Source of the DNA: Gnetum montanum
Taxonomy: Eukaryota; Plantae; Gnetophyta
Reading direction: 5' to 3'
Length of the DNA stretch: 64,000 nt
NCBI GenBank assembly: GCA_015680685.1
Contig: MNCI01000775.1
Span: forward strand, 78,251-142,250
Shown: one piece after another, positions 1 to 64,000 of the stretch
Numbering within the stretch: the stretch's first letter is position 1
Layout of the letters: each line of letters starts with the position of its first letter
Program-made: the position numbers and the translations under genes
The notes under the pieces: generated by a model
Databases searched by the model: none
What the model was told of the DNA's origin: nothing
The model's input: only the letters and a program-made list of their open reading frames with translations

Positions 1-560
1 GCAACATAGTGTAGCGTAGCACACATGTCAAGCTGTGCAACGTAGCACAACATAGCACACTTGTCAAGTTGCATAGTATAGCATACATGTTAAGCTGTGT
101 ACTGTAGCACAACGTAGCACACTTATCAAGCTATGTAGCATAGCACAGCATAGCACACATGTAAAGCTTTGTACCATAGCATAGTGTATCACACATGTCA
201 AGCTATGTAGCGTACGGTAGCATAGCATGCATGTTAAGCTGTGTAGTGTAACACAACGTATTACACATGTCAAGTTGTGTAGTGTAGCATAGTGTAGCAC
301 ACATGTTAAGTTGTGCAGTGTAGCAAAGCATAGCACACATGTCAAGCTATGTATCATAGCATAGTGTAGAATACCTATCAAGCTACATAGTGTAGCACAA
401 CATAACCCACCTATCAGGTTGTGTAGTGTAGCACACCTACCAAGCTATGTATCATAGCACACTTGTCAAGTTGTGCAGTGAAGCACATGTCAAGCTATGT
501 AGCATAGCATACCATGGCATACATGTCAAGTTGTGTAGCATAACACAACATAGCATACCT
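1..560. repeat. 36-bp tandem repeat inside the LTR (TGTCAAGCTATGCAGTGTAGCATAGTGTAGCACACA-like); second array at 7625-8150
   Basis: About 15 recurring TGTCAAGCT-anchored units built from TAGCA/TAGTG/TAGCG pentamers; explains the 12-aa periodic HSLTCVLHYATL ORFs. Confidence 0.93.
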
Positions 561-1466
561 ATCTAGATGTTCAAAAAACATCTTGTTTCCTATGTGTAAC
601 ATGGAATGAGCATAGCAAATAGCATCCCGTGTTTTGTGCATAAAATGGAACAAGCATAGTAGACAGTGTGGTCCCACCCACCACACTACCATGTAGCACC
701 TGATCTACATTTTGGGATAACCATAGTGCTATAAGTACCCCTACATCTAGTGTTTCAAGGGGGGTTGGCTTCCATTTTTTACTAGCAAGGTAGTTGGCAC
801 TTCCATTTCGCATTTTGATACTTTGGCATCTTAGCACTTAGCACCATCGGTGAACGAGACCCAGAGCACACTACACTAGTAGAGAAGCATAGCTACATCA
901 CACGTTACACTACAACCCCATTGTTGCCCTCTAGAACATCGCACGGTACACCGTGGTAACCAACCTAGCAGGCACAGTTCAACATAGTGAGCACTAAACT
1001 TCATAGCCTAACACCATCAAGTCTTTGACTGTGCTTCCACTACACCTGTTGTACACTATGTAACTTTTGATACCCTTTGTGAATTAGCTATGCTCCCTCT
1101 TTTAGGCTACTGCACTACTGTTCTCAAATTATGTTACATTTCTCAAGAATTTTTCTTTGGCATTTAGCGTAACACTTGTATTTTCTCACTTTTTCATATA
1201 TATTTGCATGTTCATGTCACTGTTCAGAGGGTAGGACACCTTGCTATTCTCTAACTTACCCAAACCTAATGCCTACGTGAAATGTAGTACAAACCCTTCT
1301 CACACATGATTGTTTTAACACCACGTAAGTCCTTGTCTGATTGACAAGAATTTTTAGGGCATTCCATTTATATTTTCTCTAGAACGACCATCTCGTGGAT
1401 TTAGGGTTAGGCTGTATGCCTGGTGACCTCTCGGTGTTGCAGCCATAGACATTTTCAGACATCATA
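1..1466 (+). repeat. 5' LTR of element A (partial)
   Basis: 560-1466 aligns colinearly with 8150-9036 (roughly 80-85% by eye, mostly transitions); ends ...GACATCATA (vs ...GATGTCACA) directly before the PBS; TATA-like GCTATAAGTACCCC near 729. Confidence 0.92.
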
Positions 1467-1471
1467 TTTTT

Positions 1472-1489
1472 TGGTGCTAGAAGGAGGGC
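1472..1489 (+). promoter_or_regulatory. Primer binding site, tRNA-Asn(GUU)
   Basis: TGGTGCTAGAAGGAGGGC is complementary to the plant tRNA-Asn 3' end (...GCCCTCCTTCTAGCGCCA, recalled from memory) with one CpG->TpG change. Confidence 0.85.
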
Positions 1490-1569
1490 CTCGCCATTTC
1501 TGTCTACATTTTTTTTATTAGCACTTACTCAAAACTTTATATGTTTTAGAGAGCATAACAATTTTTCAG

Positions 1570-1790
1570 AGTGTAGCAAGCTCCAGCATAGTGAGTGTGA
1601 CAAGCCATAGCATAGTGAGCATGATAAGCTACAATGTAGCAAGCATGACAAGCTCTAGTATAGCAAGCGTAACAAGCTACAACATAGCGAGCGTGACAAG
1701 TTCTAGCATAGTGAGTGTAGCAAGCTCCAGCATAGTGAGTGTGACAAACTCTAGCATAGTGAGCGTAGCAAGCTCCAACATAGCAAGTGT
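1570..1790. repeat. 24-bp tandem repeat in the 5' UTR (~9 copies, GTGTGACAAGCTCTAGCATAGTGA-like)
   Basis: Units directly readable; produces the 8-aa periodic ORFs at 1546-2136. Confidence 0.92.
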
Positions 1791-1982
1791 AGTAGTAGAG
1801 TTGGTCATTTTCAGTAGTTTTCATACTTGGCACTTTTTCTACATTTCCATACTTAGCCATTTTTTCTGCATTTTTACACTTATCTATTTTCTTACATTTT
1901 TCTACTACCGGAAAACTAGTCATTTTTTTGTAGTTTCTAGAGTTAGCCATTTTTTGCAAATAGCAACTCTCACAACCCGATC

Positions 1983-4760
1983 TATGAATATGAATCTAGA
2001 TCAACCTTTCACATTGGTGTCTAACACATTTGACAGTAGGATCCAACCAAAGCATGCTAAGAACAATATAATTCTTTTTGTGATAAAAAACCAAGTAGGA
2101 CTACTAGTGGATTACATTAATTTTGAGGAAAAATAGGACTACGAATGAGTCCATTGAAAGGAATGCGAGTACAACCCCTCCTTGTTTGACATAATTCCAC
2201 TCACAAAGTCCTACCACCAATCATTTTCCCAACTCATCTATGCAAACAATCATGATGTAAGGACAACCTATGAGGAAGCCTCATAGAAGGAGGAAGATGA
2301 TTTTAAGGCTTGCTATGAACATGAGAGCCACCCCTACACCATCTTCCAAAAACTACTCCGTTATATAGCCCCTCCTTGCTTCAGTGCACCCATCCGTTCT
2401 AATATGGCGATGATGCCAATTCAGGCTTCCTTGCAAGAAACTGCTACATTTGCCCAACCCTATGGTCATGCAAGAGCCACCTCCTAGCCCCAAACAACTC
2501 AGGCATCCTATGTTTCTCTTGTCTCATTGGCATTTGCAGTGTCCATCCAACCCACTTATGTGTGACCTATTTTGATTGCCACACCCATTGCTCAACCAAC
2601 ACATCAACAATGCTACAACCTTAAACTAGCCACCCCCATCCACTACAATGTTAAACTAGCAACAATAATCTACTATGACATTAAATTGGCAAACTCCACA
2701 ATGAATAATTCAAACCTATACTATGCAACCAACACAAACCCAACCAATGTAGTCAACTGGCACATCCTCAAGCTTGGATTAAGCATTCTAGCCAATCCAA
2801 ACCTTGACAGAGGAGATCAATCGACTCAAGGTTGCCTCCTCCAACACCATCAAGGTGGTGGACTTCTACCAAGATGACTCCATAAGTCCTACGATACCAT
2901 CTCTAACTCTTCCAACTAGGGTCCAGCTACCATAATTCACAAAGTACAATGGTGAAGGGGATCTTGCTACACACTTGGTGACATTTCGATATGAATACCT
3001 ACTCCTTCAAGCTTGGCCACATGCCATCATGTGTGTGTTCCCCATCACTTATTAGCAAGGCCTTAGACTAGTATTGCATGCTACCCAAGGCCTCAATCTC
3101 CTCTTTAGAGGATCTCATAAGCCAGTTTGTAACATGCTTCAGGTACAACCTGAAGTTTAAAGCAACCATCAACCAACTCATGTAGGTTAAGTAGGGGCCT
3201 CTAGAGCCTGTGCCAAAATTCCTCCAATGTTGGAATGTTGCATTCAGTGAAATGCATGAATCCCTAGTAGAGACACATCTACTAGCCATCTTTAAAGATG
3301 TAGTGAATGACTTCATCAAGTCCAAACTATATTATCTAGCCCTGAATTCTCTTAGCAAAGCCTTTTTTTAAAAAAAAGGCATAGAGGAGGCAACACAAAC
3401 TAGCAATGAGCCAACCTACATGATGTACAAAAACTAACATGATCATAAGAAAAACACAATAGTGGCAATAGTGTCCACAAGCACAAAAGCAACTAACTAG
3501 GGCCCAAGAACTAAGTAGCACAAAGCCTTAGTTAACAAACCTGCTAGCCCTAGTGCCAACTCACCTACATCAACAAGAGCCACCCTAAGGTCCAGCTTTG
3601 AGCACAAGGATCACTCAAAGTATAGACCATTACTAATGGAATCCTCTACACTATTGGAGAAACTCCTAAAAACTAGGCAAATCTAGTATAAACACATATC
3701 AGAGATTGCTTGCCAAAAACATGATAGGTACTACAAACTACTAAGGAACCATACCTTAGCAATATGAAATGAGCCCCTAGTCCCACAATAGTACAAGATG
3801 GACCAATACTATCATTACCACTAGTTTTCTGGTCATAGTATAGAAAACTATCGTGCTTTGTAGAATGACTTGCAAAGAATGATATAATGGGGCCAACTCA
3901 TGCTCGACATAGTGAACCAATCCAATGCAGACGACACCTCCTATTTCATAAATTCCATTAGCATAGGTGGCAAGCCCAAACCTATGCAACAACCTTTTGT
4001 GATGCATGTGCCTTCTAACAAGGCAAGGGTCCACTTAGCCTCCATATGCAAGAGGCCTTCTTTTGTTATCGAAGTTCCACCTCAAGCACCCACAACACCC
4101 TTTGTGGTCAAAGTTTTGAACCAATCATCCGTTAGGACATTAAACTAGCATGACACATCAACAACAACCACTAAGAAGCCTTCTTTAATCAAGGTTCCAT
4201 AATGATTTGGCCTTGAAACAAGTCCTAAATCACCATTTATCATAAGGATGCCACAATGTGATGGCCCCTCACCTACCCAAAGCCTAACAGTCGACAACAT
4301 GTCAATCTCTCCTCCTTCAAGGGTTGACCCCATTAGTAACCTAGGTAGGCCTACCAAAGGGCAATGCAAGAAGATGAATGAGTGTCTCATGATACCTATG
4401 CCCAAAGTAAAGGCCTCAACTAGTAAGCAACAGCTAAATACTAGGGCCCCTACGCCTAAGCAGGCCAAGAAACTCAATCCCAAGTTGCCTTTGCGAGAGA
4501 TCTATCTTTCAAGCCACATGGAGGAAGTCAAGGCCAATACAATGGCTAATAACAAGGACTTCATAGTTGCACTAACCCAGGTGAAACAAACACTCAAGAA
4601 AAAGAATATAATATTGAGCTTGTGAGACTTGGTCATGACCTTATCTTCTCACTGCCAAGCATTGGCCTAGATCTTGGCCTCCATTCTGGTTACAAAGGAC
4701 ATCCCTGTAGATGAGGCATCCATCTATGCAATGATGTTGCCCCCTACACCACAAGAATTA
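1983..4760 (+). pseudogene. gag: Decayed gag (Tat-type) of element A
   Basis: FTKYNGEGDLATHLVTF near 2937, LDxYCMLPKASISSLEDLISQFVTCFRYNL near 3062, and a C..H...GH....C zinc-knuckle remnant near 3800-3870; many stops and frameshifts. Confidence 0.85.
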
Positions 4761-4799
4761 AGTTCAACATCTCTAGTGTTTCGTGATAGTGTAGCCAAA

Positions 4800-5323
4800 G
4801 TCAACCCTGAATGAGGGGGGGTTACTATAGCTCAACTATCTATTAGCATATGTGTTGGGCAGTGCACCATCCATAGAGTGCATGTTAATGATGGTGCAGC
4901 AACAAACATAATCTTATACTAAATCATCGACAAACTAGGGCAAGCAGATGAAATTAGGCCAACCAAAAATACATGTCTAAAATCCTTCAACAGATCATGC
5001 ATCACTATCAGAGGTATAATCAACTTAGCCTTTCTAGTAGGAGACCAATCCCCACCAGTGCAGATTTCACTATCATAGAGGAGATGCCAGGTTTCAATCT
5101 AATTCTAGGTAGGCCTTGGCTAGCCCAAATTCACACTATCTCCTCTTCCATCCACCAAGAAATACACCTTCCATACGAATGTGGTAGAGTTATCATCCAT
5201 GGTGATAATTCCTCCTCTTCGACAATCCATGACATAGACATGGTGCAAGTTTCAAAAGAGAAGTTTCTTGGTGGTACACCTATGGCAACTAATGCAGCAC
5301 CTAAGGCTAACACACTTGAATGA
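4800..5323 (+). pseudogene. Decayed retroviral-type aspartic protease of element A
   Basis: RVHVNDGAATNII (VDxGA-like) near 4875 and FNLILGRPWLAQIHTISSSIHQ (ORF 4973-5323). Confidence 0.85.
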
Positions 5324-5859
5324 GTGGTTGAAGCCAATAGCCTCCCAGAGGATTCTAATCCTTACAAATCCCCTAATCCATACCTAATTAGGAAGCAACT
5401 ACATGATCAAGACTTTTCCTTGGCCAAAAACACTTTAAGCACCAACTCATCCCTTGCCTCCATTGGCCATGCATTTTTGGTTTTTTCTTGGGTTGCATTT
5501 GTTCATGAATTTACATTTTACCTACTTACCTAGTTTACACACTGCTTCACTTTGTTTCTACATCCATCCACTTAACTTATTCATTGCATTTAAAAAACGT
5601 CAAAAATACATAAAAAATAAAAATAGAAAAGAAACAAAAATTTCTTGAAAAGACCTTAAACTAGCCCACGACCTAGAATGGTGTAAAATTATCACTTTTT
5701 TGCATTTCTTCCCTTTCATTTATTCATTTCAACTCTATTTACAATATTTTCCACTTGATGTTGTTTTTCTAGTTCATTTTTGTAGGATCTTATAGGCACA
5801 TAGCATGACTACACATGTAGCATCGTACTGTACACAAAGAAGGTAAGCACCAGTTTTCT

Positions 5860-6260
5860 ATGACTATAAACTAGCATACCTCATCCTTGGGTCATGAAGT
5901 TAAATTGGAACAATAGCTCATCCTTGGGTCATGACATTAAATTAGCACAACAACTTTTTATTTGATCATGATGTTAAACTGGCACAACAACTCATCCTTG
6001 GGTCATGACGTTAAACTGGCATAACAACTCATCCTTGGGTCATGTAGTTAAACTGGCACAATAGCTCATCCTTGGGTCATGATGTTAAACTAGCATAATA
6101 GCTCATCCTTGGGTCATGATGTTAAACTGGCACAACATCCACTATCCACTATGACATTAAACTAGTGTCCAGTAGTCTTCTAGGACTATAAACTAGCACA
6201 TCATAGTCTGCTAGGATCTTAAACTATGTTTACAGTCTACCAAGACTTTAAAATAGTATG
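5860..6260. repeat. 3'-UTR tandem array, 37-bp units (CATGATGTTAAACTGGCACAATAGCTCATCCTTGGGT) grading into ~30-bp units
   Basis: TCATCCTTGG recurs at 37-bp spacing (5881, 5918...); core TTAAACTRGCA. Confidence 0.92.
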
Positions 6261-7019
6261 TTGTTAATCTTTTGGAGCACTTGTCATTAATGTGGCCTTG
6301 GTGGCACTCATAGCATCATTGCCTCCCACCATTCTCCTAATCTTTTGAAGCACTTTCCATTAGTATGACCTTTAGAGGACTTGCAACATCATTTCCCTAG
6401 CACTTTCACTGGCTTCTTGAGCACTTGCAACTAGCACAACATTTGACACATTTACATCATCTTCGCATCCAGCACATGCAACATCTTCACATCGGGCATT
6501 TACACTTGCATTTCATGTCATGTGGTTTTCTTGTCTTCTTAGAGTTGTGTTTGCAGGATGAAGCCTCAGAGGTGGTTGTGTAGAGATGCATCTCATTGCA
6601 GCAGCAAGTTACCATGTTGCTATGATGTGCATGATTGGACTAGTTAAGCCACTCAAGAGTGCACATCCCCCTCATCCTTATTACAACCTATGCACATCCA
6701 CTCCATCATCCTATATCCTATCATCTTCACATACTCATGATTACACATCCCTTGGATGCATACACACTATGATGCATATGGCATTCTTTTCACATCAACT
6801 ATAGAACCCATGGTTGATGTAACATAACTTTTCCTATTGGGAGCCTTTGTTGCATGTCCAAAGCCTAAGGGAATGTAACATGAATCATCCCTAGGAGGAA
6901 ACATCTATCGTAAAAATGTAATGTGGATGCATCAAAACAAAGCCCATCTTCTCAATGGCCAACTTGTATCTAACATTTAGGAGTAAGCCAAACCTAAAGA
7001 AGGTTTACCTCAAAACATA

Positions 7020-7023
<4 letters not shown>

Positions 7024-7053
<30 letters not shown>
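7024..7053. repeat. (AG)n microsatellite, about 14-15 units
   Basis: Direct reading. Confidence 0.97.
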
Positions 7054-7057
<4 letters not shown>

Positions 7058-7442
7058 AAAAAGCATATCCCTAAGCAAATTGACAATGTTGCAACTTCAC
7101 AACTGGCCTATCCTTAGATTGACTTTGATGTTCTCATAATCACTCCGACGAGAGGTTAACATTTCAGGGGTGAATTACTTCATGGCATGGTCACTATCAA
7201 CCATGCTAAATTTTCATCTTACATCATGATTCACTGTTTGCATTTAATTTCCACATTTAAATCTTAACTCCCTAGCATTGCCTATACCCCTTATCCCTTA
7301 GCATAACCTTATTCCCATACCACTCTTAAGCATGTTAAAATGACATCGGATCTCGTAATGACAAGTGATGTTGGTGGCATGTTTGCTATGGTATTTTGTA
7401 ATTCTTTGTCGACATCTCTCAGGCCACTCCTCTAGACATCAA

Positions 7443-7456
7443 TAAAGAGGGGCCAT
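7443..7456 (+). promoter_or_regulatory. Polypurine tract of element A
   Basis: TAAAGAGGGGCCAT immediately before TGAAACACC; same layout at 48009-48021 and 19042-19056 (-). Confidence 0.85.
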
Positions 7457-9036
7457 TGAAACACCAAAAAAATTGGGTCTCAGCATCTCAGCTGCAAATT
7501 TGGCTCAGTGTCAAAATGGTAGGACTTTGTCCATATTTTTCCATGTGTTGAGTGTAGTTAGCTCCAAGTACTAGATTTGCAAATTTTTTTCTAAGTGTTA
7601 GAATGATGGCACTTTCTATAGATTTATGTGTCAAGCTGTGCAGCATAACATAGTGTAGCACACATGTCAAGCTATGCAGTGTAACATAGTGTAGTACACA
7701 TGTCAAACTATGTAGTGTAGTGCAGCATAACATATATGTTAAGCTATGTATCATAGTACAACATAGCACAATTGTCAAGCTACATAACATAGCATAGTGT
7801 ACCACACTTGTCAAGTTGTGTAGCATAGCACACCTATCAAGCTATGGAATGTAGTGCAGCGAAGCACACATATCAAGTTGTGTAGCATAGCATAACGTAG
7901 CACACCTATCAAGCCATGCAGCATAGTGCAGTGTAGCATACATATTAAGATATGCAGTGTAACACAGTGTAGCACACATGTCAAGCTATGCAGTGTAGTG
8001 TAGCGTAGCACACATGTCAAGCTATGCAGCGTAGCATAGTGTAGCACACTTGTCAAGCTGTGTAGTGTAGCACACCTATTAAGCTGTGTAGTGTAGTGTA
8101 GTGTAGCACACATGTCAAGCTATGTAGCATAGCACAACATAACATACCTATCTAGTTGTGTAGACAACATCTCATGTCCTGTGTATAACATGAAACAAGC
8201 ATGGCAGATAGCATCTCGTGTCCTATGCATAACACAAGATGAGCATAGTAGACAGTGTTGTCCCACCCACTACACTACCACTTGGCACCTGATCCACATT
8301 TTGGACTAACCCTAGCACTATAAGTACCCCTGCACCTTAGTGTTTTAGGGGGGTTGGTTTTCATTTTTCACCAATAAGGTAGTTAGCACTTCCATTTGGC
8401 ATTATGGAACTTTGACATCTTGGAACTTAGTGCTGTGGGTGAATGAGACCTAGAGCACACTACACCAGTAGAGAAGCATAGCTACATCGCATGCTAGCCT
8501 TCTAGAACATCACATGGTACACCATGGCTACCAACCCAGTAGGCATAGGTCAACATAGTGAGCACCAAACTTCATAGCCTGACACCATCGAGGCTATGAC
8601 TATGCTTCCACTGCACTTGTTGTACACTATGTACCTTTTGAGACCCTTTGTAAATTAGTTATGTTCCCTCTTTTAGGGTGTTGCACTTCTATTCTCAAAT
8701 TCTGTTGCATTTTTCAAGCATTTCTCTTTAGCATTTAGCGTAACATTTGTATTTTCTTACTTTTTCATACATATTTTCATGTTCATGCATTGTTCTAAGG
8801 TCATGACATCCTACTATGCTCTACCCTACTCAGACCTAATTCCCATGTGCAATGTAGTACAAACCATTCTCACAGATGGCCATTTTAACACCATGTAAGT
8901 CCCTGTTTAATCAACAAGATTATTTAGGGCACCCTATTTCCATTTTCTCTAGCACAACCCTCTCATGGATTTAGGGTTAGGCTATATGCCTAGTGACCTC
9001 TCGATGTTCTAGCCATCGACGTTTTTTGATGTCACA
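7457..9036 (+). repeat. 3' LTR of element A
   Basis: TGAAACACC...GATGTCACA termini; follows the PPT; homologous to 1-1466. Confidence 0.93.
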
Positions 9037-10760
9037 AGGATATGACAATCTTTTGAGTGTTTACCTTTGTGCTATTCTAAGATTTTGAGCATACATTCCA
9101 TATTCTTGTAAGTGTGACATAATAGAGCAACATCCCTTAGGATGTTCATATTGGAAAATTTCACATTCACCTTCATCTTTTGATTTTGACTTCACAACCT
9201 CTTGTAGTGCCACAGCCTTACCCTTACCCGTTTAGTAGGTATGCTTAGCTTCATTCATTTTCTTGCAATTAGGATCACTATGTTGTTCTTTGGTCTCTTC
9301 CATAACTTTTAGAGCAGTTTGAAATTTTTCATCCAAAGCTTTTCACATTTTGTTAATCTAAGCCAAAATTTTAGACAAAAATATTTGAATTAGCAAGGTT
9401 TTTTGCTGCACCACCTCATCATCTCGGGCCTCCTCCTAACTGTCATAGAATTAGGCCTTTCCTTTTCTGATAGAAGGATTTCAATTATACTCCTTAGTAG
9501 TTTCTCATTTTCTCAACTCATCTTGTTCTTTTACAACCTATTTAATTAGCCTTTTAATCTAATGGGCTCTTAGTTCTAATAATCTTCCTTAGATTTAGAC
9601 CCTAAAAATTCTCCTTGTTTTGGATTAGATCCTAATTATGATATCGCAAAGTTTCTCCTATTGAGAATAACCATGGCCAAAACATCTATGCAAAATGAAA
9701 TAATACCTATCCATGATTGCATCAAAGGGTTCATGTATTTCTTATCAGTAGCCTTGGATTTTCTTTCTCAAATTAGACACTATGGAGTATGTCTAATATT
9801 TTTCATTGAATAGCTCAAGCATCATATTCCATCTACAAATTGATTCTAACTCCAAGGAGTAGTACCAACTTTATTTTTTTTATGAGTGTCCAGGGGAATA
9901 GCTTAGGTTTTTTCTAGTTACGTTTTATGTTTTTCAAGGCACAAGCATCATGAAAGACCTACAAATGGATCTATGATTCTAAGTTATATCCTTCCACAAA
10001 TCTTGGGACATTGTTCATATCAACCACTTGACTTTGCTATCTTTCACATGCCTAGCTGAAATCCTGACTACCTCTATGATGTTCAATATACTTTTAGTTG
10101 CCAACAAGGATTCATCATCATCATGATTTCAATGATGCCTATGATGTTCCTTGCTACCCCTTCGATCATGATAAGTCCTAAGATCATTTTCCCAATATTC
10201 ACTTCCATCAAAATTTCATCCCCTACAGCTTTGATTAAATTTTTAGGAGGAAGAAAAATATGCAACTGAAGAGAATGAACATGAAGGAGGATTACCACCA
10301 CCATAGTGTTTGCCACCTCCTCTTTGCTTTTTACAATCATGATCATCATGTTTCTTATCATCATGCTAATTGCTCGAGACCCTACCTTGACTCCCACTTT
10401 TTCCTAAACCTAGATTATTGATAGTGGACAATAGATTGAAGTTCATTCCACCTTCACTAGAGTTAAGGACTGGAAAATTTTCATGTTGAGAACCGCTACA
10501 GGGAGGATCCTCATTGTCATTTTGGTTCAACATGAACAAGGGGTTGGTGAACCATTTCCCCTTCATAGCTTCATGGCACTTCTCCTAGTGCTAATCTTAT
10601 TACTGTTATGTTTTTGTGGGATGGTAGTCTCGATAGTCATGGTCCTACACAATGTATTCATCTTGGAGGTCCTTGATGCCCAACCTCTTAAGAGTTTGAA
10701 GTAGCATCCTAGGAGTAGATTAGTCAAGAGGCAGTACAATGTTACCCTTCATATCTCTCC
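9037..10760 (-). pseudogene. gag: Decayed Athila-like gag, truncated by insertion of element A
   Basis: Minus-strand LSYSPGHS..KSWYYSLELESICRWNMMLELFNEKY retrotransposon-gag core near 9790-9910; colinear with 41790-43380 (+) and 52600-54240 (-). Confidence 0.8.
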
Positions 10761-11030
10761 ACCAAAGCTACTTATCCTGATGTAAGATGAAGGTGAAATA
10801 AAGTACAAACTCATTTAGATGAGTGTATACCACTTTGAATTCTTGGGGTACTAATGGTTTTGAATCATTTTTAATCATTATGCTTATGAGAAAAAGATAT
10901 ATTAGAGAAAAATTTAGTGTTCTTAAATTATAATTATTAATTTTTTAAATGATTGTGAGCTTAGGATTTGTTTCAATGATCTTCAATAATAGTTACTAAA
11001 TCCTAGATAGTACGTGTATGAAACTACAAG

Positions 11031-11048
11031 TCCTTGGCAATGACATCA
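11031..11048 (-). promoter_or_regulatory. Decayed tRNA-Asp PBS (Athila type)
   Basis: Minus strand TGATGTCATTGCCAAGGA vs Athila consensus TGGCGCCGTTGCCGGGGA; differences are transitions; sits 1 nt after the LTR end CTCATCA. Confidence 0.75.
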
Positions 11049-11049
11049 A

Positions 11050-11920
11050 TGATGAGTGGCAAGTATACCCTATGCCCAACCATATGAATCACTAAGTGTT
11101 CATGTGTGATCTAGTTGAATTCTATGGAGTTATTACCTTCTAAGTACACTAGTCTCTAGGAAGTAAAACTAACCATTACAATCATTGTCTTCCCAATTAC
11201 ACTTTTGAAATGCAAAGGTATGTTTAAGTGTAATTGAGGTATATGATTTTTATCATTTTTATGTTTTGTATTTTTAGTTGCCTAAGGATAAAAAATAATG
11301 AATATGATAAAATAATTAAATTTCTAATTTAATCTAACTAGCTACACCTAACTAATCCTAACATAAGCATTTGTTCCCACTTTCCATATAGATTCTAAAC
11401 ACTTTTAATGCTAATGGATTATCAAATGCTAAGTGTTACAAAGATTACTAAGCTTCAAGCGTATGCTGAATTGGTCATACTTATGTGCTTAATTAATTAT
11501 TATTTAGTTTAGCTTAATTTATCCTAATTACTTAAAAAATTAAAAGAAATTACATAAAACATTAAATGTATAAATAAATAACTACTTTATTTCAAAGTAA
11601 TACAAGGTTTATCAAAAAGCTCATCTTTATTGCTACACAAACTATTGGGCTCAAGTATAATAGTGCTTGAATAAAGATTCATACACGCTTTGACTCCTAT
11701 TGCAAGTAGTTAGAAAAATATTCTAACTTTTAAATGATAAAACTACAACATCTCCACTACAATTATGATAAAAGATGTCATAAACATGGTAGGTGAGCAC
11801 ATATGTATAAGAAAAAATAGACACTACATCGATGAGGCCATGTCAACACATCAAATCCCATATTGACATAGTCACCTCAACGAGGCCACATTGACAAGGC
11901 CTTGTTGATGTAACCTAAGA
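11050..11920 (-). repeat. Athila-like LTR, 3' part
   Basis: Plus strand starts TGATGAG (LTR end CTCATCA on minus); homologous to 40655-41479 and 54530-55240; short CATCGATGAGGC-type repeats at 11825-11915. Confidence 0.8.
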
Positions 11921-14390
11921 TGAGACTAATCAATAAGGTATTCTAAGAATGGTCCAATGTTCAATTATAGGAGAACTAAATGTTGGATGTCATGAGGTTT
12001 TCTCTATTCAAGGCAGGCTTGAGTTAATGTGACCTCCAATATTTGCACTAGTCCTAGCACCTCATCTCAATGGGATTGTTCAATTAAAAATTCTTTCTCA
12101 AGAATTTCTCAGATACATTCCACTTTGGGATCCACCTAAAGAGGTCCCATTGTATGAGTTTCTACTACTAGTTCTTGGGCTTGCTCTTGCTACTCCCTTC
12201 TAACTCTTAGCCATTTATTCCTATGTTGAGATCGTATTTCTTCCTATGGGCATTTTAGTCTAGGTGCCATCTGTAATTAAAATATGACCAAGGATTAGCA
12301 CTTAATATACAACTTTGAAACATTTGGACTACATTATCTCTTAGGGTAGTTACACTTGGCTAAGTTGTGAGAATGGTTGGTTTGATTTTTTAATATTATT
12401 TCATTATTTATCTGATTAAATATGTTACTAGAGTATGTTGGAAGGGTTTAACTCTCATAGGTTAATGATTTAATATTAATTTATTCACTAAATAATGGGG
12501 GAGTTAGAAAATTTCTAAAAAATTGTATCTCAAAAACCTAAGGTTTGTGATCCCCATGACATAAAACATACCTTTGGAAGCTGCAGGGCTAAAGAACATA
12601 GTGAATCAAACAAATAGTTTGAAAGTTATAGGCTCTAGAAGGTTTTGAGCTCTGAAAAATTAAAACAAAACCTTTTACATTTAAGGAAAATGGAGAACAA
12701 TTCCTAAGTAATGAGCACTATTTATAGAATTTTTCCCGTGTGTTGACTATGCCTTGTCGATGGGGCATAGTGGATGTGGTTAGTTGTGTTAACTACGCCT
12801 AGTTGACATGGCTATTAACCATTTTTGACCATGTTGAAATTCAAAAAATAGAAGTTTTTGAATGAAGTTGTAGCAAATTTCTGCCAAAAAAGCCAAGAAC
12901 ATAATGAAATACATGAAGAGGATTTGAGAGTACATAAAAAATGTTAAATGATTGGAGAAATATCTGAAAGAGGACATAATTAGATGCAACTAATGGGAAA
13001 TTCAAAATATTTCATTACCAAAATGTCTAAGGATAAGGGACATAACTAGCTCAACTAAGGGTTATGAAAGTGGGTCCTCTCCATAGTAGGCTTGTGCCCT
13101 TTTTGCCCTTCAATAGTATGATTAATGGTTATGAAATATTAAGGACCAAAACCTGAAGAATCTATCTAATAATTTCAATACATCAAACTAGGACATTAAA
13201 AAAAAATATAAAAACTAGTAGTAAGGTGAGTTATGGAGAGCATTGATGGATGAGATAGAGAATGGAATAAATATTTTAATCATGATCACATGAAATCCCT
13301 TGTGAATTTCATGGTGAAATAACTCAATAAAGTCCAACCTTAGCTCTAATCAAAATCATCTACTTTTAGTCACTTTGCATGGCCACTCCAAGATTGGTCC
13401 ACCTCCTCAAGACACAAGAACGATCTAAAAAATAACCAATATTTTGTATTTGAGAAGAAAAGAGAAGCATGAAGTGAGAGAGAACCTTAGTTAAAGGGGA
13501 CCTTCAAGCATTGGTAACATGTCTTTCTAGTCTTATAACCGATGCTTGTAGCCTGTGTATCTTGTCTAAGGGATGTGCATTGAATTTCTATCATGTTTTT
13601 TTTATGTTTTTTATGAATTATCTAGATGGAAACCACACCATGAAAATACTTATTCAACTTCCTATTATTGGTCAACATAGAATGGTAAAAAATCTATGAA
13701 AAACACACATGCACTCAAGCAAATAGAGAGGTACAAAGAGTATTGAATTTCCTTGAAGTCACACCCTTTTCAAAACTTTGAATCTCAACCAAGTTTGGAA
13801 ACTACGAAGGTCACAAGTTCATTAAAGTTTTATTAATGAAAATGGACCTCATAATTCCAAATGTATGAAAACCATAGATTTGGTGGATGGGTGAATGACA
13901 TGGACTTACTACCTATTTCATGAAAAGAAAACCTATCCTAGTCATTGGTCATCAAAATTCAAAAATATAAACTAGACATTAGCAATAAGAAAAATTAGGT
14001 ATAAACCACCATTAATAAACAACTTCAACACCACTCAGTCTTGTTGGCAATAAAGCATTTTTATTAGAAGACAAGAGAAATCCATACCAAAATATAGTAT
14101 ACAAGAAATTGTAAAATTATTCAAGGAGAATAAAACATATTAACAATGGTTTAAAACAAAAATTTGGAAAAATAATAAAGTATAAAACAAAAATGGTATA
14201 AAAACAAATAAATTGTGAAGAAAAAAGTGTGAAAACAAAAAATGTAAACAAATTGAGAAGCTGTTTATATAGTTAGCATGGATGACCATCTCCTCCATGA
14301 TGATTTCAAAGATTGAGCATGGTTGTTGATCTAATAAGACATTGATTGCACTAGCTTGCATGGTTTCATGGAAAAGTTTGACTTGTTATG
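11920..14390 (-). mobile_element. Athila-like post-pol region with the start of an extra ORF (MAPRLK..., ATG near 12270)
   Basis: Lies downstream of integrase; 11950-13720 is colinear with 50530-52340. Confidence 0.65.
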
Positions 14391-17197
14391 TGTTAACCAA
14401 TTTCTTTTTGTTTAGGTTCTCATATTTGTAAATTAACATGACCCCAAAAGAAAACATTTCGTAAATGATATAAGGCCCTTCTCACAACATCTAAAACTTA
14501 GTTCGTTGAAGTATCTATGTGGGGTTCCATTAGAGAACCTTGTCTCCAAGTTGAATTTCACTTTTCTTATCCTAAGATCATGGTTTTATTTACTGAATGC
14601 TTTGTGCACTTCATTTAAAAATAGGGCTACTAATCAATTCTCATTTACGATGTTAAGGTTGATCAACATATCTTTTTGTGCTAGGTTTAGGTTAAGGCTT
14701 AGGTCATAGGCTATTGAAAGTGTGTGGAGCTTGGATTGAATTGGAAAAGTTGGTAATTGTTTGTACATCAACTCATAGGGAGAGTAGCATATAGGGATTT
14801 TTCATGTTGAGTGGTATACCTAGAGGGCATCATTAAATTTTTTACTATAGTCTTTCATATATTTGCTAATTTTTCTTATTAAGATTTTTGTGATCTCCTA
14901 ATTGGTAAAATTTTCTTGACCATTGGCTTGGGGATGGTAGGATGCTATTACTTTATGGTCAACCCACAAGTGTTTCATGAGCTTGCAAAAGGTAGCACCT
15001 ATAAAATGAGTACCATTATCAAAAATTAGTACATGTTGTACTCCAAACCTATTTATAACATATTGTTGTACAAACCATGTAGCAGTGGATGATGTATAGT
15101 TGATGATGGCTGCTACTTCTTCCCATTTCATACAATAGTTAATGATGAATATTATTTATTCCTTCATATTTTAGATGGGTGTGAATGGATCCATGAAGTC
15201 TATGACCCAGATGTTAAATGATTTCAATGGTTGGATCCAATGCTAAGATCCCTCCATTGAGTGAACTCATTGAAAATGCTCACAAGAGTGGATGAATTAG
15301 TGGACATCCTTAAAGATTGTTGGCCAGTAGTACCCTGCCATTAGGATTTTAATGGACATGCATCTCCCTGCATAGTGGCCCCCACAAGGACCCTCATGAG
15401 CATCTTAGAGAATGCATGTTTGTCAACATCAGGAACACACTAATGAACTAGGCCATTAGCACACAACTTGTAAAGATGTCCATTAATTTCCATGAAGTGT
15501 TTGCCTTGATGAAGAAACTATTTTTTCTTCCAGTGGTCTAACTCTTGTGGCATTTCTTGAGTGAGAAGATTAATGAGGATGCCATTGTACCATTTTTCTT
15601 TAGTAAGAACTTTTTCATTTATTGCTTCAACAAAAAGAAATTCATTAGAAAATTGATCAAAGAGTAGGCTCTTCTCCTCTTTTTTGTCCCATTGTACTCA
15701 AGATATTGATCAACAAACACATTCTTAGTCCCCTTTTAATTACCATTTTGAGATCAAACTCCTACAAGATCACCAGCCACTATATGACATGAGGGCTTAC
15801 TATTGATTTATTCATTAGAAAGAAAATGGCACTATGATTAGTGTGCACAAACACCTTATATCTAAGTACATAGTGCCTAAACTTCTTCAAATCATACACC
15901 ATGATCATCAACTCTTTCTTTATTGTGGTGTAATTGAGCTATGCATCCAAAATGTTTTAGCTTGCATAGTGGATGTAATATGGACATTTTTAATTATCCA
16001 CCTATATAAGGATAACTCTCAAGGCATAGTTTGATGCATTTTTCATGATGTAAACTAGATGAGAATAATCAAGTTATTGTAGAATTAGTGTCTCCACAAG
16101 ATTTTCCTTAACATGATAGAATGCCATTTTTCATTTCTTGGTCCATATGAATGGAGCATCCTTCTTTGTGGACTCGACCAATGATTTCATGATCTTAGAG
16201 AAATTCTCTATGAATTACCTATAGTATCTAGTCTATCCAAGGAATGACCAAACATATTTAATAGTTTTTGGTTGATGGGTTATTCGTTTGATGACTCAAA
16301 CCTTTTTAGGATGCACCCTAATCCCTACTTGAGAGATTCTATGCCCTAACATAATGGCCTCCTAGACCATGAGATGGCTCTTTTGCTAATTCAGCCAAAG
16401 ATTAGTCTCCATGCATCTTTTAAGCACTTGGTCAAGGTGTTCTAGGGCTTACTTGAATTTAGTGTCATAGGTGGAGAATTCATCCATAAATACTTCTGCC
16501 TCACTACTAATCTGATGCTAGAAAAATACTCAAGACAAGGCATTGAAAAGTTGTAGGGGCATTGCACAAAGCAAAGGGAATCTTTCAATATGCAAAAATC
16601 TCATAGGAACTTGTGAGTGTTATTTTGGCCTAATCCTTGGGTGCAATCTAAATTTTGTTATAGTCACTATAACCATCTAGAAAGCTATACTCTCAATGCT
16701 CATAAATAGTATCTAATACCTAGTCCACAAATGTGAATGGAAAATGATCTTTGAATATTACCATGCTTAATTGCCTAGAATAAATATAGATCCATCACTT
16801 GCCATCATATTTCTTTAGCACAATTACAAGTGGGCTAATCCACTTTTTATTTGAAACAAGATAGATGAACCCACCTTGATTTGTTATTCAATTTCCTATT
16901 TGATGATCTATTTCAATTTGGGATTTAGTTGTTGATGTAGCTATCTCTTTGGCTTCATGGCTAGATCAGTATAGATGTAATTCTAACATATCCTATTATC
17001 AATCATTGTGATTTTAGGATATGACCAAGCAAGGATTGTTAGCCATTTGTTGCAACCTTCAATAGCATTCTTTTTTACTTAGGAGCAAGGTTAGTATTAA
17101 TTATTACTAGCTTACCATTTTTCAAAAATTCATATTACATGCCAGTAGGTAGAGTTTTCAACTCTAAGGGCTCATGTTTAAAACTATCATGGACTTT
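14390..17197 (-). pseudogene. pol: Decayed Athila-like pol (RT-RNaseH-integrase), 5'-truncated by insertion of a Tat LTR
   Basis: EPLELKTLP near 17170, FLDGYSDYNKI, EVFMDEFS (~16480), HEGPCGGHYAG and YYWPTIFKD zinc finger (~15300-15400), DNGTHF...YHPQANGQ integrase core (ORF 14898-15131). Confidence 0.92.
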
Positions 17198-19041
17198 TGT
17201 AGCGACCGAAAACATCAGTGGCTAGAACACAGAGAGGTTACTGGGCCATGCCAGATAAAATAGAAGTGGGGTGCCCTGAACGGTCTAGTCAATCAGATAG
17301 GGACTTAATCAGTGTAACCTAACCTTACGTGAATGTTGTTTTGAATGCGAAATACACGAGGTAAAATTGATGATCAATACATGCAAGAATGAAGGAAATG
17401 ATGCCAAACAATGATAATAGTAAAGAGATAATAGAATAAACTCAGGTGAGAAAATGCACTACCCCAAGGTCACTGGTTTCATTCTTTGCCTTGTTTGAAA
17501 GATGTATAACAAGTTATACAATTCTAGAGGTGCATAGATAGTTCAAGAGTTACTAGAATGCTCAAAATGTGCTAGCTATGTTCTTGAATGCTAACTTAAA
17601 ATCGAACTACGCAAAAAGCCAATATGGAAAGCCAACTATGCAAAAAGCCAATCAACGAGCCAACTAAGCAATGCAAAAAGGCAACAAGACAAATGCTCTT
17701 GTCAATGCCAAAATGCCAATTCGTTGGGTGAAAATTGCTAACCAGAAAAGCCAACCCTTTGAGCATTTTTTACCGGGGTATTTATACGACCAGGAGTAGG
17801 TGAGAAATGAGGCCTAGATGCCACATGTCCTAGACCCCACGAGATGCTGACATGCCCATTCTACATAGATGTACAATGCCAATCGTGAACCTTGCTATGT
17901 TGTAACCATGTTGTCGAAACTACACATGCTAGAATCTGGTGTGCTAACAATGAAAGAAAAAATGAATTTTCCATCCTAGGACTACATCTTGCCTATCCTT
18001 ATGAATAGGATCAAGTGTAGCAAAAAATTTTCAGGGATGGACTAAGGGGTATGCTAGGTGGAACAAAGTTGCTAATCATGACAAGCTTAGTAATTACCAA
18101 CAAGTTGTAGAGCTAGCTAAAGATGTTTTGATGCCTCTGTCAACTTTGCATAACTTACACTATCTAGCACATTGAAGTAGCATAGCTAACTACTACGCTG
18201 TGCTACGCTACAGTGTAGCATAGCACATTGATGTAGTATAGCTACTTGCTATGTTGTGCTATACTATGTATCATAGCACAGCGTAGCTACCAGTTTGAAC
18301 AGGAAACTTGCGTTGGAGTCGACAACATTTTCCGAAAGCCTTGGCACACATCAGATTAACCTTTGGAGCATTTTATTGATTTCCATCTTTGCTATGCTAT
18401 GCTATGCTACGTAGCATAGCATAGTGTAGTGGCCAGTGTAACATGCATTTCTGTCAAAATTGTGAGGTTTCACAAGAAAATTTTGCTTGTGGTTTAAGAG
18501 CTAACTGAGACAAGGTAGTTTTGGAAACCACAATGCTGTTAGATGCACTCCTTTTGCCCAAATAGCTTGGCAGAGAAGTATTTGAGTGTTTTTCCCTTGC
18601 TACATTGTGCTATGCTATATAGTGTAGCTCCATATGTTTGTTGAATTCTAAATTTTCCTTGCATGAACATCTTGCCAAAACATGTATTCAGATACTTGAT
18701 TAATTTTTTGAACGCTTGCTACGCTGCACAGTGTAGCATCGTGTAGTAGGATTCTCAACTAGAAAACTTGCTAAATTGTTTTTTTAATCCTGACCACTTT
18801 TGATGATTCCTAGGATAGTTTCTGGTTAGACTATTAGCTAGGTGAATTGTCCAACTGGGTAGACCAGAGAGTCCATCAGGCCTATTAGCTTTGGAGATAG
18901 AAAACTTGCTGGACTAGATAGTCTAATCTTAGTGCCTACATTTTCCTGCCAAGTGGTCATGATGCTATACATGTGGAAGCTCTTGCCCAAATTCCAAGAC
19001 CCTAGTGAAGCAAGAGGATCTCAAAATTTTATGGTGTTTCA
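17198..19041 (-). repeat. 3' LTR of element B
   Basis: Minus strand TGAAACACC...GTCGCTACA termini; PPT-like CAAAGAGGATCTAG at 19042-19056; TATAAATACCCC near 17776-17787. Confidence 0.9.
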
Positions 19042-20414
19042 CTAGATCCTCTTTGTTGATGTTTGGAGGATGGGCATGAGAGATGTAGACAAATAGTACG
19101 AAACACCATGAAAGATAAGATGCTAACATTGCTCTTTAGTAATTGTCCAGATGTCACTTATCTATGGTTGAGAGTACCAAGATAATCATGTAGGGAAAGG
19201 GGAAAGGGTGGATCTACGACTATAGTTTCAAGAAGGGAAAGATGTAGCATAGTGTGGTCCCTCATTGGAGTGCTTGTGAGGGAGTTGATATGCATGGGCA
19301 TCTTTCTTTTGTAGGCTTCGGACCTCTCGTTGAAATGCTTAGAGATGGTCATTGTGATATAGCTAATGTGCCATTTTTTTAGGCATGTTTTTTCTTTTGA
19401 TCTTTAGCTCTTTTATGCTTTTATTTCGTTGTTTTGCGATGTTCATTTGCAAAAAACCTTGTTGCAGGTAGGTGTTTCCTCCCCAAGATGAGTTGCATTA
19501 CATTCATGTGGGGCTTTGACCTACCTATAGATTCTTCCCATGTGGCAAGTTGCATTATGCACATCATAGAATTTGCAGTTGAGCATATGGAAGGGATATA
19601 TCGGCATCAGGAAAATTCATAAATGAGGCATGAAAAGGGAAACTATGGGTTTGAGGAATGAGATGAAAAAGGTAAAAGGGGAGGGATAGGATGTGCACTC
19701 CCAAGTAGATAAGCTAGTAAGGATGACCACCTGAGAATGATGTAGTGTCCTTCCACCTTAGTGAAACATATCTTTGACCAACACCCCTTTGGCACATACC
19801 CTGCAAACACAATAGAGGAAACTAGAACAAACAACCATCAAGAAAAATGAAGGGAAATGTCTTGCTTGCTTTGGATGCTGCTGGAGCAATGGACGTTGTT
19901 GCCGAGGCATGCGATGTCCAAACCAAAAAGGCCAACAGTGGTTCTGGCAACATTAGCATGAAGGGGTTGGCACCAAGGAGGCTAGGAATTGTAGTGATGC
20001 GAGTGCTTAGGAGTTCCCACCCAAGGAAAACATTATGCACTTTAGCTATAAGGTGAGATTTCCAATAGTTGAACATATTTAGGGCTTGGGTGATGGTGGG
20101 GGTTGGAGGGTAGCAACTTTGTGGCTAGGCCACAATAATGTTGGGACTCTAGCAGTAGGTGTTGATAATGGAAGCTATTGCTAGGGCGATGGGCTATAGT
20201 GGCGATAGCTTCAAAAGGTCAGTAAGATGTTAGACAACATCTCTGGAGGATCAGCAATATGCTAGGGGAAGTGGCATTGGATATATTCCAGAGAGTATTT
20301 TCTAGGCATCATGAATTGCATTCTGGAATAGCAATGTCCCACCCTACATCAACACTATACACGCTTGCTTTCTTGTAGGGTCATGGATGCACTTTCAGGA
20401 TGTTGTGCTGCGAA

Positions 20415-20810
20415 CCAAGTTTAAGGTCTTGGTAGATAGTCTGATGTGCTGGTTTAAGGTCCCAACATATTTCTATGCTAGTTTAAGGTCCTAGCAGACT
20501 GTTGTGCTAGTTTATCATCGTAGCAGATGATTGTTGTGCTACTTTAAGATCTTAGCAGGCCACTGTGCTAGTTTATCGTCGTAGTGGATAGTCGCTATGC
20601 TAGTTTAAGGTCATAGTAGACTGCCTATGCTAGTTTTACATCATATCAAATGTAATTTTCTAGTTTTACATCATGATGGATGGTCTGTGCCAGGTTATAG
20701 TCATAGCAAACTATCTATGCCAATTTATAGTCATAGTAGACTATCGTTGTGCCAGTTTATAGTCATAGCGGACTATCCCTATGCCTGTTTATAGTCATAG
20801 AAGACTATAT
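20415..20810. repeat. 3'-UTR tandem array of element B (~30-32-bp units, core TGCTAGTTTAAGGTC / TGCCAGTTTATAGTC)
   Basis: About 13 units directly readable; reverse complement of the core in arrays 5860-6260 and 46326-46460. Confidence 0.9.
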
Positions 20811-20829
20811 GCATACCTTGCTCATGCAT

Positions 20830-23800
20830 TAGATGTAGTATGGATTAAGATATAAGTGGTTCATAGGATGAACTCTTTGTCATCCATGTCTACCAATTTG
20901 AAGGCTCTGTTCCTATAGGATTTTGTAACCATGAATGGACCTTTCCAGTTGACTAAGAACTTGTTCACATGTTCATGGACAGCCTTGAGAATGAGGTCCC
21001 CCTTTTTTATCGACTGTTGACATGGGTTTTCATGATGCTTTTGTTGTTTCCTATCTTGATATCGCTCGATGTAGCCAAGTGTTTATGCATGCTCCTCCTC
21101 TATGGAGTTGAGGTCGATGATCCTTGACTCATTGTTCTAGGCTTCGTTCATGATGCTTGACAGGATCATTCAAAGTGACGATACCTGTAGCTCAAGAGGT
21201 AACATTTCTTCAAATCTATAAACAACGCTATAAGGAGTTTTACCTATTGTTGTTCTACATGTCATTCTATAAGCCCATAGCACATAGAGGATTTTCTCAT
21301 GCCATCACCTCTTGCTGTTGCTAAGAATTTTCTTGAGAAATTTCATGAAGGCTTTATTCATAGCTTCTTCCTATCCATTTTCCTATGGGTAGTGTGGCAA
21401 GGAAAAGGATTCTTAATGCCAAGGTTGCTGTAAAATTTTTTTGTTTTTGCACTATTAAACTGTGGCCCGTTGTCTATCACAATAGTCATGGGAATCCCAA
21501 ACCTTGTCACTATGTTTTCCAATATAAAGTGGCAAACTTGTTGAGATGTAGTCTTCCTAAGGGGGATAGCCTCTTCCCACTTTGTAAAGTACTTAGTGAC
21601 AATGATGATGAAGCTATGCCTTGTGGAACACTTAGGTGTGATAGGTCCTATAATGTCTAGTCCCCATCGTTGGAATGGCCATGTGATCTATGTCAGGTGC
21701 AACTCAGTAGGTGAAACATGTATAAGATTTGCATATCATTGGCACATGTCACAAGTCTTAACTTTGGCAAGGCAATCTCATTCCATATGAGGACAGTAAT
21801 ACCCTAGGAATCTAATTTTTGCTGCCATGGACCTTGGAGCTATGTGTCCTCCACACAGTCCTTCATGAACTTCATTAATGATCTTTTGCGCTTGTTCCTT
21901 ATGCATGCTAGCAATAACCCATTAAAGGAACATTTGCATAAGGCATTATCTCCCATAAGTACATATTGTTGAGCACACTTTCGGATCACATCCCTTTGGG
22001 TAGATGTCAATCTGTGTGGGGGCTTGCCATGTTGCAAATAAGCTTTAATGTTGGCATACCACTCTTGGGTATCGGAAGTTCTTATAAAGGTAACATGTAC
22101 TGCTTGTGTGATAGGCTTCGTACACTTAGTTATCGAAGTAGGCAAAGTCATGAATAGGTGTGGTGGTACATTTAATGCTAGGATGGCCAAGGCATCTTCT
22201 ACTATGTTCTCATTACATGGCACATGTTGGACATCTGCTGTGGTAAATTTCTTGAGAAAACTTTTGGCTAGGTCGCAATAGGATTGCAAATGAGTAGATT
22301 TTTAGGCATAGACCTCAGTGATTTGATTGAAAACGAGTTGTGAATCACCTCAAATTGCAAAGAGTTGAATTTTTAAGGCTTGAGTTACTAAGAGGCCCCT
22401 AAGGAGTCCTTCGTACTCTGCCACGTTGTTCGTACAAAGGAATGTGAAACGATAAGAAAACGGTTGAATGTTCCTATAGGGGAACATAATGATGGTACCT
22501 GCACTACCACCTCACATAGTTGAGGCATCGTTGAAATGCAAAGTAGCCTTGAGATGTAATGGGATAGAGTTGATGGTGTTAACATGCTCATCAAGAAATA
22601 TGGGTTCTATGATTGCTTGATTGTTGATAGGTGAGGTTGTGAGTTGCATAGCTATGGCTTTCCCTTTCATCAACGATTGGGTCACATAATGTAAATCAAA
22701 TTCCATGATTATCGCTTTCCACTAGGCTATCCTAATGCTTTCATATAAATTTTTTGTGATAGCCCAGAGTACATTACTTTTTCATATAATGTTGAATTTT
22801 CTATGGAATAGATAATGCCTCCACTTTTTCAATACAAACACTAGGATGAGGCAATTTCTTTCCACCTCATTATACTTTGGCTCGTATGCTATCAATGCAT
22901 GACTCAAGTAATAGACTGGAATCTCAGAGCCGTCATCTCTTCTCTGACACAATAGTGCTATGATAGACATGTCTGAGGTGGCAAGGTAGATGTAGAAAGG
23001 CTTATCCCTCTACGGTGGGTAAACCATTGGGAGGTGTAAAAGCTCTTTCTTTAGGTCATCGAAGGCTTGCTAGCATTGTGTTGTTCATTAGAAGTTAACC
23101 CCTTTCTTTAGTAAGTGTTGCATGGGGTGTAAATTGTTAGTCAACTGTTCTATAAACCTTCTAATGAATTGTACCCAACCTTGCAACCCACGTAATTCTT
23201 TAAGGTTGGTAGGCGGTGCTAGATTAACGATGACCTTAACTTTGTCAGGGTCCACTTGTATTCCAACCTTTGATACTACAAACCCTAGCATGCATATGAT
23301 TTTTACCCTGAAGACATACTTCTTTGGATTGAGGAGTAAGTGATGCATTAGGTAGTGTTTGAGGACTATACCTAGATCATTGGGATGGTCATCAACCTCT
23401 TTAGATTTGATCACTATGTCATTCACATAGTCGTTTAGTGTTTCTAGGATGTAGTCACTAAAGATGTATGTCATGACTCTTTCGTAGGTTGCTCCAGAAT
23501 TTTTGAGTTCAAAAGACATCATAATGTAATAGAAGGTACCCCATGGGGTCATGAAAGTGGTTGTTAACTAATGCTCTAGGTTGATATGAGTTTGATTGTA
23601 GCCGGAGAAACTGTCCATGAAGGATATTAGAGTATGACCAGCTGTAGTGTCGATAAGTTGATCAATACTCGATAGTGGGAAGTCATCTTTGATTGTTGCT
23701 TTGTTCAGATCTTGGAAGTCGATACAAATTTGTATTCCTCTTGTTTTCTTAGAAACTACAACAATTCTCGACACCCATTCTATGTAATCAACTACCTAGA

Positions 23801-24300
23801 TGAAACCAAACTGATACAGCTTAGTGATTTCATTTTATATGACCAATGTGATCTTTGGTTTAATCTTGTGAGCCTTTTGTTTAACTACCTTCACATGTGG
23901 GTCTAAGATAATATTATGCTATATGAGCCTTAGATCTAAGCTTGACATGTTATTATAGGACCATGTGAATACCTCAATGTTGTCTTGAAGGATTTTGGAT
24001 ACATCTTTATGCATTTTTAAATCTAGGAGGGAGCTATGTTTTAATGTCTTTATTTTCCCCCTAGATGTAGTCACAGGTGTTTCAATGAGAGGATCCTTAG
24101 TTACATCCTTGACCTCTAAATATATGGCTTGGACCAGATGTTCGGGCCAGTCTGGGGATGTTTCTAAGGATGCAAAAGTGCTATCGGTGGATGATTCCCA
24201 GTCTATTGACTCTAGGTTTAATTATCTTGTAAGCTCGCAATGTGGGCCTGCCAAGGCTAAAAGTGAAGATAGATCATTATGCATGGCCATTCTTGCTCAA
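20830..24300 (-). pseudogene. pol: Decayed pol of element B: RT (~23000-23950), RNase H (~22600-23000), additional archaeal-type RNase H (~22130-22560), integrase (~20830-22050)
   Basis: ICIDFQDLNKATIKDDFPL, FMDSFSGYNQ, TPWGTFYYIMMSFELKNSGATY, DYVNDIVIKS, PVYYLSHAL; aRH LHFNDAS...CTNNVAEYEGLLRGL...GDSQLV; INT HEGLCGGH, WPFQRWGLDIIGPI, GIPMTIVIDNG, KFLVNWKGPF. Confidence 0.95.
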
Positions 24301-24424
24301 CCTACCATAATAAGATAAAAGCCAAATCAAATGATACCTGTTTGTAGCAATCAGTGCATAGTAAACATTTGCAAAGTAACAATAAGATATGAAATGGTTG
24401 AAATAATTGTGAACTATGATAGAA

Positions 24425-24665
24425 AGTTCACAAGCTACTAGTTTAAGGTCATAGAGGACTACTTGGATGTAGATTTGTAGTTTAAAATTGCTAGTTTAAG
24501 GTCTTTGCGAAGTGCTAACTTGGTAAAATTGTGAGTTGTAATTGTTAGTTTACGGTCTTTACAGATCATTAATAGGTTAGGTTTGTAAGTCAAAAAAATT
24601 AGTTTAAGGTCTTTGCTTACCGCTAATAGGTTATTCTTGCAAAGGTAAGTTGCTAGTTTAAGGTG
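24425..24665. repeat. Array of GCTAGTTTAAGGTC motifs (~55-bp period) upstream of the antisense gene
   Basis: Motif at ~24438, 24491, 24545, 24600, 24652; single homolog at ~58795. Confidence 0.8.
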
Positions 24666-24790
24666 GGACTAAATTTTTGGTTGGGCCCACCTGCTATGCT
24701 GCAAACAGTGATGCTACGCTATGGAGGGAGTGCTACGTTGTATGGAACATCCCACATTAATCAAGGTGTGAAAATGGCAATTTCTTTTCA

Positions 24791-24812
24791 CCACGTTGGC
24801 TATAAATAGGGG
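24791..24812 (+). promoter_or_regulatory. TATA box (CTATAAATAG) with upstream CCACGT, promoter of the antisense gene
   Basis: About 140 bp upstream of ATG 24943; homologous TTATAAGTAG at 59081 in copy 2. Confidence 0.6.
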
Positions 24813-27536
24813 TTTATCCCTAGTAAACTCATCATTTTTGTTATAAGAGCACAAAACCCACATCCAGAGCATAGAGTGGTTGTATTGATAAAGAGCAAGG
24901 CGATTTAGCATAGTGATTAAGAGATAATTTGCAATCGAGAAGATGCCACCCAAAGGAGAATGTAAACACTAAGAACTCGCCAAGGTGGATGAGGTGAAAG
25001 ACACCTTGGGACGTCTATCCTAGGCGCACGTTGTAGTATGAGAGGAGACTCCATTGGCCTGGTAAGTTGCTACGCTACCTTTGTTTTCTAGGTTACTGTT
25101 GTTGTCTTTTCCTTTTTTATTCGTAATGAAATATGCATCTTCTATCATCTTTTTGGTTGTCATTTTGGCTGTTACACTGCCTCTATTGCCAATTCGGCAA
25201 TGATGGGTGTATAGATGCTACACTAAGGTTGCATGTAGTATTTCCCAGACCACCATTGTTGTGATTTCCTCGCTGCTAAGGTTTAGGTGTTTTTTGCAAC
25301 CTAGCACGTGAACAACGTAGCGTATAGCCCTTAGGAGGGTTTGGCCATGTGTGAGATTTGACAACATAACACATGTTTAATGCAGTGTAGTGCAAATCAT
25401 TTTGTATGGTAGAAGATTGGTTAAAATGGTAGTAGTATATTAAATTCCTTTTTATTTGAAATTCATATTTAAATTTTTTTTGTTACACTAGGCCAATGTG
25501 TTGTAAGACCTTTAGACAAATGCATCATTAATATCATGTTGCTACGCTATTGATCCTATGGTTCTGTTGGTGAATCTACCTTAGTTGTAAATCTGTTATA
25601 TTACTATGCTACGCTACATGTAAAGAAAGATTTTTGCTATGCAATTTTCTACTAGGGGCTTGTGCTATGCTACATGCAAATAAAGGGTTACGTTACGTTG
25701 TTTGCAAATGGATAATCATGCTATGCTACCTATGAAATCCACTCAAACATGATGCTAACATTTGCTATTCTATTGTGTAGGGTGATGTTAAAACCTATTC
25801 TAATTTTCCTAGAGATTGTAGGGGTTTTGTGCTACCTAAGTGAACCAGTGGCCAATGTTCGTCTACCCCATGCATGTGTGGAGCGGTAGGTGGTCTGGTT
25901 CTGGAAGGCATGCGAGACTTCCTACAATTCCTCCTCCAGCACTTTAGTGTGATCGTTTGGTCACACATATCAGTGAAGACAATAGCCACAATTACAAAAA
26001 TGTTGTTGCCCAGGGTGAACTAGGGTATTTTGAAATTTTTGACTGATGGGGCAATCGAGGGTGACCATGTAGAAGGGTCCAATAAACATCAAAAAAGCTT
26101 TAGGCATCTGAGTTGGATCTAGGAAAAGCCTGAGTATAAATGCTATCACCTGTACAACATGTTGTTCATTGCCCACCACATGGGCACCTATTTTTAGAAC
26201 CCACCAAGAACCATTTATTTTGTTAATGGGTGAGTTCTGTAAACGTATTCCATCACATTATGTAATGCATGCTACGCTAGGCAACAATGTTGATAGTGTA
26301 TGTGGTTTTTTTTGTTTGTTACCAGGTTTTATATCAACAAAGTGGGCATCGCGATGATACTGATGCCTTGGCTTTAGCACAGATGGCCTTGTAGGAATTT
26401 TCCTCCATTGGGAATGTGCATGCAGGAATGATAGGATAATGCGGGGGTGAGTACAAAACCTATCCAACCTAGTACTTTCAGTTTTATAGGAAGTGTAAGG
26501 AGACTAGTTGGTTGGATAGGGATTGGGCATCCCTTAGGCCAATCATCATTGAAGATGTTTTGGTGGATCTCCCACCATTTCCTTCACCATTTAAACTTAG
26601 TACGCTAGACCATGAATTTATGTTTGCATATTCGAGTGTTGTTTCATTTTTCTTCTATTTTTTTTGTTTAACTTTTTCTTTTCAAACTACTATAGAAGAG
26701 AAGAAATCCCAAGAGGTCACTGTGATCAACTCTAGTCATAATGAGGCCAACATCTATTTCAACTATGGGAAGGTGGACAAGACCCAATGCTGGCTCTGTA
26801 ACGGGACCAAAGACTCACGCATCAACAACCTTCAGGATGTTGGGCTTATGAAGTTTTTCTTAGCCATCAACCCAAGCATCCCTACTACTGAAATGCTTGC
26901 CCTAGACAACTCCTTTTCCTAAAGAGTAGATCACTTCTACACACATGTTCACAGTGTGCTAGTGATGCTTGAGATTAATGACCAACAATTTTTGGATATC
27001 TTTAGTGTCCCTTCTAATGGCCTCCCTATGGGAGCAAAGACCAAAAAGAAGAAAAACCATCAGGGGGACATTAAGGAGTGGCTAGGGGTAGAAAAGGGCT
27101 AAAATGGGATCCATATTGAAGAGGCCAAGCTAAAAGTGGCTAGAACGGTTTACCCCATCTTCCATGCCTGTGCTTTCCCCAAGCCACTCTTTGAAGGAAA
27201 AATCATTGGGATCGAGCAAGCTTGGATAATGAGGGAAGTCATGGAAGAGGGGGCCCATTACAATTGGGCCAAGCATCTTTGCAAAGGTCTGCAAGCTAAA
27301 ATGGTCAAGCTTCATAGGAATATTAAATCCTAAATCCCATTTCAATGTGCATCATGCTTTCTTTGTAGCCTACCTGCGGCGCTTCACAAAATTATTAGTA
27401 GTCCATGAGAATGAAGTCTAGGTGATACAGAATTGTAACCAGAGTTCTAAACTATGGATTTTTCAAGTTTTCTGTACCAACCAATCTCAGGAACCCCTAG
27501 AAGTTATTGGGAAATTATTTTCAATGACAACCATGG

Positions 27537-29675
27537 TGAAAACACCAAAAAATTTTGGCTAGCACTTTCAGACAGAAAATAGAGATAAGTCATGATGATC
27601 CCTAGCATGACCAAGCTCTAGAGCATCAGAAAAGCATCGAATGGAGCATAATTGAAAAGGAAAAAGTTTCTCAAGATCCACAGGTGACTACATCAGCATC
27701 TGGCATCATTAATTTCAATTTTTGAATTTCAAAATACTTTGTTTTGACCAAGTAGACTCTATTCATGTTGGGCTGTATGCTGGCCAACGTATAGACCAGC
27801 GTATGGCAACTTTTGGGCCCTAAAAATGAGTCAAAACATGCCATAATTGAGCATCTAGACCTCCCATGACCTTCCCCAAGCTCCCTAGAAGCTCTTGGCC
27901 TCCTAAAAATTCAATTTTTGGTCCTAAATGATGCAATTTCATGTGTATACGCTAGGAACACCTTGGTATACCCTGACCAGCGTATAGCCCAGCGTATACC
28001 ATCAAAAAGGGCCTAAAATAGGCATCACAGAGCAACATGTTCACATCAAATCAACTCTTGGAAGTAGGAAAACTATTGAGCATCATCACTAGCTCCTAAA
28101 GATCAAGTTTTGACCTTGAAATGTTGCATTTTCATGTGTATACGCTAGGTACACCTTGCTATACGTTGGCCAACGTATAGCCCAGCGTACACCACCATGA
28201 ACGGGGCAAATCAGGAACTTTTGGGCAAGTTTTCAACCTAGAATCAATCCTCAAGACATGGAAAATAATTCTACAAGGACATAGTGTTCAGAAACTTCAG
28301 TTTTAAGCTTCCAACGAGCCATTTTCACCTGTGTATGTTGAGCACACCTTGGTATACGTTGGCCAGGGTATAGCTTAGTGTAGACCACCAAAACAAGCCC
28401 AAAAATGCATCAAAATGAAGTCAAAATTAGCATCTGGACACCCTGGAGCATTATCAGAACTTAGGCATGAAGGGAAAATCACCAACGTACAAAGTAAAAC
28501 ATCCAACATGGTAGTTCATGAGGTGTACGCTGAGGTTGATGCTAGCCAGTGTATAGCCTAGTGTCAACCCACAAAGTCCTCCAAAATAGCACCAGATTAG
28601 GGGAAAATCGGCTCAAATTCAACATACAACACCCTTAGGATAGGATCCATGTAGATATATAGTCAAAATTGGCTTTGGAGGTCAAAATTTGGACCATTTA
28701 TGATCCATACGTTGGCCAGCGTATGGGGCGTATAGAGCGTATATGCCATCGTACACACGCTAGATGCCCAATATCATATGCTAAACACTGTACGCAGATG
28801 CCAACACACGCTAGAGAATTTGAAGACATGCTGAGGCCAAAAAAAGTAGGCCAGAGCATGGATCTAGAAGCCAGAGACATCATTCTTGTTGTAACATACA
28901 AATCCTTTTGTATGTTTTAAGTTTTTTGAGCGTTTCAAGCCTATACACTGGGTGTTCATATGCCAGCATGTATGCTAAATGCTGTACAGTTGTAACGTAT
29001 CCTACACTTGGTCAACGCACCACTTGTCTCCCAATCTAAATTTTTCTCACCTCACAACCACTCATCTCCTTCCAGATTCGAATCTAACGCCCGAGATCTT
29101 ATAAAAATCCCAATTTTTCACTAGATCGAGGTTGGCAATTTTTGATAAAGGGACATAAAAACTGGAATCTGTGAGACTTAGCAAATCTGGGCATCAACTT
29201 CTGTACACTGGGCATTAGACTTGGATGCTACATTTCCTTGCAACCTAAAACCTACACCTACTAGCACCCGTCATCACCCACTAGGGCTAAACATCCACCT
29301 TGTGATCAATCCACAACTACATTTTGATCAGTGCACACTGTAATCATTTTACAATAGAAAACAGTTTATATTTTTTCTAGATTTATTGCAGTTTTATTTT
29401 TTCTTCTAGTTTACATTTACATTCCCATTTACGTTATTGCACCTGTTTACATTACAGTTTACATTTAATGTGCATCGTTTATGTATAACCTAATGCATTG
29501 CAAAGTGCGTACATTGGGGAAGTCCTCATTTGATCCACACATAGACCATTCAAGGTACTCTACCTTCGTTGATTCCAGCTTGCCCTCAAGCGAAGGTAGG
29601 GTCTTCTGTATTTCTTCTGAGTTCTCCTAGTGTTTGTTTCATTCTAGCCTTGCACCAACGATTTCGGATGGTACA
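27537..29675 (+). mobile_element. Solo LTR (2139 bp) of a Tat-related family inserted in exon 4 of the antisense gene
   Basis: TGAAAACACC...GATGGTACA termini; perfect 5-bp TSD CATGG (27532-27536 and 29676-29680); flanks rejoin colinearly with the uninterrupted 61550-61790; no coding motifs inside. Confidence 0.93.
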
Positions 29676-30114
29676 CATGGATCGAGTGGTGTACAACTTC
29701 CATGGCCAAGATAGCATAGGAGAGGTGCCCCGTACTACTATGGAAAATGTATCATAGGATAAATGCCTCATTGTAGAGATGGTGGCAACTAGGTTGTAGT
29801 GTAAAAGATCTTACCCAGTTGAGGAGCCTCCCCATACGGGTGAAGAAGGGGGACAAAAGCTATGGTTCAAACTTTGCAGAATGTAGCCTCCCATTGGTAA
29901 ATACTTTCTCTTTTTATTTGTTAACTTATTTGTTTGGTTAATGCTTGCTACACTATGCTACACTAGGTAGTGTAGCATAGCATAGCATTTTTTTCAAGTT
30001 AGTATGCATTTTCCTAATGTGCCATGTTTTATTAGCAAAGGAAGAAGAAGTAGAAGAAGGTGAAGAAGAGGTGACGACACCTGAAATAGGGGCAACTCAT
30101 AAATATGCGGGGGC

Positions 30115-30350
30115 CCAACCATAGAGGAAAGGGCCACGATCAAGGAAGAAGGAGCTCCTACCGCAAAGGAAAGGGCTCCCGCCCATGAGGAGAATGCTCC
30201 TACTAACAAGGAGGATGTTCCTACCAATGAGGATGACACTCCTGTTGATGAGGAGGATGCTCCTATCAATGAGGAAGAGGTTGATGCCATAGAAATGAGG
30301 GTCCCACTGAATAAAGAAGAGGCCTTTGTCAATCAAAAATAGGCCTCTGG
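30115..30350 (+). repeat. 21-bp coding tandem repeat (P-x-N-E-E-D-A heptapeptide)
   Basis: ...APAHEENAPTNKEDVPTNEDDTPVDEEDAPINEEE... on the plus strand. Confidence 0.8.
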
Positions 30351-32024
30351 CGACAATCCCTTCTCTGAGTGTAGTTCAACACTAGAAGAGTAGATGAATG
30401 CAGAGAGTGTTGCCATGCTATTGAGTTAGCTAGAAGGAGGGGAGTTACAACTTGATGCTGGTGAGTTTTATTTTATATTTGATAGTTTGTTGATGGGCAA
30501 CCCCCTCGCTATCACCCCTAAGGATTTGCTAGGTAGGATCTTTACACTGTTGTTTGCGTTGCTCATCAGCTTTATTATAGTCCTCTCGGTCATAATTTTT
30601 GTTGACAAGTTTTTTTATGTAGCAGACACTACTGTTGACACTGCAGGCCCTTCTTTAATTTGCTTGTGACCATGGGCTAAGACCCCTGATAAGTTTGCCT
30701 TCATGCAGGGTGTGGTCGACAACATGATCAACTATCTAAATCAGATCAATCTAGAAGTGGGTCAGTGAAGTAGCTATGCTAGGCTTTTTAAATTGCTAAA
30801 CTTTGCTATGCTACTATGACTAATGCCTTTTTGAATGCAGTTGATAGCATCTCTCTACTGTGACTAATGCCTTTTTGAATGCAGTTGATAGCATCTTGCC
30901 TAAAGTGGGATCCTAAGCAAGAAATGAAGGTTGATGTCGTGCCTGCAATCCCACCAGAAGTGACCAAAGTACCTTGTCACATATATGATGAGGCTAGTGA
31001 ATGTGTGTTGTACTCGGCATGCTCCTTGTGGGAGTGCAAGAATGTTAACGAAGACGTGTGGAAACGGATCCAGAGGCTTGAGAAGGAGAAGGTAAATCTA
31101 ACCACCAAGGTGGGAGACCTCCACTCTAGGAATGAGTTCCTTTTGGTCTAGGATACCAACGATGGTAGTTGGCGCATGACTGTCATTGATTACATAAGGT
31201 ATTGGATGATCATGTGGTGAAACAACAAGGCCACATGTGAAATAATATTGTAGTGTATGCAAATGGACTTGTTGGCCAAGAAGAACAAAGATTGGAAAGA
31301 TAATAGTGGAAGAGTTTATGAGTGGGGGTAGTCACAGAAAAACCATAAGCGTATGTAAAAATTGGAACATACCACCTACCGAAAATAGTATCAAGATGCT
31401 TTTGTTAAGTTGTATACACATGAAGTGTTCTTTGATGTCATTGGCACTTCTAGGGCTTACAACAAGTTCATGCAACAAGTGATGGTTAGTGAATCCCCTG
31501 AATGGGAAGTGAGTTTCCCCATGGGTGAGACCGCCACTGCTTCCTTTTCTCTAGGGCCACTAAGATGGAAAACTATTGAAAAGGAGTAAGTTGTAGCAAA
31601 AACTGACTTGGAAGATAGGCACTAGGTGGAAATTACTAATGAGGAGGTCTAGCAGCCCCTCGGGACTAGCTTGGATAGCATACCCCTTGAGACAGACGTG
31701 GGATCGTCTTGGGTTAGTCACTTTTTTTGATGCAACGATTTATTTTATTCTAGTTTTTATTGTGACTCTAGCTAACTACTTTAATTTCTGTGATATAGAA
31801 TCTGGATGAAGATACAAGGCCCTCTGAAGGAGGGAACAATGGTGCAAAGTAAGATGATGGAGAAGAAGACTCGTAGTATGACAGCAAGGGATTTTATTTG
31901 AATTTTTTAAAAAATATTGTAAATATTAATTGGTTAAGACTTTAAAAGGAAGATAAACTGTGACAAAATTCATTTTATTTTGGCTTGTGTATTATCTATG
32001 TTATCTGTTTTTATGTTTTTTTTG

Positions 32025-32235
32025 TCTTAGTTTTAGGCCATTTTGGGCCATTGTCAGGTGATAAGAAATTTTTTTTTATTTGTTTGTTTTTTTTGAATAG
32101 CTAGTTTTAGGCCTTGGTGGGCCGCAGTGATAGTTTAAGGCCATTCAGGGCCATTGCTAGTTTTAGGCCATTTCGGGCCATCACGGAGGTGCAAGGTAAA
32201 GAATTTTTCTAGTTTTAGGCCTTAGCAGGCCATAA
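32025..32235. repeat. Array of AGTTTTAGGCC motifs downstream of the antisense gene
   Basis: Motif at ~32029, 32103, 32132, 32159, 32211; variant of the AGTTTAAGGTC core. Confidence 0.8.
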
Positions 32236-32441
32236 AATACATGAACGAAGTACACGACACAAATAATATAAATACAGAGGACATTAAAGCTAAGGATGGA
32301 TGTAAAGCAAATAGTGCAAGTGCAGAGAAGTGTGTGTAAAGGGTAACGTAGCTACACTAATGTGGACACAGTTCAATTTTGAAGTTGCTTTTTGATCCAT
32401 CATGGGTTTAGCAATGTATAAATCCAAGGAGCCTTGTTGTG

Positions 32442-35400
32442 CTATTCCTCTATGCTATTGTCTGTTGGCTGAAATGGAAGTTCCAGCCACATCGTGACTT
32501 CATTTGTACCATTTTTAGCTTGTTTAGGCACCTCCATTTGAATGGGGGATTGTTCTTCAAAGACTTCAATATCTGAACCTTGCTCTACCCTCACATTGTT
32601 TATGGTCCAAGGAGTTACTTCATCGCCATGTATCACCACTTTTCCTCCTACATAGGATAAATGGATCTCTTGATGTATTGGTAATGAAATGGCCCTAATT
32701 TGGGCTAACCAAAATCTCCCTAAAATCAAGTTGAATCTTGGCATCTCCTCTACCACTATGAACATTGTGTTTGTGGGGAATTGGTCCCCTGCGACAAAGG
32801 TAATTTGCACAGTCCCTTTTACCTACACTCGTGGCCCATTAAATGACTTTAGGTAGGATGTTGTTGTGGGATTAATTTAACCACAATGGGAAAAGGGATG
32901 ACATTGGCTTGGCACCATCATCAATGTGCACTCTTCAGATCTTGTGTTGGCCAACCTAAATTGTAGTAAACATTGGTGTTGTTATCACCTGATCCTTTTC
33001 AAGGTCATCTTTAATGGACCCGTCAAAAAATGTTAACTAAGTTGTTCCCAGTTTTTTGGATGTAGGAGGGAGCATAACTGCATGAATTGCTTTTTCCTCT
33101 GCCAGTATGCTTTCGTCCATAGATATGGATGTCAACATACGAAGCAAGGCCTCATAGTATGCAGTGGAGGTCATTACCAGGTCGTACAGGCTCAAAGTTG
33201 TATTCTTCTATTTTAGAGCCTACTTGACTTGAGCAAGGGCATATAACAAGTCCTTCTTGCCTTCTTATTTATTACTACCCTTCTCTTCCTCCATTCATCC
33301 TAGGAGATAAATTTCTCTAGGAGGAGGGGTTTTAGGTTTGGGGTTGGATCTTTTTGGATGCATTGGCGATGATTGCTTGGATGTAGCGACATCAGCTATT
33401 GATGAAAAGGGGGGTGAAGGCATGGAAGATGAGGAGGTAGGCTTAGGGGAACTTGAGGCGACATGTTGTTTAGCTTCCTTATCCATTAGATGATCTTCCC
33501 TCTTCTTTGAATGGGAAGGCTATGAGGTTGTCTTGGCTTAACTATGTATGGTGAGGGTAGTTGATTGTTTTAGCCCCCTAATGATAAACAGTGTTTCTGG
33601 AGTCAGTGCAAGTGGTCGTGTGGTTTTAAACATGAAAGGTGTAGGGGCGGATGTTTGAGAGGGAACTTTAAGGACAAATGGTTGTTGTGGTATCTTTCTA
33701 GAAGCTAGTGGTGTTGGTGCACTACACTGAGGCATGTAAACAACAAATAGTAGTTGAGGTGCTTTGGGATTACTGTCTACACCAATGGTGTTGATGATGT
33801 AGTCGATGTTGTTAGCATTAAGTGGGTATGTGTAAATGTGCATAGATTGATTCTCAGAATACACAGGGTTTCTTTCATCTAGAACAAACTTCCCTTGATC
33901 AATAATTCGTTGAATGTTGTCCTTTAATGCTAAATAGTAATCCATGTGGTGACCACAAAGTTGATGATAGTCACAAAATTGCTCCAGCCTAAAGTTCTTA
34001 GGAACTGGCAGCTCGTTGGGCATAGCAAAATAGGGGTTCCTAAGGAGCTCATAGTACCATTGATTCCTTTTGGTTGCCTCCTCTAACATCTTCTTGTGTT
34101 GAATGTAACTTTCCCCTAGTAGTTTCTTCAAAAGTTCTGAAGGCTTAATAGGTAGCAGGGTTTATTTAGAGAAATATTTATGGTCAAAATTGGGCTTAGC
34201 TGGGGTGGATGCTTCAGGTGCCAACATGGAGGGTTGAGCGGCATTGCTTGGGCAAGGCACAAATTTAGTTGACGTAGTGGCTACCTTTTTGTTGTTATTG
34301 TTGTTGGGCTTGGCCTCATTCGCCACAATGGCCACTGTGGCTGTTGCATCCTTGCCCTTCTCTTTTTCCTTCTTAGTATATGTGTTTTTATATACAACAT
34401 AGACAAGATATTTACCTACGTTAGTTGCATCTTGAATGCTCTTGGTCTAGGAAAAAGCTTGACTAAGAGTTCGTGGAGCTAGGTAGTATAGTTTGNACCA
34501 CACCACCAATGGTGGTTTCCCTTGTAACTCCATAATCATTTGCATCATTCCCAGGTCTGGACCAAGCATTCCAACTGATCTAGATCCTTATTGAAGAAAT
34601 TAAGTGCATGAAAGCTTCTAATTTTGACATAGTACAAGTTATGGACTTCTACCATGATGATCCCATTAGCCCAACAGTCCCCATGTTCACATTATCCTCC
34701 AGAATGCCACTCGTTGACTTTACAAAATACAACAGGGAGGGTGACCCCAATGCTAATCTCGTGATGTTTAGATCTAAGTACCTTCTACCAAAACAATGGT
34801 TGCACACCATCATCCATGTCTTTGTTATGTCTCTGATGGGCAAAGCTTTAGACTGGTACCATGCACTTCCATGCTCTTCTATCTCGATCCTAGAGGAGTT
34901 GTTGACTCAATTCGTAACTCATTTCAAGTATAACTTGAAACCATAGGTTAAGCTGGATCACTTAATGAGCATTAAGAAAGATCCACTAGAATCAGTCCAA
35001 AAATTTATATAGTGGTGGAGCNGCATTGGTGGTGCCATGGGATAGGTTTTTTATGTGATCGATGGGGAAGACCATAGTCCCATGCTTGGTTGTACCATTT
35101 GTGGGACCTGGTACACTTGATGGTGAGCTTAATGTGATATTTGGGAAGGTTATGAAGTAGGGGGAGAAGTGATTGGGATCCACCATGTGGCTAGGGGTGG
35201 GCCTACCACTGATGGTGGAATAGGTGTAGATGTTGGAATGGAAGTGAAAACTTTATGCAACTGTGACGTAGGTACCGTGTGCATGTAAGGTAGGGTACCC
35301 ATGATCGGTGCTTGGTACAATGAAGGGATAGATTGGGGAATAGATTGTGGAGTGATAGTGCCTAGAAATGAGACAGAGGAATAGGCATGTTCATATCCTG

Positions 35401-35870
35401 AGGGTATGGCATGGCATGGCTACCCATGGTTGATGAAATTATGGTTTACGACAAGGTAGACATAATCATAAAGGGAGCAGTCATGAAGAGTGGGTTCGAC
35501 TAGAAGGATGGGGTGGGAGGGATAGTCATAGGGTTAGTTTGATCCCCATTCTCAAATTGGGAATCCAGGTTCTCTTGTCCATCTTGAAGCGCCTCATCAT
35601 AGTGAGACACTGTATCTCACTTCTCCCTATACCTACTTGTGCATACCAACTAATCTAAGATCCACCGATACATTTCTGTTAGGGGAATGGAAGCACCAGG
35701 AGTAAGGATAAATTCCCTCCCACTGTAGCAATAGGGACACGGGAACTATCAACAAGGGAGTGGGCTTAGGAGGACCTAGTTTAGTGAATTCCCTAGCCAT
35801 CTTGTTAGCTCACTGCGTGTCACATTTCCTTGAGTAGGAAGGTTACAATGTAGTCCCCACTACTGGACTC
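32442..35870 (-). pseudogene. gag: Decayed protease (~32442-33000) and gag (~33000-35870) of element B
   Basis: RVHIDDGAK, FNLILGRFWLAQIRAISLPIHQ; FCDYHQLCGHHMDYYLALKDNIQRIIDQG zinc knuckle (ORF 33538-34131). Confidence 0.9.
34497..35021 (+). other. Inverted gag-core segment bounded by single N bases (probable mis-oriented assembly fragment)
   Basis: N at 34496 and 35022; encodes the KYNREGDPNANL...WYHALP gag core that is exactly the piece missing from the minus-strand gag on either side. Confidence 0.8.
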
Positions 35871-35879
35871 TAGGAAGAT

Positions 35880-38330
35880 GGGGAGATCATACATGTTGAT
35901 GGCTTTATGACAAAATGTGCTTGGGTCATTGCCACAACATGCTGCAAGGCTCTAACCATGAAAGGTGTCATGGGCATCCTAGGTGATGCCTTAATGACAA
36001 AGTGGGCCTATGGCCTAGTTGATGCTAAGGCTTCAATATCATTGGAAGGCACAAAAACCACAAATGGTTCATTTTTTAGCTCTATGTTTCCATCAATGCT
36101 GATAGCATTAATGGTATATCTTGCACTCCTAGCATTCAATGGATCCTTATAAATATTCATCCATTGGTTATCTGATCAAAAAGGATTACTTTCATTAAGG
36201 ACTAGCTTTCCTTGATCAATAATGCATTAGATAACATCTTTTAATGCTAGGCAATAATCTGTGTCATGGCCATGTAATTGATGATAGTTGCAGAACTAGT
36301 CTAAAATTTTTGGGTGCTAGAGGCTTATTGGGCATAGCCATAGAGGGGTCTTAGAGGATCTCGCAGTACCTTTTGTGACATTTATGGGCATCTTCTGACA
36401 TATTCTTTTGTTGAATGTTCCTAGCACTAAGAATATCCAATAATTCTAATGGCTTAAATGGAAAAGGGGTATATTTTAAGTAATCCTTACACTCAAAGTT
36501 TGGCCTTGATGGAGCTTGCCCTGTGACCATTGATAATTCAGGTTGGTTGGTTCCCACGTTAGTATAACCTAATGTTTTGTTGGTAGCGGCTAGGGCCTTA
36601 GGCACCTTGGCCATCTATTTACAGCCACTATAGTGGTTATCATGGCTTTACCCTTTTCCTTATCTCTCTTTGCATGTGCATTCTTGTAAACTATGTAAGT
36701 TGGATTCTTACTAGCCTCTGCTACATCTTATATGCTCCTTGTTTGAGCAAAGCCTTGGCTAATGGAGTGTGGGACTAAATAATATAGCTTGGATTTAATT
36801 GAATTGTTTACAATGCCCTTAAAAATGGCTAGCAAGTGGATTTTAGCAATTGGCTCACAAATCTCATTTAGGAGGTGCTCTAAGTTTGTATGAATTTTTG
36901 CACGGGTTCTGGCGCTTCTTGCTTAGCATTCATGAGCTTGTCCAATGTGGCTTCTGGATTCAAGTTGTACTTGAAGCAGGTTACAAACTAGATTAACAAC
37001 TCCTCTAAAGTTGAAATGGAAGCTTGAGGAAGTGTGTGATGCCAATCTGAGGCTTTGCCAGTCAAAGACATGGTGAAGACATAGATGACTGCATGTGGCC
37101 ATAGTTGCAATAACAAAGACTTACAATGAAAAGTGACTAGGTGGGTGTTTGGGTCACCCTCTCCATTGTATTTCATAAATTAGGGAAGCTAGATTCCAAG
37201 AGGCAATGTGAGCAGAGGAACGATGGGGCTAATAGGATCATACTAATAGAAGTCCATTACATGGACTATTTCAAAGTTGGCAACTTTAAGCCACTTGACC
37301 TCCTTAGTGAGGGTTTGAATAAGTTGAAATGCTTGATATAGACTCAAGAATATTGTAGAGGGTTACATTAGTTGTACTATTGGTGGTCCTGTTAGAGTGG
37401 CTACTAACCCCATTGGGGGTGCTATCAAAGTAGTCCATAGCCCCATAGTTGGTTGTGCCATATGTGATGCTTGGTACATTTGCAACTGCATGTATAGCAG
37501 CCTCTAGGACAATTGAAGAGTAGGAAAAGATGTTGCTACCCACCACTTGATTAAGGTTTGAGCTATTGTTGGTGGTGGGACTTACATAGAAGGGATAATG
37601 GAAACAGGGCTTGTTTGTGGCTACAATATGGGCATAGTATGCCCATATGGCAATGTGGGTGTCATAGACACTAGCTACAAAAATTAACTAGATTACAAGG
37701 GAATAATAAAGAGAGGGGAGGTAGAAGGCCCTACATTCTATTGCATTGACAACATTTTGTGGCTACCTACCACTAGCAAAGATTTGGTATATGGAAGTAT
37801 CATAGCCATCATCAAGGAGGTAGAAGACTATGACTAATGTGATAAGAACATAGAGGTAGATGGTGGGGCCAAGGCATAGAGTGGGCCACCACCGTTGAAA
37901 TGGGATTCAAACTCCTCCTACCCATCTTGGAGGCACTTGCCATAGTGTGATGTCATGTCTTGCTTCTTTGGCCCACTCATTTGGGTATGTTGGTCCAAGA
38001 TCCATTGGAAAATTTTAGTGAGTGGTATAACCATGTTAGGGGTGGGAAGGAACTCCTACCCATTTTGGTGTATAATTTTGAAAATATGCTTTTCTTCCAT
38101 TTCTTGGTGGTCCACTGGTAGTCCCACTTGCATCTTTTCACACAAAAAGTTGTATCATTCTTCATCAAGTGCCATGTGTTTAGGCAATTGGTGCCAATGT
38201 CTAAAAGATTGTCATTGTGGTCACACTGAGCTAGGTGGTTGCTCAAAATCCACTACATGTTGAATAGGGTGCACCACCTCTAGGCTTAATGTGGTAGCCG
38301 AGGTGTTAAAAAGGTTAATTTTCATTATGT
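35880..38330 (-). pseudogene. gag: Decayed gag of a second Tat element (D), 3'-truncated
   Basis: MKYNGEGDPNTHLVTFHCK...WHHTLPQASISTLEEL (ORF 36988-37176); FCNYHQLHGHDTDYCLALKD near 36240-36300. Confidence 0.88.
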
Positions 38331-38774
38331 CATAAAAGACATGAGAAGAAGAGAGACTTACAAGAAATGTTCAAATGCAATAAATTTTAAGCTAAAATGG
38401 TTAAGTATGCAAACTGTAAAGAAAATAGGCCAAAAATGGCTAACTCTAAAAATGTTGAAAAAATGGTTATCTCTACTATTACACTTGTCATGCTCTAAGG
38501 GACTATCATGCTAAGAGGGTTATCATCCTTTACAGAACACTTAGAGCTTAAGGTGGTGGATAGTTTGGGCTTTCTATCATACATGGTTCTAGGGGAGCCA
38601 TCAACTAGGACCAATCTACACCAACTAGAATGTAGATAACTCATATGCTAGCCTATGATCCAGCTACTATTATGGTAGGTCCATAGGGGTGTTACATCTA
38701 TGCTAGCTTGTTGCTACTAATGGGGGTATAGAAAGCATGCAGGACTACCTGTGGCACATAGAAGAAACAAAGAT

Positions 38775-38792
38775 GTCCTCCTTTTAGTGCCA
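38775..38792 (-). promoter_or_regulatory. PBS tRNA-Asn of element D
   Basis: Minus strand TGGCACTAAAAGGAGGAC, 5 nt from the LTR end. Confidence 0.8.
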
Positions 38793-38797
38793 AAAAC

Positions 38798-40654
38798 TAG
38801 GACATTTGGAAATGTCAATGGTTGGAACACCTAGAGGTCATCAAGTGTATAACCTAACCCCAAGTCTGTGGAAGGGCTATGCTAGAGAAAATGGAAATAG
38901 GATGCCCTAAATAGTCTAGTCGATTAGATAAGGACTTACATGGTGTAACAATAACCATTTTCAAAAGCTTGAAAATATTATTGCGAATTAGGAGAAAATA
39001 TATCTTAATAGTGAAAAACATAGGCAATTATACTAAAATTTGAAACAAATGCTAAAGGAAAATGAAATGAGAGATTAAGTAAAGAAATGCACCACCCCAA
39101 GATTGGTGGAACTTGACTTCTAATTAATCAATGTGTGAAATTGGTACATAGTGTCAAATAGGCATAGTGGGGTAATGTGGCATTGTGGTCACAGTCTCTG
39201 GGACATTGTGGAAATGATGCTAGTAGCTACAAAAGAGGCTAGACCTAGTGAGCTTATAGTTGTCATGCTATGCGAGTGCTAGGAAGACTACATCATGATG
39301 CTCAGTAAGGTCTCAAGCTTGAATGCTCAGGTGTGAGAGTGATGAAGATGGTAATAGTGTTCTAATGAGTGATGCTTAGAATGATTTGTAGATCATCAAC
39401 CCACCCCTAAAATGTTGATTATTGGGGTATTTATAGAGTTAGGGTTGATGGGAGATGTGGATTGGGTGTTGCATGGCCTAGGTCCCATGTAGCATAGATG
39501 GGAATAAGTCACACTGACATGCTATGCTCAAAGTGTCAAGCTCTAAGTGTCAAGCTCAATGGTATCACACTCTCTAGGGTAGGAATGAGAATTGAGAATT
39601 TTCCAAACTATGACCACAACCCACAGACTGCATGTGCCAAAGTCTAAGGGATTGCCATGTACCTACAAACAATGCCAAAATAAATTCAACTTGGAGTCTA
39701 TGCTCTGGGAATATGTCTTTCCCCTCTTCCATGTAGGGTAAAGCATAGGAACAATTTTGAGGATCAATAGGGGGTGCAAAAATAATGAAAACTCATAATC
39801 TTGGCCACTGAAAGGATGTCAAATCTAAAATGAAGGTTGATGCTAAGTTTTGGGAACTTCTGGAGGCATTTGAAGGCATTTTCCAAGTGTCATGTTGTCT
39901 ACACTACATAGCATGATGGAGTGTAGTGTGAACACTTCGAAACTTTTTGTAGATTTTGTCTTGTCACATTATCTACATTGTGTAATGTAGCAGAGCGTAC
40001 CACCCACATTTTGATGAATTTTGCCAAAATTTGCAATGTTTCTTCATGGCACCCTGATCACAATCTAAGGGTAAAATAGGACAAGTAGCCTTGGAAGTCA
40101 AAAAATTGCTAAATGCACCTTACATGTCTAGATAGCTTGATAGACTTTTGGTCCAACACTTAGAAAAATTTGAGCCCTAAAACTTATGCTACATTATCTA
40201 TGCTATGTAGTGTAGCAGAGCATAATAGGCCAAAAGATAGAAAATTTTTCAAACTACTTTTTTCATGTTGAGCACCTTTGACAACTCCTAGCCTAGTACT
40301 TAGGTGGACTGGAAATTGAGACATGTGTCAAGATGGATGAGCTAAGGAGCATAGCAAGCTTGATAGCCCAAGAGATAGAAAATTTTCCAAACTATTTAGT
40401 CCATCGTCAATGCCCTTTGACTACTTCTTGCTTGACATTTGTGTAAACTGGCCTTGGACGTAGGCACTATGCTAGTTATGCTAGGGACTATAGCAAGTAG
40501 ACTTAGAAAATTTTTGCAAAGATCAAGACTTACAATGTGCTACGCTATCTACCTTGCATAGTGTGACACTAGACTTGGAAAAATTTTGCCCAAGATTTGA
40601 CACTTGGATAAATCTACCATTGAATTGCAAGGGCTCAAAATTAGTGGTGTTTCA
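38798..40654 (-). repeat. 5' LTR of element D
   Basis: Minus strand starts TGAAACACCACTAATTTT; colinear inverted homolog of 48022-49839; TATAAATACCCC near 39424. Confidence 0.9.
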
Positions 40655-41479
40655 TCGATGTGGCCATGTCAACATGGGATTTGATGCATTGTTGTGGCCT
40701 TGTCGATGTAGTATCTATTTCCATCTATAGGTGCTCACCTTCCATGTTTATGGCATCTTTGGTCATAGTTGTAGTGAAGCTCTTGCAATTTTTTTGCTTG
40801 AAAGTTACAATACTTTTTCTAAGTGGTCGCAGTAGGAGTCAAAGATTCTATATATTTTTATTCAAGAATTATTGTACCTAAGCATAGTAGTAAGTGCAGC
40901 AATAAAGGTGAGGTTTCTAATAAACCTTATAGCACTTTTAAATAAATTAATTGCTTATTTATACTAATGTTTTATGCAACTTTCTTTAATGCTTTAAATA
41001 ACTAAGCTATATTAAGTTATATTATATAGTGATTAATTAAGCACATAAGTACAATCACTTCGAGCATAATCTTGGTGCTTGGTAATCCCAGTAATGCTTA
41101 ACATTTGGTAACCTAGTAGCAACAAATGTGTTCAAGATGTGTACAACAAGTGGGAATAGATGCTTATGTTAGGATTAGCTATGTGTAGATAGTTAGATTC
41201 AAGTAGCAATTTAATTATTTTATTTTATACATTATTCTTTACCCGTAGATAAATTTAAGTATAAAATGTAAATATGATAAAAATCATATGCCTTAGTTGC
41301 ACTTAACCATACCTTACATTTCACAAGTGTAATTGGCAAGACAACGATTACAATGATTAGTTTCACTTCCTAGTGACCACTATTCTTAGAAAACTATAAG
41401 TTCAAAAAATTCAACTGGATCTCATGTGAATGCTTAGTGATTCATATGGTTGGGCATAAGGTCTACTTTCCAGTCATCA
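40655..41479 (+). repeat. Athila-like 5' LTR, 3' part (interrupted by element D)
   Basis: Reverse-complement homolog of 11050-11880; ends GTCATCA. Confidence 0.82.
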
Positions 41480-41480
41480 T

Positions 41481-41498
41481 TGGCACTATTACCAAGGA
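41481..41498 (+). promoter_or_regulatory. Decayed tRNA-Asp PBS
   Basis: TGGCACTATTACCAAGGA = TGGCGCCGTTGCCGGGGA with transitions only. Confidence 0.8.
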
Positions 41499-41789
41499 CT
41501 TATAGTTTGATACATGTGCTATCTAGGACTTACTGAATATTATTTAAGATTTTTGGAATGAATCCTAAGATCATAATCATTCAAAAAATTAATAATTATA
41601 ATTATAATTTAAGCACACTAAATTTTTATTTAATCCAAAATTTCTTCTTCTTACAAGCATCATGAATTAAAATTGCTAGTGCCCCAAGAAGTCAAAGTGA
41701 TGTACACTCATTTAGATGAGTTTTTATATGATTTCATCTTCATCTTACATTAGGATGAGTAGCTAAAGTGAAGAGATATGAAGGAAAAT

Positions 41790-44700
41790 GTTATGTTCCC
41801 TCTTGACTAATTTTTTGCTGGGATGATGCTCCAAAATATTAAAAGGTTGGACATCTAAGATCTCCATGATGAATACATTATGTAGGAACATGCCTATTGG
41901 GACTACTATTCCATAGAAACATAATACAAACGAGATCAATACCAGAAGAAGCATAATGAAGCTATGAAGGGGAAGCTATTCACTAAACCCTTGTTCCTAT
42001 GAAACCAAAATGATAATGAGGATTCTTCCTCTAGGGGTTTTCAACATGAAGATTATCCATTCCTTGACCTTGGTGAAGGGGGCTTGAACCTAAATCTGCA
42101 CTCGACTATCAATAATCTAGGTTCAGGAAAAAGTGGGAGTCATGGCAAGGGCTCATGCAAGCATGGTAATGATGATAAAACTAATGATCATGATTTTGGC
42201 AAGTGAATAGGAGGTGGTAGACATCATGGTGATGGTATTCCTCCTCCATTTTCATCTACATCTTCTTCTTCCTTCTCCAAATTTGATCAAAATCGTAGGG
42301 GATGAAATCATAATTAAGGAGAATAATGAGATAATGATCTTAGGCCTCACCATGAATGAAGGGGTAGTAGAGGACATCATAGGTATCATCAAAATTATAG
42401 CAATGATGAGATTTTGTTGGAAACTTGAAGTATGCTAAAAATTATAGAGGCAGTTGGAATTCCAACTGGGTAGATGAAAGATAGTAGAATCAAGAGGTTG
42501 GACATGAATTATATTCCTAGATTTGAGTGTGGATATAACTCAAATGAACATACTAATTTTCAAGCCTTTCAATATGTTTGTGCCTTATAGAACATAGAAA
42601 ACGATTGGCATAAACATAAGCTATTCCCTAGAACACTCATAAAAGAAGAAAAAAGTTGGTACTGCTCCTTAGAGGTAGAATCCATTTGCAGATGGAGTAT
42701 GATGCTTGACCTATTAAATTACAAATATTAGATGTACTCTAGAGTGTTTAACTTGTGGAAAAAAATCCAAGGCTAGTGACAAGGAACATATCCTTGGATG
42801 TAGCCATGGGCAGGTATTAATCCCTTTTACATATATGTCCTACCCATAGTTATTCTTAGTAGGAGCTGCTTTGCCATATCATAAATGGGCTTCAATCAAA
42901 AATGAAGAGACTCTTAGGGTCTATGCCTAAGGAAAACTATTAGAACTAATAGTCCATTATATTTAGAGGCCAATTGAGTAGGTTGCAAAAGAATATGATG
43001 AGTTGGAAAAATGGGAAAGTGATAAGGAGTATAACTAGGATCCTTTCATCAGAAAAAGGAAGGTCTAATTTTGTGATAGTGAGGAGGAGGTACCATTTTA
43101 ATCTATGTTTAAAATTTTTGCTAACGTTAACAAATTGTAGAAATCTTTCAATGAAAATTTTCAAACTACTCTAAAAATTGCAAAAGAATCCAAAGAACAA
43201 GGTAGTGATCATGATCATAGGAGAAGAAGAGAAGCTAAACATACCTACTAAAGGGGTAAGGACAAAGCTACTATAGTAGAAGAGATCATGGAGTTAGAAG
43301 CAAATGATGATAGTGGATGTGACATTTGCCAATATGAATATCCTAAGAAATGTTGTCTTGTCATGTCACACTTACAATAATCTAGGATGCATGCTTTAAA
43401 TCCTAGACTAGCACAAAGGTAAGCACCTCAAAAGTTACCTTATTCTCAAGGTTATCCAAGGCAGTTTCACTAGCAAAAATAGCCTTATTATCCAAGTGAA
43501 GCTTCACCACAATCGTATGAGCAGTACCATCAATGGTAGCATCCACAATCATGGGAAATGTGATCACCAAGGTAGTAGTACCCTTATAGGTAGCCAGATT
43601 CATATGGGTACTATGTTCAGTAAACTATGTTTCTGCATGACGTTTATAGTTACAATTCTTTTCAACATTACTACTACCCTCTAGAGTACTACAAAACGCA
43701 TTCTTCATCTCCTAGAGGAAAATCCCCATATCCTTATCATCCTTCTCATCCTTCAAAACATGTTCCTCCACCCTCAACCTAATTGTTGCTTACTCCATCC
43801 ATGTAGGATGAAATTCTCATGCAACCACATTAACATAACACTACCAAGGATATTAGCTTATAGCAAACTCCTCAGCTAAGTGGTTTAGAACCTAGATCCT
43901 GTAAAAGACCATTCTTCCCAATCAATAGTCCTATAAAGTCATCACCAACTTATGTAGCTAGTTTCCCTATGTCCTTCATTCTTTGCATCCATTTCTTTCA
44001 AGATCTCTTCAAACCAAATGCCTTCCAAGATTTGTAGTTATGTTAACCCATGTTGTATCTAAGTGGATTAATGCTAGAAACCTTCCCATGAAAATAGCTG
44101 ATCTTGTAAGTCCTCTCATCTACTTGTAGATTGTAAGAAATGAGCCATGCAAGGCTCTCCTCAGTTTAGGTTTGGTGTTAATATGATTTTCCATGAAATT
44201 TACAAAGCTTGAAACTTTCCTTCTCTTAAGAAGAGTAATATCTATTTAGAATTGGTAGATTATTCCATCACTATTTTGTTGGAATTAGTAGAGGACATTA
44301 TGATCACAATCTATGGTTGGTCGTATCTTGCTAATTTCTTAGTGATCAAAGTTAACAATTTCAACAGGGACTTTCCAATCATTATGGGGAGGGCTTGGTT
44401 GAGCACTATTAATGAACAAATAGGCATAAAAGATCTTTCCTTGAAAATTTTCAAGGATAATGGATTTAGAAAGATCAAGCATGTACAATGATACCAAGTG
44501 GAACTATGTGCAGAAACTCTAGTCTATAAAAAGGGCATCAATCAAAGCATGCAGATAGTGTGTAGACGAATCTAAAATTCAAAAGTACCTGTACATAGTA
44601 GCTAAAAATAGGAGGGTAACCAGTGGTTGATCGTTGATTCTAAAAGTAGCACACTTTGCATGGAACTTATTGAGAGCATAACTTATGCCTATGTTAAAGG

Positions 44701-46325
44701 CATGAATGAATTTAAGAAATTTAATTACAAACTCTTTGATGATGAACTTGATGATACCAATTGAGGAGAGTTGGAAATCCCTAACAGTTTTAAACATGAG
44801 CCCTTAGAATTGAAAACTCTACCTAATGGCATGGAATATGCATTTCTAAAAATTGGTAAGTTGATGATAATCAATGCCAACCTTGCTCCTGAGTAGAAAA
44901 GAATGGTATTAAAGGTTGTCAACAAATAGCCAGCAACTTTCACTTGGTCATATCCTAAACTCATAGGGGTTGATCCTAGGATATGCTAGCATGGCATCTA
45001 TACCAATCTAGCTATGAAGCCAAAGAAGTAGCTACAATGGTGGTTGAACCCCAAATTGAAGCAGATCATCAAAGAGAAAATTGAGCAACTTCTCAAGGTG
45101 AGATTCATCTATTCAATTGTAGATATTGAGTGAGTTAGCCCACTTATAATTGTGCTAAACAAAGGTGGAAAATGGTAGGTCTATATTGATTTTAGGTTGT
45201 TAAACATGATAATTTTCTAATATCATTTTCCATTGTCATTTGTGAACCAAGTGTTGGACACTATTTCTAGGCATTGCTATTATAGCTTTCTAGATGGTTA
45301 TAGTAGCTATAACAAAATTCAAATCATGCCTAAGGAATAGGCCAAAATGACATTCACAAGTCCTTGGAAGTGTTTTTCATATTGTAAGATGCCCTTTGAT
45401 GTATGTAATGCTCCTAAAAATTTCCAATTCTTTCTCCTAAGCATTATTCAATAATAGATTGGTAGCAAGCTGGAAGTGTTCATGAGTGACTTCTCCACCT
45501 ATGGTGCTACATTTGAGTAAGCCCTAGACAACCTTAAGAAAGTGTTTAAATGGTGCATGGATACTAATCTTCAGCTCAACTAGAAAAGAGTCCATTTAAT
45601 GATCCAAGAAGGAATTGTACTTGGGGATAAAATTTCTCAAGCAATGATTGAGATGGATCCTAAAAATATTTTGGTCATCCAAGGAATAACCTGCTATCTA
45701 GAAATTGTTAAAGATGTCTAGTAATTTCTTAAACACATTGGCTACTATCGATGATTCATAAATAATTTTTCTAAGATTGCAAAACCATTGGTCAAGCTTA
45801 GAAAGAAAGATGCTTCATTCATATGGATCAAGAAATGCAAAAGGCATTTCAATAGCTTAAGGAGAAGCTTGTAGAGACTCCAATTCTATGAGTATCTCAT
45901 TGGTCTTGACCATTTCACATTATGAAAAATGGATCAAGCTATGCATTGGAAGCTATGATTATGTAGTTCAATGATTAGAAACATCCATATTACATATATT
46001 GCATAAGCAGAAGCATTATGGGTGCATAACTCAATTACACCATAATAGACAAATAGCTAATGACTATGGTGTATGCTTTGAAAAAGTTTAGCCACTATGT
46101 GCTTGGATACAAGGTATTTTTTCATACTAAACATAGTATCATTCACTTCCTAATGAATAAACCAATGGTGAGCCCTTATGTTATACAGTGGCTAGTGATC
46201 TTGTAGGAGTGTAATATTACAATGGTACATCTAAAGGAGACTAAGAATGTGATTGTTGATTACTTTCCTTGGTTACAATGGAACAACAAAGAGGAGAAGA
46301 GCCTATTTTCTAATGAATTTTTTTA
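41790..46325 (+). pseudogene. pol: Decayed Athila-like gag-protease-RT-RNaseH; integrase deleted
   Basis: LFPRTLIKEEKSWYCSL gag core (~42620), FPIIMGRAWLST protease (ORF 44252-44491), PLELKTLP, FLDGYSSYNKI, KMPFDVCNAP, LEVFMSDFS, MVYALKKFSHYVLG. Confidence 0.92.
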
Positions 46326-48021
46326 TGTTAAACTAGCATAGTGATCTACTGGGACCTTAAACTAGCACATCATGGACTACCCAGACCTTAAAAAAGGATC
46401 ACGGTCTACTAAGACCTTAAACTAGCATAACAAATGGTCTACCAAGACCTAAAGCTAGGTTCAGGATATAGCACCTATAGTCCAACATACATCATTCTAC
46501 GAACAAGTGAGCAAGAATACTTCTAACCTTCCATTGCCTACCCACACCTCTCAGGCAGGATGGGATAGGGTGTTGCAGTTTTAGAATGAAGTTCAGATCA
46601 TCAAGGAAAACTCCTTTGGGATATTTGCAATGTTACCATCCTTGGCATATTGCTAATCTTACAGAGATTGTTTTAAGAATATTACTAATCTTCCAAAGAT
46701 GTCATTTGGCATCCTGCTAACCTTCTGGAGCTACCATCACCAACACCAATCATCTTGGTTGTAGCACTCATCATCAGCAACTCTTTCTAGAGTCCCAAGA
46801 GTACTGTGGCCCAGCCACAACACTACCATCCTTTAGCCCTTACCATTGTCATAGTTTGGAAGAGCATTTGGTAGCTTCGCTCCTTTCCCTACAGCTAAAT
46901 TTCTTGGCTCTTGCCTTTGGTGAGAACTCCTAAGAACCTACATCACCATTGCTCCTAGCCTCTTGAGTGCTTACTTCTAGTGTGGCTATTGGAGCTTTCC
47001 AGCATACCTCTACTAATGCCTACATAAGCCTACTTTTTTAGACATTACATGCATCTTATTTAGCATTTTTGGCCCTTGCAATGCCCCTAGCTAATAGGAA
47101 TTAACTCTCATTTCACATGATAGTTGTTTTCTCTATGTTAGCTTTGTAGGATGAAGCCTGGGTGGTGTCGTTCAAGGGTGCATTTCACTACGATGGCAAG
47201 ATACTACATCATTCTAATGATTAGCTTTCACCTACCTAGCTACTTGAGAGTGCATACCCCAATATCCTCTTAGCTAATCTTACCTCTACCTCTTGATCTT
47301 GTAATCTCCATCATTCTTTGTAAACTTTCCCAATGCACATGCAACCTTTCCCATGGTCAACCATAGAGCCCATGATGGATGTAATGCAACTCATCCCATG
47401 GGAATTCTTTTTGGGTTGGTGAAAGCTTCAAATGGATGTAACACAACTCATCTCATGGAGGAAACACCTATCCTACAAATAAGACATGGTTGCCTCTAAG
47501 TAAGTTTGCTTGGCAAGAAAGAAAATCTGTAGAAAAAAAAAGATGGGAACAGAAAGAGAAGATAAAAAAAAGATACAACAAAAGAAAAGGGAAAGAAGAA
47601 AAAGAAAAAAGAAAATGGAATAATTCAAGTGCCCAAGTCAAATGGCACAGTTGCCATTTTGCAATCGGTCCAACCTTAGATCAACCATCTCATAAGCACT
47701 TCAATGAGAGGTCAAAATCCAAAAGGTAGGACACCTCTAAATGCTAACTCCATCACAAGCACTCTGAAAAGGGATCATGTTATGGAAATAAGCCATCATG
47801 GCATTACACCCCACAACTATCCTTTCTATCCCTTGTCTCTTGACGTATCTCCCTAAACTATTCCCTACCATACTTCATTTTTTTGACACTCTCAAGTATA
47901 GCAAAGAATCATCCAAGTAGGCACTAAGGAATAGTATTGGTATCATGTTCATTATGGTATTTTGTATTCTTTGTTAACATCTCTTAAGTTAGTCCTCCAA
48001 ACATCGATAGAGAGGGGCTAA
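46326..48021 (+). mobile_element. 3' UTR of a Tat element (G) with GACCTTAAACTAGC array (46326-46460) and PPT (48009-48021)
   Basis: Colinear with the reverse complement of 19042-20500 and partly with 6540-7456. Confidence 0.85.
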
Positions 48022-49839
48022 TGAAACATCACTAATTTTAGGCTCCTGCGACTCAACAGTAGATTTGTCTAAGTGTCAAAACTTGGGTAAAATTTTTTCT
48101 AAGTCTGGTGTCACACTGTGCAGTCTAGATACCATAGCACACTGGGAGTACTCTATTTTCAAAATTTTATCTAATTCTACCTGCTATGCTCCCTAGCATA
48201 GCTAGCATAGCACATGTTTCCAAGGCCAATGTGGACAAATGTCAAGCTAGAAGCAATCAAAGGGCACTAAGGATGGATGAAAAAATTTGGTAAATTTTCT
48301 ATCTCTCAAGCTATCAAGCCTACTATTCTCTTTAGCTTACCTAGCTTGACATATGTCCTAGTTGCCAGTCCACCCATGTACCAGGCTAAAAGTTGTCAAA
48401 AGTGCTCAAGATGGACAAAATAGTTTGGCAAATTTTTTATCTTTTGGGCTTGTTATGCTTTGCTACACTACATAACATAGATAGTGTAGCACAAGATTCA
48501 AGGATCAAATTTTTCTAAGTGTTGAACAAGAATTCTATAGAGCTATCTAGATATGGAAGGTGCATTTGGCAAGTTTTTGACTTCCAAGGCTACTTGTCTT
48601 GCTTCACCCCTAGAATATGGTCATTATGCCATGAAGAATCATTGTAAATTTTAGCAAAATTCATCAAAATGAGGATTCTATGCTCAAATACATAGTGTAT
48701 ATAGTGTGACAAGACAAAATATGCAAAACATTTCTAAGTGTTCATGCTACGCTTGGCTACACTAGGCAACGTAAATAGTGTGATGCTAGGGAAATCCATC
48801 TGAATGGCTTCAAAAGCTCCCAGAATTTGGCATCAACCTTCATTTCAGCTTTGACATTCCTTTGATGGCCAAGATCAGTAGTTTTCTTTGTTTTTTCACC
48901 TCCCCTATTAATCCCAAAATTGTTCATATGCTTACCCTACATGGAAGAGGAGGAAGATGTAGTCCTAAAGCATAGACTCTAATTTGCATTTGTTTTAGCA
49001 TTAATTGTAGGTACATGGTAGTTCCTCAAACTTTGGCACATGCAATCCAAGTGGTGTGGTCAAATTTTTGTAGATTTTCAATTCTTTTTCTTGTCCTATA
49101 GAGTGTGACATCATTGAGCTTGACACTTAGAGCTTGATACTTTATGCGTAGCTTGTAAGCGTGACTCATTCTCATCCATGATATGTGGGAGCCAAGCCAT
49201 GTGGCACTCAATCCACTTCTTGTGTCAACCCTAGATCTATAAATACCCCTATAATTAACATTTTAAGGGTTGGTTGATGATCAAGAAATCACTCCAAGTA
49301 TCAAGAATTAGAGTGCTCTTAGCATCTTCATCACTCCCACACTTAAGCACCATGACCCAGCACCTACACAACATGATGACTGTAAGCTTGACAAGTCTAG
49401 CCCCTCTTGTAGCTACCAACACCACATTCGCAACGTCCCAAAGATTATGACCACACTGCCATGCTACCTTGCTATGCCCATATGACACTATGTACCAGTT
49501 CTATACATTATTTAATCAAGAGCTACATTTCCCAATCTTGGGATGGTGCATTTCTTTACTTAAACTCTCATTTCATTTTCTTTTAGCATTTTTTTATATT
49601 TGAGCATAATGTCTTACATCTTATACTACTAATATGCATGTTTGCTTATTCATGATACTATTTTTGAGCTTTTGCAAGTGGTTATTATTACACCACATAA
49701 GTCCTTGTCTAATCGACTAGATCATTCAGGGCATCCCATTTCCATTTTCTCTAGCACAGCCCTTCCATGGTCACAAGGTTAGGCTATACACCCGAAAACC
49801 TTCTTGATGTTCCAACCACTGATGTTTTTGGATGTCAAA
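48022..49839 (+). repeat. 3' LTR of element G
   Basis: AGAGAGGGGCTAA|TGAAACATCAC start; end GATGTCAAA (cf. GATGTCACA); TATAAATACCCC near 49238. Confidence 0.9.
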
Positions 49840-52800
49840 ATATCTAGAACCATTTTTTGAGTGACAGGTGGAGGTGGTGGTCACTACTTCTCTTCTTGAA
49901 TTATGGTTATAAGCATATTGTCCTTCATTATTTTTTCCTAGTTGGTGACTAGAATAGTTTTGATAGTATCATTGATGTAATAGAATATCCCCACCCTTTG
50001 AAAAAGTTTCTTGATGAGACATATAAAGGAGAGTTCCTTTCTTCTATGTTCTTTTTATTTAAATTACTTCTCCGTCTCTAGGTAGATCACCTACAGAATG
50101 TTGACTAGGAATCTTGCACTCAAAGTGGTGCATTTTTAGGTAGAGAAGGTGGTAATTTTTTTGGACTCATTGTGGGATTGAGGTAAAAGGCTACAATCTT
50201 GTAATAAATCCTCTTTGCCAATGTCAGCATGCTAAACTCCTTATGGTTGATCCCATAGCATTGTTGCACACATTCTTTCTTGATACTAGGAATTTCTTGC
50301 ATTGGGATCTTAGTGAGGTTCATCCATGTTTCAAGCAACCCAAGAACTACAACAATGGCCTATGCTGAGTAGGACACTAAGATGTCCTTGACTTTTACTA
50401 TTGATTTCAGCTACTTCTTATTCCAAAATAGAAATGTCTCTTCCATGTACCATTCCTCGATGAAAGTGATGATTGGCCACATGGAAGAGGCCTTTATCTA
50501 GTCCTACACTTTTCTTAGTGCATGCTATAGGAAAGGATCAAATCTTAACTCCTAGAGCACTAATTTTTGGACCTCCCTCAATTTGATCTTATTTAGGCAA
50601 GCCCCTATTAAGATCACCTTGAGATTTGCTAGTTGTGTTGGTGAATCATTTGCATAATAGTGTTCTATTACTACTATTGTTGGTTCTTGGATCTATCTGA
50701 TAGATTGCACTTCTACCTCTTCTCTGAGAGGACCTATGGTGTGGGTTGCCAATAGTTCTTCTTGGGATTGTTCCTCACCTCTTTCCATTCTAGGCCATTT
50801 TTCTCTTCATTGGAATGGTCTTGTTTTCTACATATACTTTCCTTTTGGTGCTATTTGTGATCAAAACACATCCATGGATTAGTAGATATAATGTGTAACT
50901 TTAAATTGTTGCATACATTATCTTGTTAGTTAGTTACACTTTGGCTAAGGTTGGACCATAGTAGATTGATTATTTTATTAATTATTTATTATAATTATCA
51001 CCAGAGCTTGTTGGAAAGGTTTTAACTCTTGCAACTTGGTGTTTAATAATTGAATTTTTCATTAAACCTTTGTGGGAGTTAGAAAAATTGCAAAAAAAAA
51101 TATTCTATCAAAAATGGTACATTTGTGGTCCACACAACTAAGAGCTTACCTTCAATAGCTATAGGGTTGAAGAATGAAGTGATTTGGATAAGTGGTATGT
51201 GAGTTATGGGCTTTGGAAGGCTTTAGGCTCTGAAAAATTGAAAAACTCCTTTTGCATTTATGAGAAAATGTAAAATTTTTCACGTGGGGTCATGACTATT
51301 TATAGTATTTTTTTCTTATGTGGATGAGGCCCCATATATGGGGCCTTTTATATAGATCCACTCCATCGACAGGGCCTCATATACAGGGCTCATCAGCAAA
51401 ATTTTCAAATGTTAATATCTCAAAAAATATAAGGAATTTTTCAATGAAATTAGAGTCCATGGAATCCTAGAAAAGGTAAGAATATGATAAATACATTAAC
51501 GAGGGTCTTGAAATTAACAAAATATGCAACGAAGCACATGGTTTGGTGTAGAATATGGATGTACAAAAGATTTGGATTGCAAAAATGCCTAGGGATAAGG
51601 TACTTAATGAACCCAACCAAGTGATATAAAAGTGAATCCTTCCCATAGTAGGAGCATGCCTTGTTTTCCATTGCATAACCTCAATCTAAGGAGTCTTTGG
51701 ACCCTAGAGGTGATTAATGGTTAATGAAAGCTATGAATCAAAACCCAAGAGGTTCTACCTAAGAATTCAAATACATTAAACCAAGATATGGAATCAAGAA
51801 CATGGACACCAGTAGTGAGGTAAGTTACAGTCAACATAGATGGATGATGGAGAAGGTGGAATGGAATTCCAAAATAAGGTCATAAGAAGTCCCTTATAGA
51901 ATTTGTGCTTAAATTGACCTAAGAAGATCCATCCTTAGTCTAGACCAAAATCAACCTCTTTTAGTGACTTTGCATTACCACTCTAAGACTAATCCACATC
52001 CTCAAGACACAAGAGTGCTGCCACAAAACAACCATCATTCCATAAAGACAAGAAAAATAAAATAGAAAGTGAGAGAGGGCCTTAGTTAGAGGGGACATTT
52101 AGGCATGGGTAAAATTTCTTTCTAGTCCCATAACAAATTCTTGTAGCTAATTTATTTGTATAAGTGGTGTGCTTTAAATTCATATTATGTTTTTTTTTAT
52201 TTTTTTTCTTTATTTCTTCTCTTTTCTTTTCTTCTTTTTGGATAGGAACCACACCATGCAATGACCTTGTTTGACTTCTTGTAATGGGTGGCATGGAATG
52301 ATGAGTACTCATGAAAATAATCAAGCACTCAAGTAAGTAAAATGTTGTGGAGAGATGCATTGCTAAACATAGTACCTGTATGAATCTGGTTGCTTGTAAA
52401 GGTACTATTATCTTAGCGATGGCATTTCCCATGAATATGGTTGATGCCACTATTGGTATTTTTCATATTGTTGTGGTGGAGCTCCACTTGCATAATAAAC
52501 TTGTTGTTGCTAGTGGAATTGCCTTGGATTTCCTTAAGGATAATTTAATTATTTGGATGCTTACCTCCTTTCTAGTTATGGATTCAATACATACATCCCA
52601 TACTCTTGTAAGTATGACATCATAGGGCAACATCCCTTTAAATGTTCATATTGATAAATTTCACAACCACCATCATCTTCAAAGTCTATCTCCACAACTT
52701 CTTCTATTGTAATAGCTTTGCCCTTAGCTCTTTGGTAGGCACGTTCAGCTTCTTTCTATCTCTTGTAGTCATGATCACTCTTTTTCTCTTTGTATGCTTA

Positions 52801-55240
52801 TGTAATTTTCATAACAATTTGGAACTTTTTATTCAAAGAGTCTCATAATTTATCAACCTTTGTTGAAATATCAAAAATAGATTTTTGGATGGATAATGTT
52901 TTCTTATTTACCACTTCATTGAGTTGTGACTCCTCCTCATCATAGAATCGAACTTCCCTTTTTCTTATAGAAGGATCCCTATTATATTCTTCAACACCTT
53001 CCCTTTTTTGCAACTCACATTTTTCTTTTTCTACCTACTCTATTAGCTTTTATATTTTATGAGATCTTAGTTTGAACAATCTTCTTTGGGAATAAACACC
53101 AAGATTTCTTCTAGTTTCTGCTCTGAGCCCATCTACAATGTGGCAAAGTTGTTCACTTTGAGAATAATTATGGCTAGGGCATCAATATAAGAGAGAATAA
53201 TATATGTCCATGGTAGCATCCAAGGGTTTGTGTGTTCCCTATTTCTAGCCTTGAATTTTCCTTCCTAGATTGGACACTATAGAGTGCATCTAGTATTTTC
53301 CATTAAATAATTCCAACATGGTACTTCATCTAAGAATAGATTTTGGTTCTAAGGACTAGTACCAGCTTTTAGCTTTCTTGATAAATATCCTGGGGAATAG
53401 CTTGAGTGTTTGCTAGTCATTTTCAATGTTATGTAAAGCACAGGCATAGTGGAAACCTTTTAGATGTGTCTGCAAATCCAAGGAATATCCCTCTCAAATC
53501 TTAGGACATTATTCATATCTAAGCACTTGATCCGACTATCTTTCACATGCCTAGTTGGAATCTTTACCACCTCTAAAATATTAAGCATGCTTTGTGTCAC
53601 TAATAAAGGCTTATCATCATCGTTATGATTTAGTTGTTGCTAATGATATTCTTTCTTTCCCCTTTGTTCATTGCGATCTTGTTGGTCATCTCCATCATGG
53701 TTGTTCTTTCTATGATGTCCTTTAAAACCAAAATAAGAGGAAGAAGAGGATGCATATGAAGAGGACAAAGAGGGAGGAGGATTTCCTCCATCATGATTTT
53801 TACCAATTCCCCTTCTATTTTCATGGCCATGTTCACTAGATTTATTATTCTCTTGATGCTTTCTTGATCCCTTGCCTTGGCTACCATCTTTTCCTAAATC
53901 CAAATTATGGATTGTCAACTACAAATTCAAGGCAACATCCTCATCATCAATATCAAATGGTGGATAATTTTCATGTTTAGAGATCTCAAAGAGAGGGTCC
54001 AAAATTTCATCTTAGTTTAGTAGGAATAAGGAATCAGTAAATTATTTCACCTTCATGACCTCATGATGCTTCTTCTAGCGTCAATCTTCCCTATGTTGTG
54101 TTTTAGTGGGACGGTAGTCCTAGTAGTCGTAGTCTTACACAACATACTCTTCTTGAAGATCATGGATGCCTAACTTCTTAATATTTTGAAGCAACATCAT
54201 GAAAAAAAATTGATTGGGAGGCATTACAATGTTTCCTTACATGTCATGCCATCACAATTTCTCATCCTAATGTGGGATGAAGGTGAAGTTAGTTATATAC
54301 TCATCTAGATGAGTATATACCACTTTGCACTCTTTTGGGACCAATAGTTTAACATCTTCATGCCTATGGGAAGAAAACATCTTGGAAATAATTAAAGTAT
54401 TAGTGTGCTTTTGTAATTATGAAATATGTGAATGATGTTGAGTTTGATGTTCATCCAATGATATTAGGAATATCCATTAAACTTAGATAGTGTATGTTTC
54501 AACAACAGTGTCCTTGGAAATGGTGCCAATGATGAGTAGTTGAGGTACCCCTACATACAACTATATGAATCACAAAGCGCTCTCTAGTTTCTAGTGCACT
54601 AGTCTTCTAGAAAATGAATCTTACCCTAGGTCATTCGTTGTCTTTTCAATTACACTTATGAAGTACAAAGGTATGGTTAAGTGTAATCAAGGCATACAAT
54701 TGTTATCATTTTATGTTTTATGGTTTTGATTCTTAAAGAGGGAAATGAAGTAGTTTCATGACTAATTTATCTCACTTAATTTCTTAATTAGCTTAATTAC
54801 TAGAAAATATTAAATAAATAACTAAAAGTATTAAATGCATGAATGAAATATCTAAACTATTTAGAATGCTACAAGGTTTATTAAGAAGCTCATCTTTATT
54901 TTCATGCACACTATTATGATTAGGTACAATAGTGCTTGAATAAAGATCTGTACACTTAATGACTCCTACTATAGTCACCTAGAGAAATATTCTAACTTTC
55001 AAATGTAAAAACTACAATAGTTTGGCTACCACTATCACTTGAATCCCCCTAAATACTACTAGGGGCTTGTATTTATATTTTTTGCTATAGTACTACATTA
55101 ATAGGGCCTCATAGACATAACAAACACTATTTCAACATGGCCCCATCAATGGGGAAGTACCATGTAAATGGGACGCCATCGACTAGAATCCATCAACAAG
55201 GCCATGTCAATAGGGGCCCATCAACAAGACACATTAATGC
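49840..55240 (-). mobile_element. Internally deleted Athila-like element: partial LTR (54530-55240), PBS (54511-54528), gag (~52345-54240), post-pol region and extra ORF (~49840-50855); no pol
   Basis: PBS TGGCACCATTTCCAAGGA; gag LFPRIFIKKAKSWYxSLEPKSI; gag joins the post-integrase region directly near 52340. Confidence 0.82.
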
Positions 55241-55244
55241 TCAT

Positions 55245-56960
55245 CAACAAGCAAGGAAGAGGAGCAATAACCACCACCTCAACTGTCCATTCATGAAACA
55301 ACATTGAAGTCCTTCATTATCCTTAAATAAATGTATGAGATTCGAGAGTAGCTCTTACATGAGTTGGAGAAAAAAGTAGGAATGAGTTCTAATGATCCAT
55401 CTATGTACTACCCAACAATGAGTCACCTCAATAAAGTGGCTTGAACCATTAGCTAGATGGAGGGATGTGGGTCATTTTTCTTAACCTAAAGAATGTAGCT
55501 ATCCATGAGATAAAATTCTAATGTTTGAGAGATAAAAGCCTCTCTCTCACAATAGTAAAAATTCCCAGAAATCTCTAAGAATGCTACTACTTTCTTGGTG
55601 CATCTAGAGGAGGGTAAGGGGGAAACTATCCTGGTGATGTAGCACCATGGATAGGAGATAGAAACAAACATGATTTCTTATAGAATTATAGAGGCATTCA
55701 ATACATCTATGGAATTTTTATCAAACCTTTTTATACTCAGAGATGTATAAATGTCCACAAGAATAGTTAGCATCAAATTGAGTGCAACCTAGGATAAGGA
55801 GGTGCTACATCAATTGGTGGGTATCAGGCAATCAATTTTGAATATCTTTGACCTTCCTAATACAATCATTGCAACCTATTTTGAGTTTCTAGAAGCAAGG
55901 AAAAATGTATTATTATGGAGGGGAAACTCAAAATAGCCTAAGCACAAAACCAATGCTTGGCAGTGTAGGTTGTTGAACTAAGAGCCTCCCTTGCTAATCT
56001 TGCATTTCTCAACCCTTCATTAACATAAGATGAAGCTTTTAAATAGCTTTAAGACAAGATCAAAAGGGTTGAAAATGAAAAGGATACAATGATATTTGAT
56101 AATTCTTTGGCCAATGCCACCATGCATAATATTTAAAAGGCATTAGACCAAACATGGTAGGAAAATGTAACTTTGACAATAAAAAATAATCACCTATGAA
56201 ATGTTGATGTGTAGAAGCAACAACTGTAAGATTTCATCCATTAATAGTAGGAGCAGCTAGCTAGATTGAATAATGAACTAAGAAGATTGATAGCTAAAAA
56301 CAAAAATATCTCCATTGAAGAAGTCCAAGCTCTTCACCAGAAATATGCAATAGAGGTAGCCATTTGGAAAAATGAGGCTCTTAAGTTTGAGAGAGTAAAA
56401 AATCACCACAATGATCAAGTTAATCTATGAAAAAAGATTAATAAAAAAACATATTTATATTATGAATGAAAAAGTTCATATGATCCTCTAACAACTCAAG
56501 GAAGGAGGTGATGTCTGACAACATATCATTGATGGACTTAATGGCTACAACAAACTAGAGATCTACATGAAGGAGCTATATATCAAGAAGATGATGGAGT
56601 ACATGGAGCTTTCCAATCATTGTTATGAAAATCTAACAATGTTGAATTCTAGATAGTCATAATTTGAATTGAAGAAATAGGTGGCTAATTCATACTTGTA
56701 TGAAGCTAAGTTTAAGCATCACAAAGACATTAAGCAAAATCTTGAGGTGGAAATTGCAGAACCTGATGTTCTCATGTAGTACTTGACTAATCAATGGTCT
56801 ATAGATAAGAACCTTGATAAGAGAATGAGTGACTACTAGGATCTATAGAATGAAGTAAAGGCATTTGATGTTGAATGAAAAATTTTTGCTACCTAGTTTC
56901 TCAATGTAAAAAAGCTATTCGTAGCAATGCCTTATCCTTGGGATGTTCCCACATCAACCT
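55245..56960 (+). pseudogene. Decayed long ORF with coiled-coil character, probably a retroelement accessory ORF; family not recognised
   Basis: Read-through of transition-type stops gives ...LLHELEKKVGMSSNDPSMYYPTMSHL... and ...EQLARLNNELRRLIAKNKNISIEEVQALHQKYAIEVAIWKNEALKFERVK... Confidence 0.5.
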
Positions 56961-56964
56961 ATAT

Positions 56965-57970
56965 TTACAATATGAAGGTACCCCTACACTCAACCATACG
57001 AATACAAGTGTGTACACACAATCTGGTGCAACTCCATGAATGGACTAGTTGTGGTACTTAGATAGTTATACGTTGATTACAGTTCACTATCTTTTCACTT
57101 GGACTAGTATTTGCTTGGTCACATATGGTTTAGTCCAGGGTGAGGTGTATGATATGGTTTCTATGACTATGATACTCCTAAGGATAATGAGAAGTAACTT
57201 AATTAAGCTAATAAGCAATAGGAAATTAAATCTAAGCTAGCCTAAGTGCACTGAGCATTCATCCTTAATCATCTATATGCATCTTAGACTTCATGTACTA
57301 CTTTTGGGCTTGCCAAGCACACATCACTCAAAAAACTACTTGATATGTTACTAGCTTACCATGTAGCTATACTTAAATGTTTTTGATTAAGATGTACTCA
57401 TTCCACTAACAATAGGAATAGTAAATGACTATTATAGAAATATTAACTAAGAAAACAACAATAAATAATTAATAATTAAACAATTAAAAACTAAATGAAT
57501 GCTACAATGATGGAGTAACCTCAATCTTTATTACTGATTATATGCATGTCCAAGTATGTCACACTTGAATAAAGGTTCCATACAATTACATGCATCACAC
57601 TGTGGGCATGTAGTTGTGAAAAGAATTGAAAACTAACAGAAAGACTCTAGAATCCTAATGACTAACTAATGCCCTTCTCCATGCACATAGGTGCTATATT
57701 TATAGGCTAAGACAAGAATCATGTATCGTGTATATGATATCATATCCAAGCTATGATATCGCATACTCAATATCATGTACTTGCTATCTGAGCCTAGCAA
57801 ACCATGATCCATCATACCCCCACGACTGAATAAAAACTTGTCCTTAAGTCAAACAAAATAAAGAACAAGTTCATTTGATTACATGGTGGATAGGTATGGG
57901 ATTATGGACTGACTATGGATTATTTCATGCCACAATGTAGGACTAGACAAAAAAAAATTGAGACATCAAC
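56965..57970 (-). repeat. LTR-like segment of a diverged Athila-related subfamily
   Basis: AGGTACCCCTAC..AACCATACGAAT matches the LTR ends at 11060 and 54543; ATCTTTATT...CTTGAATAAAG block matches 11620-11680; minus-strand CCTATAAATATAG near 57695; termini not resolved. Confidence 0.6.
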
Positions 57971-57989
57971 AAAAAATACAAAATACAAT

Positions 57990-58700
57990 GTGGGATTTGA
58001 TTGTAACCTGAAAACCCATCCATGAAGGATAACAATCCGTGATTAGTTGTTGTGTCGATAATTTGGTCAATACCCGATAATGGGAAATTGTCTTTAATCA
58101 TTGCCTTGATAAAATCACTGAAGTATATAAAAATGTGTATTCCTCCCATTTTCTTAGAAACAACAACAATGTTAAACACTCAATCCAAATAATCAACTGC
58201 GTCGATGAAACCATCTTGATATAGCTTAGTGATTCATCATGCACTACCAACATAATTTCAGGCTTAATCTTCTATGCTTTCTATCTAACCACTTTGATAC
58301 CTATGTCTAACATGATGTTGTGCTATATTAATCATGGGTCTAAACCCAGCATGTCTTCGTACGACCATGTGAACACCGCAACATTATCTTGGAGCACCCG
58401 AGATATTTCCCTTTATGTTTTTTGGTCAAGGAGAGAACTGACCTTCAAGGTTTTTCTTTCTCCCTTGCGCATAACCACAAAGACCTCAATAAGGGAATCC
58501 TTGGTCACATCACCAGCCTCCAAATCTAGGGTCTGGGCCAAATGTTCTGGCCAATCTGGGAATACTTCCAAGGCTACTAGGGTTATGGTGGAGAGGGCAT
58601 CGGTTCCTATCATTGGAAGATTAGTCTGTCTAAGAATTTTCCCATATGGACCTGTTAGGGCTAAGGGTGCAAGTAAGGCTTCAACCATTTACACACTGAC
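57990..58700 (-). pseudogene. pol: N-terminal RT fragment of Tat element F
   Basis: NIVVVSKKMGGIHIFIYFSDFIKAMIKDNFPLSGIDQIIDTT...FMDGFSGYNQI; colinear with 23590-24290. Confidence 0.9.
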
Positions 58701-59195
58701 CTGCAAAATCGCCAAGAACAAAAGTTGTTACATTGTTTTTTTCAACATGGTGAAATGATAGAAGGATTTAGAGGTATGTGTCAAATAGGTTTCCAATTTA
58801 AGGTCTTAGCGGACCATTACCATATATACATTTTATACAGCAAGCTAGGCTTCCTAGGTGTTAGCGTAAGGTTTTCATTTTTTTTTGTCTATTGCAGACC
58901 ATAGTTAATGTAACCGGATTACGAGATGAGAGGCTATACATTAGTTTACGACCATCATTAATGCGATATCTACGAGATTAATTGTGTGATCTTCATGCTT
59001 CATGTCAAACTGACATACTTGCATTCCAGGAAAATTTTGTGTTGATCGGACATGAAAATAGCAAGTTTTCACCATTACATTTATAAGTAGGTGGTTCTTC
59101 TTCAAAGTAAGCTGTAAACATAGTGATATTGAATTGGGCAAAAGCACAAAGAAAGCGTAAGTAGATGATTTTGTGAAGATTATTTAGATGTAGCC

Positions 59196-61794
59196 ATGGC
59201 ACCAAAGACTAAAGGCAAACATGCCAAATTGGTAAGAATCAATGAAGTACAGGAAAGCTTGGGACGAATTTTGAAGGAATGAGTTGAAACTCAGGAGGCT
59301 ACTCCACTTGTCCAGTAAGTCGTTCCTTACTTTCCTTGTAGGGTTACTTTCACTGTTATGGTATCGTAATTTGTATTTGTTTCAAAGATGTGCACTATGT
59401 TGGGTATCAATATCTGCCTGTGCTAATTACAATTCTGGAGTTTGTAATATTACTCCTGTCGCCATTGTTAGAGACAGACCTTGCGTCGTTTCAAGGATTT
59501 GGGCGATCTTGAGTAATATTGTCCAGACACAATACATAATTGATCAGGTGTCTAGGTATTGTACTCTTATGTAGTGAAAATGGGGTTTTGTTACCTTTCC
59601 CGTAATAGTTGCATGTTATGCTAGGGTAATATGTGGTGTTACGTTTATCACGATTGTCAAAGACAGACCTTGCACCATTGCAAGGGTTTGGGCGGTTTTG
59701 GTAATGCATTTCTAGTGTAACATGCAATTTTCTTGGAGTCAAGGTAACAAAAATCTCAATGTTGCATAATGGATTCTTATGAGCCTTTTTTGATTTGTTT
59801 GGTTCTAACATTGTTAGTATGTCTAAACTATTTTTCTAATGGTAGTTTGCTTTATTGTAAAGGATTACACTAAAGCCTGTCCTGATCATCATGGACATTG
59901 TGGGCATTCTGTGTTGTTTACATGTTCCCGTGGCCAATGTTCCTCCTCTCCATGCTCATGTAGGGGAAGAGGTGATTTGGTTCCAGCAAGGCACACGAGA
60001 TTTTTTGCAATTTATGTTGCCTAACTTTAGCGTGATTATTTGGTCACATCTGCTAGCCGAAACGGCCAACATTATCATGGAAACACTAATATTCAAATCA
60101 TCACAGAGTATTTTAACATTCCTGGTGGATGGGTCAGTTGAGGTCACAGGTGGTAGGGATCGTGAATAGAGCACCAACGGTTTGAGGCACTTATCTTGGA
60201 TCTGGGAGATGCCCAAGTTTGATTGTTATCACACTACAACACGTTGTTCGTGGCTCGTCATCTCACGATCTATTTTCAGAATCCACCTGGCCTCATGTAC
60301 TATGATGGCGAGTAAGTGTTTTCAAGGTGTTATGATGCTCTAATTGTTGTCTATTTTTGTGTTTTATGTTAGGTATAAGAAATTTTCTATAATCCATGGA
60401 ATAGGTTTTTTATCAATGCAGATAGTCTCCAAGGTGATACAGACATGTTATCTATGGCCGAAATAGCCATAAAGCAATTCACTTCCATCGGCAATGTATG
60501 CGTTGGTGTCCTAGGACAACTGGGATTTCAAATCCAACACTATCCTATCCAGTACATCAAATTATTTTCCAAGTGTAGGAACTCCAAATGGCTAGATAAG
60601 AAGTGGACTTTGGATTGTCCCATCACCATTGACGACATGTAGGAGAACATTCCACCATTTTCCTTGCCCTTCAGACATGGTAAGTTACACTATGGTGATC
60701 AACTGTGTGACCCTACGAAGTGAGAAAAGAGCATAAGATTTTATTATTTTGTTGTTTTTTCTAACCTATTGTTCTATGTTCATAGTTAGGGAATCACAGG
60801 AGGTCACGGTGATAGCTTCTGGGTGTGAGGTGGCCAGTCTCTTTTTCCGTTATGGTGACATAAAGGAATCGCAATGTTGGCTTTGCCACAGAGCGGCCCC
60901 AACTACCATAACCAATAACCTCCAGGAAGCTAGACTGATGGAACTATTAATAGCTGTAACCCTCGATGTCATACTAGCTAAAATGTTAGCCCTAGTCAAC
61001 TCCTTCGACGAAGAAGACGAGTGTCTTCACACGCGCATGCGTAATGTGCATGTGAGTTTCGATTTTAACGCTTGACTGTTCACCAAATTTTTTGGCATTC
61101 CTTCTAATGGTCTTCTAGTGGAGGAAAGGTCATAGATAGGTTCTAAGAATTATAAGGACATAGAGGAGTCTCTAGGGATTAAAAAAGAATTGAAAGGAAT
61201 CCTCGTCGATAAAATCAAGCTAGAGGTGGCTAATACGATTTATCCCCTCTTCCAAGCTTGCGCTTTTCCCAAGCTACTCTCCTAGGGAAGGATACTTGGC
61301 ATAGAGTAGGCTTGGATCATGTGGGACATTATGGAGGAGGGGACATGGTATAATTGGACCAATTACCTTGCTAAAGGCCCACAGGCTAAAATGGTCAAGC
61401 TTCGCAAGAAGCTTGAATCTCATTTCAACATGCATCTTGCCTTTTTTATAGCTTACTTTTGAAATTTTTCTAAATTTCTGGTGGTTCGCAAGGATGGAGT
61501 TTGGGTGTAGCAAGATCATAACCAAATTTCCAAATCATATATTTCCTAGGTCTTTCGCATCGTCCAATCCCAAGATCCTCCTGTAGGAATCGAGGAGTCA
61601 CTTTCAATAACTACGAAGAATCAGGTGGCGCCTCCAATGCGAGGCCAAGACAGCGTGGGTGGGGCACCCCCTTCTTACAATGGTAGTGCATCAAGGGAAA
61701 AACACCTAGCAGTAGAAATAGTAGCTTCATCAGTGCAGCAAAAAACCCATCATCTAGCTATAGAGTCTCCTGGCCCGACTAGTGAAGAGGGGAG
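59196..61794 (+). pseudogene. Multi-exon antisense cargo gene, copy 2 (exons 1-4, truncated by an LTR insertion)
   Basis: Exons 59196-59314, 59863-60311, 60405-60679, 60786-61794; donors GTAAGT x3; KPVLIIMDIVGIL...WFQQGTRDFLQFMLPNFSVIIWSH...RHLSWIW...NTLFVARH...QNPP. Confidence 0.82.
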
Positions 61795-61935
61795 TGTACT
61801 GTCCTAAATCGTCGGTGTAAGGCTAGAAGGGAAACAAACACCAAGAGATCATTGGGAAGCCACAGTTGACCCTACCTTCACCCGAGGGAAAGCTGGAAAA
61901 GTAAACAAAGGTAGAGTGCCTTGGATTGCTCTTAC
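61795..61935 (-). repeat. Terminal fragment of an LTR from the same family as solo LTR 27537-29675, in opposite orientation
   Basis: TGTACTGTCCTAAATCGTCGGTGTAAGGCTAGAAGGGAAACAAACAC... is the reverse-complement homolog of 29545-29675. Confidence 0.85.
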
Positions 61936-61948
61936 TGTTCTTGTTACC

Positions 61949-62950
61949 TGATAGAAATTTCTATTAAAATTTTGCCATAGCAAAGCTTGTGTTTAAAAGC
62001 CTCAAGAGCATTTTAGTAGTAAATTTTGTTATTGTGCAACGTGTGGGAACTGCTATTGGGATTGTTGTAAGAGAGCCTCTGTTTGTAGTCACGTCGTTGA
62101 ACAATTCAATAGTCGAGAGGGTTCAGAAAATTTTTGGTATTTTGATGCGACCAAAATAGCTTCTTTTTATCTTTAAAGTGAATTTCTGTGGTATTTCAAT
62201 CAGAAATTGTCAAGTCTTTTAAAGGTTCTATTTGAATGCAATCATTGACATCTATTATCTAGTCAAAATGGAGTCTCATACGTGGTAGTTTATGCAACAA
62301 TTTTTGATAGCATAGTAGGATTGTCTTGAAGAAATTGCTTGTTTGAGCCTTGGAAGTATGAATAATTCATAGATATTGAATTTGGAATAGCTTTATTGCG
62401 AAGTGTTTACTCGTGTCATTTTACCTTATTTAAATATTTGAGGTCTACAAAAATCTGCTTTCTTTTCTTTTCTGCTTATTTCCATTGAATCTTGCTCTAT
62501 TTCTAGTTTTCTTATGCAACTATCTCTTTCTCTGGGGAAAATTAGGAGTAGATTTGCAGAGTTGTGCTCAAATGTTTTTGCAAAATTTTATTTGTTACAA
62601 GTAGGTATTATAATGACCACGTAGACTAGGTAGTTGAACAAAATAGGAAACTTTCAACAACTCACAGTACTTGGCAAAGTTGGTTGAATCTCTTTAAAGT
62701 AAGTCATTTGTAGTTTACACAACGCAATCGTTACATTTCTCACAACCGCATGCCGCAACAGCACACACACATACTCACATTAACTACTGAATTTTTTTGG
62801 AGGTATCTAGGCCTTGGTGTTTCCAAAGACCAGCAGGCACCTAAATCTTGTTCGAGGACACTTGTTGATGGTCGCGTCCCAAAAGGTCGCCAACACTATG
62901 CACATGATAACCTCTTGGTCTTCCAGCCATCAACACTCTAGGATGCTATA
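61949..62950 (+). repeat. Probable 5' LTR of Tat element E (left boundary uncertain)
   Basis: Ends CAGCCATCAACACTCTAGGATGCTATA like other family LTR ends and is followed by a PBS; start at TGATAG is a guess. Confidence 0.5.
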
Positions 62951-62955
62951 CTTTT

Positions 62956-62983
62956 TGGTGCTAGAAGGAGGGCTTGAACCTCC
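62956..62983 (+). promoter_or_regulatory. Extended tRNA-Asn PBS of element E
   Basis: TGGTGCTAGAAGGAGGGCTTGAACCTCC, complementary to the last 28 nt of plant tRNA-Asn as recalled, with one transition. Confidence 0.8.
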
Positions 62984-63420
62984 ATTCTATGTGCTATGGG
63001 TAGTCCTACATGCTTTCTACACCCTCATTAGTAGAAACAAGCTAGCATAGACATAACACCCATATGGACCTTCTTCAGTAGTAGCTCACCCTTAGGCTAG
63101 TGCAAGAGTGATCTATGTTTACATTGGTGTAGATCAATCCCTGTTGACGGTTCTACTAGAACCCCGTAAGATGAAAAGCCCAAAATTTTCTACTACATTA
63201 CACTATCTCTATTCCCTGCAACATAGCATGAACAGTGTAACACTTTTCTCCAGTGTAGCAGTTACCCCCAGTGTATCATAACAGTGTAACCTACTATTTT
63301 TTGTAGTTCCTTCAGACTTTCTTATTTCTAGCTATTTAGGTACATTAGCTCAAAATTTAGTATATTTTACCATTTCTTATTGATTGTTTTATTGTGAACC
63401 TCCTCTTTGACACAACAAGA

Positions 63421-64000
63421 ATGAATCCACCTAACACCTCACCTACCACTTTGGGCTTGGAAATAGCTCATGCCCTATAATGTGGGATGGATCACGAGCA
63501 ACCACTTAGCCTAGTACAGATACCACAATAGTCTCTTCAACTGCAACATCAATCACCCAAATGTATGCCTCATGACAAAGAGCAATACAACTTCTTATGT
63601 GCAAAGATCCAAGAAATCCTACCGTTAGATCATCACAAATTTGAGGAAAAGCATGATTTTGAAATTATCCATCAAAATGGAAGGGAGCTCCTTCCTACTC
63701 CTAAGATCATCATTCCACTCACTGAGACATTTCAATGGCTTTTAAACCAACTTATGCAATTGGGTGGGTCAAGAGAATGGGACATAACATCTCACTATGA
63801 TGAACCTCTTCACGATGGGCAAGAGGAGTTAGAATCCCACTCTAAGGGTGGTGGGCTCGTCTATGCCATGGATGCTTAGCCTACTTCCATCTTTCATTCA
63901 CACTAGTCACAATCTTTTGCTTCTTTTGTGACTACCATGACACTGCCACATCCCAAACCATCCTTGATGGGTAGTCATCAAATGTTATCATCATAATAGC
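63421..64000 (+). pseudogene. gag: N-terminus of decayed gag of element E (runs off the window)
   Basis: Colinear with the gag start of element D (reverse complement of 37760-38330); 5' UTR 63040-63190 matches 38565-38710. Confidence 0.8.

Follow-up and report, generated by a model that had tools for sequence, protein, structure and literature searches.

The closest described systems are the antisense extra ORFs of Tat-lineage LTR retrotransposons (Grande gene23, RIRE2, Retand), which are known as aORF-3R or eORF-3'R and often belong to Transposase_28 (PF04195; PMC7264820, PMC11963269, PMC6317226). Each is a single, uninterrupted frame located downstream of pol and before the 3' LTR, runs antisense to gag-pol, and is conserved across its family. 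Tandem-repeat arrays occur close by, and these ORFs are presumed to have a regulatory, accessory function (PMC7264820, PMC11963269, PMC6317226). In Grande, the antisense ORF is served by an internal promoter of its own. PMC11963269 also discusses antisense genes of retroviruses. One survey, which uses a working definition of at least 250 codons for an additional ORF, shows that the spacer of Ogre elements is non-coding and has a mean length of 274 bp (PMC6317226). The Ogre polyprotein is split at this spacer into gag-PR and RT-RH-INT, and in Ogre and Retand a second, added RNase H is placed between RH and INT. ORF1 of Ogre precedes gag in sense orientation, and in 57% of elements it carries the PMD. 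HTLV-1 HBZ is a bZIP accessory protein of an animal retrovirus, encoded on the proviral minus strand with its promoter in the 3' LTR. The HBZ transcript is spliced and has one intron. To our knowledge, plant LTR retrotransposons have been described with extra genes only in the form of single ORFs, either upstream of gag or downstream of pol.

The gene described here is found in two elements, B and F, and is probably an antisense, intron-bearing, selected gene that belongs to a Tat/Ogre-type element. We regard it as a variant of the antisense extra ORFs of Tat-lineage elements, with introns, a position within pol, and a NIF-like domain. Like those ORFs it runs antisense to gag-pol and belongs to the same broad lineage, and its putative TATA-like box is comparable to the internal promoter of Grande. 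In contrast to them, it lies between PR and RT in B and by the RT start in F, comprises at least four exons and at least three GT-AG introns, and has a NIF-like domain, whereas its pieces gave no profile match to Transposase_28. The location is the point where Ogre elements carry an intron, and the polyprotein is split as in Ogre. Unlike the Ogre spacer, the one found here is 8.15 kb long in B (from the protease-like end at 32445 to the RT frame start at 24290) and at least 3.3 kb in F, and contains a gene on the opposite strand; its splicing on the sense strand is presumed. The gene also differs from Ogre ORF1, being antisense and within pol. It resembles HBZ as a retroelement accessory gene that is antisense and predicted to be spliced, although the two have no homology. 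The initial annotation regarded the architecture as undescribed, and our literature search likewise found no antisense gene between PR and RT, nor any paper describing a NIF/FCP1 domain in an LTR retrotransposon.

The window analysed is a stretch of 64,000 nt from Gnetum montanum contig MNCI01000775.1, and all coordinates refer to it (Table 1). Elements B and F are old, diverged Ty3/gypsy LTR retrotransposon copies, probably of the Tat/Ogre type. Both are dead, and their nucleotide identity is only 60-70%. Element B has the order PR-RT-RH-INT on the minus strand, with RT, RH, and INT identified through Pfam and PR by motif reading only. The aRH-like piece between RH and INT (21843-22301) matches RVT_3 weakly (E 0.081; 13.3 bits, below the cut-off of 21.6). 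The gag-PR frame of B, which ends at the stop 32442-32444, is separate from the RT-RH-INT frame, which opens at the minus-strand ATG 24290-24288. This RT-side frame starts directly 3' of an AG/GT context, its ATG is conserved in both elements, and B 23591-24169 has 69% nucleotide identity to the RT-side frame of F. Among RTs in the protein database, the nearest reach just 46-49% identity. The segment at 32445-32822, which gave no match in Pfam, is taken by us to be protease-like from its motifs, and an active-site-like I-D-D-G-A occurs further upstream in a different frame. The gag region likewise gave no match in Pfam, and part of gag is inverted in B. No LTR pair around B was found in the self-comparison of the window for direct repeats; B is old and rearranged. 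The assignment of the gag-PR and RT of B to one element rests on order and orientation.

Table 1. Features of elements B and F and of the antisense gene in the window.
Feature	Coordinates	Strand	Basis and remarks
RT-RH-(aRH-like)-INT block, element B	21361-24290	-	Pfam
Integrase core (rve), element B	21361-21687	-	Pfam
RNase H (RT_RNaseH), element B	22785-23009	-	Pfam
RT (RVT_1), element B	23091-23567	-	Pfam
Array of five TAGTTTAAGGTC-type motifs	24439-24665	+	Between gene promoter and RT frame
TATA-like box TATAAATA, element B	24802-24809	+	Read from sequence; 141 nt upstream of ATG; putative promoter
Exon 1 coding part, element B	24943-25061	+	119 nt; phase-2 donor GTAAGT at 25062; vs F 59196-59314, z 6.9
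Intron 1, element B	25062-25780	+	719 nt (F 548 nt); z 3.7, GC 0.36, T 0.39
Exon 2, element B	25781-26229	+	NIF/FCP1-like; vs F 59863-60311, z 21
Intron 2, element B	26230-26342	+	Acceptor 26342/26343 keeps frame; z 0.9
Exon 3, element B	26343-26599	+	257 nt (F 254 nt, 60426-60679); z 12.7; phase-1 donor at 26600
Intron 3, element B	26600-26695	+	96 nt (F 106 nt); 52% T; z 2.3; frame kept in both copies
Exon 4 conserved part, element B	26696-27532	+	Helical domain; vs F 60786-61615, z 35.8
B-specific segment inside exon 4, ~2.2 kb	27533-29700	+	F has ~25 nt here
193-bp tandem array in B-specific segment	27772-28724	+	Inside the gene; B only
Resumed similarity to F exon 4 end (F ~61640-61801)	29700-29897	+	tblastx, weak; donor-like GTAAAT at 29898
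Putative 3' exons of initial annotation	30036-31876	+	Acidic repeat region 30103-30339; stop-free pieces 30879-31148, 31389-31586
Array of five TAGTTTTAGGCC-type motifs	32028-32221	+	Between gene 3' end and PR
Protease-like domain, C-terminal half, element B	32445-32822	-	Motif reading; stop at 32442-32444
gag C-terminal region, element B	33541-34161	-	Resembles second gag at 36130-36512
RT-side frame, element F	57946-58688	-	ATG at 58688-58686
Gene copy F	59196-61804	+	Exons 59196-59314, 59863-60311, 60426-60679, 60786-61804

The ~8-kb spacer of B contains the plus-strand gene with TATA-like box, ATG, and GT-AG introns that had been reported in the initial annotation. The claim that F carries the same gene at a matching place by RT is confirmed. 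The distance from this ATG to the gene ATG (24943 in B) is ~650 bp in B and ~510 bp in F. The counterpart of the TATA-like box in F is TATAAG at 59082-59087, 114 nt upstream of the gene ATG. The TAGTTTAAGGTC-type motif has 23 matches in the window against 1.4 expected. Exon 1 has the proposed length of 119 nt in both copies, and introns 1-3 are at matching positions with phases 2, 2, and 1 and homologous donors, also as proposed; five of the six donors read GT[AG]AGT. The frame was said to be restored at every junction, which is true of junctions 1 and 3. Junction 2 had been placed at 26325/26326, where the earlier AG of B (26324-26325) breaks the frame. It is in frame only with the acceptors 26342/26343 in B and 60425/60426 in F, and exon 3 starts at 26343, not 26326. 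Exon 2 is now 449 nt in B and F and was presumably 450 nt originally, with a 1-nt deletion in each copy (near 25902 in B and near 60233 in F). The intron interiors cannot be aligned, in line with the initial reading by eye, and have z values of 0.9-3.7 between B and F compared to 6.9-35.8 for the exons. The introns have a lower GC content (0.27-0.36) and are T-rich (T 0.39-0.52). Splicing and promoter use of the gene are predicted on comparative evidence.

The comparison of B and F covers exons 1-4, and exons 5-8 come from the initial model and are putative. Similarity between the copies is gone past ~61950 of F. The region 27533-32440 of B has no counterpart in F, apart from the resumed stretch near 29700-29862 and an inverted piece of 130 nt. 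The pieces within 30036-31876 have no counterpart elsewhere in the window and no Pfam match.

Mismatches between B and F over 530 codons are distributed as 189/140/284 across codon positions 1, 2, and 3 (chi-square 52, p = 4e-12). Position 3 is the most variable in all nine blocks, and position 2 is never above position 1. The initial annotation inferred a selected, element-encoded gene and named dN/dS near 1, conserved introns, and nested-transposon termini as evidence to the contrary. The inference is supported by a pN/pS of 0.41 for the frame as annotated (shifting it gives 0.82 and 1.09), by unconserved introns, and by the lack of terminal repeats, with the test comprising a single copy pair whose synonymous sites are saturated. 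The RT of the same pair has a pS of 0.667, a pN of 0.234, and a ratio of 0.35. We infer from these values that the gene is inherited with the element under protein-level purifying selection of about the strength seen in RT. Synonymous divergence is alike in gene and RT (pS 0.71 and 0.67), which suggests joint divergence of gene and element instead of two acquisitions or a recent nesting. The shared position and exon structure, together with the RT-like selection and synonymous depth, indicate that the gene was in the element before B and F split and was kept working during their divergence.

The same data bear on the reading that there is no gene, and that the conserved blocks represent either sense-strand coding sequence, such as an additional RNase H located between PR and RT, or cis-acting RNA. 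TatI and TatII elements do have an added RNase H at this place (PMC6317226), and since nucleotide identity is close to 65%, tblastx matches occur in every one of the six frames. This reading is very improbable, since the least variable plus-strand codon position is 2 and the most variable is 3, whereas in a minus-strand frame sharing this wobble site, position 2 would fall on plus position 1. Stop depletion is confined to the plus frame (9-13 compared to 20-43), and the blocks are edged by plus-strand GT-AG and separated by T-rich, unconserved stretches. In addition, an aRH-like piece is already present between RH and INT.

A separate nested transposon, or a host gene that lies between retrotransposon fragments by chance, has a similarly slight probability. 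The region is pieced together from old, rearranged elements, and the gene in B has a copy-specific insertion of 2.2 kb with a tandem array, both of which would fit such an origin. In contrast, the distance and orientation of the gene relative to the RT-frame ATG agree between two elements of only 60-70% identity, and the divergence of the gene equals that of RT. The block has no terminal repeats, as neither inverted nor long direct repeats bounding the B spacer were found. A tblastx search of the window for further gene copies gave B and F alone, with no copy away from an RT.

Both copies are pseudogenes. Over 528 aligned codons, B has 13 in-frame stops and F has nine, and none of these 22 sites is common to the two. 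The first stop in B is codon 10, at 24970-24972 in exon 1. The other five frames contain 20-43 stops. The two copies decayed independently, after their divergence. No intact gene copy is present in the window, as neither B nor F has an open frame. Four RNA runs from the same species, three of them poly(A) RNA-seq, were compared with 23900-27700 at a likeness of at least 85%. Splice junctions were absent from the 17-195 reads over this region, nearly all of which are less than 90% alike, partial, and from diverged relatives. A read pile-up in X1 at 26567-26693 reflects T-rich low-complexity sequence.

The gene product comprises a short basic N-terminus, a NIF/FCP1-like HAD domain, and a C-terminal helical domain. 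Protein searches were made per exon or per piece and not with the joined spliced protein. Exon 2 matches Pfam NIF (PF03031) at the same profile positions in both copies, with E values of 0.028 (B) and 0.047 (F). Only stop-free pieces were scored, and the scores of 14.5 bits (B) and 13.8 bits (F) are below the gathering cut-off of 21.8. An exhaustive phmmer search with the F exon-2 piece against 1.84 billion proteins gave two matches. P0002 (E 1.8e-4) is the only real one and is a bona fide NIF protein (2.9e-15 against Pfam NIF), while P0001 is a spurious repeat protein. Pairwise BLASTP with P0002 gives 1e-14 across 93 residues from motif I. The piece is collinear with NIF/FCP1/SCP HAD phosphatases from motif I through the following helix and strand. 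Tim50 is a non-catalytic member of this family. Both copies differ from the family in their sub-threshold Pfam score and in the replaced catalytic DxDxT, with motif I reading D-I-V-G-I in F and E-I-V-G-V in B compared to D-L-N-G-L in P0002. The later acidic pair, D-D in P0002, is replaced by A-R in F and A-H in B, in an alignment that is collinear but weak. If folded like NIF, the exon-2 product would be a pseudo-phosphatase. An AlphaFold2 model of a 102-residue F piece, made from a four-row alignment, has a mean pLDDT of 51.2 and a pTM of 0.32 and is too poor for use as a fold. Among solved structures, only chance intein matches (E at least 0.1) were obtained.

The language-model features of exon 4 are closest to the land-plant clusters DUF1985 (0.91) and PMD (0.85) in the Atlas, which is a lead only. 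A second Atlas query with the first half of exon 4 gave nothing usable. Membership in PMD (PF10536) or DUF1985 (PF09331) was rejected, as no exon-4 piece of B or F has a Pfam match at E up to 1. A word-based search with an exon-4 piece gave no matches, and neither this search nor phmmer with the F exon-2 piece found a homologue of the gene in other genomes.

The NIF-like domain is of cellular origin and the structure with TATA-like box and introns is host-like, which would agree with a passenger: a host gene transduced once with its introns into an ancestral element, of no service to it, and with a weak or residual selection signal. The capture of host gene fragments by LTR retrotransposons is known (reviewed in PMC7264820), and neither an intact copy nor a transcript was seen here. 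This origin is considered unlikely, since the codon periodicity and the low pN/pS come from differences that arose after the split and thus after capture, and the ratio matches that of RT at equal synonymous depth. A useless segment of 2-3 kb should have decayed or vanished over that time.

Under the preferred reading of a selected gene of the element, the Tat/Ogre-type lineage would have its polyprotein region split into gag-PR and RT-RH-INT, and the spacer would carry an opposite-strand gene with at least three introns. A TATA-type promoter belonging to the gene would drive a transcript antisense to the genomic RNA, and this transcript would be spliced. Its introns would outlast retrotransposition as they are present as reverse complements in the sense genomic RNA, and hence cannot be spliced there. 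It is a sound inference that the antisense orientation would protect the introns from loss, and the gene may have kept several of them through many rounds of RNA-mediated copying because it is antisense. On the sense strand, the whole spacer is probably similar to the Ogre intron, and would be removed in Pol mRNA and kept in packaged RNA. Surveys for long uninterrupted ORFs would overlook such intron-bearing genes.

The gene couples selection of RT strength with a cellular-type domain that lacks its catalytic residues. A tentative proposal for its role, which we hold possible but somewhat short of an even chance, is a non-catalytic accessory factor that binds phosphoproteins and influences the expression of its own family in trans. 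Partners related to the RNA polymerase II CTD are one conceivable route by which it could affect transcription, RNA processing, or the escape from silencing. With transcripts and an intact copy, the gene would become a testable case of a retrotransposon that takes up and retains a host-derived regulator.

A more specific and doubtful proposal, to which we give little credence, is that the protein is the element's own chromatin or transcription factor. It would consist of a dead NIF/FCP1-type phosphatase domain, which would bind phosphorylated partners (the RNA polymerase II CTD, for example), fused to a PMD/DUF1985-like DNA-binding domain that recognises the TAGTTTAAGGYC motif arrays of the family. 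If this is true, the protein could shield the element from silencing or control the splicing or read-through of the giant sense intron. It would then be the transposon's equivalent of the PMD-PP7L (phosphatase-like) module of the host, placed inside pol and antisense so that its introns survive reverse transcription. The TAGTTTAAGGYC motif arrays flank the gene and also come after the integrase.

The plus-strand gene between the protease (PR) and reverse transcriptase (RT) modules of element B, a minus-strand Tat/Ogre-type Ty3/gypsy LTR retrotransposon, is genuine and evolved under selection in the past. Among Tat-lineage retrotransposons it is a variant of their antisense accessory genes, and both copies are decayed. 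The surrounding plant DNA has a GC content of about 38-41% and is crowded with old retrotransposons. A weak RVT_3 match at 21843-22301, between the RNase H (RH) and integrase (INT) domains of B, suggests a second RNase H there, as in Ogre/Retand. The gag and PR pieces of B were assigned by motif reading only, because Pfam gave no match for either; an I-D-D-G-A site lies slightly further up from the retropepsin piece, in a different frame. The PR-side frame has its stop at 32442-32444 and the RT-side frame its ATG at 24290-24288, a distance of 8.15 kb. This ATG lies a few bases past an AG|GT context both in B (24288-24310 (-)) and in F, a second, diverged element in the window (58686-58710 (-)), and the first residues of the RT-RH-INT frame are homologous between the two. 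Such a start fits either an Ogre-like acceptor or separate Pol initiation. The N-terminal part of gag beside B (34555-35009 (+), vs 37343-36889) is on the strand opposite to its C-terminal part, and a second gag, 66-67% identical, occurs 2-3 kb further along (33813-34203 vs 36130-36512); B is either rearranged or interleaved with another element.

Coordinates of element B domains, gene exons and motif arrays in the window
Feature	Element B or window	Element F	Strand	Basis or remark
RT	23091-23567		minus	Pfam
RNase H	22785-23009		minus	Pfam
Integrase core	21361-21687		minus	Pfam
Gag, C-terminal part	33541-34161		minus	motif reading; upstream on that strand
Retropepsin, C-terminal half	32445-32822		minus	motif reading
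Exon 1	24943-25061	59196-59314	plus	119 nt in both copies
Exon 2	25781-26229	59863-60311	plus	449 nt in both copies
Exon 3	26343-26599	60426-60679	plus	
Exon 4	from 26696	from 60786	plus	
TAGTTTWAGGYC arrays	20417-20612, 24439-24665, 32028-32221; also 2617-6226 (-), 46353-46457 (-)			
TGCTAYRCTA tandem arrays	12-509, 7651-8134, 18201-18617, 40208-40547, 48203-48491			other non-coding element parts

In B, the gene opens with TATAAATA (24802-24809) and has its ATG at 24943; conserved blocks bordered by GT and AG come next. Self-comparison of the window found a single other copy, that of F, as the initial annotation had proposed: the RTs of F (57996-58573) and B (23591-24169) share their orientation and match at 69%, and the order of the gene blocks next to them is also shared. 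Of the six donors in B and F, five have the sequence GT[AG]AGT. The initial annotation had splicing restore the frame at every junction. This holds for junctions 1 and 3, which keep the frame in B and F at exactly homologous positions, but not for junction 2 at its acceptor 26325|26326; there it is the acceptors 26342|26343 (B) and 60425|60426 (F) that preserve the frame. Since exon 2 carries one single-base deletion per copy (near 25902 in B, near 60233 in F), its ancestral length was probably 450 nt, giving phases 2, 2, 1. These phases agree with the earlier reading, as does the equal length of exon 1 in the two copies. The intron interiors, said earlier not to align by eye, are indeed unalignable: global alignment of B and F against shuffles gives z = 6.9, 21.1, 12.7 and 35.8 for exons 1-4 and only 3.7, 0.9 and 2.3 for introns 1-3. 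Intron 1 measures 719 nt in B vs 548 nt in F. The introns have a GC content of 0.27-0.36, vs 0.42-0.50 in exons, and are T-rich (T 0.39-0.52) like plant introns.

Over 530 codon-aligned positions, mismatches between B and F at codon positions 1/2/3 number 189/140/284 (chi-square 52, p = 4e-12), with position 3 highest in nine of nine blocks and position 2 never above position 1. The order 2 < 1 < 3 fits a plus-strand frame. If the frame were on the minus strand and shared the wobble site, its second codon position would coincide with plus position 1. In-frame stops in the coding frame number 13 in B and 9 in F among 528 codons, and 20-43 in the other five frames. An explanation of the conserved blocks as sense-strand coding or cis-acting RNA does not fit, as it is contradicted by the codon periodicity, the stop pattern across frames and the GT-AG block borders.

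Nei-Gojobori proportions for the gene between B and F are pS 0.708 and pN 0.288 (ratio 0.41), vs ratios of 0.82 and 1.09 in the shifted frames; for the RT leader and N-terminal RT of B and F, pS is 0.667 and pN 0.234 (ratio 0.35). Synonymous sites are saturated, so all these values are proportions and not distances. The gene is as diverged as RT at silent sites and nearly as constrained, and because of this it must have been in the element before the B/F split and kept coding while B and F diverged. A useless passenger is hard to square with a ratio of 0.41 across a divergence with saturated silent sites, but the signal comes from one copy pair, a thin basis. Within that one pair, the ratio and the conservation of exons above introns sustain the earlier claim of a selected gene. 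Its other claim, that the gene is element-encoded, also stands. An independent nested transposon, or a chance neighbour of retrotransposon fragments, is excluded by a position common to two deeply diverged elements, by a gene divergence equal to that of RT, and by a spacer in which no repeats were found at the ends. Both copies are dead. The earliest stop in B is at codon 10, and none of the 22 stops is common to B and F, as expected if each copy has been decaying after its own insertion.

The 3' half of the gene differs between the copies, whose alignment breaks off at about 27532 in B and 61615 in F. The middle of exon 4 holds 2.2 kb in B, from 27533 to about 29700, that F does not have. Within this segment, a 193-bp unit is repeated in tandem about five times (27772-28724); such arrays are typical of internal regions in Tat-lineage elements. 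Weak similarity resumes between B 29700-29862 and F 61640-61801. Beside this last aligned stretch, a 130-nt piece, 77% identical, is inverted between the copies (B 29548-29676 vs F 61926-61794), a sign of either a rearrangement or an old inverted repeat with one arm kept per copy. In F, all similarity to B is gone after about 61950, and the sequence from 62897 matches a different element in opposite orientation. Putative exons 5-8 of the initial annotation (30036-31876) are plausible by eye, with T-rich gaps that have GT and AG borders; they have no second copy within the window and no Pfam domain match. In the putative 3' part of the B gene, an acceptor-like site (TGAATGCAG) occurs twice owing to a 44-bp duplication (98% identical, 30811-30896).

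All protein searches were run exon by exon or piece by piece with the natural sequence of each copy. Exon 2 matches Pfam NIF below threshold at the same profile positions in B (E 0.028) and F (E 0.047). Exhaustive phmmer with a 102-residue F piece against 1.84 billion representatives gave one real match (E 1.8e-4), P0002, a bona fide NIF member that itself matches NIF at 2.9e-15. The pairwise alignment of the two begins at motif I and is 93 residues long. Motif I reads D-I-V-G-I in F, E-I-V-G-V in B and D-L-N-G-L in P0002, and the later acidic pair is A-R in F (alignment weak, order correct) and A-H at the same place in B. If the fold is NIF-like, the protein would have been non-catalytic already before the B/F split; the AlphaFold model of the NIF-like piece has a pLDDT of 51, too poor for fold assessment. 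Exon 4 encodes a helical region that matches no profile. The land-plant clusters nearest to one exon-4 piece in a language-model search are DUF1985 (0.91) and the plant mobile domain, PMD (0.85), a likeness that may serve as a lead only.

Antisense ORFs between pol and the 3' LTR are known in Grande, RIRE2 and Retand (PMC7264820, PMC11963269, PMC6317226), whereas the antisense gene described here is multi-exon and lies in the PR-RT spacer. In Ogre, the same site, exactly between gag-PR and RT-RH-INT, has a short non-coding intron of 274 bp on average (PMC6317226). The family described here brings the two arrangements together. No description of this architecture was found in the open-access literature, consistent with the initial annotation, nor any paper there linking an NIF/FCP1 domain with an LTR retrotransposon. 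Even the nearest RTs in the protein database share only 46-49% identity with that of the element, and neither exhaustive phmmer with the F exon-2 piece nor a word-based search with the exon-4 piece found a homologue of the gene elsewhere. The retrotransposon lineage is poorly sampled.

RNA runs from this species were aligned to 23900-27700 of the window. Matching reads are very few, nearly all <90% alike, and limited to the RT leader and those exon cores that are most conserved (25919-25963 in exon 2 and 24127-24173 in the RT leader); their loose ends resemble diverged homologous sequence. Relatives of the gene and of pol are therefore present in the RNA libraries of the species, but copy B appears silent in these runs. 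These few diverged reads show neither splice junctions nor the transcribed strand, which has no bearing on splicing either way.

Two short motifs are over-represented in the window. The 12-mer TAGTTTWAGGYC occurs 23 times vs 1.4 expected, with arrays at the coding-module borders of B (after INT, before RT and after PR) and on both sides of the antisense gene in the same orientation. These arrays may act as RNA signals or as sites of binding. The 10-mer TGCTAYRCTA occurs 45 times vs 0.7 expected; in the B gene it fills both the introns and the promoter region (non-coding parts of 24712-26279 and 29946-30813). Its copies at 29946-29987 make up a near-perfect palindrome.
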